Source of the DNA: Cenococcum geophilum | Lineage: Eukaryota | Reading direction: 5' to 3' | Assembly: GCA_050273025.1 (NCBI GenBank) | Contig: CP158635.1 | Coordinates: 1,984,001-2,048,000, forward strand | DNA: 64,000 bases | Shown here: in pieces, positions 1 to 64,000 of the stretch | How positions within the stretch are numbered: position 1 is the first letter of the stretch | How the letters are laid out: each line of letters opens with the position of its first letter | Translations under genes and position numbers: made by a program | The notes under the pieces: generated by a model | The model's input: the letters and a program-made list of their open reading frames with translations, nothing else | The model's database searches: none | Told to the model about the DNA's origin: nothing

Positions 1-545
1 TAGGTTCACTAATTCATTTATAAAAGCCCTACGTGTTTAAACACAAGATTATCCCCAGTATTGGTCGAGCTAGGCATATTTAAGGCAGTACGTAAGCTTT
101 ATTAGGGAGCTAACCCCGGCTAGGCTACAGCTAAAATCGATACTATTAATATATTATATCTGCCGCCTATAAAGGCTTTAAACCTTAAGGATCTATTAAT
201 TTACTTTATATCTAGCTAAGTTGAATATATCTTTATCCCTAACGTATAACTCTTAAACTTAAGTTTTATTAACGCTTAGGTGTTATCTTTAAGACCCTTT
301 TATCTATTTTTAGGCCGTCTCTCATTTTAACATCTATAAAGGCCTCCGATTTCGACTAGATACCTAAGAAGTATCTTATCCAAGATATTGCCGGAATTGG
401 CACTAAAGAACACTACTGTATATACTTTGGGAAGTTGCTCAGCGGAGATAATATCGTCTAGCTATAGTGTTACATTAACTAGTTATATAAAGCTTGCTTA
501 CCAAAGGTATGCTAGCGTTGGCATTATAGAGTTTATAAAAAAGAT

Positions 546-1244
546 ATGGTAGAGTACGACAGAATGAAAGAAAAGACAGAGCTTATTCCTCTTCTAGTGG
601 AGATATATTTTAAAACCGGCCGAATTATAGAGGCTAAAAAGTACTAGGTGCGGCTAGTAGAGACAATTAGGAAACTAAGAGGGCCGGAATATAGGGACAC
701 TTTAAAAAGCAAAATCTACCTAGCTTATATCTATATTAAATAGGAACGGCTAACCAATGCTAAAGAGCTACTGCTATAGTTACTGGAGACTGGTAATAGG
801 GTATTAGGCCAATACCATTTATAGATATTAAGTATAATAGCCGTCTTAGCAGAAGTCTATTGTTATTAAAAACGGCGAACGGAAGCCGATAAGCTGGAAA
901 CTTAAGTAATAGAGATAAGAAAGAGAATTCTAGGCCTATAGCATCCTAATACTCTAAAAAGTATAGAAGAGCTAAGTTCTAAATACCGTATAAAGAACCA
1001 ACTTCTAAAAGCGGAGGAGCTATAGAAACAAGTAGTTAAGATAAAAAGAGAGATTTTTGGCAATGACTATCTAGACACTGTTAGCAGCATAAGTGGCTTA
1101 GCATTTATATTCTATAAGTAAGGACGAAAGGAGGAGGCTTAAAGGTTGAATATAGAGGTGGTAAAGACAAGAATTAACGCATAGGGCCTGGTGCATTTAG
1201 ATACGCTTATAAGTATGGCCAAACTTTTAGCCACCAGTTACTGA
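546..1244 (+). pseudogene. Tetratricopeptide-repeat (kinesin light chain-like, TPR_10/TPR_12-type) C-terminal region, NLR-sensor-like; N-terminal part probably extends towards the window start
   Basis: Translation gives ~42-aa repeats: RKLRGPEYRDTLKSKIYLA, NRVLGQYHL*ILSIIAVLA, RKRILGL*HPNTLKSIEEL, KREIFGNDYLDTVSSISGLA, RINA*GLVHLDTLISMAKL. These match the LGxEHPDTLxSMxxLA consensus. Confidence 0.85.
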
Positions 1245-1466
1245 AATAGCCGATTTTAAGTCAAATAGCGAAGAAAGGAAAGTATATAAGTAGATATCTT
1301 AGGAGTATTCGCGGCAGAACCCCGCCGGAGGCATTAATAGTAGAATTAAGCATAGGTAATATAGTAAAAGTAGGTAATAATATATTTACTGTCCCTACTA
1401 TAGAGTAGATAAATAATGAAACTACTAAATAATATCAATGTCACTATCTAAACTATCGCAGTGCCC

Positions 1467-2750
1467 TTAATGTTTTGGCAAGCCGGCATACTCTCCCCCT
1501 ATAAACTTAAGGAACTTTTTTATATCCTCTTTAGATGGAATCTGGCAAAGTTCATCCCTATAGAGTTGTAGCTTCTTGCTATGATTAAGTGATTTATCAA
1601 CTGCGCCTAAGATTATCTTAGGCAGAAGATCGTATCCGGGGCCGTTTATTCGAATTTTATAACTAACCGGGGTATAATCTACAAAGTCCAGGTCTTTTAA
1701 CAGCAAGTCATCTACACCCTATTATTTCGATAGTTGACCTAGTTCGCCGCCGATTGGAACCGTAAATATCCTAAAAAGATCCTATTAAGTCCCATTAGTA
1801 TTATATAGTTTATTATACTCTTTAATGGGGCTAACTACACTCTTAGCCGCGAGTTTAATAATTAACATCGCTAATTATATAATGGCCTTAGGGACGAAGA
1901 TAATATGCTCTATTAGGACTGTAGCTGTTTCCGCGGCTGCCTAAAAGGATTGCGTAGCGCTAGCGAAAATAGACTTAAACCGAGCTAGGAGAACGAACGC
2001 CTCATCCTAAGATTTATGCCGTTGCGCGTCTTTCTATAAATTGTGACGCTTTGTTATGTAATCATCGAGGTTCCAACCTTTGTAGTAGCGATAACGTGCT
2101 AAGTATAGCACTTGGCGGATATTGGCCATGATAGTCTCACTGTTAACCCCTTTAGATTTTAATTGTGTGCCTTTAACAATGGCTTTGTTAATAAGAGAGA
2201 CAATTTCATTATCCTCTTTGCCCTTAAGCTCTCCCTTGCGACTTATGCCCTAAAGGCCTCCTTCGTTCTGTTTATCCCTAAGCTCTCCCCCGCGATCTGT
2301 CTATAGGTTACAAAGATCCGCAAAGCTCGCGTAGGACAATATATCGTCTATAAGGCTAAGCGCCATGGTCGATTCATTATCTATTAAGGCTGGATTCGAG
2401 TATAATATAAACTAAACGGTGACTTTTGCCCCCTAAAGCTTTAGGGCCAGGCAGATCAGGTCTACTACGAATTTTTAGGTCGCGATATCGGCTGGTCAAG
2501 ATATCTGGCCGTCGCAGATATGGATTTTAAAACGATAACTTGAAACGCTCGGGTATATATTTATAAAATATTTAAAAACGGAGTATATCGTCTACTCATA
2601 TTCTAGAGGAAGATTTTCGGTCAGTAATGGGATAAAAGTAGTCGTAGGGATATTCGCTATCGAACGGTCCAGGTTTTAAGTCCTTGAGTTTATGTAACCT
2701 ATAGTAAAACGTCTTAAGCTAGAGGATTAATAAATAGATGGACTTCTTAG
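1467..2750 (-). pseudogene. Hypothetical protein pseudogene of roughly 400 codons; includes ORF 1467-1706
   Basis: One minus frame reads as protein (SNPALIDNESTMALSLIDDILSYASFADLCNL*TDRGGEL...ARYRYYKGWNLDDYITKRHN...) with only sparse TAG stops. No family recognised. Confidence 0.55.
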
Positions 2751-2866
2751 ATAGGTATTTATACTACCGTTATAGAGCTTTAATATATGCCTCGCCGACT
2801 CCGCAGTTATATAAGCCTTGCTACGAAGCTAAATGCAAGGGTTTTTAATTGCTAAAGTAAGCTATA

Positions 2867-3307
2867 AGCAGGGCACGATTTAGCTTCAGCTTAGAGTCGC
2901 TAAGGCCTACCTCAGTCATTCTTCGCCGATCTATTATAGTTCTTTAGTATTTAATAGATTAAGCCTTACCAAGTACGCCTTGCTATAGAGGCGTTAACGG
3001 AAAAAGAACTCGTTCCTTAGCGGTATTATCCCACCGTCTTAAAATCCATGTCGATTAGCGTAAGGCGTAATAAGAAAGCGCAGGTATTACTACCTAGAAG
3101 GATTAAAAGGACCAGGTGGCTCAGGTGGCTTAGGTGGATTAGGTGGATTAGGTGGATTAGGTAAATTAGGTAGATTAGGTAGGTTAGTTTAACGCGCCAA
3201 AACGACTAGCTGCAAAGAATACGCTAAGCCGAAACGTGATTAACGTTAAGGCATTGCGAATGAAGACCCATAGAGATTTCCTATGCTTCTTATAAATCGT
3301 AGCAATA
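2867..3307 (+). repeat. Direct repeat, copy 1 (~440 bp; partner 5007-5522), containing a 9-bp AGGTGGATT tandem array
   Basis: Colinear with 5007-5522, differing almost only by C/T and G/A transitions. Confidence 0.95.
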
Positions 3308-5006
3308 AGTCTCTAACTAAATCTTGTATTCGCATTGGAGAGAAATTCCTAGCTATAACACTATAAGTGAATTATAGTCTCTGTTTCTTAGATTAATTAA
3401 TATACAAGTTCCAGACCTGGTATTTTTCGGTTAATAAAAGTGAAGAATAGTGTAGGGACTCCTATATATACCTACAGGGTTATACAAATCTAAAAATGGT
3501 ATAATGTATATTTAATGCCCACATTTTAAAACGCTTTGCAGACTAGCAAGATATTATTATTAAGACTTTTAAGCATTAGTTCCGTAGTTGAATTAGTCTT
3601 ATACTAAGACGACCGCCCTTAACCAAGATAATAAATTATATCTAGTTACGCGTATTAAATTTTCATAATATTAGTGAGTTTTTTATAACGAAGCGGAGTG
3701 AAACAATAATAGATTTCGTGTTATAATTAAGCTAGTTTAATACTTAAGATCCAGTCACGATTAAAAAATTAGATTTTATTACAGTACGCCAAATATAACA
3801 TAGGTGATATAATACCACGTCTACTCGCTTTTAATTCTTAAGGGGGTGCCACCCTATCCAAACTAGATAATCTTTTTCTGCTAATATAGACGAACAAGGC
3901 GCCTAGGAGCGTGAGTGCCACTATAGCGCCAACGACTATTCCTACCACTACTACACTAGAAAGGCCTTAGGAAGGTAAATATAGAACTAAAGTTGCAGAC
4001 AATAAGGCGCTATTAGTTATCGCGGTTAATGGGAAGGTTAACGTAGGCGCCTAAGTTAAGGTAACTACGCTTAAGGCTTTAGCTAGGAATAGTTCGCCAG
4101 GATTTAGCATAAAGGTTAAATTTTTAGCATACGCCCTCTGCACGGCGATGGTTTCGGTCTTATTCTGCACCTACTTTTAGTAGGCTAATCTAAGATAAAA
4201 TATATACGGCTTCCAAAAATAGCAATAGAAATAACAATAACAATAAAGTAAAAAAGGTAGAGGGGGGGAAATAGTAAATAATTTATCCCCTTACAGGATT
4301 TATAACTCCTACTATTCCTTATTAAATGTACGATCCGGGAGCTAAACAGTAGAAGAATATTAGCGCGGTATTATTAATAGTAAGGTTCTATAACGGCGGC
4401 TATTAAAATATAAATTACCGATTAAATAAAGTGGATATATTAAAAATGGAAAACAGACGTTTTTACCTCGTTGGATACTATGTCTATTAGGTAAAACCCA
4501 GAGAAGAAGCCAGTTTTTTACGGCCCTGTTATCTTATAAGGAACACACAGGTCTTTTTTGCGTCAGTTTAGTAACGAAGGTATAGAGAGAACTAATACGA
4601 TTTAGACTTACATTTATACTCGGCGCGAACTATAAAATAGTTAAGCGGGAAGAATTAGAAATAAATAACATCTCCTACATTTGCCGTTATGGTGTCTAGG
4701 ATAAATCGCTAAGTTAGCTTCCCAACCATAACGACGTGGAGTTTTATGTCGTTACCATCGGTAGTAGTTATGGGAGGGCTCGCCGAACTCAATGTCAAAA
4801 AAGGTAAAATTAAGATTAAAGAAGGTGGAATAAAAATTAAAGAATATATTTCTTTAGAGGAGGAGCTCACACCCAAAACCTATATAATAAATTTAACAAG
4901 GGTAAGAAAGGTCGTTAAAGCCTTAGGGGTTATTTAAAATATAATAAATAAAATAAAAATCAAAGTAAAAGAAAAGAAATATTAGATTAATTTAAAACTT
5001 AAGGAC

Positions 5007-5522
5007 AGTAAGGTACGATTTAGCTTTAGCTTAGAGTCGCGAAGTCTACCCAGTAATATTAGCGGTTAGGTTAAGTTAAACTAATAAGAAAATGCTAACC
5101 TAACCGCTAATATCACTAGGCTTACCTCGGTCATTCTTTACCAATCCATTATAATTCTTTAGTATTTAATGGATTAAGCCTCACCAAGTACGCCTTGCTA
5201 TAGAGGCATTAACGGAAAAAGGACTCGTTCCCTAGCGGTACTCTCCTACCGCCTTAAAATCCATGTCAATTAGCGTAAGATGTAATAGGAAAGCGCAGGT
5301 ATTACTACCTAGAAGGATCAAAAGGACCAGGTGGCTTAGATGGCTTAAGTGGATTAAGTGGATTAGGTAGATTAGGTAGATTAGGCGGATTAAGTAGGTT
5401 AGTTCAATGCGTTAAAATAACTAGCTATAAAGAATACGCTAAACTAAAACATAGTTTATGTTAAGGCACTATAAATAAAGACCTATAGAGATTTCCTATG
5501 CTTCTTACAAATCGTGGCAATA
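5007..5522 (+). repeat. Direct repeat, copy 2, carrying an extra 72-bp hairpin insertion
   Basis: Aligns to 2867-3307 except for the insertion at 5049-5120. Confidence 0.95.
5049..5120. mobile_element. 72-bp miniature inverted-repeat insertion
   Basis: 25-bp terminal inverted repeats: cccagtaatattagcggttaggtta and taacctaaccgctaatatcactagg (2 transition mismatches). Absent from the paralogous site near 2911-2925. Flanks tcta/ctta against empty-site ccta suggest a ~4-bp target duplication. Confidence 0.75.
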
Positions 5523-5759
5523 CCCTATAGGAATTTAAGTTTGTAAAAAATCTCGCATTTAATAGGAGGTAAGATTTTAAACGTAAGGCTTGTAATACAA
5601 ATAACACCAAAGAGTAGTTTCGTTTATAGTATAGTTATTTTATAAATAAAGAAGAGAAAGTATAATAAAGGAGAGCTATAAAACAAATAAAATTCAAATA
5701 AGAAAACGCCCCCCTTCTAAGTTTATTTTTTTATCTTTTGTTTTTAAGCTATATAAGAA

Positions 5760-7058
5760 AAAATAAAATAAAGAACTATTAGAGGAAAATTAGACAGCTA
5801 TTACTGTATGCCTTACCTTTTCTATCTTTTACGCGTCAATCTATTCTACCTTACTCGCAGCGTTAAGTTCGTTAAAACTATTAACCTTAAATAGCTTATA
5901 GTAGAGTTTCTTAAACTCTTTAAGGATAGCGGCTATATTAGCTGCCCCTACGGCTAGAGCCGGAGTTCTAGTTAAAGCTAGAGTTCTAGTCGGAGTTCTA
6001 GTTAGAGCCGGAGTGCCTAAAATTTTACGGAACTACTAAGACATTGGGTAGAGAATACCAGGTATAGGAGATCTGTCTTTAGCTGGGCGTATACCAGTTA
6101 AATACTCCTTAAGTCTTCCTTCAGCTTCCTAAGCTGCTTTATAAATCGATTTATTAGCTCATTTAGTGCCCTACCTATTTTAAACAGTTACTCTAGTCTC
6201 CTAATACCGCTTTAGTCCATTGTCTATGCCCTAGTTAACTAGAATATACATAAAGGGAAAACATTTTACTAGCCTTATCGCTTTATTCCAATAAATTAAA
6301 TTTAAATCTTCTCTAGGGTCTTCCGGGTACTCGGATTTTCACACAACTACGCGAAGGCAAGTAATTTTAGTATATAGAAATTTCCCGTCTGGTCTTCTTA
6401 CGTCCCCAAGTCTAAAATTAGGGTTAGTATATTTTTCCTCAGGAGGAAATGCGTAATCCCCCTCTACTCCCCCTCTTATAATTCTATAGATAGACGCATT
6501 GCGTGGACCGTAGCAGTTAATGACTTCCTTTTAATTATCTGCCCATGTAACGGTGGCCCTATAAGAAGTATTATAATTAGGTTACGTATCCGCGGCAATA
6601 TAAAGTGGCTCCCCGTAGACTAGATCCCATAACTTGCTTTTTATAGCAGGCTCTAACCCTATATACTCTTATTTTATAGGCGTTTGTTTTACGCCCTAGG
6701 GGTCTGCATCCTATAGCTCTTATAGAATAAAAAGTGCCTCTCTCTCTCTATTAGGCTCTATAGACTCTATAGGCCCTTCGTCTACGTCCTTAGAGCCTAC
6801 GCCGTTTCCACCATCTTTATTACCTAATTCTATTTAGTAATCCTCCGTTAACTCCTATAACTTTTTATCCAATTCTTCAATTTTTCTTTTATCCTCTTTA
6901 CTCTGCTCGCTACCCTCCCCTACACTCTTCTTCTCCTTTATAGCCGCTAATTAAAGTTTTAGAGCTTTAATTTCATTTTGCTGCTAAACAACCTTAGCTT
7001 TTCCATCCTTATCCTTTAGTTGGGAGCGAGCTATTTTCTTAGCTCTGGTTTTTGCCAT
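5760..7058 (-). pseudogene. Fungal hypothetical protein pseudogene (coiled-coil N-terminus; YGPRNAS, (W)ETR and DRSP motifs)
   Basis: ATG at 7058 (MAKTRAKKIARSQ). A single frame continues through EVINCYGPRNASIYRI, RLGD, YILVN*GIDNGLKRY*ETR, SIYKAA*EAEGRL and KDRSP, with RIP-type stops. Confidence 0.65.
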
Positions 7059-8890
7059 TTTTAAAAAAGAGGGCCTATTACTAAATATAGCTTTCTTACT
7101 AATATATTTATTAGATTTGGCTGCAAAGTCGCCCTAATATATAGAGTCCTCACAATGTCAACATTTAGACCATTCTATACTTGCTAGCTACCATTTTATA
7201 CTAGGCTTATAGAAAAGAAAGAATCGGTTAGGGATTACTTTTATAGTGACCTCTCATTTAGGAGGGCCTAAACATCAGCTATTCGCGGTAGATCTAAACT
7301 TTACTTAGAGCATCTCCGGACTAAGGTAAGTTAGTTACTCTCTGCTTTTACTTATCCTTTAGTATAAATATAACTACCGTATTATATCTGTTCAATCTAA
7401 ATATACAAGCATTTTTTAGAATTTTTGCCGTAATGCTATTTAAACTAATTACCTTTCTATATATGGTCGCTATATAAGTGACCTATAGTTATTCGGATTC
7501 CTAGTTAACAAAGTAAGTAGCGTTTCTAGAATTTTTAGAAAGTCCTGCTAAATATAACTAGGACTGTATTTAAAACTTCACTTTACTATATAACCTAGAC
7601 ATAGCTCGCCTCCAAAACGGGAGCTCTTTATCCGGATATAACTACTACCCTTAGTGGCAATAGCTACCTAGTTATAGGTACTATAAATATACCTAGCGCT
7701 GTTATCTTACCTAAACCGAAATGGCGTAATATAACCCCTTCGGAAATTCCGTCAGGATATCTATAAATAACTAGGGAATTTGCTCTAAGTTTATCTCCCT
7801 TATCTATAGGCTTGGCATCAGCCACTTACCCAGCTTTTAAATCTTCAATATTAATTTCTATACGCCGTAAGCCGCACTTTTTAATATTTGCCGTTACTAT
7901 AGTAATAGGTCTAGTTGTTATATACGGTCGCTAGATAGTTTTCCTATATCACTACTTAGTCGCTAAATACTGTATAAATTTGCAGTTATGTGTATAAGTA
8001 GAAAGTTTATAGACGGATATCACTAAGATTAAGGCTTGGGTATAAGAGTTAATCTAAGGAATAAAGCTTAGGCTCGCCCTTATAGGAACTTAGGCCACGC
8101 TAAAAACGTATATCTTTATAGAATACTTCTTAAATTACATTTATAGGGTGAATTTAGAGACTGTTATTTGTATAATCTATCATACTCCACTAATAAAGGC
8201 ATTAGCATAATATATTATTTATTAAGATCTACTAATAAAGGTAATATATAACCTACCTACAACCCGCTTATATTGCATAATAGTAAAAGGCGTTTCGTTC
8301 TAGAGGGCGTCTCTTTTTAAGGGTTGCCTAAGCGGGTAATAAAGTAGATAAAGTGATTAAACCGGATGGATGAGGTGGATAAGGTGGATAAGGTAGATAA
8401 AATAGGTAAGTTAAATCATTCCGATCCCTCCTTCGCTTAGTTGCAGTAATATTATCCTTAGGTACGTTAGTGTCGGTATTAATACCTAGGTGCTTTTAGA
8501 CAATTGCTAGCTAGAAAGGTGTTATGTTTCGCTATACGTAGCACAAATATAGTAGTTATTTCGCTTATTTCAACACATCTTAAGTAGAATGTAAATTATC
8601 TATTAGGATTCTTGTTTTTTAAAGCGTTTATAGATTCCCACTTACATAATAATATACAGACACAGCAGCGGTACACTTTAGAACGGACGCTATCTATACC
8701 CGATTTTTCTTATCTAAGCTATAAATACTATAGCCATTTCTATAAAAATAAAGATAATAGTTATAAGAGCCTAATAAAGAAATCCTTCAAGCACTTGCTA
8801 TATAATCTCTATTTCTTTATATCTATCTACTAAAACTCTGCAGTACTTGCTACTAATTTACTTAGGGAGCCCTTTACAAGAGAAATCGAG

Positions 8891-10590
8891 CTATTTTAAA
8901 CAGCTATTTGGAGGCTGAAATTCCAAGTCAACTAGGCGTAAATCCTAATAAAGGTTATAAGAAACGTAATCCCGAATTTTATCCCGAATATCTATTTTTG
9001 CACTAACTAGATATAAAATTAGCAGCTTTAGTATAGGCTTAACGTAGACTTGCTACCTAATATTACTGTTTTTCCATTAAGTACTGCCAATTTCTCTTTC
9101 AGAACATTTGCAATATCTAGCCTCCCTTATATTGCCTTAATTCTCTTACTATATTCTTTTTCAGGTTCCTCTATTTAAGGAAGATATATCTTAACCTTAA
9201 TATTCTATCAACTTACTTAGGTTTGCTCTTATATATACGGAGTGCTACTTACGTATTCCTTAGTATTATCTATTAGTAATTAATCCATAAATGGTTTCAC
9301 CCATAATTGCTAACCTAGTTTAATAGTATTAGCACTTAATTTAGTCTAACCTAAGGTAAATATACCATCTATATCCAGCTCCTATATAAGTACTATCCGC
9401 CTCATTTTAACTTTATAACGTCTGTAGCCTTAGATAAGCTTATTAATATATACTAGGTGGCTAGCAACTCTAATACTAGTTACAAATATTAGTACCGTTC
9501 TAAAATTGCTAAAATTATATCTAACCCCATATAGCCCGTTAATAAATGCCGATATTAAAGTATTTATATAACTCGTAAGCTTTTTAGTAAACCCTCGCCG
9601 GGGTTTAATAAGTAAATATATCTTTAATCGATCTGAGTTACTATCCCAGCCTAATATTACAAAAGGGTAACGTTAGAAGATAGACTAGAAGCTAGCTTTA
9701 GGAACAGAAAGGTAAATATATTAGCCAGCTTTTACTTTCTAAGGTCTAGGTATATAAACTAAGACATAAAGGGCTCTACTTTCTTATATTACTTCTGCTT
9801 TGGTTTGAGATCTATTCTAAGAAAAGTTCTAATATAAGTAGAAGATCCATTTTAAGGCTATAGAGGAAGCCCATACAGATGCCCCAATAAGTAGATATAA
9901 TTCTGCTGTCTAGTTCCCCTTAATATAAAGCTAAAGAGCGAAGATAAAGATCTTAGAGAGAAGCGTATAGAACTAAAAGAAAAATTCATAAACAGCCCTC
10001 TAAATAAAATGAGTAGAAAGAAGGTATATTAATGTCAATAATAAGCCTCCCTAGCGTTAAAAGTCAATTTGCTTTCAGGCGATAGTTTAGAGGCGGGCTA
10101 AACGTATAATAAGCCCCCAAATTCCCAATGTATTAAGTATAAATGGTTATCGATTTATAAATGGAGTAACCGCATAGACTAACCCTTATAGAAAAGTGAC
10201 TGTTCCTATATATGTATGGATTTTATATTATGTTTACATGGAAACGCCAAGGTAATTGGCGACTATACTAAGCGATCCCGCTACGACCGGGATTATATTA
10301 GCAAGGGATATTATACCAGCGCGTATTCCGATCTAAGCAAAGGATCTGACTCCAATAGTTATGTATAAAACGTTGGCAATGACATATAAGGTAACGCTTA
10401 AAAGAAAAATTCGGGTCGGCCTCCTAGGTATAGTATTTCCTCGCCAAATATAAGGATAAACAAGATATTTTAAAAGGAAGAAGGTAGACAAGGTATAGAG
10501 AAAACGTATAATATAAGAGATTACGCGGTATAGCAGTAAAAGCGTAAAGCCGCCCACTACTATAGCCGCATACTATATAGTAACGTTCAT
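8891..10590 (-). pseudogene. Ferric reductase / NADPH-oxidase-like transmembrane flavoprotein (FRE), intron-containing
   Basis: Hydrophobic N-terminus (ORF 10333-10557), then P*KVKAG*YIYL, SF*SIF*RYPFVILGW (the HPF FAD motif after de-RIP), LLIKPRRGFT, AFINGLYG (DGPYG), TVLIFVTSIRVASHL (ATGIG) and RRIVLI*EL, ending LEFQP. Confidence 0.9.
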
Positions 10591-10848
10591 TATAAGTCGC
10601 ATTTTTTCACCTTTACGCGGCGCGGAGTAGAACTTAAATATAGCATTACTTAATATAGCATTAAAGACATTATAAGCTAAATCTAAAGGCAGTAAAGTAT
10701 AAGAGATAATGCCCGCAATTTCCTAAGGGCAGCAGTATCTAGTTTCCTTAGCTTATACCTAGGTATAGAGTATAAAGCCGTCCTAGGCTAGGTAGGCAAA
10801 AATTTATAAAAAAGCAAGTACCTAATCCTAGCATTAACCCCAAAAATT

Positions 10849-11253
10849 ATAGCAGACGAAAAGAAAAGAGTAGTCTAGGAATTGTTCCGTAAACATTAGA
10901 ACAATTTCCTTTAGAGAGCCTATAAAATTGGCGCGTAGTATAGTGCGAATATATATGTTCTTATTTATAGGCAGGGTAAATACTATATATATACTTCCAT
11001 GCTATATACCTCCTGGCCTCCTCCTATAGAAGAAGTGGTAATATACTTTCTTACCCTCTTATATATAAAGCTAACTATTCGCATAATAGCGTCGTCATTC
11101 GCCAGCCCAAAAGACATTATTAGACTTCAGCCCTAGCACGGCTAAAAAGAACCCGTTAAAGGGAACACTTACTAAATCAGCGCCTCTTAAAAGGCTGCGA
11201 AGGCCCCCAATACCAAAAGGCGTCTCAATTAGCCCTCATTTATATACCTTCTA
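10849..11253 (+). pseudogene. MADS-box/SRF-like small transcription factor
   Basis: (M)ADEKKRVV*ELFRKH*NNFL*RAYKIGA*YSANIYVLIYRQGKYYIYTS..SWPP resembles the SRF-type FxKRxxxLxKKAxELxxxCxAxVxV..Y.YxS..WPP pattern. GT..AG intron near 11038-11089. Confidence 0.7.
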
Positions 11254-12398
11254 GCCAGAAAGAATAGCGGTAAAAGGTAAGGGGGCGGATGGCGACAGGC
11301 GCCCCTTAAGAGCATTATAGTAGTAGAGCAAAAATTTAAAATACTAGCGCGTCTATAGGCAGCAGCAGTCCCTAAAGAGACTAAAGGTAAGGATATAGAG
11401 GACAGGCAACCTATAGGTACCATATAGGTGGGGCCTAATAGCGAAGAGATGGAATACGGGGTTTTCTCAGACGGAGTTTTCTCCCTATATATATATAAGG
11501 CGTAGTCCGTGTAGGCCTAATAGGGATCCGCTTTAGTAGCTATAATTTATATTACTAAATTGCCTTAAACCTAGCAGACCGGCCCCTAATCTTACTAATA
11601 TTATACTTATTAACATCCCCTACTACAAAGCGAGATACACTAAGCCGGGACATATAAGGGGTACTTTAACTTTTAGTAACTCAATCTCTTCACATATATT
11701 AATATTTGCTACAGTTCTGCATATACTTTATACTATAGCTATTTATAAACGTTAAAGACCTCTCCTACCTAAAAATTATAATTACATTATTACTATTATG
11801 CTTAAGTTACGGAGATCGTTCTTATTACGTGAAACAGTGTTCCTTTGCTATAGAACTACCGTGTATATATAGCCTCATTTTCTTTATAGATTAATCTTTA
11901 TATAAGTTTTCCTTACCTAAAATCTGCGTACGGACTTCCAATTAACATATATATATACACAAACCCCTAAATAGGTGCGAAATAGGTGCCTAGACAATAA
12001 CGTCTAATATTAGGTTTATCTTATTGCCGCTACTTAAGGAGAATCCCTACCGCTTAAGTTATTATAACACTAGCGTTATATAATAATAGCGGGCTAGATA
12101 AATACTTTTTAGGTTATATAAGTGTGGTTATAAGCGATATGTAACGGTAATTAAAGCAGACTTAACTAGATATTGCCACTATAAATAGGGAAGTAGCCGA
12201 CCTGTACCGGCTATACCCTTATCGAGGTAGCGTTTCCTAGACATTAGCGCGGTCAAAGCCACGATCCACTTTGTAAAGGAGATAAAACGTTTACACCTAA
12301 GCGAATAATAAGCCGATTTCAATAAGCGAATACTCCTAAGATCCCCTCTCCTACTTATACCTCCTAACTAACTACATTTTACGTTTCTATATCCTTCT

Positions 12399-13114
12399 AT
12401 GTCTAGCTTATACTACGACTCTAATAATACACTTCGTCACTCCCCTGGTCTTTAACCTATTAAGCTAAAGACTACCCCCTTACCTTTACCTCTACCATTT
12501 ATCCCCTAATAAGCCGCGGTTTTACCATATTAAAGACGCTAAAAGGAACGTAACACTCGGCCTAGCCAAGGCGACACAGTTCTAATGAATTTTGTTAGCC
12601 CTAACCACCTAAATATTGCCATAAACGCAGGCGAAAGTCCGTTAAACTCCGCGTCTAAGTCAGAAGCGAGCAACCTAGAGTATAATAAGGCGTTTAAGGA
12701 AGTAGAGGGTTTAAATATAATAGATAGTGTTTCTAATTCTAACTAAAAAGAAAGCGACCGCACCGCTATAAATATAGAGCCAAAACCCAATACAGCCTAA
12801 GCTATAGAGTGCTTATACGCAAGCCAGGTGCTCTTAGTAAACATACAATTAGAGATAAAAATAGAAGAAGTTAAGGCAAAAGGCTTACTAAGCTAAGAAG
12901 CGAGCTAAGCAGCATACGGAACAAGGGCATTTAGGGGATTTTTAAGGGCTGTCTTTAAGTAAAGTAATAAGCACTATAGTAGCAAAAGAGCTATTATATA
13001 AGACTTTGACGGAAGTAGCTAAAGAGATAATAATATCGCATTATAGCTTAGATACCGTGCGCTTATATAGCAAATATCCTTAATTTTATATTATACTATA
13101 ACGTATACTTAGAG
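12399..13114 (+). pseudogene. Pseudogene fragment with an RPSQGDxVL...NHxxIA...AG motif recalled from N-termini of fungal C2H2 zinc-finger proteins; ends at the MITE
   Basis: ATG at 12399; translation includes TRPSQGDTVLMNFVSPNHLNIAINAGESPLNSASKSE. No zinc finger seen. Confidence 0.45.
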
Positions 13115-13116
13115 TA

Positions 13117-13599
13117 CAGTAATATGCACGACTAGCTTCCACCCCTCTAAAAAAAAAAATTATTTCGCTTCGGTACGCGGGCTCGCTAAATCGCCACCAA
13201 CTGTATATAGTAATTGTAGCGAACGCATGTGCCTGCACGTAAGGACCTTTTTAATTGCCCTAAAGAATCGCCTTAGTTGGCCAGAAGAACCAAACTAAGG
13301 ACGTACGCGCCCTCCCCTCCCCTTTAACTGCGCGCCCCCCCGCTATGCCGCCAAAACGCGAATACAAAGTTATTCCTACAATTGCCGATAAAATTTAGTA
13401 ATATTGTACTGGTGGAAACCTTATGATATTTAACAAAGATCACGATACTATAGAGGAAGGCCGATTGCGAAGTCTGCTAGAAGTAAAGTTCTTACAGCTA
13501 AGTATAGGCATTTGCTACGATTGCTAGCGAGCCCGCGTACCGAAGCGAAATAATATTTTTTTTTAGAGGGGGGGTGGAAGCTGATCGTGTATATTACTG
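13117..13599. mobile_element. Non-autonomous Tc1/mariner-type DNA transposon (MITE), 483 bp
   Basis: ~72-bp terminal inverted repeats (CAGTaatatgcacgactagcttccacccc...cggtacgcgggctcgcta and its reverse complement ending ...atattACTG), flanked by TA at 13115-16 and 13600-01. Confidence 0.9.
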
Positions 13600-13836
13600 T
13601 AATAGTTCGCTGTTACCTTATACTAGGGAGCAAAATACCCTAACTAAACTATCTTATTGCCTTTTTGCCAAGGCTTACTTCTTTATTGGCTAAGTCCTTA
13701 ACTTTTAGTACCGGTCTGCGCTAATCCTGTATTATATCTTATCTACTTATAGATACTTTACCCTATATTAGCTAGTAAACATTAAAGCAAGGCAGCGGCT
13801 TAACTACTTTAGATAATATTCTATAAATATAACATA

Positions 13837-14493
13837 ATGCCTTCTAATAAGGATCGTCTTTACGTCGCCCTTTACGCTTATAGCGGTAATCCTACTATAC
13901 CAAATAGAGAAGACAAGTAAGTAACGCCAGAGCCCTTACTCCTCTTAGGTGTAATATAAGTAAGCGTAAAGGTAGGATTAAAGGCCATTTTATAGCGGTA
14001 TTATATTATAGCTAACACTATATTAATAACTAGGTATTACTAGGCTCTACTAATTAGGCTAAAAACTAAAGCTGAAGGCGGAATAGGCACACAATATTAT
14101 ATAAAGGAAAGGCTGACATAGACTGGGGAAACAGAGTGGTACTATAAAGAGCGTAATACCTCTCTTACTCCAACTAGTATGCTGCTTATCCGTATTATAA
14201 TTGGTAAAGTAGAGGATAGGGATCGGCTTATAAATATATTATGTAACAACCCTATTAAATAAGGAGATTTAGGTTAGAATTATGTAATATAGATAAAAGA
14301 GGCACTTAAGGGGCTAAAAGTTAATAGAAAAGCCTTAGGCACTAGCGTAATAGAGTAAAATTAAGTACGAGATAGGGCAATGACGTATTATTAGAGAAAG
14401 AAGGATCAGCATCATTTCAATAGTTAGGGCAACTTTGATATAAACAAGACCCCGACTTATAACTTAATAGACGGCATAGAGACAATTCCCTAA
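13837..14493 (+). pseudogene. Conserved fungal small protein, DUF6914-like, one intron
   Basis: MPSNKDRLYVALYA...EDK/YY*ALLI (YHWALL)...MLLIRIIIGKVEDRDRL...G*NYVI*IKEAL (GWNCVxWVKEAL)...KALGTSV...PTYNLIDGIETIP*. Family name is from recall. Confidence 0.75.
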
Positions 14494-14574
14494 ATATTTA
14501 TTATAATAAGATTATTAGAATTCATCCTTATTCACCCTAGGAAAAGAGAAAGAGGTCCTTTAAAAGTAGAGCAT

Positions 14575-15399
14575 TTAGAAATCTCCGAAATATTGCTAAC
14601 AAATTTTCTCTATAGCTAGTTCCTCGGGTATAGGATTAAGAAATTTATCGACCTCGTCTCGCTAAAAGGAGTTTTATAGATTGACCTAATATGCCATAGT
14701 GTACTTCTAGTACGGTAGGAACCACCCAGCGGTCTCCTAATTAACGATTCTAATAACTTTATCTCCATATACAAGAATATTTAAGCTGCTTAAATTACCG
14801 TATATAAAAACAGGCGGAAGCCAGGGCCTATTATGTTTAGCTATAAGCTGTCTTAGCTCTAGTTCGAATTTCGGATTAAACTCTAGCCCTTATTATAAAT
14901 ACTTGTAAAAATCTTAAATATATTTAAAGGGTCTATACTGTAAGGAGGGACCTAGGAGCCGGCAATCGTTTAGAGGCCCGCCGTTAACATTTGCAACATC
15001 CATACCTTAAGGAGGTATTTTTCGCATCTCTTAGACCATATCTTTAACTTAGGAGAGGATCTTTACCTTTAACTCGGAGCTCTATACTACCCACCTATGT
15101 TCTACTATTTCTCTATAAATCCTCTCCATTATAATATAAGTCTAATCTTTATGCGTAAAAGAGCAGAGAACTTTTAGAACCGGAATTAAAGTATTCTAGG
15201 TCAGGAATTGCATAGTACGTACTTTAGAAAGGTATTAAAAAGGGCTATATTTAACGCAGATGTTAGAAGAGAGCACGAGAACAGTTCCGTTACGTTAATA
15301 GAAACGCTTTAGTAGCTTAATCGCGAAGAGAATGAGAAAGCGGCGAAAACGGGTATTATTAATGGGTTTCGAGTCTGGTGGCAGTATAGAAAAGTCTAT
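14575..15399 (-). pseudogene. Aminoglycoside phosphotransferase/choline kinase-like (APH, PF01636-type) protein
   Basis: TMQFLT*NTLIPV, NVNGGPLNDCRL, RPFKYI*DFYKYL, VFIYGNLSSLNILV (FTHGDLSSLNILV) and IVN*ETAGWFLPY*KY (IVDWETAGWFPxYWEY). Confidence 0.9.
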
Positions 15400-16207
15400 T
15401 TATTCTTAAGTAATATCCAATATAGCTATACTAGGTAGCAAGACTAAACAATAGTCTCTAAGTACTTAGGCCTATAAGATTAAAGCCAATGTTATAAGTG
15501 AATGTTATAATTATAGAAGAGCTAAAAATAGTGTAACTAAGAATGCGTTATTAACTTAAAATGGAACCCCTTTCGTTCTTATACTTCGCCACACTTTTAA
15601 TTTAATCTCTTTAGCGACCCTATTAGCAACCGAAATTTAGCGGTACCTAAGGCAGTAGGCTTGGCCGAAACGTCACTAAATTATAACTAGGTAAGTATAG
15701 CCGACTTCCGGGTTCCCGTGCTTAAGAGTTACGTAGGTCTAGTTTAGGCCCTGCTTAGGATTATTTCTAGCGCATTCTATAAGACATAACTTATTCCTAG
15801 ACTAGACTCCGCTCTTTAATTTAGGCCGTATTGTTTTAAAGGGCCTTACTAGGTTATATTTGCTAAGTTCCTTAGGCCGTTACGTATTATACCTAATTCT
15901 CTAAGCCTATTCCTTATAGAGGGCAATAGAGGGTGGCAAAAGAACTATAGACCCTAAAGGATCTCTAAACGTAATAGAAATCACTCTATATCTGCATTTC
16001 TTTTATTAGAGCCACTTAAACAAAAGCAGGTTAATACCCTTCCAGCTATATATAATTGGAGTAATTACTTAATCTACAATCCCTCTCCGAGCTTCTCTCT
16101 TTAATTCAGTCACCTATATTTAAGAGAAGGAATGGACCTAAATTACTCCCTTAAATATTGCTTAAGACGCAGTCGAAACTAGGACTAAGAAAGAAAACCA
16201 ACAAAAC

Positions 16208-16550
16208 ATATTATCTAAAAGTATTCCACTTAGCTTAGCGCAGCTTATAGACAGCGAGAAATAGCGACTTAAAACTTATATACCAAGGACTAAAGTTTAA
16301 AGTTTATAAAGCGATCATATACACCCAATCTCCCGTACTTATAGTCGCCTGTAATAGAGACTTTTAGGTAAAAGCTAACTAAACGTTTAGTGGAATTGAC
16401 CCTAACCAGGAACTAACTAACGGGTAGGAGGCGGCGACTAACATTATAAGTATTAACGAGTTTAATTTCGGCACCGTTAAGAGAATAATCTAATTTATAT
16501 ATAAAAAGGACTATAACAATAGTGGGGAGGAGTAAGGATCCAATATTGTA
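16208..16550 (+). pseudogene. BTB/POZ domain protein fragment
   Basis: SDLKLIYQGLKFKVYKAIIYTQSPVLIVACNRDF*[intron]EAATNIISINEFNFGTVKRII*FIYKKDY matches the fungal BTB consensus SDL.I.C....F.VHK..VC.QSP......F.EA....I.L......V..M..F.Y..DY. Confidence 0.85.
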
Positions 16551-16776
16551 AGTATAAAAACTCTCTGCCGGGGTAAGGGATATGTTAATTAAAAGTTTAG
16601 CTTAAAGGGTATGGCGCAGCGCAGCTAACCCTAGGTGGCTTAATAAAGCCACCTTGCCATATTATAGTTCGAAGACGCGCTGTCTCTCTAACTTAGGAGA
16701 TTTATAAATGCACTAATTATGTAAACAATCTCCTTATAGACGTCTCTCACTTTAGTAACAGTAAATTTATTATACA

Positions 16777-17150
16777 ATGCCTCAAAGCATCCTACTTTCG
16801 CAGTTTTTCCTCCCGCTGTCGGCCGCCAGTCTTAGGCGTTTTATCACTAGCCTAGATAACCCTTATTAAGACTACCACAATCCTATTCGTAATGCTAGCC
16901 CTAAAGTTACGGAGAAAGTCTAAACTTAGTACGATAGCATTTATCATTCCTTTAACTATTAAAACGTAGCATTACAGCTTACGACCTTCCTTTCCTCCTC
17001 GTTCTCGAAGCGTTTTAAAGTATCAATCTAGATTACAGCCAATTAAGCCAAGACGTACTACTTAAACAACGCGGGACAATGGTTTCAACATCTATGCAGT
17101 CTTGAGAAACTCGCGAGTGGATTGAAAGAACTATTAATAAAGGGGAACGC
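16777..17150 (+). pseudogene. 5' fragment of a conserved fungal hypothetical protein, possibly gasdermin-fold
   Basis: MPQSILLSQFFLPLSAASLRRFITSLDNPY*DYHNP...LTTFLSSSFSKR...AKTYYLNNAGQWF, then a frameshifted ETREWIERTINKG, then truncation. Coding nature is clear; the fold is inference. Confidence 0.55.
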
Positions 17151-18096
17151 CTAGCTATAAGGGGCGCCTAGTTATATAATGCTCTACTATATAATAGTTT
17201 TACGCGAGGATCCTCTTGTTTAAATACGCCTATTTAAACCACGCTAGTTTATCTAGCGATTTATCTAAGTTAGAAGAACAGTGTCGCTTTACAATACTAA
17301 CATCCTCCAATCTTTTTAAAGAATGATAAAAGGCACTTTATAACTAAAATTAAGGGAACAGCTAACTAGATTACTTAGGTAATAGCAATTATATGCCTAG
17401 GCTTACACCTCACTGTTACTAAGGTATTATATTGGTAAAGAGTACCAATTTAGGTTTTAAGTCGGCATAATTTATAACCTTTAAAACCTTTTATAATGAA
17501 GAGTAGTAAGACCCTTAGTATATGCCGGCCTTAAGCTATAATAGAGCAGCGCCCGGTAGGCTTTCCGATTAGGCCAACTTAGGATAGGCTATAAAAGGGG
17601 CTTTTAATTATTCGTGTAGCATATAGGTGGTTACGATATATTTTTTACTTCAAATCTACTAAATAAGTTTTCGCTGCAGCTATACCTAAAAAACACAATC
17701 ATATAACCTATAACTCTTCTACTACTTTGTGTTTCGGCATCGCTTCCTAGAGCTGCTTAATTTATTATCGCAACTTGGTAGTATATAAAGAAGGTCCATT
17801 TATACTACAGCCATAGCATTCTTAGAATGGGTCTATCTTTTAATTATCTAGCCTATGGAATGTTGTTTACGCTATATATATATATTCCTATTCGCTCTTA
17901 ATAGGTATAGATCTATACCATAACCCTACTTAACCCCGCTAGCTATCCTTATGGCTCCTATACTTACTATCTCTATACCTAGTATAACTTATTCTTACGG
18001 CAGTCTGGCCTAAACAATGCGATGACCAAAAATAAGAGCGTGCTTTATATATATAGCTTAACGCGGTAAATCTAGCAAGTTATACCCTATCTTAAT

Positions 18097-19022
18097 ATAA
18101 CAAGCGATAAAATAACAGGTTTAATAAAAAATACTTCTAATCTAGCGGACCTAGTAACATCTACTCTTTAGTTAAGTCGATCGCTATATCTTATAGCTAG
18201 AGGCCTTCTAAGCTAAAGCCCTATACCTAAACTTATAGAACCGCTTAAAGCCCTCAACACGGCATTGGAAAAGCTTGCCTAGATATTAACCACAATAAAT
18301 GCCAAATTTACAGCACTAGAGCTCCCTCTACAAAGTTATAGTAAGTGTTGTAAAGAGCTTAATAAACAGATCAGTTAGGCGGCTCAATTAGGTGCTTATA
18401 ACTGGGCTACATTCAAGTATATAGGCTAGGATATCTTTAGCTTTATACGTACTTTAAAAATATACACATCTACCATCGTAATAAAGATAATAGATGTTGC
18501 GTTGTATATTAAAGGCGTACTTATATAGACTAGAGCTAATACTAACACAGGTCTGTAGGCAATATTACGTTTACTAGAGAATGCCTCGAGGAATATAAAG
18601 GGCTTATTAAAGACACTTAGTCCGCCATCCTTAAAGAACTGGAAAGTAAGGTTTATTAGTTAGGCAAAATAAAACAGTAGCTTAGTAAATTAATTTTTCT
18701 ATTACACCATAGGTTAATGTATAGTCATTTGTTAAACTAGTCTAGGCTATCTATCTCCCGTCTTTCCAAAAGTAAGAACCCACCGCCGCCATTAAAGGAG
18801 TTAGAAAGGTTATGCAACCTATAGCGGCTTAAAGCTATATATACGCGGCAACACAGCTAATTCGGTATAGCAGGCACCAAAAGATCTATCCTTTTAGTAA
18901 TTGTGGGTAAACTTGGAATAGAATATATAGTAGTTTAAAAAAGAACTGCGGTGGCAAGACTTTGCTTCGATAGAGTTAAATACATTTATATAAAGGTAAG
19001 GCAGATGTTTACAAAGTGCTAA
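18097..19022 (+). pseudogene. Fungal N-terminal domain of STAND proteins (HeLo-like N, PF17111-type)
   Basis: SNLADLVTSTL*LSRSLY...LIEPLKALNTALEKL...FTALELPLQSYSKCCKEL...NWATFKYIG*DIFSFIRTLKIYTSTI...[intron]..ECLEEYKGLIKDT matches the LxLPLxxCGxACxEF...DWAKLxYMGxDIxxF pattern. Confidence 0.7.
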
Positions 19023-19124
19023 AGTATAAAAGTCCGATATTACAAGTTATATGGAAATAGAAGATGCAGGTAAAGACTTTTCACAATATTTATAACGGTC
19101 GTCAATTATATTCCTCCCTTTAAT

Positions 19125-20640
19125 TTATATCTTATTGTTGTCTAGCTCTTTAAAATAATATCTCCATCCCCAAACCTTATCCCCATTAAGTATCTCTCGC
19201 ATTATAGGCTATAGCTTACTAGAAGCCATAATAGCAACACGTTTCAACAAGTTAAGAAGGAGGAGTATACTGTAGTGGGTGGATATACTAGCCTGCAACC
19301 CATTAAAGGGACCCTAGCACATCTAATAAATAAAGCATTAGCTAAAAGTAAGGAGATTCTAAAGAGAGAGAGGAGGTATAGCGTATAATACTATTGTTAG
19401 GCAACAAGCTGGAAATATATAATAACCATTTATGCCCAATAATAGTCCATCCTACTACTAATGGCACCAGCTTCTTAACCTTCTCTTTATTTATCGGTAT
19501 TCTTTGTCTTATATTAATCAGTTCCTGAATTTTCTATAGTATAGCTGTATAGTAGACTACAAGCTATATCTTAGCCTCTATAGCTTTCCCTCTGGCCTCC
19601 TTTAGCTCTATAGTATATATAAGAGCAACCCCAGAAGTATATGCGTCCGTCATTAGGCTAAGTATGGCACCATTATTATTATACCTGAAATTCTCGTAGA
19701 CTCTGCGAACGTCGTCATTGTCGTCTTAGTTAAATGCAATTATAAAGTCCGCCTTTTTTAATATAGTTAGCCCAGAAGTGCCTATAGATAGGAAATCGGA
19801 ATGGATATTCTGAGATTAACTATATAGCTTGGACGTTAGCAATATGGATTAAAGACTAAATAACGGTAGTAAAACTCACACGCTATTAATTTCTAGGGAA
19901 GTAATATTATCCTCCTCAACTACCGCCTCTAGGGCATCCTAGACAACTCTTACCTAAGCATTCTCGTCTTTATTATTATCGTTACATCGTTTCACCCTTA
20001 TATAAATACATTGCACGCAACTCTAGAGAAACTCTAGCCTATCTATTTCTGCCTAACCCAATTATGTTTTATCTAATTAGTCGAACATATAGGAGCAAAT
20101 ATCGTTTTTAAAAGCTATAGGGTTAGCTTGGCGGAGGCGGCGCTAGACTAGACGCCGGTTAGCTTTTAGTACATTAGAGTAAAAGAAAGGCCTATAGCAG
20201 TGTACCTTAAAGTATATTAGAACAAATTCATCAGAAAAGTTTTCGGAAAGTATACCTTAAAGTTTCTATAACGGAACAATCTAACTTATGCCATCTGGTT
20301 ATCAGATACAAATAGGAGGTCTCCCTTATTTAAGTAAGACGCGCTAGATTTGCTCGGGACTTTATAAGCCTTTACGCTTTATTAACGGACCCATTGCTTT
20401 TAATTTTCTCCTTAAGTCAAGTAAAGTAATAGAAGAGGCGTTAGTGATAGAGTTTATCTCAAAAGAGTTAACTGCGGATAATTACGACGACGGGTCAGGT
20501 CTAGGGCGGACTTATTAATAGGAGTTTAGAGAGTGACGTATTCGTTTAAGATAAGATTAAGGGGAAATTTGATATATAGGTTCTTCAAAGTTCTCTAAAG
20601 ATAATAGGGTGGCATTGACCCAGGCGCGGACGTAGTCTAT
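19125..20640 (-). pseudogene. PD-(D/E)XK nuclease-like protein (fungal PDDEXK_12/PF20516-type), two introns
   Basis: DENA*VRVV*DAL, SLEINSV/*SQNIHSDFL, KKADFIIAF, LSLMTDAYTS, IELKEARGKAIEAKI*L (ExK..GG..EA..QL), VVGWTIIGHKW and GPF. Confidence 0.8.
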
Positions 20641-22179
20641 GACGGTGATGGTAATAATAAGCTTGGCCTTACACAAGAGTTTTAAATAACCGTTACTTAG
20701 GAAGCGAGTTGGAAGGGCTTAAATCACATAACCTTAACACTATATTTAATTGAAGTCAAAATCGCATTAAATGTAACAAGATAGCATGTGAAAGTTAAGC
20801 GTTAATTCATTCCCTACTGCTAATAAGGCATAAACACCGGTTAGAATACCCTACAGCGATAAGGCAACTACGCCCGTAGGAAGATAAAAAACCGCTAAAT
20901 ATGCGACCTAAGAGATCGCGAACGCTTTATTAATATAATAAACTCCGCAATAAAGACGAATATAAAGGAGGGTGGTATTCGCGTCGCCAGGCTTTGCTTA
21001 TAGTAGGTCCCTCTTTTAAACTAGCTAGTTTGCAGAGAGTGCGCCACATATTTAGGTCTACAACTATAGTAATAAAAAAGGCACTAAAGGCAGCCGCTAA
21101 GCCGGTATAAGAGACAGCTGGCAACGCTCGGCTGCTAAAAATAGCTAGTATATAACCTTTCAAAGACGTTTCTAGAAGAGCGCCACACCTGGGAGCCTGT
21201 TTGGTATAGCGTAGAAAACAATACGGCTAGCTAAGTATCTAATACTACACTACGTAAGCGCGCTAAATTCTTATGCTAAGACACCCTATAGGCCCCTTCT
21301 TACGGATAAATCCAGAATGTATATTTTTAAGAGCTAAGTGTCTTTAAAAGCTTAGGACTGTAATAGTTCTATTAATTAAATACTCCGAAGCTTAAAATTT
21401 TGTAAAGAGTTGTGGTTTAGTAGGGGTGTAAAGCTAACGCAATTTTAGATGCTTTGTATAACGGCGCTATTGCACATTACCTGCCAAATTCTGCCAAATT
21501 CTGTTAACCTATATATTTGTTTACATCGGTCCTAGCGACCCCTTTTCCTTCTCCTTAGCTTAGTATTTTCGTAATACAGTATTCGTTTAAGCTTTAGTTT
21601 AAAGGTATTTGTTTAAGCTATAACACTTTAAAAAGAATAACTAACAGCATAATTAAAAGCATTGTATTTTTTAGGCTGTATACTGGTTTCCTAAAGGGAA
21701 ATATCTAGAGAATACTATTACTATAATTATAACTTGATAGAATCGCGGGGGAGAGAGTTAAGATGCGTAAATAATGGATTTATTACGGTATGGGTGTTAG
21801 CGACTTAGTTAATCGAGGCACGAGCACGGTAAGAGGGACGCGCAAGCCTATATGATTGGATTGTCTATAAACGAGAATCTAAAGCTAGGGAAAGGAAAGG
21901 AGAAGAAGAGCAGCGCCGCTTAATGTTTTATAATATCTTCGCGTTACGTGACCGCAATATGCGGCAATCTATAGCAACTTGCTAGTGTGAAGTTCTGCTA
22001 AGTTCTGTTAGTGCCGTAACAACGGGGGGTTTTACGCCATTTAGGGAGGGACCTTATATATATAAGGTAGGTGCAGGCAATAGAAATTAATAGTAAGCAA
22101 TACGGTAGTAAACTGCCTAATAGCGGAAAGTTTAATAGAATATTCTGTTATAGTGTAAAAATATAGCAAGTTGGCTTAG

Positions 22180-23833
22180 TTTAATTTCCCCCTATAACTA
22201 AAACCCTAGCCGTTGTCTACACTAAAACGCTTTAAATAAAAACAAGGTAGCATTTAATGATAGAATGTTCTAAAATCCCCTTACCTTATTTATATTTTTA
22301 TAAAGACTAATAAATTGCTATATAGAAGGGATGTGGCGAGTCTAGGTTTGTACAGAAAATCTCAATAAGTGAACAAGTCGCAGCGCTTAAAATAGTAGTA
22401 ATAGTTAATATTACGACCGCGTCTAAACTAAATGGTACGGTAGTTACTATAGAAATACTACTCGTCTATAACGTGCTAGGGGAGATTATACTAGAGTCTA
22501 TTAATTATAAATACAATCTACTAGTAGGTAAAGAAGAGTTAGAAGTAGAAGTACCTATAACCTAAGTGCTTAATACGGATAAAGTTAGGGAGCCTTATTG
22601 CTTAAAGGCAAAAGCGAAAGCCGAAGATTCTAAAAGAGGAAGGACTAAAGGTACTAAGTAAGAAAAGATTAACTCTAACAATAGGCGGGAAGGTGTATTA
22701 GGGGGGGAGGTAGAAGACAATAGTAAAGGAAGAGACGAAGATAACGAGGGAACTAGCGGCGAAGCCTCTCCCTATAATGCCTGCGGACACGCATTACCTA
22801 CATAAATTTACAGTGGTAAGTATAGCCCTTAGAGAATTTAGGGGATAGTCTTACTTTAAACTTTACTCTAAAATGCCCTACTTTAAAGCCCTCTTTAAAG
22901 CGCCTTCACCGTATTTAAATTATTAGAGGCGTAAATAAGATTTTTCCCTCCTAGAAAGGGCATAAGATTTAGCGCCTTTGGCGCTTATATAACCGGGTTA
23001 TATCCTTTATATATATCTGGGTAGATAATGGCTGTCAAATCATCTGTATAACAGCTCGCCCAAATTTGATCATTTATAGGAAGAGCGGAAGGATTAGCTT
23101 GGAGATTAGTAATCAGTAATAGCGAACCCTAAGGTGTGACCGAAATAGACGCTTTAACCCCTATTATTTTAACGGGAGAGCACAATATATAGAATTCTTA
23201 ATTTCTAGTGTTATTAATCCAGGTCCTAGAATTATTATTACTAATTTGAGTACGGTAGAAATAAAGGCCTTACTATATAATAATGACGTTATCTCCTAAA
23301 GGAAAATCTTTGGGGACTACGAAATAGTAGTCTTGGTTAATATTATAATAATTAGTTACTATCCCCTCTTCACCCTTTCTAACCTAGGGGTAATTTCCCT
23401 TAAAGTTCTAAACTACAACCTACGTTATACCTTAATCGTAGGAGAATAAAATTTGATATAAACCGCCACTATAAGCAGCTCCCTCTATTTAGTTTATAGT
23501 AGGGCTTATAGTATTTATAGAATCAAACAGTCTAATACTAAGTGTTAGTAAATATATATCAAGTCTCACCACTAGTTTGTTATACTAGAAGGTGACGTTC
23601 TACCTAGCCCGCTATGTAACTCCTAGTTTATTAGCAGCTTCGTTATTGCTAATATAGTGCCCCTTATACGGGAAAGGCTGCTAACTATAAATCTTAATCC
23701 TATTTATTAGCATAACTAATTGCGTAGTATTGGTAAATTCACTCCACTAAAAAGGTAGCGGATTGCCTATAAAGAGGTGCGACTAAGCAAGATAAAAGAT
23801 GGATAAAAGCGCTATAATAATGCTCGCTGCTAT
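22180..23833 (-). pseudogene. AA11-family lytic polysaccharide monooxygenase with signal peptide and Ser/Thr/Pro-rich tail
   Basis: Signal peptide (M)AASIIIALLSIFYLA*S followed by His1 (HLFIGNPLP), then PFPYKG (FPCK), GAAYSGGLYQILFSYD (GAAHSGGSCQISFSYD), NFKGNYP (FEGNCP) and WINNTRN*EFYILCSPV (WxNxxGNREFYMxC). Confidence 0.85.
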
Positions 23834-25676
23834 GGTTAAAGCAATGTAGTAAGAGTAAGGTAAAGGTAAAACTTGACATTTATAGCTAGCCCACCTATAT
23901 ACGCTAATTATTTGTATTCGGTACGGATGTATAAAAGTAATAGCCACTATAAAATAGTTAGGCCTAAATATATTACTAGTACTATACTAGCTCTAGGACT
24001 AGCGAGTTCGCCCACTAAGTAAGTCTCTAGATTACGCCTATTTGCTTAGTGACTTATTATACAATTAGCCCTAAGTAGAGGTAAGTTTTAGTTTTAGTTT
24101 AGGCCAAGCAATTAATAAATAAATATAGAGCAAGATTTTCTAGCTATAAAAGATTTATATTTTCTACTATAAAAAGCATATATTAAGCTATAATTGATTC
24201 CTATATTAAGGGTAACTAAACAGTGAATTTAATTTACGTTTTCTTGGCAAGATGTTTAAGATAGTTCCGTAATAAAGATTAGTAAAAAAACGTAGGACTA
24301 GACAATTGCTAAAATATCCTACTTACTAGTATGAAAGCGGAAGAGTCTTAGTGCACAGATAGAGTAATATATTAGAATTCCCACTGTAAGAGAGAGTATT
24401 TTCATTATTGTTTAGGTTATTATATGCGCCTGCGCAAATAGGTACGCTAGCAATATAGCTACAAGTTAGGCAGCCTAGGCCACTCTATATATACAGTCCG
24501 TAGGGCTAAAAAGGGCAGGAGTTAGTTGTACAATTAACATTTAATATATTGTACTAAATTTTGCCTCCTGCTAGAGTGTATTTAAATTAGATAATAGGGG
24601 CAGAGTCCGTAGTTATTTCCGTAATTAAGAGTTTTAATAACACGCCGCTATAACTAGGCACTTAATATGTCTTATTATAGATATCGGCGGGCCAAAGAGT
24701 AATTATATTAGACGAATAGTCCGCAGTAACTAACTAAAGGTAGACTTTAAATAAGTATTTATTGTAGATTTTGGCTTAAGCAGCTTGCACAATAGGAGTA
24801 ATAGCTAGGATAGCTACGGAAGCCACAGTAAGAAGTTGTATTTTAAGTATTGTTCCGCTAATAGAGTTAATATTCCGCAGATTATTTCAAATTGTTCTCT
24901 ACTAGGGTGTAAGGATTAGCGCGTTATACTAAAAGGTTCTAGTATAAGGCCAGGTCATAATAGTCAAACATCATTTTTTCACCCTTAGCCGAAAAGTAAT
25001 ATGTCACCGGTCTCATCGGTCTTATTAGTCTTACCCCCCTATTATACAAACCCTTTATTAAAATTACGTGGAGTCATTCTCCTTAAAATATCAAATTTCT
25101 TCAGTAGGAGTTTTAGTAAGCATATTCTTATCTTTCTGCATTAGGATAATCACAATCATCCTACTTGCTCAAATCTTTATCCTCTCAAAGATCTAAATAT
25201 ATGTATTATTATCCTTATCCAAAACACAACACTAAGGCAAGTCCGTTGTCGTCGCATATAGGTTCGCATTTCTTAAATAGGCCACTAGGCCTTTTACTAG
25301 GCCAAAGATATACCAGAAACGCCCACCGCAGCTTCATCTCCACCTTTATATAACTTAGCCTCTACGCTATCATACCTTTCTAGAGATCCCCTAGATAATA
25401 GACCAGATAGAGGTAAAGCCGGAATAAAGAATACTGGGGAGGATTTACAAGAGGATTCGTTGCTAAATAAAGGCTGATACAAGCATTAAAAAGAAAGGTT
25501 AAAGAAGTAAATAGCGCTTAAATATTTGTATAAACTCTCTATAAGTACAGTGATACACTTTAGAATCTAAATATTATGTTTTTTTACGTACTGTTGGTTA
25601 TATAAGGGGATATCACGTAGCTACGGTTCGTAGATAGTATAATAATTGTTCTTCTTTTTAATAATTCTAAGAAAGG

Positions 25677-25738
25677 GGTAAGGAACTTAAGGTTCCTTAC
25701 CACGCTAGTGCCGCGGCGGCATGTGATGGCAACTTGCC
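25677..25738 (+). repeat. Hairpin + acgCTAGtgccgcggc motif, copy 1
   Basis: ggtaaggaac-ttaag-gttccttacc is a perfect 10-bp stem, followed by acgctagtgccgcggc; homologous to 33828-33889. Confidence 0.8.
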
Positions 25739-26739
25739 ATATATAATAGCAATATGCCTTATATGGTGACTATTTACCTTTATTCCTAACACGTACTATC
25801 TAACCCATCCCTTTATATAGCAACCGTTTCTTGCACTTTTTGTATATATACGCCTATAAGCCTATCTAGAGGCTCTATACCGTATATAGCTTAGTGTTAA
25901 AGCCTCTAGTCAGTGCGGTTACTTAACAGCAAAGGTGCCGGCGCCTTATTAACGCTTAGTAAACAGCAGCGAAGTGGCCAAAAAGCCTATATAATATTTA
26001 GTATAGTTAATTAAAAAGCTTTAATATTATCGCCGTCTATTTAATCCTTAAATTATTAGTAAAATGTTGTCCTTATACCGCCTGGCAGTAATTTAGTAGA
26101 CTTTAATAGAGGATTTTCCTATATAATTAGCAGCTGGTTAACGGAAGAAGGGCAGAAATCTACAGATATGGCGTTATATATTACGACTTCTTGCTTAACT
26201 TCCTCAAATACATATTGGTATTTTTAGTGGTGGCCTTTTATAACATTTTGTCGGCATCGCAATATTGACGTGTTTTAGTGGGGATTGCTAATAAAATCGC
26301 GCTAGCTAGGGTGCCTACAGCATACTAACCTAAGCAAAAGCGCCAAAAGCGCCTAATATAAAAAGTGACTTCTACCGCATAAAGGGATGGCCTAGTACGT
26401 AGATGCGTTATCCCTTACAACTATAAAATATATCCTATAATTATTAAACCAATTAGATTAAGTCAAGATATTTTAATTATTATTTTATCAGTGCATGATT
26501 ACTTAGTAGTAGGACGCTACTATTATAAGGGATAGTGTACCTCTTCCAAAGGCAATAAGAAAATTAATAGATTTTCTTTATACTGCTTGCTTACCTAGGA
26601 CTATTTATACTAATATAGTATTAATTACTTTATTTAAAGCTAAATAATATACTAGCTAGTTAAATAGGAATTTTAGATACTTATAGGGTTTAATTTCGTC
26701 CTTTATTCGCTTATTTATTTGTAGATTACACCTAACGGA

Positions 26740-27990
26740 ATTGTAAATCAATTAGAACAGCTTTAAACTCATCTAGCGATGCCCTAAAATTCTCCCTGCC
26801 TATACGAAATTCAATTTCCTACACCTTATACCAATACGCCTGCCCGTTGCCTTTAAAGGTTACTAGAACGTAGCGAATTAAGGACATTAGCTAAGATACA
26901 AGGCCGATTATTATTATTCTGCCGGTTTATGCTTTAAGGTGTTTCTATAACTAGTAAAGGATAACGTTCTTTAAAGGTGTATAGACGGGACACTTATTCT
27001 TATCGTTATTAGGTCTGTACCGCTTATAGAAGGAATAAATATAATAGTCTACAGACTATATGGATTCCCCTATGCTATAAATATCTTTATACTAAGCGCA
27101 TATTTCAGATAACAAACCGGTTATAATTAATGGCGAAGGAGCTAGCTGCTTCCCTCCTCTTTTATTGCGGACAGTTATAATTAAAATTACTCTTTCCAAC
27201 TCTGCCTGGCCTATATCCTTTAAGAGTCCTATATAAAGTGGCTCTTCAAGCCAGCGTAATATAGTTAAGAAATTCTGGTCGTTTATTAGGTTAAAGGCTA
27301 ATATCTTAGCCTTATTATCAGCCATCCGCGTGAGTAATTTAGTGCGAGTAGCATTATCCATAAGTACAAGTGCCTCTTTTTTGTCTAAATCAGTGTAGAG
27401 ACGGGAGTATAAATTATAGCAAGCATTATGCTCTATATCCCTAAGGACATCCCTACGATAAACTGCATTTAATTGATAATATAGGCGAAAGCGCGTATTT
27501 GGGTTATCGCAGCTATAAAACTCTTCTTTAAGGATATCCATTCTGGAGCTAGTGAAGATATATTTGTTAGGTGTTACTTGTAAAATCTATAGAAATAGAA
27601 GAAGTATACTTTAATATCTTAGCGATTAACTAATAAGTTAGGTCTTTTATAGTAAATCTACTTTCTAAAGTAAGTGGTAATTCCGAGGAAACGATTGCGT
27701 AAAGCCCTCAATTTTCAGAGGGGAGTATTTTATTGGTGTAATGGGTATTTCTAGGTACCTAAAGCATTGGCGTAAGCGAGGTCGACGGCTAGGACTGCTG
27801 GTTATAATATCATTATATATATCTAAATAGGTTTAAGTATATACTAGCGGACATGCTCTATAGAGACCAGGAATATCTTTATAATAATTAAACGCGCATC
27901 TATATCCCGATAATTATATAGTTATATATTAGCCTAAGGATATTCTAGAACCGTAGCAGTTATTTGCTTTGCCGCGAAACTCACCATAGA
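26740..27990 (-). pseudogene. Tandem paralog A of an unknown protein (Cys cluster near C-terminus); includes ORF 27092-27541
   Basis: Aligns with 28480-29800: SILLLFL*IL, MDILKEEFYS vs DILWEQFYS, LYSRLY, a CP.C-type motif, and YWYKV. Confidence 0.7.
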
Positions 27991-28479
27991 ATCTAAATCT
28001 AAATCGTATTTTCTCTTACGTACCATCTTATCCATATCTAGGCTATGTAGATATATTAACGTAAATTATTACTTTAAGTTAATAAGAAACTAATTATTTT
28101 TTCTTTATACTAGCTTATATACTTAAGATCCTCTATATTAATGCTGTGATGGTACTAGGGCGCGTTACCTGCCAAATTCCGCCGACCCTGACGTCTGCTA
28201 ACCAATCAGGATTTTCTATACTGGGCATGGAAAATCGCTATTAGCTCGCTTACCACTTAGCACCTTAGCGACCCCTTTATATTTGCGTTAACCCCTAAGG
28301 GCCTTCCTCCTCTTCTTCTCTTTAGCTTAGTATCTTTGTATAGTAGCAATCTACAAGCTTCGTCTTAGAGGAATTTATATAAGCCCGTTACAAATGCAGT
28401 CTTTTATAATTGCTATTAAAGGATATACTAGCTATTTAAGTAGGAATCTACTTATAGACTATACTTTATAGAATCGTGA

Positions 28480-29800
28480 ATTAACCAGAAGAGAGTTAAA
28501 AACTTTAAGATTATCTGCAAATACATTACCGAAATAACTTTTTAATACCTGCACCTTATACCAATACATCGGCCCGTCCTCTTTAAAGAGTACCAGGGCG
28601 TAACGAATTAAATTATTCGGCTAAGAGATAATGCCAAGCACCATTATACGTGTAGGCTTAATTGCTATAAGGTAATCCGACGATTAATAAGAGATAATGT
28701 TCTTTAGAGGTATACAAATTGGGCACTTATTCTCATCTAACTTATATTACTAATAGACGGTATAAACCTTACAATCCGCAATCTATTAAGTTTCCCCTAG
28801 AGAATATATATCTTTACAGCCATTGTATTATTTAAATAATGGATCGACCGCAACTAAACACGGATAATAATAACGACTCAGATTCCGTACCTTAAGAATC
28901 GTAGTTATTCTTCCTAACTCCCACTCGCTTATACAGTTAAGGACTCTTATATAACGTAACTCTTTAAGCCAGAAAATTGAAGTTGCAAGCTATTGACTAG
29001 GTATTAGGTTAAGGGTTAATACAATCTTCTTATCAGTTATGCCCATAAGCAGTTTATTATAAATAGCATCGTCTATAAGTATAAGCGCATCTTTTTAGTC
29101 CGCATCGCTGTAGAGGCGGGAGTATAAATCACAGCAGATATTAGGTTCTATTGCGTTAAGAGCACCTTTACGGCAAGTTATATCTAATTAATAATATAGG
29201 GTAGGGCGCGTCTTAGGATTATTATAACTGTAAAACTGTTCCCAAAGGATATCCATTCTATAATTGCGGAAGATGTATTTACTAGGTATTACTAGTAAAA
29301 TTTACAGAAATAGAAGAAGTATACTTTATATAGGTAATTATCTTTACAATTTATTAATAAATTAGGTCCTTTATAGTAAATCTACTTTCTAGGTTAAGTA
29401 GTAATTTTAAAAGAGCAATTATATGAGGCCACCAATTTTCAGAAGGAAGCATTTCCTTAATATAATAGGTATTTCCAGGGGCCTAAAGTAGCTTCGGTAT
29501 TAGTTAGTAGTAGCTATTAATGGTTATAGGCGTACGCGTAGTTAATAGTCTCTAGGAGATAGCCAGGGAAAAAAGGGTCAAGAGGTTCACTATTAGGCGT
29601 TCTCCGCACTGCTAATTATAATATCCTTAACTAAGGATCCCTAACTCCAGCTCTATATTTTAGCGCTCCTATCCCCTTTAGTTATATTATACCCTATAGC
29701 AGTTTCTAAATTCTTTCCTAAGGTCTAACACGACCTTAAATAATTAAGTATAATATTTAAATAAGTTCTATATTTAAGAAATTGGAATAAGTTATAACAT
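28480..29800 (-). pseudogene. Tandem paralog B of the same unknown protein
   Basis: DILWEQFYSY...ICCDLYSRLYSDAD*KDALILID...DCKVY...KCPICIP...VLGIIS*PNNLIRYALVLFKEDGPMYWYKV. Confidence 0.7.
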
Positions 29801-30589
29801 CATATATATATCCATTATTATCCTCCCCATTATCTCCCTCCTTCCTTCCGCCACCGCCGCCCCGCTTACTATGGATATAGGTTCTATCTAAAGCTATACT
29901 ATACCCGGCCTTTCGCTGCTTAGTGACTATAATGCTGCCTTAAACAATATATATAACTAATGGTTCCTATTTAGCATTAATAAATACGCCGGAGGGTCTT
30001 GCCTCGTTTATAATAATCTTACCTCCCTAAAGGTCAACCAAACAGTGCCAACTTACGATAGCCAGACAGCTATAATAGGTTTCCAATTTTGGTTTAATGG
30101 GACCTCACTAAGCAAGGATTTCTATACTACTTATTTCGCCTACACCTAGGGGCTAAAGACTCTCTGTAATATAAAAAACCAAGCAGTTATTATATAGAAA
30201 GCTTAGACGAAGCTTAATACTCCAGGATATATAGTGTAAATATATACACTGAGTGCTAAGAGCTAGCCTGTCTGCCTTTAAATGTCTAAATATTAGTTAT
30301 TAGTCTATTATTTTATCCTATATCCCTCTAATATAACCCGCCTATAATTTAAATCTTTAAATGGATTATATAATGTAAACGTAGCATAATCATTGCTAAA
30401 AACCCATAAGAAGGGTTAATATATTTCTATTCCTCCCAGTACCACCTTTAAGAAAACTATATAGATTTAAACACGTCTATACTAAATATATAATTCCTAG
30501 ACACCCCCCTCCTACTTTCTTTTTAAAGCTACGCTTTTAGTACTAGTAGTACCTATTAATGCATAAAACCCTTAGAGATTAGAGAGGTA

Positions 30590-31501
30590 ACTTACATCCA
30601 AAGTTAAGAATAGCGTAAAGAGGGTTAATAAGACCATGACTATAATATAACATAGAGCTCCTAAGCAATATCCACTAACCTCCCCCCTCTCCGCCTTAAT
30701 ATAATTGGGGAGGTATTTGGTTTTAAATAGTAAAATTTGCAAAACAATAGCTGGAATTAAAAAGGGGATACAGTAAACTAAACAATATAGTGCACGAAGG
30801 ATTCTTTTTAGTTAAATACTAAGGGCCTAAAAACGAGCCTCGAAGTAAGATGAAGGCTTAAATATAGATGAAAAAAATATTAAACTTAGAATTACGACCA
30901 AAACTAAACCCGGAATTAAGCAGTATATAATATTTATAGAAGTTACTCATATCAATACGTCATCCACAGCTTAAAGTTTCTTAAGTTAATCGCCTAGGAT
31001 CTTTGTAAAGGCTTTAGGCAGAACATTTATAAGGTTAAGTGGCAGGCTCCTATAATCGGCATAGTCGTTAAATATAATAGTGTAATTTTCCGTGCCTAAA
31101 CTGCAGTTCTTTGGCACCACATTATTTATAGAACTTTATACCGCACCTATAGCACTAGTAATAGCACTATAAGCTACGCTAATAAGGCTTTAGGCTCCCA
31201 CAGCAGCACTCTAAACCTTACTAGGTAGAGAGTTTAAGTTATTTAGATCTGGGATTCCTAAGCCACGTAATTAAAGCCACAAACTATCCCACACCTAAAG
31301 AGAGGGGGAGTTAAACTATACTTCTGTTAGTTCCTACAAGATATAACAATAGAGTTAGCCTCCTACAATTAATATAACAATACCAGCGTTTAAGTTCGCC
31401 TTTTTATAGATAACTAGGAGTGTAAGTGTAAAATATAAAAAAAACGCTGCGATATAGATTAGTAATGCAACTACCTACGGCCATAATATTTCTTTTAGCA
31501 T
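30590..31501 (-). pseudogene. Multi-pass membrane protein, SUR7/PalI-like topology
   Basis: N-terminal TM (VVALLIYIAAFFLYFTLTLLVI), loop motif VPKNCSLGTENYTIIFNDYADYRSLPLNL, then three hydrophobic helices ending GEVSGYCLGALCYIIVMVLLTLF. Confidence 0.55.
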
Positions 31502-32621
31502 TTTAATAAGATGAGGTGTAAGGGGATTTGTTGTAATAGTAAAAGGATATAAGTTACTATAAAATCCTCTTATAACGCGCCGTATCCCTACTATAATAAC
31601 CCTGTAGAAAAATGCCCCTAGCAAGAAACCATCTCCTACCTTTTAAAGAGTTTCTAAATAGCTGTGGTGGCAAGGGCAGAGTTACTTATCACTCCCTAAG
31701 GAACTACTAACGCGATCTTATACACCTTATTATCTAAAGAATGAATTAGGTGGATCAGATAGATTAGGTTAATTAGATAGGTTAGGTAGGCTTTTTTAAA
31801 CAGCTCTTTAACGACCCGGTAGCTCGATAAAGGTAATAGATAATTCTAAACTAGGCATGTACCCTTATATATACGTCTTCTTTAGGAGTAAAAGGTGAAC
31901 CTAGTTACATTTATACATTCCTTTAATCGCCTTAGTACTATAAGCTTTGTTTAATTCTTTTTCCTTATATATCTCACTTTTTTGCATTATAGCGTCGGCC
32001 TTTACCCTCGAATTGGATAGTATATTAGTTAGACGTAAATACACCCAGACATACTCCTGCAGAAAAGCACCTGCAAATGGCAAATTTCTAGGTTATATAC
32101 ACAAAACCAAAATAAAGACTGCTAGAAAGACATCCTCTCAAGGTAATATCCAATATTTATCTCGATTTTCGATTTTCTAATCATGGGTAGATGTCGCATT
32201 CAATATCGAGTTATCGGATTAATACATTAAAAAAACTCTCTCTACTAACTTAACTTTAGCGAGCGCTATATCTATTTAGTAGTAGTAGGTCATTAATCTA
32301 ACTAACGATACTAAGCATTGCGCTATTTATACAAATATTCTTAGCAAAGGGGAGAACAATAGCGCGCGTATATTTGTTTTAGAACGCTGCTGCTATATAA
32401 GCAACTCCTTAGAGCTAATGACCATTTCAACAGACTAACTAATTTATCATAGATTATCTATGGCGAATGTATTCTTAATAGTGGCCTAGAAGCTAAGGAT
32501 AAGTCAGGGATAATAGTTAAATAGTTTAACTGCCCTCGCTGGGATCATTCCTACTAAGGAGTGCAGAATACACCTAAGATTTTTGGAATTGACTGTTTGA
32601 TCTGCTGGAGAAGAGCTAATA

Positions 32622-32846
32622 ATGCTATTTATCGAATTCTTACCCCTTGCGGTAAGTTCCTATATATATTTAGATAATTTTAAGAAAAGTCTAACTATTA
32701 CAGGCCATTCATTCTGCTATAACTGTATTATAAAGTGGAACAGCTCTAAACATAGTGGTCATTGCCTATGTTATAGAAAACGCTTTAGTAAAGGCCTTAG
32801 CACGTTTCGAAAATTCAAAACAGTTCAGCGTGGTATCCTTCGTTAA
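32622..32846 (+). pseudogene. RING-finger (C3HC4)-like remnant
   Basis: ORF contains YIYLDNFKKSLTITGHSFCYNCIIKW...HCLCYRKRF, matching GHSFCxxCIxxW...CPxCR after de-RIP. The first Cys ligands are not cleanly recoverable. Confidence 0.5.
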
Positions 32847-33827
32847 ATATGTTTATAAGTTATTATATCCAGACTCGCAGTATGCACTTTCCTAAAACGC
32901 TCCCTTTGGGGAAGTTAACTTAGGTTCTAGGAGGGTGTAGTAAGATATTAATAAACCTTTAAAGGTAAGATAGGGAGATTCGATAGTATATAGAACTTAT
33001 TACACCTAATGCAAGGTTAAGAATATAAGTTCGTCCCAACCTACTCGTTAATTTGGTCATTTAGCCCTACCTTATTATCTCCACCGCTTTTTGCCCCGGT
33101 TGCCTTATTACACTAGTCTCCTATAATATACACTCTTTCTATTCCATTAGCGCTTATAATCCCCTCATTTTTGTGCTTATAAGCTTATTACGGATTAATT
33201 AAATTTTCCTACGGACTTAGGCATAGTTTATATAATACGCCGTTAATTCAAAATGTCTCTAATAGTCAAAAGGCGGTTTCCTTTTTTACACCTCAATACA
33301 AAGCAGATTTTTAGCTGTGTATACTGTGCATATCTCTAATTGAAATGCGGGTTACTACCCAGCCACTAAAGCGTAGGTGCACCCTTTAGTGATAGGTGTC
33401 CACAATATGCCGTATATATAGCGGGGTGCAGTGAGACCGGATTAGATAATGCGAGTTTATATATATCTAATTAGGGCTAAAAGCAAGTACAAATATCCGA
33501 TAAGTTTCCTTCCTTTTACCTACTATCCCATTAATCCTCTTTCCAACTCCTCCCACCTCTAGCTTAAAGCGTTCGCGTCTGCCACTATATACCCACCATA
33601 TCTTTCAGCACCCCCAATTAAATCTCTGTGGAGAATCTTAACCAAAATTAGGACTTTAGTTAAAATTCCTCTATTTAAATTCTCTTTAAAGCTATAACGG
33701 TAAACGGAACTCGCTAATCTAATCTAAGGTATATATTGGTCACATAGGGTAACTCACCAATAACGACTACTCGAGTAGGGTTATAGTGATATTAGGTAAT
33801 AAATCTTATTCAATTAAAATAAGGAAG

Positions 33828-33889
33828 GGCGAGGAGCTTAAGACTCCTCGCCACGCTAGTGCCGCGGCATCACGTAATGACCGCTTGCC
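33828..33889 (+). repeat. Hairpin + acgCTAGtgccgcggc motif, copy 2
   Basis: ggcgaggag-cttaaga-ctcctcgcc is a 9-bp stem, followed by acgctagtgccgcggc; homologous to 25677-25738. Confidence 0.8.
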
Positions 33890-34399
33890 TCATTCCCAAC
33901 AGTATAGCTAATATTTTATGTTTAGGTTCCTTTAAGGCAATGCCCAACTTGTCTTATAAATAGTGAGAAAAGTTAGGTAATTCCCGGAAAAGACTATCCT
34001 TAGTACGGTACTCCAGTAAACTATTTAGACTATTTAGTAAGTACCCTTTCCCGGCAATTTCTATACAAGTTGGCTAATAGATAAAGTACCTTAAATATAG
34101 GAGATTAGGCAATTTGTATACATTAAAGGCTTTAAACCTATAGGAGGAATATATTACTGCTAATTACATATAAGAAATGTACAGGACTTAGTTGTTCACT
34201 ATTTATTAACCCTTAACATTATTGCTAACCCGCAATTTTGTTCCCGAAACTCTTACCTAGTTACTCCACCATAGTTAAAACTGTGAAACCGTCTCCCCCC
34301 ATTTCAGCTCTACCACCCTCCTATACGGCTTCATTTCCAGTAAACAGTAAGAAATCTTTATTTAGCAAGCTCGCTATCTCCCCACCCTCCTACACATCT

Positions 34400-35150
34400 G
34401 CATCCTCAGTGGATGGATACTAATCTTCCTTTAGAAAATCTACTTTCTTCAAACCTTAAAACCACTCGGCTTTAGAAATAGAATAGTTAATAAAATAAAG
34501 ATCGTCTCTTTCCTTATCTAGGAAGAGATTGAGAATATAAGTCTCTAGAAGGCCAGAGAAAGCTTTAAGCACGCTAAAGAAAGGCTCCCCATCTTTGCCA
34601 ACCGTAACCCTACTATCTATATTTACCATTAACTGAAGTTCTTAAATAATATTCGGGCCAAAGCAATATACATTAGTATCATTTCTACCCTTTAGAGAAT
34701 CTTTGGCAATTTTTTTAACCTCCTTTATAAGAGCCTCCACGCCCTATGCCTCTAAATATATTTCAAGCTTCTTAAGAGTAAAGTCCCTTTCCTTTCTAGT
34801 TTTTTTAGGTCCCTTTAAAAGAGTCTCTACCTTAAGCCTGGGACTATTTATAAATAGGTACTTAGTTATACGCTCAGCAACCTCCCAAAGTAGTATAACC
34901 TCGCTTTTTTTATAGATGCCGATCTCCTGCAACAGTTTTTGCTATACAAATATAGCCGGTTTCCATGGTTCCTGGGTTTTATCCTTAAATTCTAAACTAT
35001 CGCTATCCTGAAGAGGATAAGGAGGAGGAGGAGGAGGAGGAGGAGAAAAAGGTGGAGGAAGTAGAGGCGGAGGCGGCGGTAGTAGTAGTAATGGCTGCAA
35101 TAGAAGAGTTATAATAGCTGCTTTAGGAAGAGGGTTAAAGGAGATGCTAA
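34400..35150 (-). pseudogene. Hypothetical protein with poly-proline tract; includes ORF 34744-34932
   Basis: The (GGA)n run at 35019-35045 reads as poly-Pro on the minus strand, in frame with ORF 34744-34932. Confidence 0.45.
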
Positions 35151-35739
35151 TAATCTAGGAAAAGAATTAAAGGTAATTCTAATAAGAAGATAGACTAATC
35201 TAGGATATTTAGGCTAATTTATAGATAGGTTATCTAATATCTCTACGAAAAAGAGGGGCGTGTAATGTAGTGAGATTATTATAACGCTGTTTATAGCGTC
35301 CTGTAAAAGACTTATCTTAAAAGCTAAGTTATAGATATAGCTTATAAACTATGACAACTTCCTAAAAATATAAGGATACTTTACTACCCAATTTTTAATA
35401 GGGAGTTCAGCCGGTTATAGGCATGCATATATATACACTAGTGGAAAATATATAAAAGGTTATATACTTAAAAGTCTATAGAACTTAAAGCGTATATAAT
35501 ACGGATAAGGTCCCTATAGGGGTATATATCACTTCGCTCTCTAACTATACTCTAGGCGTTAAGAAATATAGGGACGCTGTTAGTATTACGGGTAGTGAAG
35601 ATAGGCGAAGGTTAAAGTTTTATTACTATAGGCGTTAAATAATAAACTTTGTTTACGGATATCATATTCTAAGGAAAAATAAGATTTATTTCTTAATAAG
35701 TATAGAGATAGGGTGGGGAAATAGCTTACTAATCCAAGC

Positions 35740-36560
35740 ACTTAGTTCTTAAGATTTAAGGCTAGCCACTATTTAGAGCTTTAGGTCTCCTAAGTATATA
35801 AAAGGGTAAATATAAAAAATCTAAGTCCTAAGCACCGCCGCAGCTTTAGGCCTAATAAAGTACCTAATTATCAAGATTCCAAAACCTACCTATATACTAG
35901 TCCAAATAAAAGGGTATAAACAAGTACTTAAAGCCCCAATCGCCGCCGCAGCTATAGGCCCACCAAAGTGCCCGGCTATTAAGGTTTTAAAACCCATATA
36001 TATACCAGTCCAAACCGCACCACGAACCACTTTTATAAAATCTTAGTCAAGCTTCATTATACGCTTCCCTAAACCATCCAGAGCTAATCCTCTATCCTAT
36101 ATATATAGAATACAATTAGACTAGCTCTTACACCAGACCTAGCGTCCATTATGCTTAAATTATGCCAGGATCTTAGTACTATGGTTACTCGTCTAGCGGA
36201 GATAGTCTAAATATTAAGTTATATAACTTCTGAGCTTAGAGTATGGGCTAAAATAAGTACCAATTATCTTAACAACCTATAACTTCGTTAATTTCGCTTA
36301 GTAATCATATAGATAATAGCCTTACTTTAACTTTTCCTAGCTCCAGCTCTAAAAACTCTTTAAATTCGTGTAAAGAAGCCCTATCTACCTTAGAAATGTT
36401 CTCTCCGTCTTTAGGGACCCAACTGCCCAGAAACACCATATTGGTTATTTGCTCCATAATATACTCTAGCAGAGATAGAATGTACACGTTTAAGAGAAGT
36501 CCTTTAGTTATATTTATGTGCACCTCCAGCCACTAGGGCACAATTCTCTATATCCTCCCC
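35740..36560 (-). pseudogene. Hypothetical protein with a C-terminal duplicated 36-aa hydrophobic Gly/Ala-rich unit
   Basis: ORF 36305-36523 continues through RIP stops to VWTGIYMGFKTLIAGHFGGPIAAAAIGALSTCLYPF / IWTSI*VGFGILIIRYFIRPKAAAVLRT*IFYIYPF, a 108-bp duplication. Confidence 0.55.
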
Positions 36561-36569
36561 TTATAACGC

Positions 36570-37068
36570 AGCGAGGCAGAAAGTTAACCCGGTTAAGAGC
36601 AAAGGCGCTACTAAGAGCGCTAATATAGCTATAGCTACATTAGCGCTCTTAGTAGCGCCCTTTATATAACCGAGTATCCCTACAGAGACTCCGCGTTGGG
36701 CGTAGTAGCCTACTAACTTTTAAACCGTTCCTATACTTCTATTAACCCTTCCCTAGTAGGACGCCACCGTAATGCAATCCCCTATAAGAGCGATTACGAC
36801 ATCCTTAGAGTTATGCAAGCCACGCTTAGGATACTTCGTATCGATCTTTTAACCCATAAGATACCTATTTAAGAGGAAGTATAAAGACATTTTACGCCTT
36901 AATAAAAATTAATAGGTCGCTTTAATAACCACTAAGTCTAATATAGTTTCACCTCTACGGCACTTAGCTCTAAAAAAAGGAAATAAGTGCTTACCATCTC
37001 TTCTTTAGGGAAACTAATATTAGCTTCTAGGAGGGAAATTCTTAATTAGATGTGTCTAAATCTTAATA
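36570..37068 (+). repeat. Segment R copy 1 (499 bp) with loop-less palindrome at 36601-36663; bounded by GC dinucleotides
   Basis: Aligns with 40943-41359 (transitions plus internal indels). Confidence 0.9.
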
Positions 37069-40000
37069 GCAAACCTGTCCCTCTTTCCGCTCCAAAATTC
37101 CCTCAGCCTTTACCCTCTCTTTAATATCTCAGCTTTCTATACAAGGCAGCGTATTAAATGGCTTCAAAAAAGGGTATTAATAATAACTAGAACTAGAGGT
37201 TTAAAAGTAAACGTAAAGAGATTTTCCGTATAACATTCGCTGAACCTAAGTCTATTAAGGTTAGGAGCTATTCTATACATATATCCTACACTCTAACTAT
37301 TTTACAGATAGAGAAAATATTAGCCTTTTGCCCTAATCCCTCGAAGCTATGCAATTCTTTAGTATTTATACAGTTTACCTAAAATGGGCTGTAGTTAGAT
37401 GGTTACTAGAAGTTATAAAACTTAGAGTTAACGAATAATTAGACGGAATCACTAAGAATAGACGAGATAGACGATTTCATTAGTTAGACGGAATTACTTA
37501 AGTAAAACGGATACTAAAAAGATCAATACGGAGCATAGAAGAAGATACTATCTTTAATAGCGGAAGCTGGGCCGTCCTAGTTAACTGCAATAGAGGACTT
37601 AAGTAGCTAATAAGGGACTTCGACAGGCATAGAGGCTTAAGACGTTAGCTTTGCTTTAATGTAAAAATGCTATTAAACTAGAACCTAATATCGCTATACC
37701 CTAGCCATTAGGAGCGCAGGACGCAAGCCATTAAATACAATATGGCGTTATTATATTGCCGTAGTGTTCTGAAGTTACTGCTAGTAGTATAGTAATGCCT
37801 AGATATTAACCTGCTTAACGGTAATTAGATCTTACCCTCTTTTTAGGAGCTCCTCTTTTTCGGTAAGGCTGTTATATAGTAGCTTCATTTAATTCTACAA
37901 TCTAATAAGTCATTATACGCCAGCAGGGATCGCGATCGGCCCTTTAGTACGCTACTTTAATAACACAATAGGGTGCATAAACTTCGTCTAATTAGTTTAG
38001 GTACATTCTTTGTCAAAGGAGCGCTGGCTATAGTAGACATCTTTACGGCTATATTAAGTTTCTCTTTACTGCTTACTTTTACTTTGCAGAAAACATCTCC
38101 AAAGCTCTAAACTGCTGCTAAGGTTCTGTATAGTACGCTCGATCTTTACCCTATTTATATTTCCTCACCCGTTTAAGTAGTATGGTTGAAGCTTATACAA
38201 GACAGCGCTATGCGTTAAAGGAGCTTTTTTACGGCGACAATTTAAGAATAGGTAAGCGGTTCGTCCCTTAAGGTATACAACTCCCTAAAGTAAGTTTGCC
38301 TTCTAGGGCGAAAAGCGATCTTCTTATATAGCGGAGATGGTGGGTACGCTTATAGTAGGCTTAAATGTAATTATATATAATAATAGTAGGGCTAACTAGA
38401 TAATGGATGTTAGCATTAAATAGACTAACCTTTACCAAAAAGGCGGCGATAGAACAACATACAGGCCATAAGGCAGCGGGGAGGTAATCTAATTAGAGAC
38501 CTGCTCTACGCCGCTACTAGGCTAGTTAACGTTAAACAAAGAATATTAAGCAACTAAATTACAGCGGGTGAAATATAGGCTGTCAGCAAAAGGTTTAGTT
38601 TAAGTATCTATATAATATCTATCTATTAATAGTTCCCCACTATATAGCTCTAGAAGGCGAGGTATCCACTAACTATTAACACTATAAGGAAACCCACCGA
38701 ATACTAAACTGCCACTTCCCTATATAGTCTCCCTTTAGAATATATATTCTTAAGTTGCCTCTTATAAACCCTCTATAGGGTTTGGCCGCATGCCGTAAAA
38801 CCGGCGAGATAAGCTTTTCGTAACGTAGGTTCTGTGGAAACATTAAAAGTAAAACCCTCTACTATATTAACTAAGAGCTCCGCACCTTGGCTTATATATA
38901 TTTTATCAATAGTAAGGGTCGCTTAATACTTGGTTTCTTAAAGGGTCACCTCTACATCCACAAAATAGGTGGTAAAATTTATATTAGACACCTCTGTAAT
39001 CTACAACATTAGGATTTTATCCTCTATATTAGATAAATAGGGGCCCTACTTTTAGGGATAGAATCTCTTCGTCCTTAAATGTTCTATAATTTTCAGACGC
39101 AATAAACTTCTTATAGCTCGCAACGCCTAATACCCACTCGTTTACGGTAGAATCTATTGTATTAGGAAGGGCAATAGTAATTTCGGTAGAATGATAAGAT
39201 AATTTTCAAGGCGACAGAGATAAAGGTCTTGTATAATTAAAGCTAGATACTAAGGAGGGTTTAAAGAGCCTATTTATGCGTGTGCGGGTCAGGCTAGATT
39301 GACTAAATACGGCCCCTATCTCCAACCTGGTATTACGGATACGTATACTATCTTATAGTTTCCCGACAAAAGCATGCGGTATAATGTAGTTGCTGCGGAT
39401 GACAAAGACCGGTAAATGCCTATATGCGAGGCGTTAAGCCGAGACTGTAAACAGGAGGGTACTACGATGCATATTCGGAGGCTGTAAATGGACGAATACT
39501 GCTTACTTCTAGTCATGCTCTAGATAGTGACGGAGTGCGAGATGATTAATAAGCAATAAAGGTTAGGGATGGCTTAAAGCCGCTATAAGATGAACGTAAC
39601 TGCATAAAGCGGGGCAAATGCGTATAGCTAGCATGCTTATTATTAGGAGGTCACTAAAGGAGGTCTCGCGGCCAATTCATTAGACAATAATAGTACTTAA
39701 GTAAGCTAGATGCACTTTAAAGTATACTCTAAGCACTAGAAGAGAGTAGATATATAATAATATACGGATGAAATACTTATAGATAAGAACTATCCGAATA
39801 TGGGCTTAGGTAAAAGTGTTTATCAGCCCTCCGGTCGTTTGGTATTACTCCCACTATATAATAAAATTGCCTTTTTATGGACTCTAGGCAAGTCTACCTT
39901 AGTTTCCGATAGCTAATAGTATAGGCTTCCCACTAGTACCAATCTATGCTTTTCACTTCTTCTGTTTAAAGGCCCACTTTAGAAAATAACAGCAAATTGC

Positions 40001-40942
40001 ATTTTCCTTCCCGCTGCTGGAATTTTACTACTATCCAAATACGTATAGCAAATAGTGCTGCGGTATATTTAAATTGTATTCTACGGCGCTCTTAATTGCC
40101 GCGCTTAGGACATCGGAGAAGTTTTTAGGGATTATTACAATAGCAGATAATAAGCTGTATAATTAAAATGTCGTAGCTTACTATAAAGTATAAATACAAA
40201 GCGTTTAGGGTTAGGGAAGAAGACCTTACCTAGTACGACTTGATTATTACTACTAACACCTCCTAGTCGCTCTTAAAGTCATAGACCGGAGGAAAAGTTT
40301 AGAAATTAGGCTTTCTAGCCAATGTAATAAAGCGGTAGTTCTAGTAGGTAGAAAGGCTATTTCTAGTAATAAGAAGCCACGATATTGCTACAGCGGCTAA
40401 TAGTTGGTAGAGAGTATTATAGATAACTCCTTTAACGGGCTACGCGAAAAGCCTATTTATATTACGCGAGAGTACTCTATATAGCGTTCAGATACATTAA
40501 GGGGCAGTTTAGCCAAGTTACCCTTTTCGGAATATCACGGTAGGTTTTAGGGCATTTTTCATTATTAATCCCACTCCTCTATACTAAATGCCCGTAGAAG
40601 ACTAATTAGGTATAGATAAGCTACAACTAGTAAGCAGGAAGGCTACGGATTAAATAGGCGGTAGAGGTATATATAGTTAAACGTAAGGTACGGGATGCCT
40701 ATAGGGTTAGCAGGTATAGAAAGGTGCGAGCTATATAGCTGCTTACTTTTAATTGCTTTTAGGGTTTAGTATTAACTCTAGAGGTCTTCTAGTGGTTTAT
40801 TTATATACTAGTCGGTAAATTACAGCAGTGGTTATAGTAGTGGATTCTCCTTTTAGTAATCGCCGTCGTTTAGGGGGATTAGGGGCATAAACATATTTAA
40901 TGAACTTCGTATCTCTCTAAGTAAGAAGAGGAATAGGTTTAC

Positions 40943-41359
40943 AGCGAGGCATAAAGTTAACCTAGTTTAAAAGCGAAGGGCGCTACTAAAAGCGCTAATA
41001 TAGCTATAGCTATATTAGCGTTCTTAGTAGCGTCCTTCGCACGACCTTGAGTACCCCTGCGGATACTCTCTTTTACACCTATTCCCATACAGTAGGACGC
41101 CACCGCAATGCCCATAAGCCTTCGGCGATCGCAATCCCCTATAAAAGGGGATACCTATTTAAGAGAAAGTATAGAGACCTTTAACGCCTTAACAAAGATT
41201 AATAGGTTGCTTTAATAACTACCAAGTTTAGCATGGCTTTACCTCTACGGCACTAAGCTCTAAGAAAAGGAAAGAAGTGCTTACTATCTCTTTGCTAGGG
41301 AAGCTGGCGTTGGCTTCCGGAGAGGGAAGTTCCTAATTGGATATATCTAAATTTTAATA
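40943..41359 (+). repeat. Segment R copy 2 (417 bp) with 68-bp palindrome at 40973-41040
   Basis: Aligns with 36570-37068. Palindrome arms are 34 bp with three transition mismatches. Confidence 0.9.
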
Positions 41360-42257
41360 GCATCGTAAGGGGAGGATAAAAACTTGGGGGTATATAGAGA
41401 ATTGTACCCCGGCGGCTGGAGGTATATATTAACTATAAGTTGCCCCGTTGCCCTAACGCCTCGCTAATTTTTCCTACCTTATATTCTCCCACACTTATAA
41501 TATTTACCCTATTTCTATAATATTAGGCCTAATACTATATAGATCCTACTTTTATCCTTGCTGGTATTACAGTTCTAATTTCCGTGCCCGTAGTAATATT
41601 TAGCTATTCTACTACTACTCAAAATATCTATTTTATAGAGTCTCCGAAGTTCGTTTATTTGTAGTAGCCGTAGGTTTTTCTTATCGCTGGTTATATAGGT
41701 TGTTTCTTTACTGTCATTATAGCAGGTATATTTATATTATTAAATTGGGTAAGGCCTAAGGAGTAGGCCTATTATGGCTTTACAAAGGCTAGCTTAATAC
41801 TGTTGTTATATAGCATACCAGTTCTTAGTCTACTTTTTCCATCGTTGTTAATTTGCGAGCTGAGCCTATAAAACTACTAGGATCTAAGATACCAGCCCTT
41901 CTCGTATATAAAGCGTCTAGGTAGGGTAATATGTCTCCGTAAACCTAGATTGCCAAACATAGCGTATTAACCGTAATAAGTATATAAGCCCACCTCTATA
42001 TCCTTGCATTCCCTATAAGGAGCTATAATATTTACCAATTATAGCTTTTCTAGAATGCGTAGATCGGACGGGGGTGTTAAATATCTTAGTAGAATAGTAG
42101 CTTGCTTTTAATATATACGAAAAGGGGAAGAATTAGCCGGCTTAGCCTATAATTATACTTGCCGTTAGATAGGGTTAAATTTAGATATAATAGAGAGTTC
42201 CTTAACCTTAGATTTATTCTGTTAGGTTAAGCAACACTCTATTAGCTCTAACAGAAA

Positions 42258-45050
42258 ATGAAAACTACTCTTCCTTTTTAATAGCCTCTTAGCCTTTATA
42301 CCTCTAATAGGATGCCTTTAGAATCCTCTCTAACGTACGTTACTTCTACGGGGGCTCCTAAGGACTTAGGCACGCTATAAGCCCCACCAGGCCCTACTAA
42401 TGCGGAATAGTCGTTAATGTTTTCTCTTATTAACTAGTATAGCAATTATTTCCTTTATCCGATTATCTTGTGCCTTATATATAAGGTATAACTAGCTAGA
42501 CATTTCTAGTGCTTACGTTTACCATATTTAGACGCTGCGAAATACCATATTAAAAGGGTTTAAAAATCCACAAACTTGTAATACTATTCTGAATTACAAA
42601 TTCTATTTAGAGGATAGAAAGGGAAGGATCATTCCGCTAGACGCTTAGGGACCATTTACAATAAGATATATAGAGAAAAGGAAGTCGGGCAAGGTTATAA
42701 GAATTATAGTATCGCCCCTATTTTTCACCCTTGTGGTTAATAATACTCTATTACGGGTTGTGTTACCTATAAACTTATACTGCCCTATTAAGGTATGTTA
42801 ACTCAAACTTGGTATAAGAGCCATATCTTACCACTATTCTAGGGCATGCGTAGGGCCATTCTCTACGCCTTATACTAGCTCTATAGGGATATGGATATAA
42901 ATATAATTAAGGCCGTAGAACAAGATCGGTACCAGCTTAAGGATTAATAAAGTACACTCGTTCTCCCAGTATGCTTTAACTACCTAAGTGGCATAATAGT
43001 TAAGTTGATTATATCTAATTCGTGTAATTCTGCGTCTCCTACTCCACCTCCTACTTTACCTCCTACGCCAGCTCTATCTTAAGCTTCCTCTCCTACTCCA
43101 TACTATCTGCCTTTAATCGTCACTTAGACAGAGATACTAGTTATTGTTGTTAATTAAGAATTATTACCTAGGATTGGTGGTTATGGCAGTAGATATATGT
43201 TAATTGTAATAGTTGCTAAAGCTGCATCCGAATACTTGGGCGGGGGTCATTATATATAGAAAGAAGAGGCAAAGACTCTCCTCAATTAAGTAAAGAATGC
43301 TACCAAGTATTGTATTAACAAAATGGATAACACTAATTAAGGTAGCTATAAACCAGGAACTATACGACAGCTTTAGTTAGTAATTAACCTCTTAAAATAG
43401 GTTAAGTGCCAGGGATTACGCGGTAAACTATTAACCTTTACTTTACCTAGAAATGGCTCAGACTATTATATAATTAGTATCCTTTTAGAGGAACTAATAG
43501 ATAACCTTTTTATTATAGATTGTTAGATTCCTTAAGGGGAGTAACATTAGGGGTTAGATCTATTAAAGTTCCTTATAGGAGAAGATGGGAAGATGGCCTT
43601 AGAGGAAGACGGGGAGTTAGTCTTAGAGAAAGACGGGGAGTTAGTCTTAGAGGAAGACGGGGAGTTAATCTTAGAGAATAATCTTAGATAATCTTAGATT
43701 TTCAATGCGTATTATTTTACTCCTATTAGAGGTAGAGGAAGACGTGCCCTAGAATAGGTAGTGCGGAGGACGTTTAAGGAGGCTATAAAGTTTGGGTATA
43801 CTAATGTACCTAAGGCTAGGCAGCTCCTCATTATACCTATAAAGACTAATCGCTAAATCTAATCCACTTTATTAAAATTCCTAGCTATGACCGTAGATGC
43901 GATTGCGGGACTGTTATAGCAGTTATAGAGTGCGGTAATTGCTAGGAAGATTGGGGTATATTAGTTAGGACAAGTAAGAATAAAAGGAGACGTAAAGGAG
44001 ACGTATATAACCTGACGCATCCTATACTAAAGCATTAGCTACTTCGCTAGCAAACTATTCTATACTTATAATAACTTATAATTAATAAGGTTATACTAAT
44101 AACCATCCTCAAGTTTATAGTCTGTTACCTTACCCCTTTAAAGTCCAACTATTTTATAACCTAAAAGGAAGAATGGTACGTCTAGCAGTTAAAGTAGTAG
44201 TTTAAGTATGGACTAACATTCCATTATAAAGGCGTAGGCTATGGCATCTAAAGACGGTCTCTTAAATACTAATTATAAACAGTTCTCTTACTAGCTCTTT
44301 AAGTGTCGACTAGGGGAAATATACGACCTTTTAATGGGGATACTAAATAAAAAGAACCCCTAAGAGGCGTAGGGCCTTATAACAAGTCTTTTAAAGCTTA
44401 TTCGGTGTACTTATAGTAAGATCGGTAATAAGACTCCTCTACTTAGGATACAGGTCATAGCGGAAAGCTTTAAAGCATATACAGATATTTGCAAAGAAGG
44501 CTACGACGCAGAGAATACTAGGGGGTTCTTAAGGATTATAGAATGCGCTCTTAAGGTCGCTATGGACAGAACGCTCTACTCTAGCAGTGTTCGCCTAGCT
44601 ATGTTAGATAATCTACAAGATCTACCACTTGTCTATATAGGAGGGCTCTCCAATTCCCTAGTATTTCAATTATAGCGGCTAAGCTACAACAAATGCCCCG
44701 GGGGCCCCCTGAGATACTTTAAGCTTTAAATTCTTAACGCATTCTTAAACTGTAATCCAATTTTTGTTTTAGAGGATTTTTATAATCTAAGTAAATAAGA
44801 AGAGTTTCTAAAAACCCTTCCCTAGAGATGCCTCCGCGCAAGAAAGGACGGTAGGGTTATTGTTAGTATCGTAATAGTAAGCGGCTTAAAAGAAGAGTCC
44901 TTATTTAATAGCGATAAAGGTACACGCAAACCTCACTTAATATTAAATAATTCGCTAATAAAGTTAACAGCTTATCTTAAATACCTTAAAGAAGACGTTT
45001 AAAGCCTAAGTAAAGACAGAGATATGGGGGCGCTTAAGTTATACCGTATG
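42258..45050 (+). pseudogene. Large hypothetical gene with possible fungal ubiquitin-like domains near the N-terminus
   Basis: Long reading frames with RIP-type stops and an intron near 42793-42842. ...K/GMRRAILYAL...IKAVEQDRYQLKD**STLVLP... and ...FYLEDRKGRIIPLDA*G... resemble the fungal ULD_2 pattern (GMxxLI...VxxGxYxL....ILP..W). Confidence 0.4.
43575..43677 (+). repeat. 24-bp tandem repeat (~4 units) encoding LEEDGELV-like units
   Basis: ttagaggaagacggggagttagtc-type units at 43599, 43623 and 43647, plus a degenerate unit at 43575. Confidence 0.9.
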
Positions 45051-45559
45051 TAAACCGAAGCTATAAAATCCAAGTATGTGTTATATAGAAGTCTAATACT
45101 TTTAACTAACTCGGTATAGGTACTTCAAAGGGAGTAAATTTAAAGTTAATATACTTGCCGTACTCGGGACTTATCAAGCCCGCGGTTATAGGACATCGCT
45201 GCTAGATACATGCGTAAAGCGGGCTAAGTCTTATTCTAGCAGCATAGCTAGATCATTTACACCTTAGAGCAAAAATATTGCTAGGAGGGCTGGGTTTAAT
45301 ATTAAGGATTGCCCTATAAAATATAGAGATTCGTCTTTTATTATAGCTCTTAGCGTTTATTTAGATAATCGCGATACAGCAGATATGGGGGGCCCAGCGC
45401 AGGGTAGATCTTATTTTTATTAAGCGCTAATATATATAAAACAATAAGTAGGCGTAAAAATTGTTGCAAATCAACTAGCTCTACTTATCCCCTATATTTA
45501 AATTCGCTGCTGTTTTTAATTTAATGAATTGCGGTAGTGTGAGCTTGGAATCCCTAGTG

Positions 45560-47172
45560 ACTTTATATTTTCCAATAGTATATACCAAACTGCGAAGGGT
45601 ACCGCGCGGTAGTGTTATCCTAGAAGAATAACTATAAAGTAGTATAATCGTCTCTAGGTTATCCAGTATTATGTATTATTACTTTCCCAAGTTTCCAGCT
45701 AGAGATAGTGGCCGCTTTAAGGTAGACATTAAAGTTTTAAATACGGTGGTTAAGGAAAGGCTAGATATTCGTGCGCCGTTTAGTAAGTAGGAGGATAAGT
45801 TAAAAGATAATAAAAGCAATAAGCCGCTTTGTTACCTAAAGGTATCAGCATAGGTCTTCTAAATATTTTATATAGTGCTTACTTTACTCCGTGTGCAATA
45901 AAGCTAAGTCGTAATAAGAAGTATTATTATTTGGATTTTTAAGAAACGGATAAATCTAGTTGCTTAAGGGCGTAACATATAGGCTAAGCGTTATAAAGGG
46001 GTACTTATCCTGTTTCTAAAGTTAGAACAACTTAGCGTATTTAATTATCTAGGTATTTAATATATGCCTACGTTCTAAGCTCTAGATCGTGCCGTCTCCT
46101 TTAGTCACCTTTAGAGCTAGGCCATAATCTACTTTTAGAGCAATAAAAGGAGGTACATAGGCTCTTTAGTAGGGAGACTTGCTAGACGGAAACTAGGAGA
46201 GATAGTTTAAAGACAAAAGCTTAAAGGTATACAATTAATGGCGGAAATTAAAGCCTAGGTAGATACTAAGACGTAGATATAAGGGGTATGGAACATAATA
46301 TAGGAGGGAATATAATGGTTTAAATAGAGACAATGCCCCTATTAAATTTTCAGCTATAGAGCCCCCCTTTAGCGTCTCACAGCCACTGGTATAAGTTTAG
46401 CTAATACTAATATACCTACTTCTCTTGCTCCGCCTTATAAATAGGGAATCTTAGTTCGTGCTATATAGGGACTAAAGGAATGACGGGCTGGTAAAAGGGC
46501 TAATATAGGTACCGTCCAACTAATTGTAAGGGGAAGTCCGTTCTATAAGTAATAATCCCAAATGATAGACTTCCAGACATTTCAGCTAGATAAATGCTTT
46601 GGATCCTCCGTGGTCTAAAAAGTAGACAGTAAATCTAATGCTACTCTTATATACTAATCTTTCTATTATAGTAGGGAGGGTAAACACGGCGCTATAGATA
46701 TAAGATCTATTTAAATGCCGTAAGGGACAGAGCTAGTAGGTTGACGACTGCCTATAGTGCCTGCTATCCGTCTAGGGACAATTTCCGTTAAGTTTGGTAA
46801 GGTATAACCTATTAGGATATATGCAAAAGGATAAGGCAGACTTTAATAGGTTACTGAGGCTGGCTGGGAGATTGGTTAACGGCAGCCAACACAGCTATCG
46901 AACTCTGTACAAGTAGCAAGGTAGTGGCGGCCTACGCTCCTTTTACGCATGTGCTAGTCAAAATAGAGGCGCATTAATTGTTAAGCTGGAAATATTGGTA
47001 CTATATAGCTATATTATTAATGCAGCCGCTAAGACTGGCTATCTTTTGTAGCTCTGGCGCCGAATTTATACTTTAGCTTCTATACAGCTTGGTTTTTAGC
47101 CCTCCCTAGAGTAACTAAAGCTAATGCCGAAAAGTTAGGCCTAATAGCAAAACCCTAATCCTAGAAGAGCAT
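45560..47172 (-). pseudogene. Hypothetical protein pseudogene, intron near 45836-45882
   Basis: Extended minus-strand frames with sparse RIP stops (RAYVPPFIALKVDYGLALKVTKGDG..., KYPFITLSLYVTPLSN*IYPFL...). Family not recognised. Confidence 0.4.
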
Positions 47173-49236
47173 GATAATGACTAAGGCGCGTATTTAACCA
47201 AAATGGTTAAGAGTAATAAAGGTAAAGCCGGAGCAAAACGTGTAGAGAAAATTTAGAGGAGAGGGGCCGTAGGAGTAGGAGAGAAGGGATTATTTAAGAG
47301 ACCGCTATACGCCTACGAGTATTATTAGTATAAAATCTTAAAGTGGTAGTTAGGGCAGTAAATGTCATTAATTGGCCTTATAAAGTAATGCGGCTAGAAA
47401 AGAGATAAGGGAAAGTTTAGGGGGGAGACGGCGGTAGCGGGAAGTGCAATAGAGCTTAGGGTGTTAATATTAGGTTAAAAGATAAGGGCGCGCCAAACTA
47501 TAAAAGGGCAGTTTATGTAATGCGCAACCATAACGATTAGCCAAGCCGTATAATACTCTTATACCTTAAATAGATTATTAGGACCAAATGCTGCCACTAA
47601 GGCATTCTCTTAAGGTAAAAGTAATAGTCGCTAATATAAGTACAACCTATCTACTATTTATTTGCTAAAGTAATTTAAAGATTAACTCCTAGCGTCCTAT
47701 AATCCAATAGGAATAACAGCTGCTTAAATACCTACTATTTACTAAAACTTACCGCTTGTCTCTTAACAGACTGTTATAGCATTTAATAAGACTTATAGCA
47801 ACCTAGACTTTTAGGTTAGATAGTTTATACCACGCCGGGAGGATATATTATACCTTATCTCCCTTAAGATACATTCTAAACGCAACCTCAACTAATAGTT
47901 TCATAGCGTCCTCTATTATTTTAACCCTTTACTCTAGGGTTTTACCTTATTTCTATAGTTGCCACTCTATTAACCAAATTAAAAAAATAGTTCGGAGGGT
48001 ATATATACCCGTAAAGCTATAAGCTCCGCCTCCATACTCTCCAGTTTCTCCACCCTTTACTATAAGGCTACCCTTTCCTTCTGCGGTTACCGCTTATTAA
48101 ATAAGGAAAACACTTTACAGGGGTATATATACCCTTTTAACCGCTAACTCATCCTCTAGACTTTCTATATATAGAGTGGGAGCATATAACTCTTAATCTT
48201 AATTTTCAGAAATTTAACTAGATGCCTTACTATTCCCACTAACATTAGGGTATAAGAAGTTCCGCGTAATCGAGCTGTTAATAGATATATCCTATAACGA
48301 ACAAGTTAGGGGGTTGCTTGGAGGATTTAGGGGGGCAAGGAGATATTAAAATACTTACTGATGTTAATAACTAATAACATTCTCTACGTCGGTAATATAC
48401 GTAGGTGCATTACTATCATTAGAAGACGGTTAAAAAGCCATTCTATAAATCGAAAGGTTAATGGAATTGCTAAGAGCTAGTTAGGTACCGAGCGTGGCGT
48501 TATATATTCGGTAGCTGCCCCTTAAGTATTTAATTATTTAATAAGAGCTTCCCTTATAACATTTTTATAAATAAGTAATATAGGTTATTAGACAAATGTT
48601 ATAAACCCCTAGTATAGGAGCAACGACATAAACAGCTGAAAAACGTCTAGTAATATAAAATAGCGTAATTAACGGGCGTCGCTTAGTGTTAGGTAATAGT
48701 ACGCAATTACCAATTCTCCCTTAATGTCCTACTCTGCGCCACCACGTCTAATATGCGGTGAAGGTACTTTGTAAAGTATAGAAAAGCTTCGGTAGGGGGC
48801 CAGCGTTAATATAATGTAGGTTAAACGGAGTCTACGCTTATAAATAGGGGATGATCTTGGCTGTAAGGGATCTGGCTAATCTAGCCTAGCTTATGTAATC
48901 CTAGCCTATACGCGGCATAGTCGTGGTCCGCAACCACCTAAGAGAAAACCCTTACTAGCTTAGAGGAGCTAACCCTTGTAAGGCCCGTTAAATAAGCTTT
49001 AAAAACTAAATTACAAAGCTTACCATGCTTATTATCTTAGGTAGAGGGGTAGGTAAGGCAAGTGAGGTAGATAAGGTAGATAAGGTGGGTAAGGTAGGTA
49101 AGTAGGTGAGTAGGTAAGTAGGTAAGTGGGCGAGGTGGTTATAGCCATTCCTATCTTATTAGCTTGTTAATAATATAAAGATCCTTAGGGATTCTGCTAT
49201 AAGAATATACCTAAAAGCATATACATTAGCCCAAAA

Positions 49237-50045
49237 ATGGTTAACCACCCAGATCTAATTTTTACTACATTCTGCAGGTAAGTTTGCAGCTATAGAATTT
49301 AATATAAAGAAAGACTTACTTGCGACTAGGAGCTATAACTTTGACATTATTACTATCTATACCAGTGGCGCAGGCGATAATAATATAAAATTATATACCC
49401 CGCGCACGCTTCTATACAGTATTAGTAATCGCTTTTTTAACGAGCTGACCGGGAGCCCCAAAAAGCTTAAAATAAGTGACTTAAATTACAAGAACTACCC
49501 TTTATACCTTTTAGTTGCTTTCTTTAACTGGATTTTTTATAGCAAATTATACCCAGGCGAGAGATACATCTATAATAACTATATAGGCTATATTATATAT
49601 ATCTACAAGTTTGCAAGGGAGGATATTGCCTATTTAGGACTACGAGACTATACACTGAGGACCTTGGTTGGGTTTAGGGAATATATTAAAAATGTTAAAA
49701 GTTTGTTAGTAACCGTATCCTATACCTTTTTCCCCCTAGATTCCGGAGATGCGGTGTTAGATTTTCTTAATAAATCTCCGCTTTTTAGAATTATAGTAAT
49801 GATTACCGCCTACCGTCTTCTGGAACTTAATCCCAACACTATAAAAGCCAACGTGTCGGAACTTAATATTGAATTTATAGCTCTAGAAGGTGAATATATA
49901 GGTGAGTTCCTATTTATAAATAGTTCTATTAAGATTTAATCTAGCTTCTACGAGGTAGTTGCCAAAGAGATAAGCGAGATAGGGGTTCCGCCAAAATACC
50001 CTAGGTTTAAAGGAAGCTAAAGGTACCTTAAGTATAAAACTTAAA
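49237..50045 (+). pseudogene. BTB/POZ-like protein, one early intron; includes ORF 49664-49939
   Basis: MVNHPDLIFTTFC/..FDIITIYTSG...LYTPRTLLYSISNRFFNEL...NYPLYLLVAFFNWIFYSKL...IYKFA...GLRDYTL...SPLFRIIV fits the BTB-plus-helical-tail pattern. Confidence 0.6.
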
Positions 50046-52899
50046 GGCAAGCTGGATTAATTTAGTGTTATTAGCGTCTAGCCTAGTTCTAGTAAATTAT
50101 GATTACAGCTAATGCACCTCCTATATAGCTGTGCTTAACGATAGAGATACTTACTTTAAATTGCATGGATTAAATTTAGTGGATATAGAATATTTGTATC
50201 TTAGCATTTAACATATTAGAGATAATTAAGTAGTGCGCAGTAAATAGGCAGAGTCTAGCATGCTATAGACTAGCAAGTATGGTGTAATTAAACGTCACGT
50301 CAATTAAGAGTGTCTCTATGAAAATTTTATAGCCCTAGACTAGAGTAAAATGGCCATTTGCTATATTATATACAGCCGCTATTAACGCCTCTTAACTTAT
50401 GAGCTAAGTGCTACTTCTATTTATCTATAATGTTAATATCCATATAGGAGGTATAGAACTGCTTAAGTTAGCTTAAAACTAAATAGGCCTATAAATCTTA
50501 CTTAAACCGCGTTAGTATGTGGTCTATATTGACCTAAGAAATCCTAAAGCTAATATACTCTGTATACGCTCCTAACTTAAACATCGTAAGGTATTCTAAA
50601 TAAACACTAGCAAGGCCTGTTACTGCCATTACTGCCACATATTCCTTTATTAAATGGGCTAATATTTAATACTTCGCGCTTTTAGTAAGTAATTTAATAA
50701 AAAGGAGGAATTCTTACCTCTTTCTCTTAGTGATACGTTTAGTTTCCCTTGATTTGCTTTCTATATTTACACCTTATTCTATAAGGTAGTGTCCTACCTA
50801 CTAGGACTGCCGTCCATACTTCTAGGCTAGTAACTTCCAAACTAGTACATATTGCCTACAATGCTATCCTGTACTTTCGGAGCAGATATTATACTATTCT
50901 CTTAATAGTAAGCATTAATAGGAGAGCCAGGGGCAGCCTAAAGTCTTAAATACCCTTCCATCTAGTACTACTATTTTTGAAATACACTATAGAAGGATTC
51001 TAAAGAGTTAAGACTAAGTATAGCATAAAACTCTTAAATGCCAGCTACTCTAGAATTAGCCTGTTAGTTTAAAATATACAAAAGAAAGTAGTCTTTGCTA
51101 TAATTACGCGTATATCCTATATCCCCTACAAGATTGCCCTACTTATTTACTTTTAAGATAAAAATAATCTATAAAATAAAAAGTTAGATATGCTTTATAG
51201 GTGGGGGCTCTTTTACTTTACCGATAAAGAGCTATAAACTTATATAATATTATAGAGTAAAAAGTAAATAATAGCCTTTATTTTAAGGGATTAATTATAA
51301 CGGTTATCTATAACTAAACTAATATATATAGCTCTTAAAAGAGAGTACCCGTATAAAAGAGGTGGAAGGAATAAATTTAAGGGTTAGTTGGGTAAACTCC
51401 GATGGCGTATTGGCTATGGAGAATTTAGAAGTATAAAATTAATAATAGAATAAGGGATTTCGCTATCAATAATAATGTCTAGTAAAAATAAGTACTCTAA
51501 GCCACAGCTAAGGGACCTAGGTAGCCATTAAATTAGTAAGTTAACAGTTACTAAGAAAGAATATAGCCTCTAGCGCAGCTAACTTATGCTTTACTTTAGT
51601 TTTAAGAAAGATACCCGCTAGAAACATAAATCTCTACCAACTAAATCTTCTCTAATTTTGTTTAGTTTTCCTAGGGGAATAAAGTGGGATTATCTTTAAA
51701 GCATAACCTGGGATTAATTTGTATTAATCTAAAGGCTATATAATATAAGATTTCATTTACTATTTATACAATTTCCCGTTAGGAAGCAGTTAACTATATT
51801 ATTTAATCCTCTATGCTAATACTACTTAAATAAGTCTGCTCTCACCAACTTAATATCTGCACTAGTATTATATAAGCTTATATAAAAGAACCCTTTTAAT
51901 ATCTTCATGCAATTTCTTTCTTTTAGTAGGCTATAGTCGTTAACTACCATCTTCCCTAACTCCTCTAACTCCTATTACTCTCTAATAAGACCCTTATAAC
52001 TAGGCCAGGACTTTACCTAGCATATCTCCATAGTTATCGTCTCTTTAATCCTTAGTTTTTCTTAGATTGCGTATTGCCGCTTCTAGTCATTTAAGGTAGC
52101 GTTTCTATTTAACGTCTTCTATAACGTTTCTAGGTCCATTATAATCATTTTATAGCCTACTCTTAAGAATTCATGTCTACTAAGAGGAAGATAGCTTAAT
52201 ATCTTTTGTTAAACCTTTACGGAATAAAAGGGTTCGAATGCAGTCTTTTATTCTTCAAGTATAGTATAGATATAAAGATCTCCCGGGTTCTTTTTATATC
52301 GTTAGTATAATAAATATTTAAGCGACGGAAGTATTAATAACCTAAAGACGTTAGTTTTACGATTTCATCGTGCTTATTAGATTTCTATCATTTTATTAAA
52401 AATAAATATTAACGGGTATAGAGTATTTATACTGCTAAGTAGGAAAACCTATAAACGTGGTCTAGGGAATCCGGGAATAGAGTTAAGAATTTAGTAAGAT
52501 TAACAGAATTGGTAAAAATTGTAGTTATACCACGCCTTTCTTATTACGCCTCCTACTCTACAAAATACCCTACGCTAAATACGCGTAGAAATGATAGGCT
52601 ATACGGAAATCCCACACTAAACAAGTCATGGACAAGAAATCAAAATAATAAATCAGGTAGGGGTGCACATTCCCTACCTAATTATATGTATGAAAAAAAG
52701 GTCACCTAATATTTGTAGCGTCACGATCTATACACTTATTCGCTTCTTTAAGTTATTATCATTATCTCCGCTACTTCCCTTCAGATAGGAAATTAGAGGC
52801 GCCCCCATATATGCAATTTCTCCTTAGTCGCGCGTCTAGGATAAGTAGGAAATATAGAGGTATAGGCGAAAATAGAGTTGGAAAACGTCGGGGCTATAA

Positions 52900-54106
52900 T
52901 CCGCCTAGAGATTAACGTCTTGCTAAGTCGTAATGTTTGAGAAATTTGCCGTGCGTGCCGCCCGTGAAGATCCACACTTAAATAGCATATTCCGCGCGTC
53001 TAACTTCAAGCTCGTCCTCAGAAAGGCTTTATAAAGCTATCTATCTATCTACCTCTTAAGTGTTCTATAATTTCGTTTACGAGTTATAAAGGAGTAGATT
53101 GTCCTCTTGGAGTTATAGTAATTTACATTATATAGCTATAATAGTACGGTCTCTCCCTCGGCTATCCTTAAGGATTTTAATATATCTTACATAGCTCATG
53201 CCCCTTAAAGCTTAATATAAAACGATAATTTCTTCTAATTTCGGCCACTTTTTGCCTAGTATAGTGGTAGTAAAGATAATAAAGATAAAATTAAACTTTA
53301 AGCTACCCAGCCTAACCTTTATATACGAATTGGAAGTTGCCACCCGCCCTAGGGTTAGCCACTTAAACGTCTCTAAGATGCGTATAACGGATGACTTACT
53401 AACCACCCTACGTAAACCTACCAGAACTAGCTTCACCAATTCGGTCGGTAATGTCCGATATCGCGGCATGAACCTCAAGTATCTAGGGTAGGAGCTCGTT
53501 AATATATCCTTTAGTTTCTACTATATACCTTTCAATTTGCTCTAACTTGTCCACAATAGAAAGCCAAAGTTGCTTTACTTACTCCTATAAGCCTTTTAGC
53601 TAAATAGGGACGTCTTATAAGACTGCTAGCGATTTGTCTATAGGCTATATAACCTACGTCTGCGTTAGTAAGTTATCAGTGCCATTAATATCTAATAAGT
53701 TAGGCTCATTCTATCAAAGCCCCCCATCCTTATTAACTATGCCGCAGCACTAATCTAGTATAACAGGATGTCCGCCTAAGCCTTTAAGCCATATTTCTAG
53801 ATTGCTTTCTTCCCACTATATATTCGCAATATATACAGGTAAATTCTCTAGGGGCTTTAATTTAGGCTCCTATATCGTTCTAAGTTTTAGGATCTCTAGA
53901 AAAAGAGCGTCCCAATCTTTAAAAAAGATATTATTATCTATACTCTCTATTACTTTAAGAGTAGTAGAAACGCTTTCGTATTACTAAAATTAATAATATA
54001 TTACCCCTCTGGACCCACTCACATATAATATCCCTAACCGATATCTTTCGTAGCTAGTCGCGTATGTAATTCGCTCTATTCTAAACGGAGATATATAAAC
54101 CCCTAT
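52900..54106 (-). pseudogene. Hypothetical gene, paralog of 62118-62450; includes ORF 53212-53478
   Basis: PVYIANI*WEESNLEIWLKGLGG vs PAYIANMQ*EEDNLETWL*SLDG in the other copy; the nucleotide sequences align at the 5' end. Confidence 0.5.
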
Positions 54107-54232
54107 AAGCAGTAGTAATAAATTACTATCGTGTATAAAAGCGGAGTTCCCTACAAAGAGGGTAAAGAGCGGCGGTGCTATTAAATACTAAATAATAATA
54201 CTGGGTGGGTGGATGTGCCGGGTAGGTAAATG

Positions 54233-54303
54233 TGCTAGGTAAGTAAATATTTATGCTGGGTAAGTAAATATTCATACTAGGTAGGTAAATATTCATGCTA
54301 GGT
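54233..54303 (+). repeat. 21-bp tandem repeat (~3.3 units)
   Basis: tgctaggtaagtaaatattta / tgctgggtaagtaaatattca / tactaggtaggtaaatattca / tgctaggt. Confidence 0.85.
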
Positions 54304-54722
54304 GGATTAAGCAGTATAGTAGGTGGATGAAGTTACATGCTGGGTAAAGGCGTTATGACGGTAATTAGTAACGGAAATGGATAGTATAATAGATTTCACC
54401 TCTTTCACTCCATCTAACTTAATTTAGCGTTTAAGTACGTTTTATAAATCAAGATAGCCTATATAATCTAAGTCGGATGCCTACCTTAAGGTACCTACAA
54501 TGTACCGTATAGGGAAATCTAAAGCGTACTAGATTTAAGAGGTGGCTTTCCCTAATATGCCAAACGTTCTTATAAAGGAATAAAGTAGGCTAGCTGCATA
54601 GCTCTTATGTTAGTCACCACTTATTACTCCTAGCTTCACTACTCTATAGCTCTTTTATTTATTAATCTTCCGATCTTACTAGCCCATCCTCTTTACGCTA
54701 GTTATACCTCCGCATTTTAGAT

Positions 54723-55185
54723 ATATCATCTAGCAGGAAGGCGTACTACCCTAAGGAGGAAAAGCTTCTTTTAGATCTAAGGGCCGAATACAATAACAAA
54801 CTATAGGGCTGGATAACAGAGGCCTATAACAACAGGGTCTAAAACATTTGGCGACATAAAACAGAGGATGCCTTAACCAACAAGCACAAAGCCTTAAAGA
54901 GGAGAGAGGTTAAGAATTAGGCGAGAATAAAGAGGATTGCTAATAACGGGAGGCCCAAAGCAAATACCCCTATTTTTACCAAGACGGTACCTCCTAGACA
55001 ATCTGCCGTGAGCCATCTGTATAGCCCATACTTTCAATATCCTCCTACTATAGTAAATGGGCAGGAATTCCAGACCTACATTATAAGTTGTAGCACGAAT
55101 TCCATACTAAAAATTTGGTGTTAACTTATATAAGCCACAAATTCCCTAGCTATAGACCAACGCCGCATTGCTTTAGAGTGCTAAT
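54723..55185 (+). pseudogene. Myb/SANT-like DNA-binding domain protein
   Basis: RKAYYPKEEKLLLDLRAEYNNKL*GWITEAYNNRV*NIWRHKTEDALTNKHKALKRR matches the Myb-like pattern Y.xEEExLL..L......W..I...YN.....R.T..AL..K...L. Confidence 0.65.
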
Positions 55186-56949
55186 AAAACCATTAAAGAA
55201 GAGGTTAAGGGTTAGTTTAACGTATATTCGCAATACTTTATTAAGTCAGGCAATTAGCTGTGATTAAAAGTTCCACAACCTTCAATTTATTAAAGGTGAA
55301 ATAAGTATTAATATTAGTAGCGGGGCAGAGCAGACTCCCTTAATTTAGGTAAGGTCATATGACGGGATATACGTAGATGGTTATTGTAGATAAATTAATA
55401 TTAACTCTAAATTGGCTTTTGAACCATCTCCCTTAGATTTAGAGAAACTCTTTAAATACTTCCTATAAGTATATTAAAGTCAAATCTTCCCTAACTGCGC
55501 TTTAAGTGATTATACCCTACTCGTTACTGTTTAATTTAAGATTTTAAGACAACCTTAATAAAGGCGCTGCCGCCATATGCACCATTATATACGTATAGCG
55601 ATTTTAAAACCTCCTTAGGCGTATCTATAGTTATCTTTATCCTTAAATAAATCAGTTCGATTCCGAAAATAAGAGGGATTAGAGTGTTATAGTAATTCTA
55701 ATAAACAGCTATAGGGCTTCCAGAACTGGTAATTACGGTTTACTATTCTTAATATCCCGGTTATTAAGCATATTATAGGCGATAAGCTAGGCTGTAATAA
55801 ACCCTTATATAAATATATTGGCTTAATAGTCCCTAGTAATTAATCATCAACATCGCATTACTTGCAAGGTTAAACTAGGTAATTAGATAACGGTTATAAA
55901 CCTTACAGCTCTACAAACGTAGCGTACCCCAAGAGTATTAAGCTCCTTATACATTGCGAGCAACGTATAAAGAGGGGCGGTGGCTTTACTTCATAAAACT
56001 TAATCTAACACACCTCACTATCTTCTAGCAGAAAGAAAAACTCGATAGCAACCAACTCTGCCCTAGGACCGGTAAGGAGAATATAGAATCTACCATTTCC
56101 TATATTATCTACTAATTGAGACCAAGATACCGCGCATTTGCTGCCAATTATACAACGAATAAACACATTGGGATTTCCTAAAGGAATTTTACGGGAATGT
56201 TTATGCGGCAAACGATCACTTATAAAGCCTTAAGCTACGTATAAGAGATCTTAATCAACGCCTTATGTATACCACTACGTTAGCTAAGAACGCTACAATT
56301 TCATATAGGGAATGTTAGGACGCTTTCTTTAAGTATAAAGAGGAGCTTATATAAGAGCGGCTAGAGCATTAAGGGAGCAGAGAAGAACTACAATTTGAAA
56401 AAAAAAGAGTAGATAAAGCAGAAAAATGCTCAGAGTGCGCTTATAATGTAGCACAAGAGGCTAGAAAGATAGTAGATGCTTTACACGGGGAGATTGCGAT
56501 GCTAAAGGGAGACTAACATATAGTCCATAACTCGACTCTAATAACCGCCAACCTAATATATCAGATTACAGTAATGAACAGAAAACTTAACGCTTTAGAT
56601 AAAATTATAGAATTAGAGGATTAAGAAGTCTTATTCCAGAAGCAGATGCTCTAAGCACTAGATAAGAATAATAATTTATAACGGCAAGTCCGGGATGGCC
56701 AGGATGCGCTTAAGTACACTAAACTTCAGCTAGAGAAAGAAAGAGAGGAGAATGCGGGCCTTAGAGGGATTATTAATAGTAGTGTATTAGATAAGAGCGA
56801 TATAAAGAATAAGAAGAAACGGACTTAAAGAGCCCCCAAGAAGCTTAACTACTAGATTAGTATTAATAGGAAGTAGCATAGTTAATCTGTTGTATTAATT
56901 TCATTACATAATCCCTAGGGTCTTTCTTTTGCTATTATCGCCGTATAAA

Positions 56950-58179
56950 TATAAGGATAAAGACATTAGGAACTAGTTGAATTTTTTAGAAAGTGCGACT
57001 ACAATTTATATAAGCAACGTATTTGAACTAGGAAGTAATACAACCTACTTTTAGAAGCTCCTCTAAAGTTACGAATTCTATATTCTTTAAGAAACTCCGC
57101 GCCTTAGGAGACTACACTTCTAAACGTTAAAGAACTAACGTCCTTGGATTCTGGATGCTTGTACCAGTCTCTATTAATCGCATTATAAGGCGACCTAATG
57201 CTTATATATCTCGGGTGTCTATTATAGACGCCTCGTTTTCCTCTATTATTATACTTTCGGCAATATTTACTAGCAAGAGCCATTAGTATTCCTATCTCTT
57301 ACGAATAGGTTAAGTGTTTTACCAATTTTGATATTTCCTATAACTAAGAGTATAATATTATCGGTATCGAGGTGGCCGTAGATAATTTAAAGGACCCGCT
57401 GCAAATAATATATACCCTTAAGAACCTTATATATAGTTAGTGTTATGCGTATAGTTATAACTAGCTAGCTTACTTTATAACATATTACCGCTATATAATA
57501 CTCTTCGAGCATTATAGGGACAGAGTTGACCTCTAATAACGTTACTTTAAAATAATCGTACTCGTAGATGCTGAATAAAGAACCTTAATATAAAAAGACT
57601 TTATACAGCTTTATAATATTACCATAAGAGAACTCTTTTAAACGATATATATAACTATCGGTAGGTTTTAACGCGTATTTCTTTATTATAACAAGTTTAT
57701 AGTTTAAACTTTCACCGTAAGATATAATAGCCTATCCCCCTAATTCTCGCTTCTAAAAGGGGTGGTAGTGTTTATTAGGGTCGTCTAGTCTATACACAAG
57801 TCGCTATAGCTCTTCTTTTATAGGCTGCGCGTTTAATTTATTAAAGGGCAATATTTAAGAAGCTTTAGGAAGATTAAAAGGCCGTAGGAACTTCTAATAA
57901 GCTACTTTCTTTACTTTACTTTCCTTTAAGGCAGGCTCATCGCTGCTAGGTATATTTAGTGGGGAGTTATTAGGTTTAGTACTAATCCGACCACGCCTAC
58001 CATTGTTAGTATTCCTTGGGAATAGAGTTACTGGCTATAGTTGCGTTAGAGCCATTAAGGTGCGAAAATATATTAATACTCGATGCACTTACTAATACTT
58101 ATCCTATATATATATATATTGCAGTACCAGGCTTACAGAATATTGAAGTCTCCTTAACTATACCATTTACGCGGGCCAT
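56950..58179 (-). pseudogene. Degenerate protein kinase (pseudokinase-like), intron-containing
   Basis: DPNKHYHPF, KLVIIKK, NIIKLYKVFLY*GSLFSIYEY, LEEYYIAVICYK/VLKGIYYL, IIYGHLDTDNIIL..GNIKI/NIAES, DI*ALGRLIMRL and ARSFL..TLEELLK/HFL. Confidence 0.8.
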
Positions 58180-58290
58180 TAGGTTACAGCCTCACCACCA
58201 ATATTTAAGGTTGTCTTAATTACCAGTATATTAGCTAGGACCCGTTTAAAAAGTTTAGTAACGGCCTAAATCTTCTTAAAATCGCAAATT

Positions 58291-58776
58291 ATGTCTGCTC
58301 CTAATAGATTTGGGAGAAGGGATAAATAGGCTTTATAGGTAAAACAGCGTGCCAATAAGCCTCCGGAGGTTACCCTTCTAAATTACAAGATTGGGCTTCG
58401 CGAAGGGACCTCTATAGCGCTTAAAGCCACCACTTAACGCCTATAAATAGGTAAAAGTAGCTCTCTGCTAGACGATAGAGTCCGACTTACAAGAGACAAC
58501 GGCTATTTGCGGGTAGAAATTCAGTTCTATCGGGATTACTTTAAGTGCGCTTAACAATTCCACCTTAAAGTTGGCAATATTTGTTAACAGTTGCAAGTTA
58601 CTTACTATTAAGATGCTTTACAAACCGGAGATTCTCTTAAGTACTATAATAAGCTTTGTATTAATCTTTACTATATAATAGAGCGTTATATAGACGACTA
58701 ACGCAAAGCTAAGAAATCTTAGTTAGAGTTTTTTGGCCCACCTAAAATCGGAGTAGATTATAATAGCCAATTGTAA
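58291..58776 (+). pseudogene. Small coiled-coil hypothetical protein divergent from the kinase
   Basis: ATG at 58291; RANKPPEVTLLNYKIGLREG...DRVRLTRDNGYLRVEIQFYR... in one frame with RIP-type stops. Confidence 0.6.
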
Positions 58777-59299
58777 TAGTACAGAGTATAATAGGTGGCA
58801 TTCAGTAGATCTGGATATTTAGATAGTAGATATTTTTATATTATGCTGTTCCTTATCTAGCTGTCTTATTAAGGTAATCAGAACTTCAAATTAAGGAAGT
58901 TAGGGCAGCAGCAACTTATATCTCACCCATTACATATACTTAACGATTAATTGCTAACTAAGAATTATTAGCTAGGGGATAACCATGGTCCACTAATAGT
59001 GGCAATACTCCTATAGTGTAGTAAGATGCTACTATCACGCAAAATAATTTCACTAGTTACTTTAGTCTACTACTTTAAGAAAAGGAAAATACTCTTTATA
59101 TAGTTTTTATTTCACCCGACGCGGTTGCTCTTATAATAACAACATTAAAAGATAACGAATTACAGTAGGCCATAAGCTTGTTAGCAAGCTTGATTAATTA
59201 AAGACTTCCTCTACTGTTAGAATTATAAAGTTATAGGGTTATAGTGAAGCTATCTTAAGGATCTAATTAATGATAGAGATGACGTAGACGATGAATATT

Positions 59300-59800
59300 A
59301 ATTAATTCGTAATGTAGTAGATGCGGTTAATGTCTATATAGATTATATACGGACTTCGTTCTCGTAATGTATCTAGAGCTTAGTCAGCATCTCTCGCTTA
59401 ATTCTAATATCCACTGCCCCCGACCTATCCTAAAAATTCCTAAGGTTCTCTCGAACACAACTTATAAAGGGTATCGTAGGCGCAGAGCCCATCGTTCCTC
59501 TTGCTACTATACTTGCCGTGGATATCGCGCTTATATAACAATAGACAAGCATAATATCTAAAAACTTTAGAACCGTAGGTCGGAGTCCCACACCTAAACC
59601 AGTCCCACTGTTTTTCACCTTCGTCAAGGTAGCAATTTATACAAAAACTATCCACTTTCTATATAAGCATTAGAGAGCTTCCTATAAAAGCTTACGATTA
59701 GTAAGTAGGGACAGACCTCTTTCCCTACAAGACAACGTCCCGTAGTAGCGGCGGCACTTACGCTCGCCCTTTTAGGCTTAACCAAACGGGCTAGTATAGT
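59300..59800 (-). pseudogene. Cys-rich, PHD-finger-like remnant; includes ORF 59440-59655
   Basis: FCINCYLDEGEKQWDWFRCGTPTYGSKVFRYYACL can be de-RIPed to CxxC...WxxCxxxxC....HxxC. Confidence 0.35.
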
Positions 59801-61034
59801 AAGGCGTGCATGTTAACAAATACGAGAAGCGTCAATATTCTATAAATCGATATCTTTCTAAAATAGATATCGATAAAATAAACAAGTCCTTATCATAACA
59901 AACACATTAAGAGCATTTAGCTAATTAGCGATAAGAACATATATACCAATTAGTAAATTTAGAAAATTCATTCTTCTTAGCATGTCTTAGGAAAAGCTGG
60001 TATTCGTTTATACTTATAACCTCTATCTAGGTGCTAAGAAGGCTTAAGCTTTCCTACTCTCTTAGAAACTCTACTAGCGACTAATTAAAGTAGGCCTCTA
60101 TCCAGCCTACCTAATTTAGTTTTAGCCTGCTAAGTAAAGACCAAATAGACCCCCTTTTATGCCTCGCTTAGTCACCACACCTCTTTATCTCCTGACCCTC
60201 CCGCGTAAGTTCTACGGCCGTCCCATTCTCGCCTATTTTAGCACTCCTAAGAACTGCGACAAATTTGTAGTAGCTTACTATATAAGTTTAAATTAACACC
60301 TTTGTTACTAAGTAATCAATTACTCCACTAGAATAATATAGGAATTTACATTACAATAGGATGTTAGTGTCAAAGAGACTAATTTAAGAAATGATAACAA
60401 CCACATCAATTATAAGGAGGTTCGCTAGTAATATATAGAAAGGCAGCCATTACGTAGGGCGAGGCTGGCTACGCCTAAAGGGGCTAAGGATGCACGCCGT
60501 CACTTACATTTTCCCTAGCTTATTAACTTAAAGCCTTTACCGTACAGACTAACCATTGCGCAGGGAAATACGTTTAGATTATAAGAACTTTTAATATAGG
60601 CCAAAACGGGGTATGGGGAGACATTAGCAGGTATATAGAAATAATACAGATAAGGCAGTTAACGTGGATTAGGTAGGTTAGGTGGATTAGGTGGATTAGA
60701 TAAATAATAAATTAAATAGGTCAATACTAGGTCCACGTATATAGGGCTATAGCAGCATTTAAATCCGTATAGCTCTTTTAAATATATAAAAGAGATCTAT
60801 AGGGCTTATAGGCCCCTCATTCTAAGGCTTACTCTTTTAAGGCAGATTTAGGACTCTAAGCCCTCTATTACAAGGTAGGAGTATATGTTCTTATAAAGGA
60901 GAAGACTATAAAACGACAACAGCACCTACCTAAAAAATATAAAATTACCTACTGTCTTCTTTATGCAGGACTAATAGGTAAGGCTTTTATTCTGTATCTA
61001 AGTCAATCTATCCCTACGCTTCTAGTTTATCGCT

Positions 61035-61322
61035 ATAAATCCAACTAACATCTCGGCTAAATCTACAGCTACAGCCCCAGTTGTCTCAACTCCTACTAAA
61101 CTTTTTACCAACTGTACGCCTACCATCCTAACCATTATAAGTCCTACTAGGATTATTACTAAGTCTTCGGCTATAACCCCAACCAACATCTTAGCTAAAT
61201 CTATAGCTATAGCTCTAGTTATCTTAACTCCTACCAAACTTTCCGCCGACTCTACGCCTACTATCCCAACCATTATAAGTCCTACTAAGATTACTATTAA
61301 GTCTCCGGCCACAACCCCGACC
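61035..61322 (+). repeat. 138-bp (46-codon) tandem repeat, 2 full copies plus a partial
   Basis: Units start at 61035, 61173 and 61311 and differ mostly by transitions. Confidence 0.9.
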
Positions 61323-61958
61323 ACTATAAAGCCTACTACGTAGGATATACACCTAGGCTTTTCTATCTGCCAACCACCAAATATAGCTCCTCTTACTAGC
61401 GGATCTGTCTTTCTTACTAGTAGTATAGAAATGGGGAAAGCGCCTAAATGGCAAAATGATGTAACGAAGCGCCTTAGCTTGCTCCCGATTACGGTTCTAA
61501 ATCCACGCTAGGATTACTGCAATGCCAATCTTAAGTAAGATATTAGTAACCCGGAATTCTGTAGGCAAGTTTAATAGGGGCTTAAATGCTAGGAGAAGGC
61601 CATAGTAATCGCTATATATCTTTATCCGGGAACCAATTCCTCAATAAGTTTGATAGAGCTAGGATTGTTTATAAAAACTAGGAAAATGGTAATTTGCTAC
61701 CCGGATGGTTTTTATAGGAGAGGCAATGTGTAGGTTATGTGCGGTGAATATAGCGGAAAGCTAGTAGAGACGTTAGATAAACTGGTTAAGGAGGTAAAGG
61801 ATAGAATAAAGTGCTATAAGGGAAGCAGTAATAAGAATACTGTTAAAAGACATATTAGCTGGTTTAATCGTCTCTACTAAAGCTGGCGACGACTAACCTA
61901 CTTGGTTTGCTGGAGGAGTAGACAATGCGAAAAAAGGCGAAAAGCTATAATTGTCTAA
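61035..61958 (+). pseudogene. Nucleoside 2-deoxyribosyltransferase-like protein (Nuc_deoxyri_tr2/PF15891-type) with Thr/Pro/Ser-rich N-terminal tandem repeat
   Basis: SVFLTSSIEMGKAPKWQ (FLAGSIEMG), ITVLNPR*D, DISNPEFCRQV**GL, PGTNSSISLIELGLF and VICYPDGFYRRGNV*VMC. Confidence 0.85.
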
Positions 61959-62117
61959 TTACGTCACTTGCTACCGTTATAAACCTTTATCTATCTACTA
62001 TATAGCTTTATCCGCCTATTACGCACCTAATCCACCCATTACACACCTAATCCACCTACGAGCCTTTATTTATTTAGCACGTCCATCTGCCTAGCATTCT
62101 TATTTAGTATTCTGCTT

Positions 62118-62450
62118 ATAGGGGGTGATATATTTTTATTTAGGACGGAGGAAATTACGCATACGGTGAACTAAGAAAGACGTTAGTTATAGGTATTATA
62201 CGTATTTAAGAGATCCTAAAAACTAGAACAACGTAAAATGCCAAACTAAGGCTATATGCCAATTCACCTGCATATATCGCGAATATGCAGTAGGAAGAGG
62301 ATAACCTAGAAACATGGCTTTAAAGCTTAGACGGACGTAGATTAATGCTGCGGCATAGTTAAGGAATAAGGTGATAACCTGTCATAGATAGGCTAGTAAA
62401 GCCATCCAAGTATTACAAAGCAGTATTAAACTATCTTCGGGTAAACTCTT
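62118..62450 (+). pseudogene. Internally deleted paralog of the 52900-54106 gene
   Basis: Shares ctgcttatagggg, agagatcctaaaact and tagatta(a/g)tgctgcggcatagttaa with the reverse complement of 53730-54110. Confidence 0.55.
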
Positions 62451-64000
62451 TAAAGAGTATCCCATGCGCCGTTAAGGCGTACGCCAAAAGAGGCCTATGC
62501 GCGAACACTAAAATATTAACACGCTCCTCCGAGGACTTAATTCGGCTGTGCTTTATACAATATACCCCTTTATAAAGAAGGACCTTGCTAGCCTAATTAG
62601 CATACAATAGAATCAATTATATATAAATTTTAAGCTTTATTATAACGATTTAGAGCCTTAATTCGCTGATTAAATTTACGACTTTATTTCGCCAAGACTT
62701 AATTCAATCTAGTGACTCTAGTTGGTTTGCTTGTGCGTACGCCTTTTTTAACGGCGTATAGGATAGCACCACTATTACCTAGTCCTGTTTTCGCCGCGTC
62801 TCGCTTCTTATTGAATTCCCTAAAGAAATTAGATAAACGAAGCGCATTTAATTTCTTTATTTATCTAGTTTACTAAGGGGAACGAGAGTAATAATCGCAT
62901 TGACTCGTATAAACCATTACCTGTATAGATTGTGACTATTATATAACCCCACTTTTATGTAAGTAAGCACGGATAAAATGTACGTCCCCTGCTTTATCCC
63001 TGCTGATCCCTTATTCGTAACTTGTTTAGTAAAAAGCCCAGCGCATAACAAATGCAACGCGTATATTACGGCACAGCTTTTATAGAGCAGAAAGCCGAAG
63101 AGCCCATAATGATAAGAAATCTAAAGCACAATCTTACCTCTACCAACCCGCAACCGAGCGCGAGCGTTAACTACGGCACAGCTTTATAGAGCAGGGGGCC
63201 CAGGAACTTGACTTTTCTCTTAGAATTTCTAGACCACTTTTACGATTTTTGCGGGTGAGCTGCATAAATTCTCTATTAAATGACGTTTATTCTTTAAAAA
63301 AAAAATTCTTTATTAAACACGCCAAAAACTCCAAACCGCCGTCCTCTGGTAATCTATTCCTAAGCTCTTGTTAAACTATTAATCACTTAAGGAGTAGCTA
63401 CCGAATATATAAGGCACGCTCCACACTTAACCAGCTATCGTCAGTTCTACCAACGTTTTAATTTACGGAATGGCTTTCCAAAAATCGCCTACGGAGGGTA
63501 ATATGCCTACGCATACCGCCGATGCTAGAGAAGTCAATACATACAGCTTCTTATACTGCTTTATTAGTGGAAATGGTATAGCATCTAGCCAAACCTCTAA
63601 CACTTAATATCCAGATTTATATACCTCCACTCTATTTATAGAGGGCCTAGAGGATATATTAGCGCTTAAAAAGGTATATATGCCTCTTAGAAGTATTCTA
63701 CTTATTTAACAGAATGGTAACTATAGGAGGAAAGGGTAGCCTTAGAGCAAAGGGTAAAGGTACTAGAGGGTAAGTAGGAGAAGCTTATAGAATTAGAAGT
63801 ACGCATATCCCTATAGGCCATTTTAAATTTGGCTAATAAAGTACACCTATAGAAACGGAATAGAGTTTTATGGCTAAGAGTTAATACAATAGAGTCTGTC
63901 TTTAAAAATGTAATTAAGTTGGTGTTTAAGAAACATATTAAAGAGGATTAGGTATAAAATATTCCTCTAGCGATATAAACAGCCTAACATAAAATAATAG

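Follow-up and report, generated by a model that had tools for sequence, protein, structure and literature searches.

A 0.5-kb core in opposite orientations between the same flanks of a RIP-mutated fungal repeat: a candidate one-off inversion

In the 64-kb stretch of DNA analyzed here (the window), a core segment R occurs twice on the same strand, and between the two copies the flanks that adjoin it, X and Y, have exchanged sides and are inverted. The window is best explained as what remains of a large (at least 9 kb) repeated element in an ascomycete-type fungus, now non-coding and mutated by RIP. For the arrangement of R within this relic we favor one old inversion of R in one of two inverted modules of ~0.7 kb, which would later have been amplified and RIPed, and we put the chances of this account at about even.

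Results

Two direct copies of R lie between swapped flanks

The features of the region are compiled in Table 1. BLAST and repeat finding both confirmed that R occurs at 36570–37068 and 40943–41359 on the same strand with swapped flanks, as a preliminary description of this DNA had proposed. The two copies form a direct repeat, 4.37 kb apart, with ~83% identity and with indels that interrupt the mid-part of R, so that the same-strand alignment falls into a left block (36569–36691 and 40942–41068, 82.7%, E 6e-29) and a right block (36860–37071 and 41150–41362, 82.6%, E 4e-57). The geometry described earlier, with R exactly inverted relative to X and Y, 2-bp GC boundaries and no terminal inverted repeats in either copy, was likewise upheld. 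The breakpoints are clean, with GC on both sides of copy 1 and AC and GC around copy 2, where the AC may be a RIPed GC, and the ends of R read (G/A)C-AGCGAGG...TTAATA-GC. Beyond the GC no inverted-repeat site is common to both ends of R in either copy: when the left site is set against the reverse-complemented right site, 20/42 positions match as purine/pyrimidine in both copies, against a null of 20.9 ± 3.3. Palindrome P is predicted to fold as single-stranded DNA with −31.9 kcal/mol (z −8.2) in copy 1 and −30.3 kcal/mol (z −8.4) in copy 2.

Table 1. Features of the repeat region, in window coordinates.
Feature	Position	Strand	Remarks
Segment A	34186–36492		left part of large unit; collinear with L001, L002, L004, L005, L007
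X' (inverted X)	36493–36567	-	truncated
GC	36568–36569		left breakpoint, R copy 1
R copy 1	36570–37068	+	subtype 1, ~500 nt
Palindrome P, copy 1	36601–36662		62 nt; 31 nt from R left end; also in family Q
Decayed 20-nt palindrome	37009–37028		near R right end; better preserved in copy 2 (41299–41318)
GC	37069–37070		right breakpoint, R copy 1
Y	37071–37101	+	22–31 nt, pyrimidine-rich
M1	37102–37982		always after Y in subtype-1 copies
~130-nt palindrome	37709–37841		inside M1
M2	37983–40918		present in window, L005, L008, L003
Y' (inverted Y)	40919–40940	-	deletion-shortened relative to L008
AC	40941–40942		left breakpoint, R copy 2; AT in L008
R copy 2	40943–41359	+	subtype 2, ~417 nt; subtype-specific deletions common to L008
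Palindrome P, copy 2	40973–41040		68 nt
GC	41360–41361		right breakpoint, R copy 2
X + L2a	41362–41535	+	full inverted-repeat arm, ~175 nt
24-nt palindrome	41516–41539		centre at outer end of X-L2a similarity
L2b	41650–43023		right part of large unit; collinear with L002, L003, L007, L008

The similarity of the flanks, noted earlier by inspection, withstood formal testing. The X sequences match in inverted orientation at 36508–36559 and 41386–41438 (79%, E 1e-5), and a further 19-nt block adjoining R contains no transversions. The transition-tolerant local score of the X flanks is 74, compared with 22.9 ± 4.6 when 3000 pairs of 110-nt stretches were drawn at random from the window, only one of which reached 74. 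The Y sequences agree without a transversion over the 24 positions beside R (37069–37092 and the reverse complement of 40919–40942), beyond which the similarity ends, and no transversion-free run of 20 or more positions arose in 2,000,000 randomly anchored window pairs. There is no flank similarity between the two copies in direct orientation. The extents first given to the flanks need correction. X continues outward for ~100 further bases in other copies (L2a, 41439–41535), a part that copy 1 of the window lacks because of a ~260-nt deletion; the missing piece (u plus inverted L2a) is found in L001, L002, L004 and L007 and is absent from the window and from L005. The Y flank measures ~31 nt in L008 and has undergone a small deletion in window copy 2. 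In addition, X of copy 2 contains an insertion of ~16 nt (~14 nt in another alignment) that is specific to subtype 2.

The module L2a-X-GC-R-GC-Y (~0.7 kb) is present as two inverted copies around a 3.8-kb spacer. An unrelated segment Z of ~440–600 nt follows M1 in place of M2 in L002, L003, L004 and L007, and five contigs of run X1 part from the window sequence at 36492. A comparison of u, Z, 41536–41649, M1, M2, A and L2b, which sought a recombination origin for the short (M1-Z-L2b) and long variants of the unit, gave no similarity other than that of internal palindromes. Consensus sequences of the loose ends of run contigs had no match in the window and gave no sign that the left and right flanks of the 4.9-kb unit adjoin each other elsewhere. 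M1, M2, u, A and L2b do not differ between loci, so that there is no sign of independent insertions. Two other candidates, in which P joins two transposon ends head to head or a transposon with terminal inverted repeats ends at Y or L2a, were dropped for this constancy of the outside sequences.

The region is RIP-mutated and without coding capacity

The GC content is 32–39% across the window. The RIP indices of the whole window are 1.52 for TpA/ApT and 0.65 for (CpA+TpG)/(ApC+GpT), with similar values in all eight 8-kb bins; the respective cut-offs are above ~0.89 and below ~1.03. Contigs of run X1 differ from the window at 995 transition and 50 transversion places, and the transition/transversion ratios of runs X5, X7 and X9 resemble that of X1. 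All of 34.2–43.0 kb is a multi-copy repeat, in the source genome and in other strains, and each of the 30 bins of 36300–41700 is covered in all four runs by contigs that are 80–99% alike. A second pair of direct repeats in the window (2903–3307 and 5118–5522) has no inverted flanks.

The only open reading frame of at least 120 residues in the whole window (27092–27541) contains no Pfam family, and tRNA and Rfam scans of the window gave no match. In 35.8–42.2 kb the longest reading frames (ATG starts, standard code) are of 50–66 residues, so that the outward frames previously described at copy 1 are absent. A six-frame Pfam scan of 33–45 kb, with stops read as X, returned no families and hence no recombinase, and a de-RIP consensus of 33–43.5 kb from up to five aligned copies contained no frame of more than 112 residues, with the reservation that RIP decay could mask a former recombinase gene in both. 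No trace of gag or pol appeared in the same six-frame scan or the same de-RIP frames. Relics of RIP-degraded transposons occur in AT-rich blocks of filamentous ascomycetes, and the region resembles them in forming an AT-rich, gene-free, multi-copy and transition-dominated nested mosaic, but differs in that no transposase, reverse transcriptase or terminal structure can be assigned to the large unit.

Orientation of R follows context and subtype

A palindrome-arm pattern search yielded ten metagenome loci, and the seven of these that contain the R family were combined with the window copies (W1 and W2) in a census of nine R copies. The orientation of R is constant within each context in all nine. 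The left junction is with X' in W1, L001, L004 and L005, as well as in L002 and L007, both of which have lost the first ~40 nt of R, and with Y' in W2 and L008. On the right, R meets Y in W1, L002, L004, L005 and L007, and X in W2 and L008. Indels of subtype 1 accompany X'-R-Y in six of six copies and those of subtype 2 accompany Y'-R-X in both of two, the shared indels grouping window R1 with R1 of five loci and window R2 with L008. In L003, which lacks Y' and the start of R through deletion, M2 lies on one side of R and Y-M1 on the other, and an additional recombination event is needed for this arrangement. Derived deletions common to W1 and L005, and to L002 and L007, leave ~7 lineages among the nine copies, which represent one amplified composite and are therefore not independent tests of orientation. 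The subtype consensuses differ by 21 transversions over 412 aligned positions of R and by 8 over 160 positions of L2a-X, some of these 8 stemming from a misaligned tail, and by these counts R looks to be of the same age as its flanks.

Palindromes and repeats are prone to mis-assembly, and one X1 contig has a 38-nt skip inside P, which would suit a mis-join at the palindromes as the source of the arrangement. The copy-1 arrangement nevertheless recurs in the independent metagenome contigs L004, L005, L002 and L007 and that of copy 2 in L008. Single contigs span A-X'-R-Y-M in L005 and M2-Y'-R-X-L2 in L008, and one X1 contig, equivalent to 36497–36828, crosses the X'/R junction with no differences; one part of the stretch has no bridging contig, and this gap is given no weight here. 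We accordingly give an assembly artefact almost no credence.

A recombinase-driven invertible promoter module had been suggested for this locus, in which R would flip at each locus and control neighboring genes. The geometry alone speaks for it, with the same flanks, opposite orientations and a 2-bp core. Orientation is fixed by context and subtype, however, the region is heavily RIPed, and neither locus has a joint of X' to the far end or of Y to the near end of R in the 15 of 28 joints that were listed, although contigs lose rare variants and this list is blind to low-level flipping. The Hin/Gin, Fim and FLP switches have inverted-repeat sites at their ends, a recombinase and genes under their control. 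None of these was found for R (reading frames reach at most 66 residues in 35.8–42.2 kb), and neither the nine copies nor the listed joints show both orientations at one locus. An active switch is thus very unlikely, and the suggestion is not supported. The preliminary description had also pictured a one-off inversion as leaving one fixed orientation and ragged breakpoints; the former is found in each context, but the breakpoints are not ragged.

Family Q points to copy 2 as the probable older arrangement

Family Q (L006), a more diverged relative that also contains P, served as an outgroup. Q aligns to the copy-2 type in one piece across X', GC and the reverse complement of R (score 249, null 38.5 ± 5.2; target positions 9–357, with the junction at 176–178), whereas its alignment to the copy-1 type ends at the junction (score 152, positions 8–162). 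Most of the subtype-2 insertion in X is missing from Q, which has an 11-column gap opposite it in the copy-2-type alignment. As Q is collinear with copy 2 across the junction of the R end and X, copy 1 looks derived, and copy 2 probably retains the older arrangement. On the other side of P, Q has no significant similarity to either type and informs only on the X-side junction. When the sequence upstream of Q's first direct repeat was searched for a second X-like stretch in inverse orientation, the best scores were only marginal, at 59.5 (null 41.9 ± 3.8) and 58.5 (null 43.7 ± 4.1).

Family Q also bears on whether the R copies are the LTRs of a ~4.8-kb element (R-Y-M-Y'-R) inserted at the midpoint of a long palindrome (L2a'-X' and X-L2a). 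Two direct repeats of ~0.5 kb, 4.4 kb apart, are what LTR retrotransposons would show, a purine-rich run directly precedes R copy 2, joining X'-GC-X would give a perfect palindrome centred on GC, and Q has P-bearing direct repeats of its own, 4.87 kb apart. Against this, R lacks TG...CA ends, no TGG resembling a primer-binding site follows R copy 1, the duplication is of 2 bp rather than 4–6 bp, the flanks are inverted and not direct, and gag and pol are missing as noted above. What distinguishes R1 from R2 is kept across loci and the subtypes are not homogenized, whereas retrotransposition would equalize both LTRs in each new copy. Q is, moreover, continuous across the supposed insertion edge, and its direct repeats likewise have neither TG...CA ends nor a target duplication. 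We consider the LTR reading highly improbable.

A further reading takes R for a non-autonomous cassette, mobilized in trans by a site-specific enzyme and integrated, or excised and then reintegrated, at the GC between X' and Y in both module copies, which is now dead and RIPed; a palindromic 2-bp core would leave its orientation free. In either context R is bounded cleanly and identically at its two ends, by GC on both sides (one junction has AC or AT, possibly a RIPed GC), palindromes lie near the ends of R, and P occurs with different flanks in another family. For serine integrases, Ghosh reportedly found in 2003 that orientation depends solely on the central dinucleotide. Serine integrase sites are described as synapsing and being cleaved equally well in either alignment, with the central dinucleotide alone making one alignment productive (PMC3783163). 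R resembles the serine invertases and integrases in its 2-bp core, and by that description a palindromic core would permit either orientation (PMC3783163), but it has neither flanking half-sites nor a recombinase gene, lies in a eukaryotic RIPed context and gives no sign of repeated flipping. No flank besides X/Y or M2 occurs among the nine R copies, and no empty X'-GC-Y site, which the preliminary description had proposed to look for, was found in the window and the ten loci. These two results also separate R from transposons with terminal inverted repeats and MITEs, as does its lack of such repeats; the GC on both sides (AC or AT at one subtype-2 junction) may be a target-site duplication, or its 2 bp may be chance. 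Because orientation follows R subtype, at most one event is needed, and because Q aligns unbroken over the R/X junction, this junction is old sequence and not the edge of a recent insertion. There are no paired sites on R, and no recombinase in the Pfam scan or the de-RIP frames. Cryptons and fungal tyrosine-recombinase elements are described as lacking terminal inverted repeats and having short direct repeats at their ends, as R does, but Cryptons encode a tyrosine recombinase and have terminal direct repeats of 4–6 bp (PMC3212892), compared with 2 bp and no coding capacity in R. The cassette reading is in our view unlikely, and the narrower one, that R is the fossil cassette of a fungal site-specific system, inserted or flipped before RIP at a palindromic GC core without terminal repeats, with the two orientations as its footprint, is improbable. 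The earlier proposal of two insertions into the same GC target is less economical, given the continuity of Q and the lack of empty sites or other flanks in the window and the ten loci. Should R nevertheless prove to be such a cassette, this would point to a fungal system of orientation-free integration that has so far escaped description.

Discussion

In the one-off inversion that we favor, the 0.5-kb core R would have turned once relative to its flanks, in a module of the copy-1 type, most likely through a single break-and-rejoin or a replication template switch. The palindromic 2-bp GC at both ends of R would probably have served as microhomology for the rejoining and, being its own reverse complement, GC would be retained at both new junctions. 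The rearranged composite would then have spread as one unit to several or many loci and undergone RIP, with no flipping today. We infer an inversion rather than excision and reinsertion, and use of the GC as microhomology, although a 2-bp microhomology is weak evidence and could be a coincidence, and a separate cassette that has a 2-bp crossover core, or that duplicates a 2-bp target, would also leave clean GC-flanked boundaries. Inversion alone leaves the sharp-ended duplication of the ~0.7-kb module unexplained, and at least two events, or one complex event, are therefore required.

Microhomology-mediated inversions arise by end joining or by replication template switching (FoSTeS/MMBIR). 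As proposed here, they are single fixed events whose junctions are clean and whose joined ends have a short sequence in common; the present case differs in having only 2 bp of homology and in lying inside a duplicated module.

The flipped segment is probably a fossil in non-coding, mutated repeat DNA and would matter little in itself. An amplified one-off inversion in a duplicated module can nevertheless mimic the signature of a site-specific switch, and a census of copies that sets orientation against subtype, together with an outgroup family, separates the two.

Repeat R and its flanks

The two copies of R lie on the same strand of the window (copies 1 and 2; see the table) and confirm the direct repeat recognised in the preliminary description, with ~83% identity in two blocks and indels interrupting the middle. 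Each carries a perfect or near-perfect palindrome (P, 62-68 nt) 31 nt from its left end and a decayed 20-nt palindrome ~40 nt from its right end. The flanks X and Y are similar between the two loci in inverted orientation only, so that their proposed swap and inversion hold: X scored 74 when transitions were tolerated, against 22.9 ± 4.6 for random 110-nt window pairs, of which 1 in 3000 reached 74, and Y, directly adjoining R, runs for 24 positions without a transversion, whereas none of 2,000,000 randomly anchored window pairs gave a transversion-free run of at least 20. The boundary dinucleotides are GC/GC in copy 1 and AC/GC in copy 2, as described, and comparison of the two ends of R bears out the lack of terminal inverted repeats. 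The reading frames said to run outward from copy 1 are absent, the longest ATG ORFs within 35.8-42.2 kb being 50-66 aa. The inverted-flank feature is real and statistically solid, and it lies within dead repeat DNA.

The window is uniformly AT-rich (GC 32-39% in each 2-kb bin), with one ORF of at least 120 aa in 64 kb; neither tRNA genes nor Rfam families reaching the gathering score were found. Repeat-induced point mutation (RIP) occurs in filamentous ascomycetes, and the window's dinucleotide indices (TpA/ApT 1.52; (CpA+TpG)/(ApC+GpT) 0.65) are values that we take to indicate it. Among the other repeats of the window, the 405-nt direct pair has no inverted relation between its flanks, the inverted repeat at 13115-13601 resembles a small foldback or MITE-like element, and the 149-aa ORF matched no Pfam family.

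Features of the repeated unit and other repeats (window positions)
Feature	Position	Description
A	34.2-36.5 kb	piece of the unit
u		147 nt; own 60-nt palindrome; absent from window
R copy 1	36570-37068
R copy 2	40943-41359
R left part	36569-36691 / 40942-41068	direct, ~83% identity
R right part	36860-37071 / 41150-41362	direct, ~83% identity
Y		22-31 nt adjoining R
M1	up to 37982	piece of the unit
Palindrome in M1	37709-37841	~130 nt
M2	37983-40918	piece of the unit
X	41362-41438	flank of R
L2a	41439-41535	piece of the unit
Palindrome	41516-41539	24 nt; exactly at outer end of X-L2a inverted arm
L2b	41650-43023	piece of the unit
Direct repeat	2903-3307 / 5118-5522	405 nt, 87% identity, 2.2 kb apart
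Inverted repeat	13115-13193 / 13518-13601	84 nt, 89%, enclosing ~490 nt
Old diverged direct repeat	26818-27764 / 28548-29488	67-73% (range of three pairs)
Old diverged inverted repeat	47809-48550 / 63362-63994	same range
Old diverged inverted repeat	53733-53897 / 62209-62362	same range
Sole long ORF	27092-27541	149 aa; inside repeat 26818-27764
Tandem duplication	35798-36013	unit 108 nt
Tandem duplication	61032-61323	unit 138 nt

Copies in metagenomes and the larger unit

Contigs of four public runs, X1 (probably the window's sample of origin) and X5, X7 and X9 (three other samples, under a different organism label), were compared with 36300-41700. Each of the four runs had contigs 80-99% alike over the full set of 30 bins, and transitions make up nearly all of the differences (995 places in X1, against 50 with transversions). 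One X1 contig matches 36497-36828 with no difference and therefore spans the junction of R with X' (primes denote inverted pieces). A 26-nt pattern taken from the palindrome arm picked out ten loci among metagenome contigs, seven with the R family (L001-L005, L007, L008) and three (L006, L009, L010, the last two parts of one contig) with the palindrome only, in a different family, Q.

Collinearity between the loci and the window reaches well past R, X and Y, spanning ~34186 to 43023. The copy-1 arrangement is A-u-L2a'-X'-GC-R-GC-Y-M1 and the copy-2 arrangement M2-Y'-(A/G)C-R-GC-X-L2a-L2b, the true length of the X-side inverted arm being ~175 nt; Y reaches ~31 nt in L008. A ~260-nt deletion bounded by two 10-nt direct repeats has removed u and L2a' from the window and from L005. 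An opposite-strand joint of 36519 to 41495 in three of the four runs is consistent with copy-1-type loci that have kept these pieces in the genomes concerned. M1 is followed by an unrelated segment Z (~440-600 nt) in L002, L003, L004 and L007, with L2b after Z in all of these except L004, while M2 follows the M1 region in the window, L005 and L008. L003 (364-2967), another recombinant version of the unit, has A (window 34186-35108) directly abutting M2 (39158 onward), which leads into the palindrome of an R of subtype 1 and then into Y-M1-Z-L2b. The family is palindrome-rich besides P (the u palindrome, missing from the window, is L004 2672-2731), and several variant breakpoints fall at or near palindromes. 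At 41287, two to four contigs in three of the four runs cease to track R and continue into mutually similar sequence that differs from it, which points to a third family sharing most of R.

Orientation and subtype

The left junction is with X' in copy 1, L001, L004 and L005, and also in L002 and L007, where ~40 nt of the R start are deleted; it is with Y' in copy 2 and L008. The right junction is with Y in copy 1, L002, L004, L005 and L007 and with X in copy 2 and L008, L001 ending short of it. In L003, M2 joins the palindrome with Y' and the R start deleted, and Y-M1 lies to the right across a 34-nt gap. Several indels set apart two subtypes of R: all six copies before Y-M1 are subtype 1 and both copies before X subtype 2, these copies being partly dependent, since W1 (copy 1) and L005 share derived deletions, as do L002 and L007. 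Because orientation tracks subtype, one old event suffices for the difference. Of 412 aligned R positions, 21 differ by a transversion between the subtype consensuses, as do 8 of 160 in L2a-X (part of the 8 from a misaligned tail), so R and its flanks appear about equally old. The orientation of R is fixed, without switching, among the copies compared.

Family Q contains P and, ~630 nt away, an L2a'-X'-like piece. A single local alignment crosses X', GC and the reverse complement of the R right end, which is the copy-2 arrangement (score 249, null 38.5 ± 5.2; target 9-357, junction 176-178), whereas against the copy-1 arrangement it ends at the junction (score 152, positions 8-162). This continuity marks the R-end/X junction as old, continuous sequence, and an 11-column gap opposite the subtype-2-specific X insertion, most of which Q lacks, means that Q is not a simple descendant of the sampled subtype-2 copies. 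From these alignments, which bear on the X side and not the Y side, copy 1 looks like the derived arrangement. The contig holding L009 and L010 (7964 nt) has Q direct repeats of 1.75 kb, 4.87 kb apart, each bearing P ~160-185 nt from its end and having neither TG...CA ends nor a target duplication, and a ~200-nt palindrome at 126-332.

Origin of the inverted arrangement

Site-specific inversion requires a recombinase and, at both ends, matching inverted sites. Purine/pyrimidine matches between the 42-nt stretches surrounding the R breakpoints number 20 of 42 (null 20.9 ± 3.3), which is chance level; six-frame Pfam searches of 33-45 kb gave no family, and the longest ORF of a de-RIP consensus is at most 112 aa. 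Together with an orientation fixed by subtype, these results speak against the recombinase-driven invertible module suggested earlier, and an active switch is very improbable. The identical footprint would be expected of a dead, discrete cassette whose 2-bp core is palindromic, a reading that we regard as unlikely. Serine integrase sites, according to PMC3783163, can be synapsed and cleaved in either alignment, the central dinucleotide alone setting the productive one, and the reference list of that paper cites a Bxb1 paper for solely dinucleotide-dependent orientation. Fungal Cryptons lack terminal inverted repeats, according to PMC3212892, but they carry terminal repeats of 4-6 bp and encode a tyrosine recombinase, and R has neither.

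Of the alternative proposal, double insertion at one GC target, the GC boundaries stand, but searches of the 64 kb and ten loci revealed neither an empty site nor a copy of R with different flanks. An LTR was rejected: R has no TG...CA ends, primer-binding site or 4-6-bp duplication, gag/pol traces were not found, the differences between the two R copies are conserved across loci, and Q is continuous over the supposed insertion edge. Cut-and-paste transposition was set aside as R has no terminal inverted repeats.

One inversion of R inside one of two inverted copies of a ~0.7-kb module would account for the arrangement. Since GC is its own reverse complement, a GC at both breakpoints supplies each new junction with a 2-bp microhomology, which end joining or replication template switching may have used; the inverted form would later have been amplified and then RIPed. 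The preferred reading of the feature is a single old inversion, subsequently amplified and RIPed.

Follow-up and report, generated by a model that had tools for sequence, protein, structure and literature searches.

Among described systems, the nearest to the locus reported here is the Conserved Hairpin Site (CHS) found in fungal GalEa Copia elements. In the parts of the GalEa study drawn on here, the CHS consists of a 9-bp palindromic sequence, CHSeq1, lying directly after the 5′ LTR, together with a complementary sequence, CHSeq2, located 12–41 bp downstream, and it occupies the position expected for the primer binding site (PMC5445492). Unspaced inverted repeats are, in the sections of two further papers on which we rely, described as prone to breakage (PMC3300023, PMC1851657). 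A narrow search of the literature on long perfect palindromes in RIP-affected fungal repeats returned no description of such an element.

The locus studied here lies in AT-rich fungal repeat DNA with a RIP signature (TpA/ApT 1.52 and (CpA+TpG)/(ApC+GpT) 0.65 across the window, by which is meant the whole 64-kb stretch of DNA that was analysed). Two copies of a long palindrome are present, each inside a non-coding unit termed R (Table 1). The original prediction of a spacerless palindrome with 34-bp arms and three transition mismatches at 40973–41040 was confirmed by inverted-repeat analysis, with all of the arm mismatches in this copy being transitions without exception. The second copy, which had been placed at 36601–36663, was also recovered, and its arms are clean over the shorter of the two spans given in Table 1. 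When this copy is read with 34-nt arms there are four mismatches, two of them not transitions but the result of 1 nt lost from the outer part of the left arm. A position about 30 bp within the left end of R had been claimed for both copies and this holds, the offset from the left boundary of R to the palindrome being 32 nt for copy 2 and 30 nt for copy 1.

Table 1. Positions in the window of the palindrome copies, the R units that carry them and the sequences flanking R.
Feature	Position	Strand	Description
Palindrome copy 2	40973–41006 / 41007–41040	no strand	34+34 nt, spacerless, 91% complementary
Palindrome copy 1, clean arms	36601–36631 / 36632–36662	no strand	31-nt arms, 94% complementary, 2 mismatches
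Palindrome copy 1, 34-nt reading	36598–36665		outer 3 nt of each arm disturbed by a 1-nt deletion
R1 (type 1)	36568–37070	+	503-nt non-coding unit, GC at start and end; bounds set by flank symmetry
R2 (type 2)	40941–41361	+	421 nt, direct copy of R1
IR remnant left of R1	36503–36567	+	most of IR deleted between 8-nt direct repeats
IR′, right of R2	41362–41532	-	complete IR in inverted orientation; 171 nt, of which 16 nt are an insertion
B	37071–37100	+	polypyrimidine tract of ~30 nt, adjoins R1 on the right
B′	40917–40940	-	inverted B (polypurine on the + strand), adjoins R2 on the left

As far as the GalEa study describes them, the CHS and extended CHS resemble the present palindrome in being non-coding, hairpin-forming and better conserved than their surroundings (PMC5445492). 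In contrast to the CHS, the palindrome is a spacerless 68-bp sequence situated 30–32 nt inside R, and no Copia or other coding remnant was found. Identity of the palindrome with the GalEa CHS was rejected, as place, size and architecture all differ.

A scan of the 64 kb for palindromes with arms of at least 14 nt and a spacer of at most 6 nt returned these two copies and no others, while the same scan of five Markov-shuffled windows gave 0, 0, 1, 0 and 0 palindromes with a longest arm of 14. Likewise, a 30-nt core pattern matched the window at the two palindrome copies only and found nothing in 100 shuffles. When an arm was used as a query across the window, four matches were obtained and these were the four palindrome arms, with neither a solo arm nor a further context being seen. 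The centre of the palindrome is AT-rich and a strong hairpin or cruciform is predicted. The predicted single-stranded DNA folding energies of the two copies were −29.3 and −28.7 kcal/mol (z −8.6 and −8.0, respectively), which none of 200 shuffles equalled. A 332-nt Logan contig of sequencing run X1 corresponds to window positions 36497–36828 with 0 differences, and this exact match, together with the presence of the core in seven metagenome contigs, establishes that the palindrome is real and not an assembly artefact.

Copies outside the window were taken from a single metagenome pattern scan and from the Logan contigs of runs X1, X5, X7 and X9. The metagenome scan, performed with a 26-nt degenerate core pattern, yielded seven loci (L001–L007), all RIP-like and 82–91% identical to the window, and thus nine copies are known, including the two in the window, with the core present in all nine. 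Many palindrome copies were also found in four short-read assemblies. The core pattern was absent from a viral collection of 2.9 million contigs and from a prokaryotic genome collection. Four sequencing runs shared 72–77% of the sampled words of the window, while others bearing the same species label shared 7–10%. Alignment of Logan contigs to window positions 36300–41700 at 80% likeness placed 497 contigs from X1, 264 from X5, 469 from X7 and 427 from X9; the depths of these contigs are not copy numbers, and parts left uncovered prove nothing. The differences seen in the X1 contigs were A>G 263, C>T 282, G>A 272 and T>C 178, with each transversion class counting 3–10. These differences are overwhelmingly transitions, indicating that the whole 5.4 kb, including the interior, is a multi-copy, RIP-mutated repeat.

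The repeat unit spans at least window positions 33446–43023 and is therefore at least 9.6 kb long. Locus L004 is colinear with 33446–40500 and L006 with 37956–43023, while L001 and L005 are internally deleted versions. The R units fall into two types with type-specific indels, type 1 comprising six copies (W1, the left copy of the window, and L001, L002, L003, L004 and L005) and type 2 comprising two (W2, the right copy, and L006). Since these indels are common within each type, both R lineages and the palindrome are old and predate the amplification of the family. The family itself is, from its sequence, evidently a dead, RIP-killed repeat of a fungus with a unit of at least 9.6 kb.

R1 and R2 are approximately 82–83% identical in two alignable blocks, with large indels in the middle of the unit. 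Together with their flanks they form the layout IR-R-B ... B′-R-IR′, in which the R copies are direct and the flanks are inverted, so that R is flipped relative to its flanks. The IR sequence is 170–190 nt long where intact; it is full length in L001, L002, L003 and L005 and deleted in the left copy of the window and in L004. Approximately 250 nt of the IR region is missing at ~36503 in the window and in L004 (compare L002:2641–2900). Some 21 nt of B′ can be aligned with B, where all six differences are transitions, and no symmetric extension of B and B′ toward the interior was detected past ~30 nt. The breakpoints of R carry GC at both ends and show no target-site duplication. In the copies observed, R is flanked by one pair of sequences only, namely IR and B.

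The divergence of R1 from R2 (identity 0.776, transversions 0.044) equals that of IR from IR′ (identity 0.79, transversions 0.040), which indicates that R is as old as the inverted duplication and speaks for a single ancient inversion in place and against two insertions. The simplest history suggested by these comparisons would be an old IR-R-B inverted duplication followed by an in-place inversion of R at a 2-nt GC microhomology, both before amplification. The ends of R are conserved and its middle varies, as is expected for a non-autonomous element. A transition-tolerant alignment revealed no further R-like pieces in the window, with best scores of 39.5–51 against 36–45.5 for the null. Two contig junctions were also observed near R. 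At 36492 five X1 contigs switch from the window to unrelated sequence, so the part to the left of the IR region may be a separate repeat ending there. At 41287 contigs from three runs (three from X1, two from X5 and four from X9) leave R2 for a common other sequence, and this shared exit indicates that the right part of R, as far as that position, also occurs in another repeat.

The symmetry of the palindrome was followed through all nine copies. Over the inner 27 nt of the arms, the numbers of arm-to-arm mismatches were 1, 2, 1, 3, 0, 0, 3, 4 and 4, and every one of these mismatches was a transition in the RIP direction. It follows that the arms were still perfect in every lineage at the time RIP acted, and the proposal that the palindrome was perfect before RIP is thereby supported. 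In addition, wherever arms differ, a G or C is still present at the same mirrored position in some arm of some copy, indicating an ancestor free of mismatches over 34 nt per arm. The symmetry extends further in L002, to ~42 nt with a 2-nt bulge.

Changes on both sides of a mirrored position were found at seven pairs and in 11 cells, compared with a shuffle mean of 5.8 cells, a level reached in four of 500 shuffles. These changes are exclusively GC to AT at mirrored RIP-prone sites. At pair 20/49 both positions were changed in four copies, one in three and none in two, where independent hits would be expected to give 3.4, 4.3 and 1.4; at pair 28/41 the corresponding counts were six, two and one, with 5.4, 3.1 and 0.4 expected. 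As all of the changes are GC to AT and the copies are related, the excess is not evidence of selection on pairing, and no non-RIP covariation between the arms was observed in the nine copies, in which the sequence itself is conserved. Compensatory substitution between the arms, which the original prediction had put forward for testing, was thus not borne out, the both-sided changes fitting independent RIP hits. Loss of the palindrome from R homologues or uncompensated decay of its arms had been named as counting against the idea: the palindrome was found in all eight R homologues retrieved and in one diverged relative, whereas the arms do decay uncompensated, with 0–4 mismatches per copy. Moderate evidence from these alignments suggests that the palindrome was maintained in the past.

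The palindrome is better conserved than its flanks. In a comparison of six R copies, from which L001 and L005 were omitted because of large private deletions, only 12 of 471 sliding segments of 54 columns were free of transversions and indels, and each of these overlapped the palindrome core. The 54-nt core is the sole part of R without a transversion or indel among the copies compared. In the best-aligned stretch of R outside the core, 7.1% of the columns contain a transversion or indel, from which 3.8 would be expected per 54 columns, and the difference between the core and this best-kept other part corresponds to roughly P = 0.02 by a Poisson estimate that involves few independent events and related copies. 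Pairwise transversions numbered 0 in 1804 compared sites of the 68-nt palindrome, against 2.1% over R. Transition-variable columns made up 22% of the core and 32% of the columns outside it; CpA and TpG sites are few in the palindrome, which lowers its RIP load. The 40 nt directly to the right of the palindrome show 12.7% transversions between the types and are among the most diverged of R, and this high divergence makes local homogenization by gene conversion unlikely. Taken at the level of the sequence, the data argue moderately that the palindrome was kept better than the R around it. A cis-acting site, as the original prediction suggested, is plausible, and no stretch of R is better kept than the core.

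The locus L007 shares with the family the palindrome plus ~20 nt, with 1–2 transversions and no gaps in 67–72 nt, while two other segments common to L007 and the family have 10.4% and 5.5% transversions and nine and three gap openings. Segments L007:3102–3215 and 3882–4103 match window positions 38319–38431 and 35404–35617, with their order changed and identity far below that of the palindrome. The left flank of L007 could not be aligned with R (23–130 of 200 shuffles scored equally well), and the right flank gave a weak alignment of ~110 nt (3–10 of 200 shuffles were as good). Flanks of the L007 type were seen as the loose ends of three contigs in run X7. The piece shared with L007 is asymmetric about the axis, extending 27 nt to the left and ~46 to the right. 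On sequence similarity the right flank is probably homologous to R, and this weak homology, taken with the two further shared segments, suggests that L007 is an old rearranged relative of R and not an unrelated host.

Rearrangements cluster at the palindrome. A 38-nt centre deletion between 5-nt direct repeats (joint 36615 to 36654) was present in one X1 contig and two X9 contigs. L001 and L005 carry a 38-nt deletion, with 3-nt microhomology, that begins where R begins and reaches the inner left arm; the homology of L007 to R stops within the left arm; and the left inversion breakpoint of R lies 30–32 nt from the palindrome. Both centre deletions and breakpoints at or in the palindrome, the marks of a palindromic fragile site, were therefore found, which is how a small fragile site behaves, with extrusion predicted from single-strand folding energies. 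In its AT-rich centre, predicted hairpin, centre deletion and arm breakpoints the palindrome is like the human PATRRs and artificial unspaced inverted repeats, so far as the portions of the two reports used here describe them (PMC1851657, PMC3300023). Unlike PATRR-type fragile sites, given in those portions as 190–600 bp, it measures 68 bp and lies inside a dispersed repeat.

The coding content of the region was also considered. In the window there are only three stop-to-stop frames of at least 150 codons and no tRNA genes. Rfam searches of the window gave no family at the gathering score and, at E up to 1, just microRNA-hairpin look-alikes with 22–33 bits against thresholds of 59–97. Pfam searches of the six stop-as-X frames of 34000–44000 returned no families in any of the six frames, a negative result that is weakened by heavy RIP, and among 55 window ORFs of at least 65 amino acids only sub-threshold RING-finger and DUF6095 matches were obtained, both away from the palindrome. 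The six frames of L007 gave a single sub-threshold BLM10_N match. Only six ORFs of at least 75 amino acids were present across the metagenome loci, and a de-RIP consensus opened no long frame, its longest ORF being not above 119 amino acids. Neither around the palindrome nor in L007 was a Rep or helicase remnant found.

Several further features of the window were recorded. An open frame of 81 codons at 32601–32843 (+) gives weak matches to RING fingers, the best of them at E 2e-4 and 21.7 bits where the curated cut-off is 30. Direct repeats of 405 nt at 2903–3307 and 5118–5522 share 86.7% identity at a distance of 2.2 kb and may form a small pair of LTR type, and 84-nt inverted repeats at 13115–13193 and 13518–13601, 89% identical and ~320 nt apart, have the shape of a miniature inverted-repeat element. 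Tandem duplications are located at 35798–36013 (unit 108 nt), at 43567–43662 (unit 24 nt, as three overlapping 48-nt copies at 24-nt spacing) and at 61032–61323 (unit ~138 nt).

R was compared with known classes of mobile element. An LTR identity was rejected: the indels that distinguish R1 from R2 are shared across six and two copies, so that the units were already different at amplification and show no re-homogenization, while the ends are GC...GC and not TG...CA and the flanks are inverted copies and not direct duplications of 4–6 bp. A polypurine tract does adjoin R2; however, its complement adjoins R1 at the expected primer binding site, and beside R1 no tRNA-complementary primer binding site was seen. 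Helitrons have 5′-TC and 3′-CTRR termini, insert between A and T and carry a short hairpin ~10–15 nt from the 3′ end, and subterminal hairpins are a feature of HUH-type elements (Helitron, IS200/IS605). The palindrome is like the Helitron 3′ hairpin and the IS200/IS605 ends in lying tens of bases inside a unit that has neither a target-site duplication nor terminal inverted repeats. A Helitron end was nevertheless rejected for R, with its GC ends, its flanks of ...GAC and AAACC... and its palindrome of 34-nt arms 30–32 nt inside; in contrast to Helitron and HUH hairpins, R ends GC...GC, the flanks are not A|T and the palindrome is several times longer and farther inside.

Tyrosine-recombinase elements (Crypton, DIRS, Ngaro) carry a tyrosine recombinase gene; among them, DIRS elements have inverted terminal repeats with an internal complementary region and Ngaro/PAT elements have split direct repeats. 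The layout IR-R-B ... B′-R-IR′ fits neither the DIRS nor the Ngaro/PAT repeat scheme, and a link to tyrosine-recombinase elements, raised in the original prediction, found no backing in the Pfam search around the palindrome, in which RIP weakens the negative.

The reading that we favour, tentatively and with rather more doubt than confidence, is that the palindrome once served an active element as a sequence-specific cis signal in hairpin or cruciform form and is now a decaying, fragile relic. The palindrome stayed unchanged and symmetric while the rest of R gained transversions and indels, and it is for this reason read as a cis signal. The palindrome, an ancestral part of R (~420–500 bp), was perfect in the past and on this reading actively kept, and would have provided the element with either a docking site for proteins assembled symmetrically or a nucleic-acid hairpin for its propagation; RIP then killed the family, and the copies are now decaying via uncompensated C-to-T and G-to-A changes. 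That the conservation had a functional cause, and of which kind, is something we infer. The usual dimer binding site is far shorter than a spacerless 68 bp, which counts against this reading. Possible, though rather unlikely, is that the palindrome is a neutral by-product, in which one fold-back or template-switch error, arising in replication or repair, made a perfect inverted duplication in the ancestor of R that was functionless, fragile and inherited by all. Such an origin would agree with the decay of the arms without compensation and with the four rearrangements clustered in or beside the palindrome. The creation of perfect inverted repeats or hairpins by template switching, in the one mutational step that could also have produced the palindrome, is reported in the parts of two studies drawn on here (PMC5453318, PMC8794818). 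A relative of R lacking the palindrome was not encountered among the copies retrieved. For the template-switch hairpin class, arms of at least 34 nt are long. A neutral origin leaves unexplained why the core is the sole stretch of R free of transversions and indels and why, of the segments shared with L007, the palindrome is by far the best kept, and a contribution from gene conversion is unlikely given the diverged 40 nt adjoining the palindrome. It is improbable that the palindrome is a portable hairpin module of the kind proposed for the extended CHS in GalEa Copia elements of fungi, a cassette of ~55–75 nt that recombination or template switching carries from one repeat family to another. 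Such a module would be suited by the left flank of L007 that cannot be aligned with R, the three X7 contigs that end in flanks of this type and, so far as the GalEa study was drawn on, the extended hairpin regions that distant families have in common (PMC5445492); yet the right flank of L007 is probably R-homologous, two more segments are shared with the family, the asymmetry of the shared piece (27 against ~46 nt) fits a fragment better, and the window holds no solo arm or different context.

Returning to the cis-signal reading, explanations that rest on an enzyme acting at R or at the palindrome were set against it. That the palindrome serves a site-specific recombinase that flips R, with R as an integrative cassette that inverts or can sit in either orientation through a GC crossover, is very improbable. 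R does occur in both orientations between the same flanks, with exact bounds, GC ends and no target duplication, and positions 21–34 from each R end form, by eye, a weak inverted repeat (~10/14 identical, the rest transitions). However, a single historical inversion accounts for all eight copies, R is as old as the inverted duplication, the palindrome lies away from the breakpoint, no recombinase domain was found, and beyond GC the R ends share no recombinase-type inverted sites. Type 1 always occupies one arm and type 2 always the other, which gives no sign of repeated switching. The palindrome is equally hard to see as two abutted transposon ends, or as a miniature fold-back MITE of two TIRs only, and we consider this scarcely probable: the arm length of 34–42 nt is TIR-like and TTAA flanks the extended palindrome on both sides in L002-type copies, but the right TTAA is derived, as W2 and L007 share another hexamer from which the variants follow by RIP and one transversion, no target-site duplication is consistent over the nine copies, and the arm query matched palindrome arms alone. 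Least credible of all is a telomere-resolvase target, a scar of a hairpin-replicon concatemer, or a rolling-circle or nicking origin. Only the shape (long, spacerless and once perfect) speaks for such a role; the palindrome, however, is not at a replicon end or junction but lies within a repeat of at least 9.6 kb, where conserved sequence flanks it left and right in eight copies, the Pfam searches revealed no domain of a replication, resolvase or HUH protein, the core pattern is absent from the viral contigs and prokaryotic genomes searched, and the Rfam look-alikes are far below threshold. The earlier suggestion of a resolvase target, nicking origin or hairpin-end scar thus found no support. 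A more speculative extension, which we regard as doubtful, would make R an undescribed small mobile fungal cassette with GC ends, no target duplication and insertion in either orientation, in which the palindrome would be the recognition hairpin for a recombinase or HUH enzyme acting in trans and the flip would be an enzyme footprint and not a random inversion.

If the conservation of the palindrome reflects function, it would add to the few known hairpin signals in non-coding parts of fungal mobile elements, among them the GalEa CHS, and would be an unusually long, spacerless example. If it is neutral, it would be a natural case of a 68-bp perfect palindrome surviving and decaying under RIP and seeding small rearrangements. 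In neither case does the palindrome provide evidence of a replicon with hairpin ends, of a telomere resolvase or of a recombinase switch.
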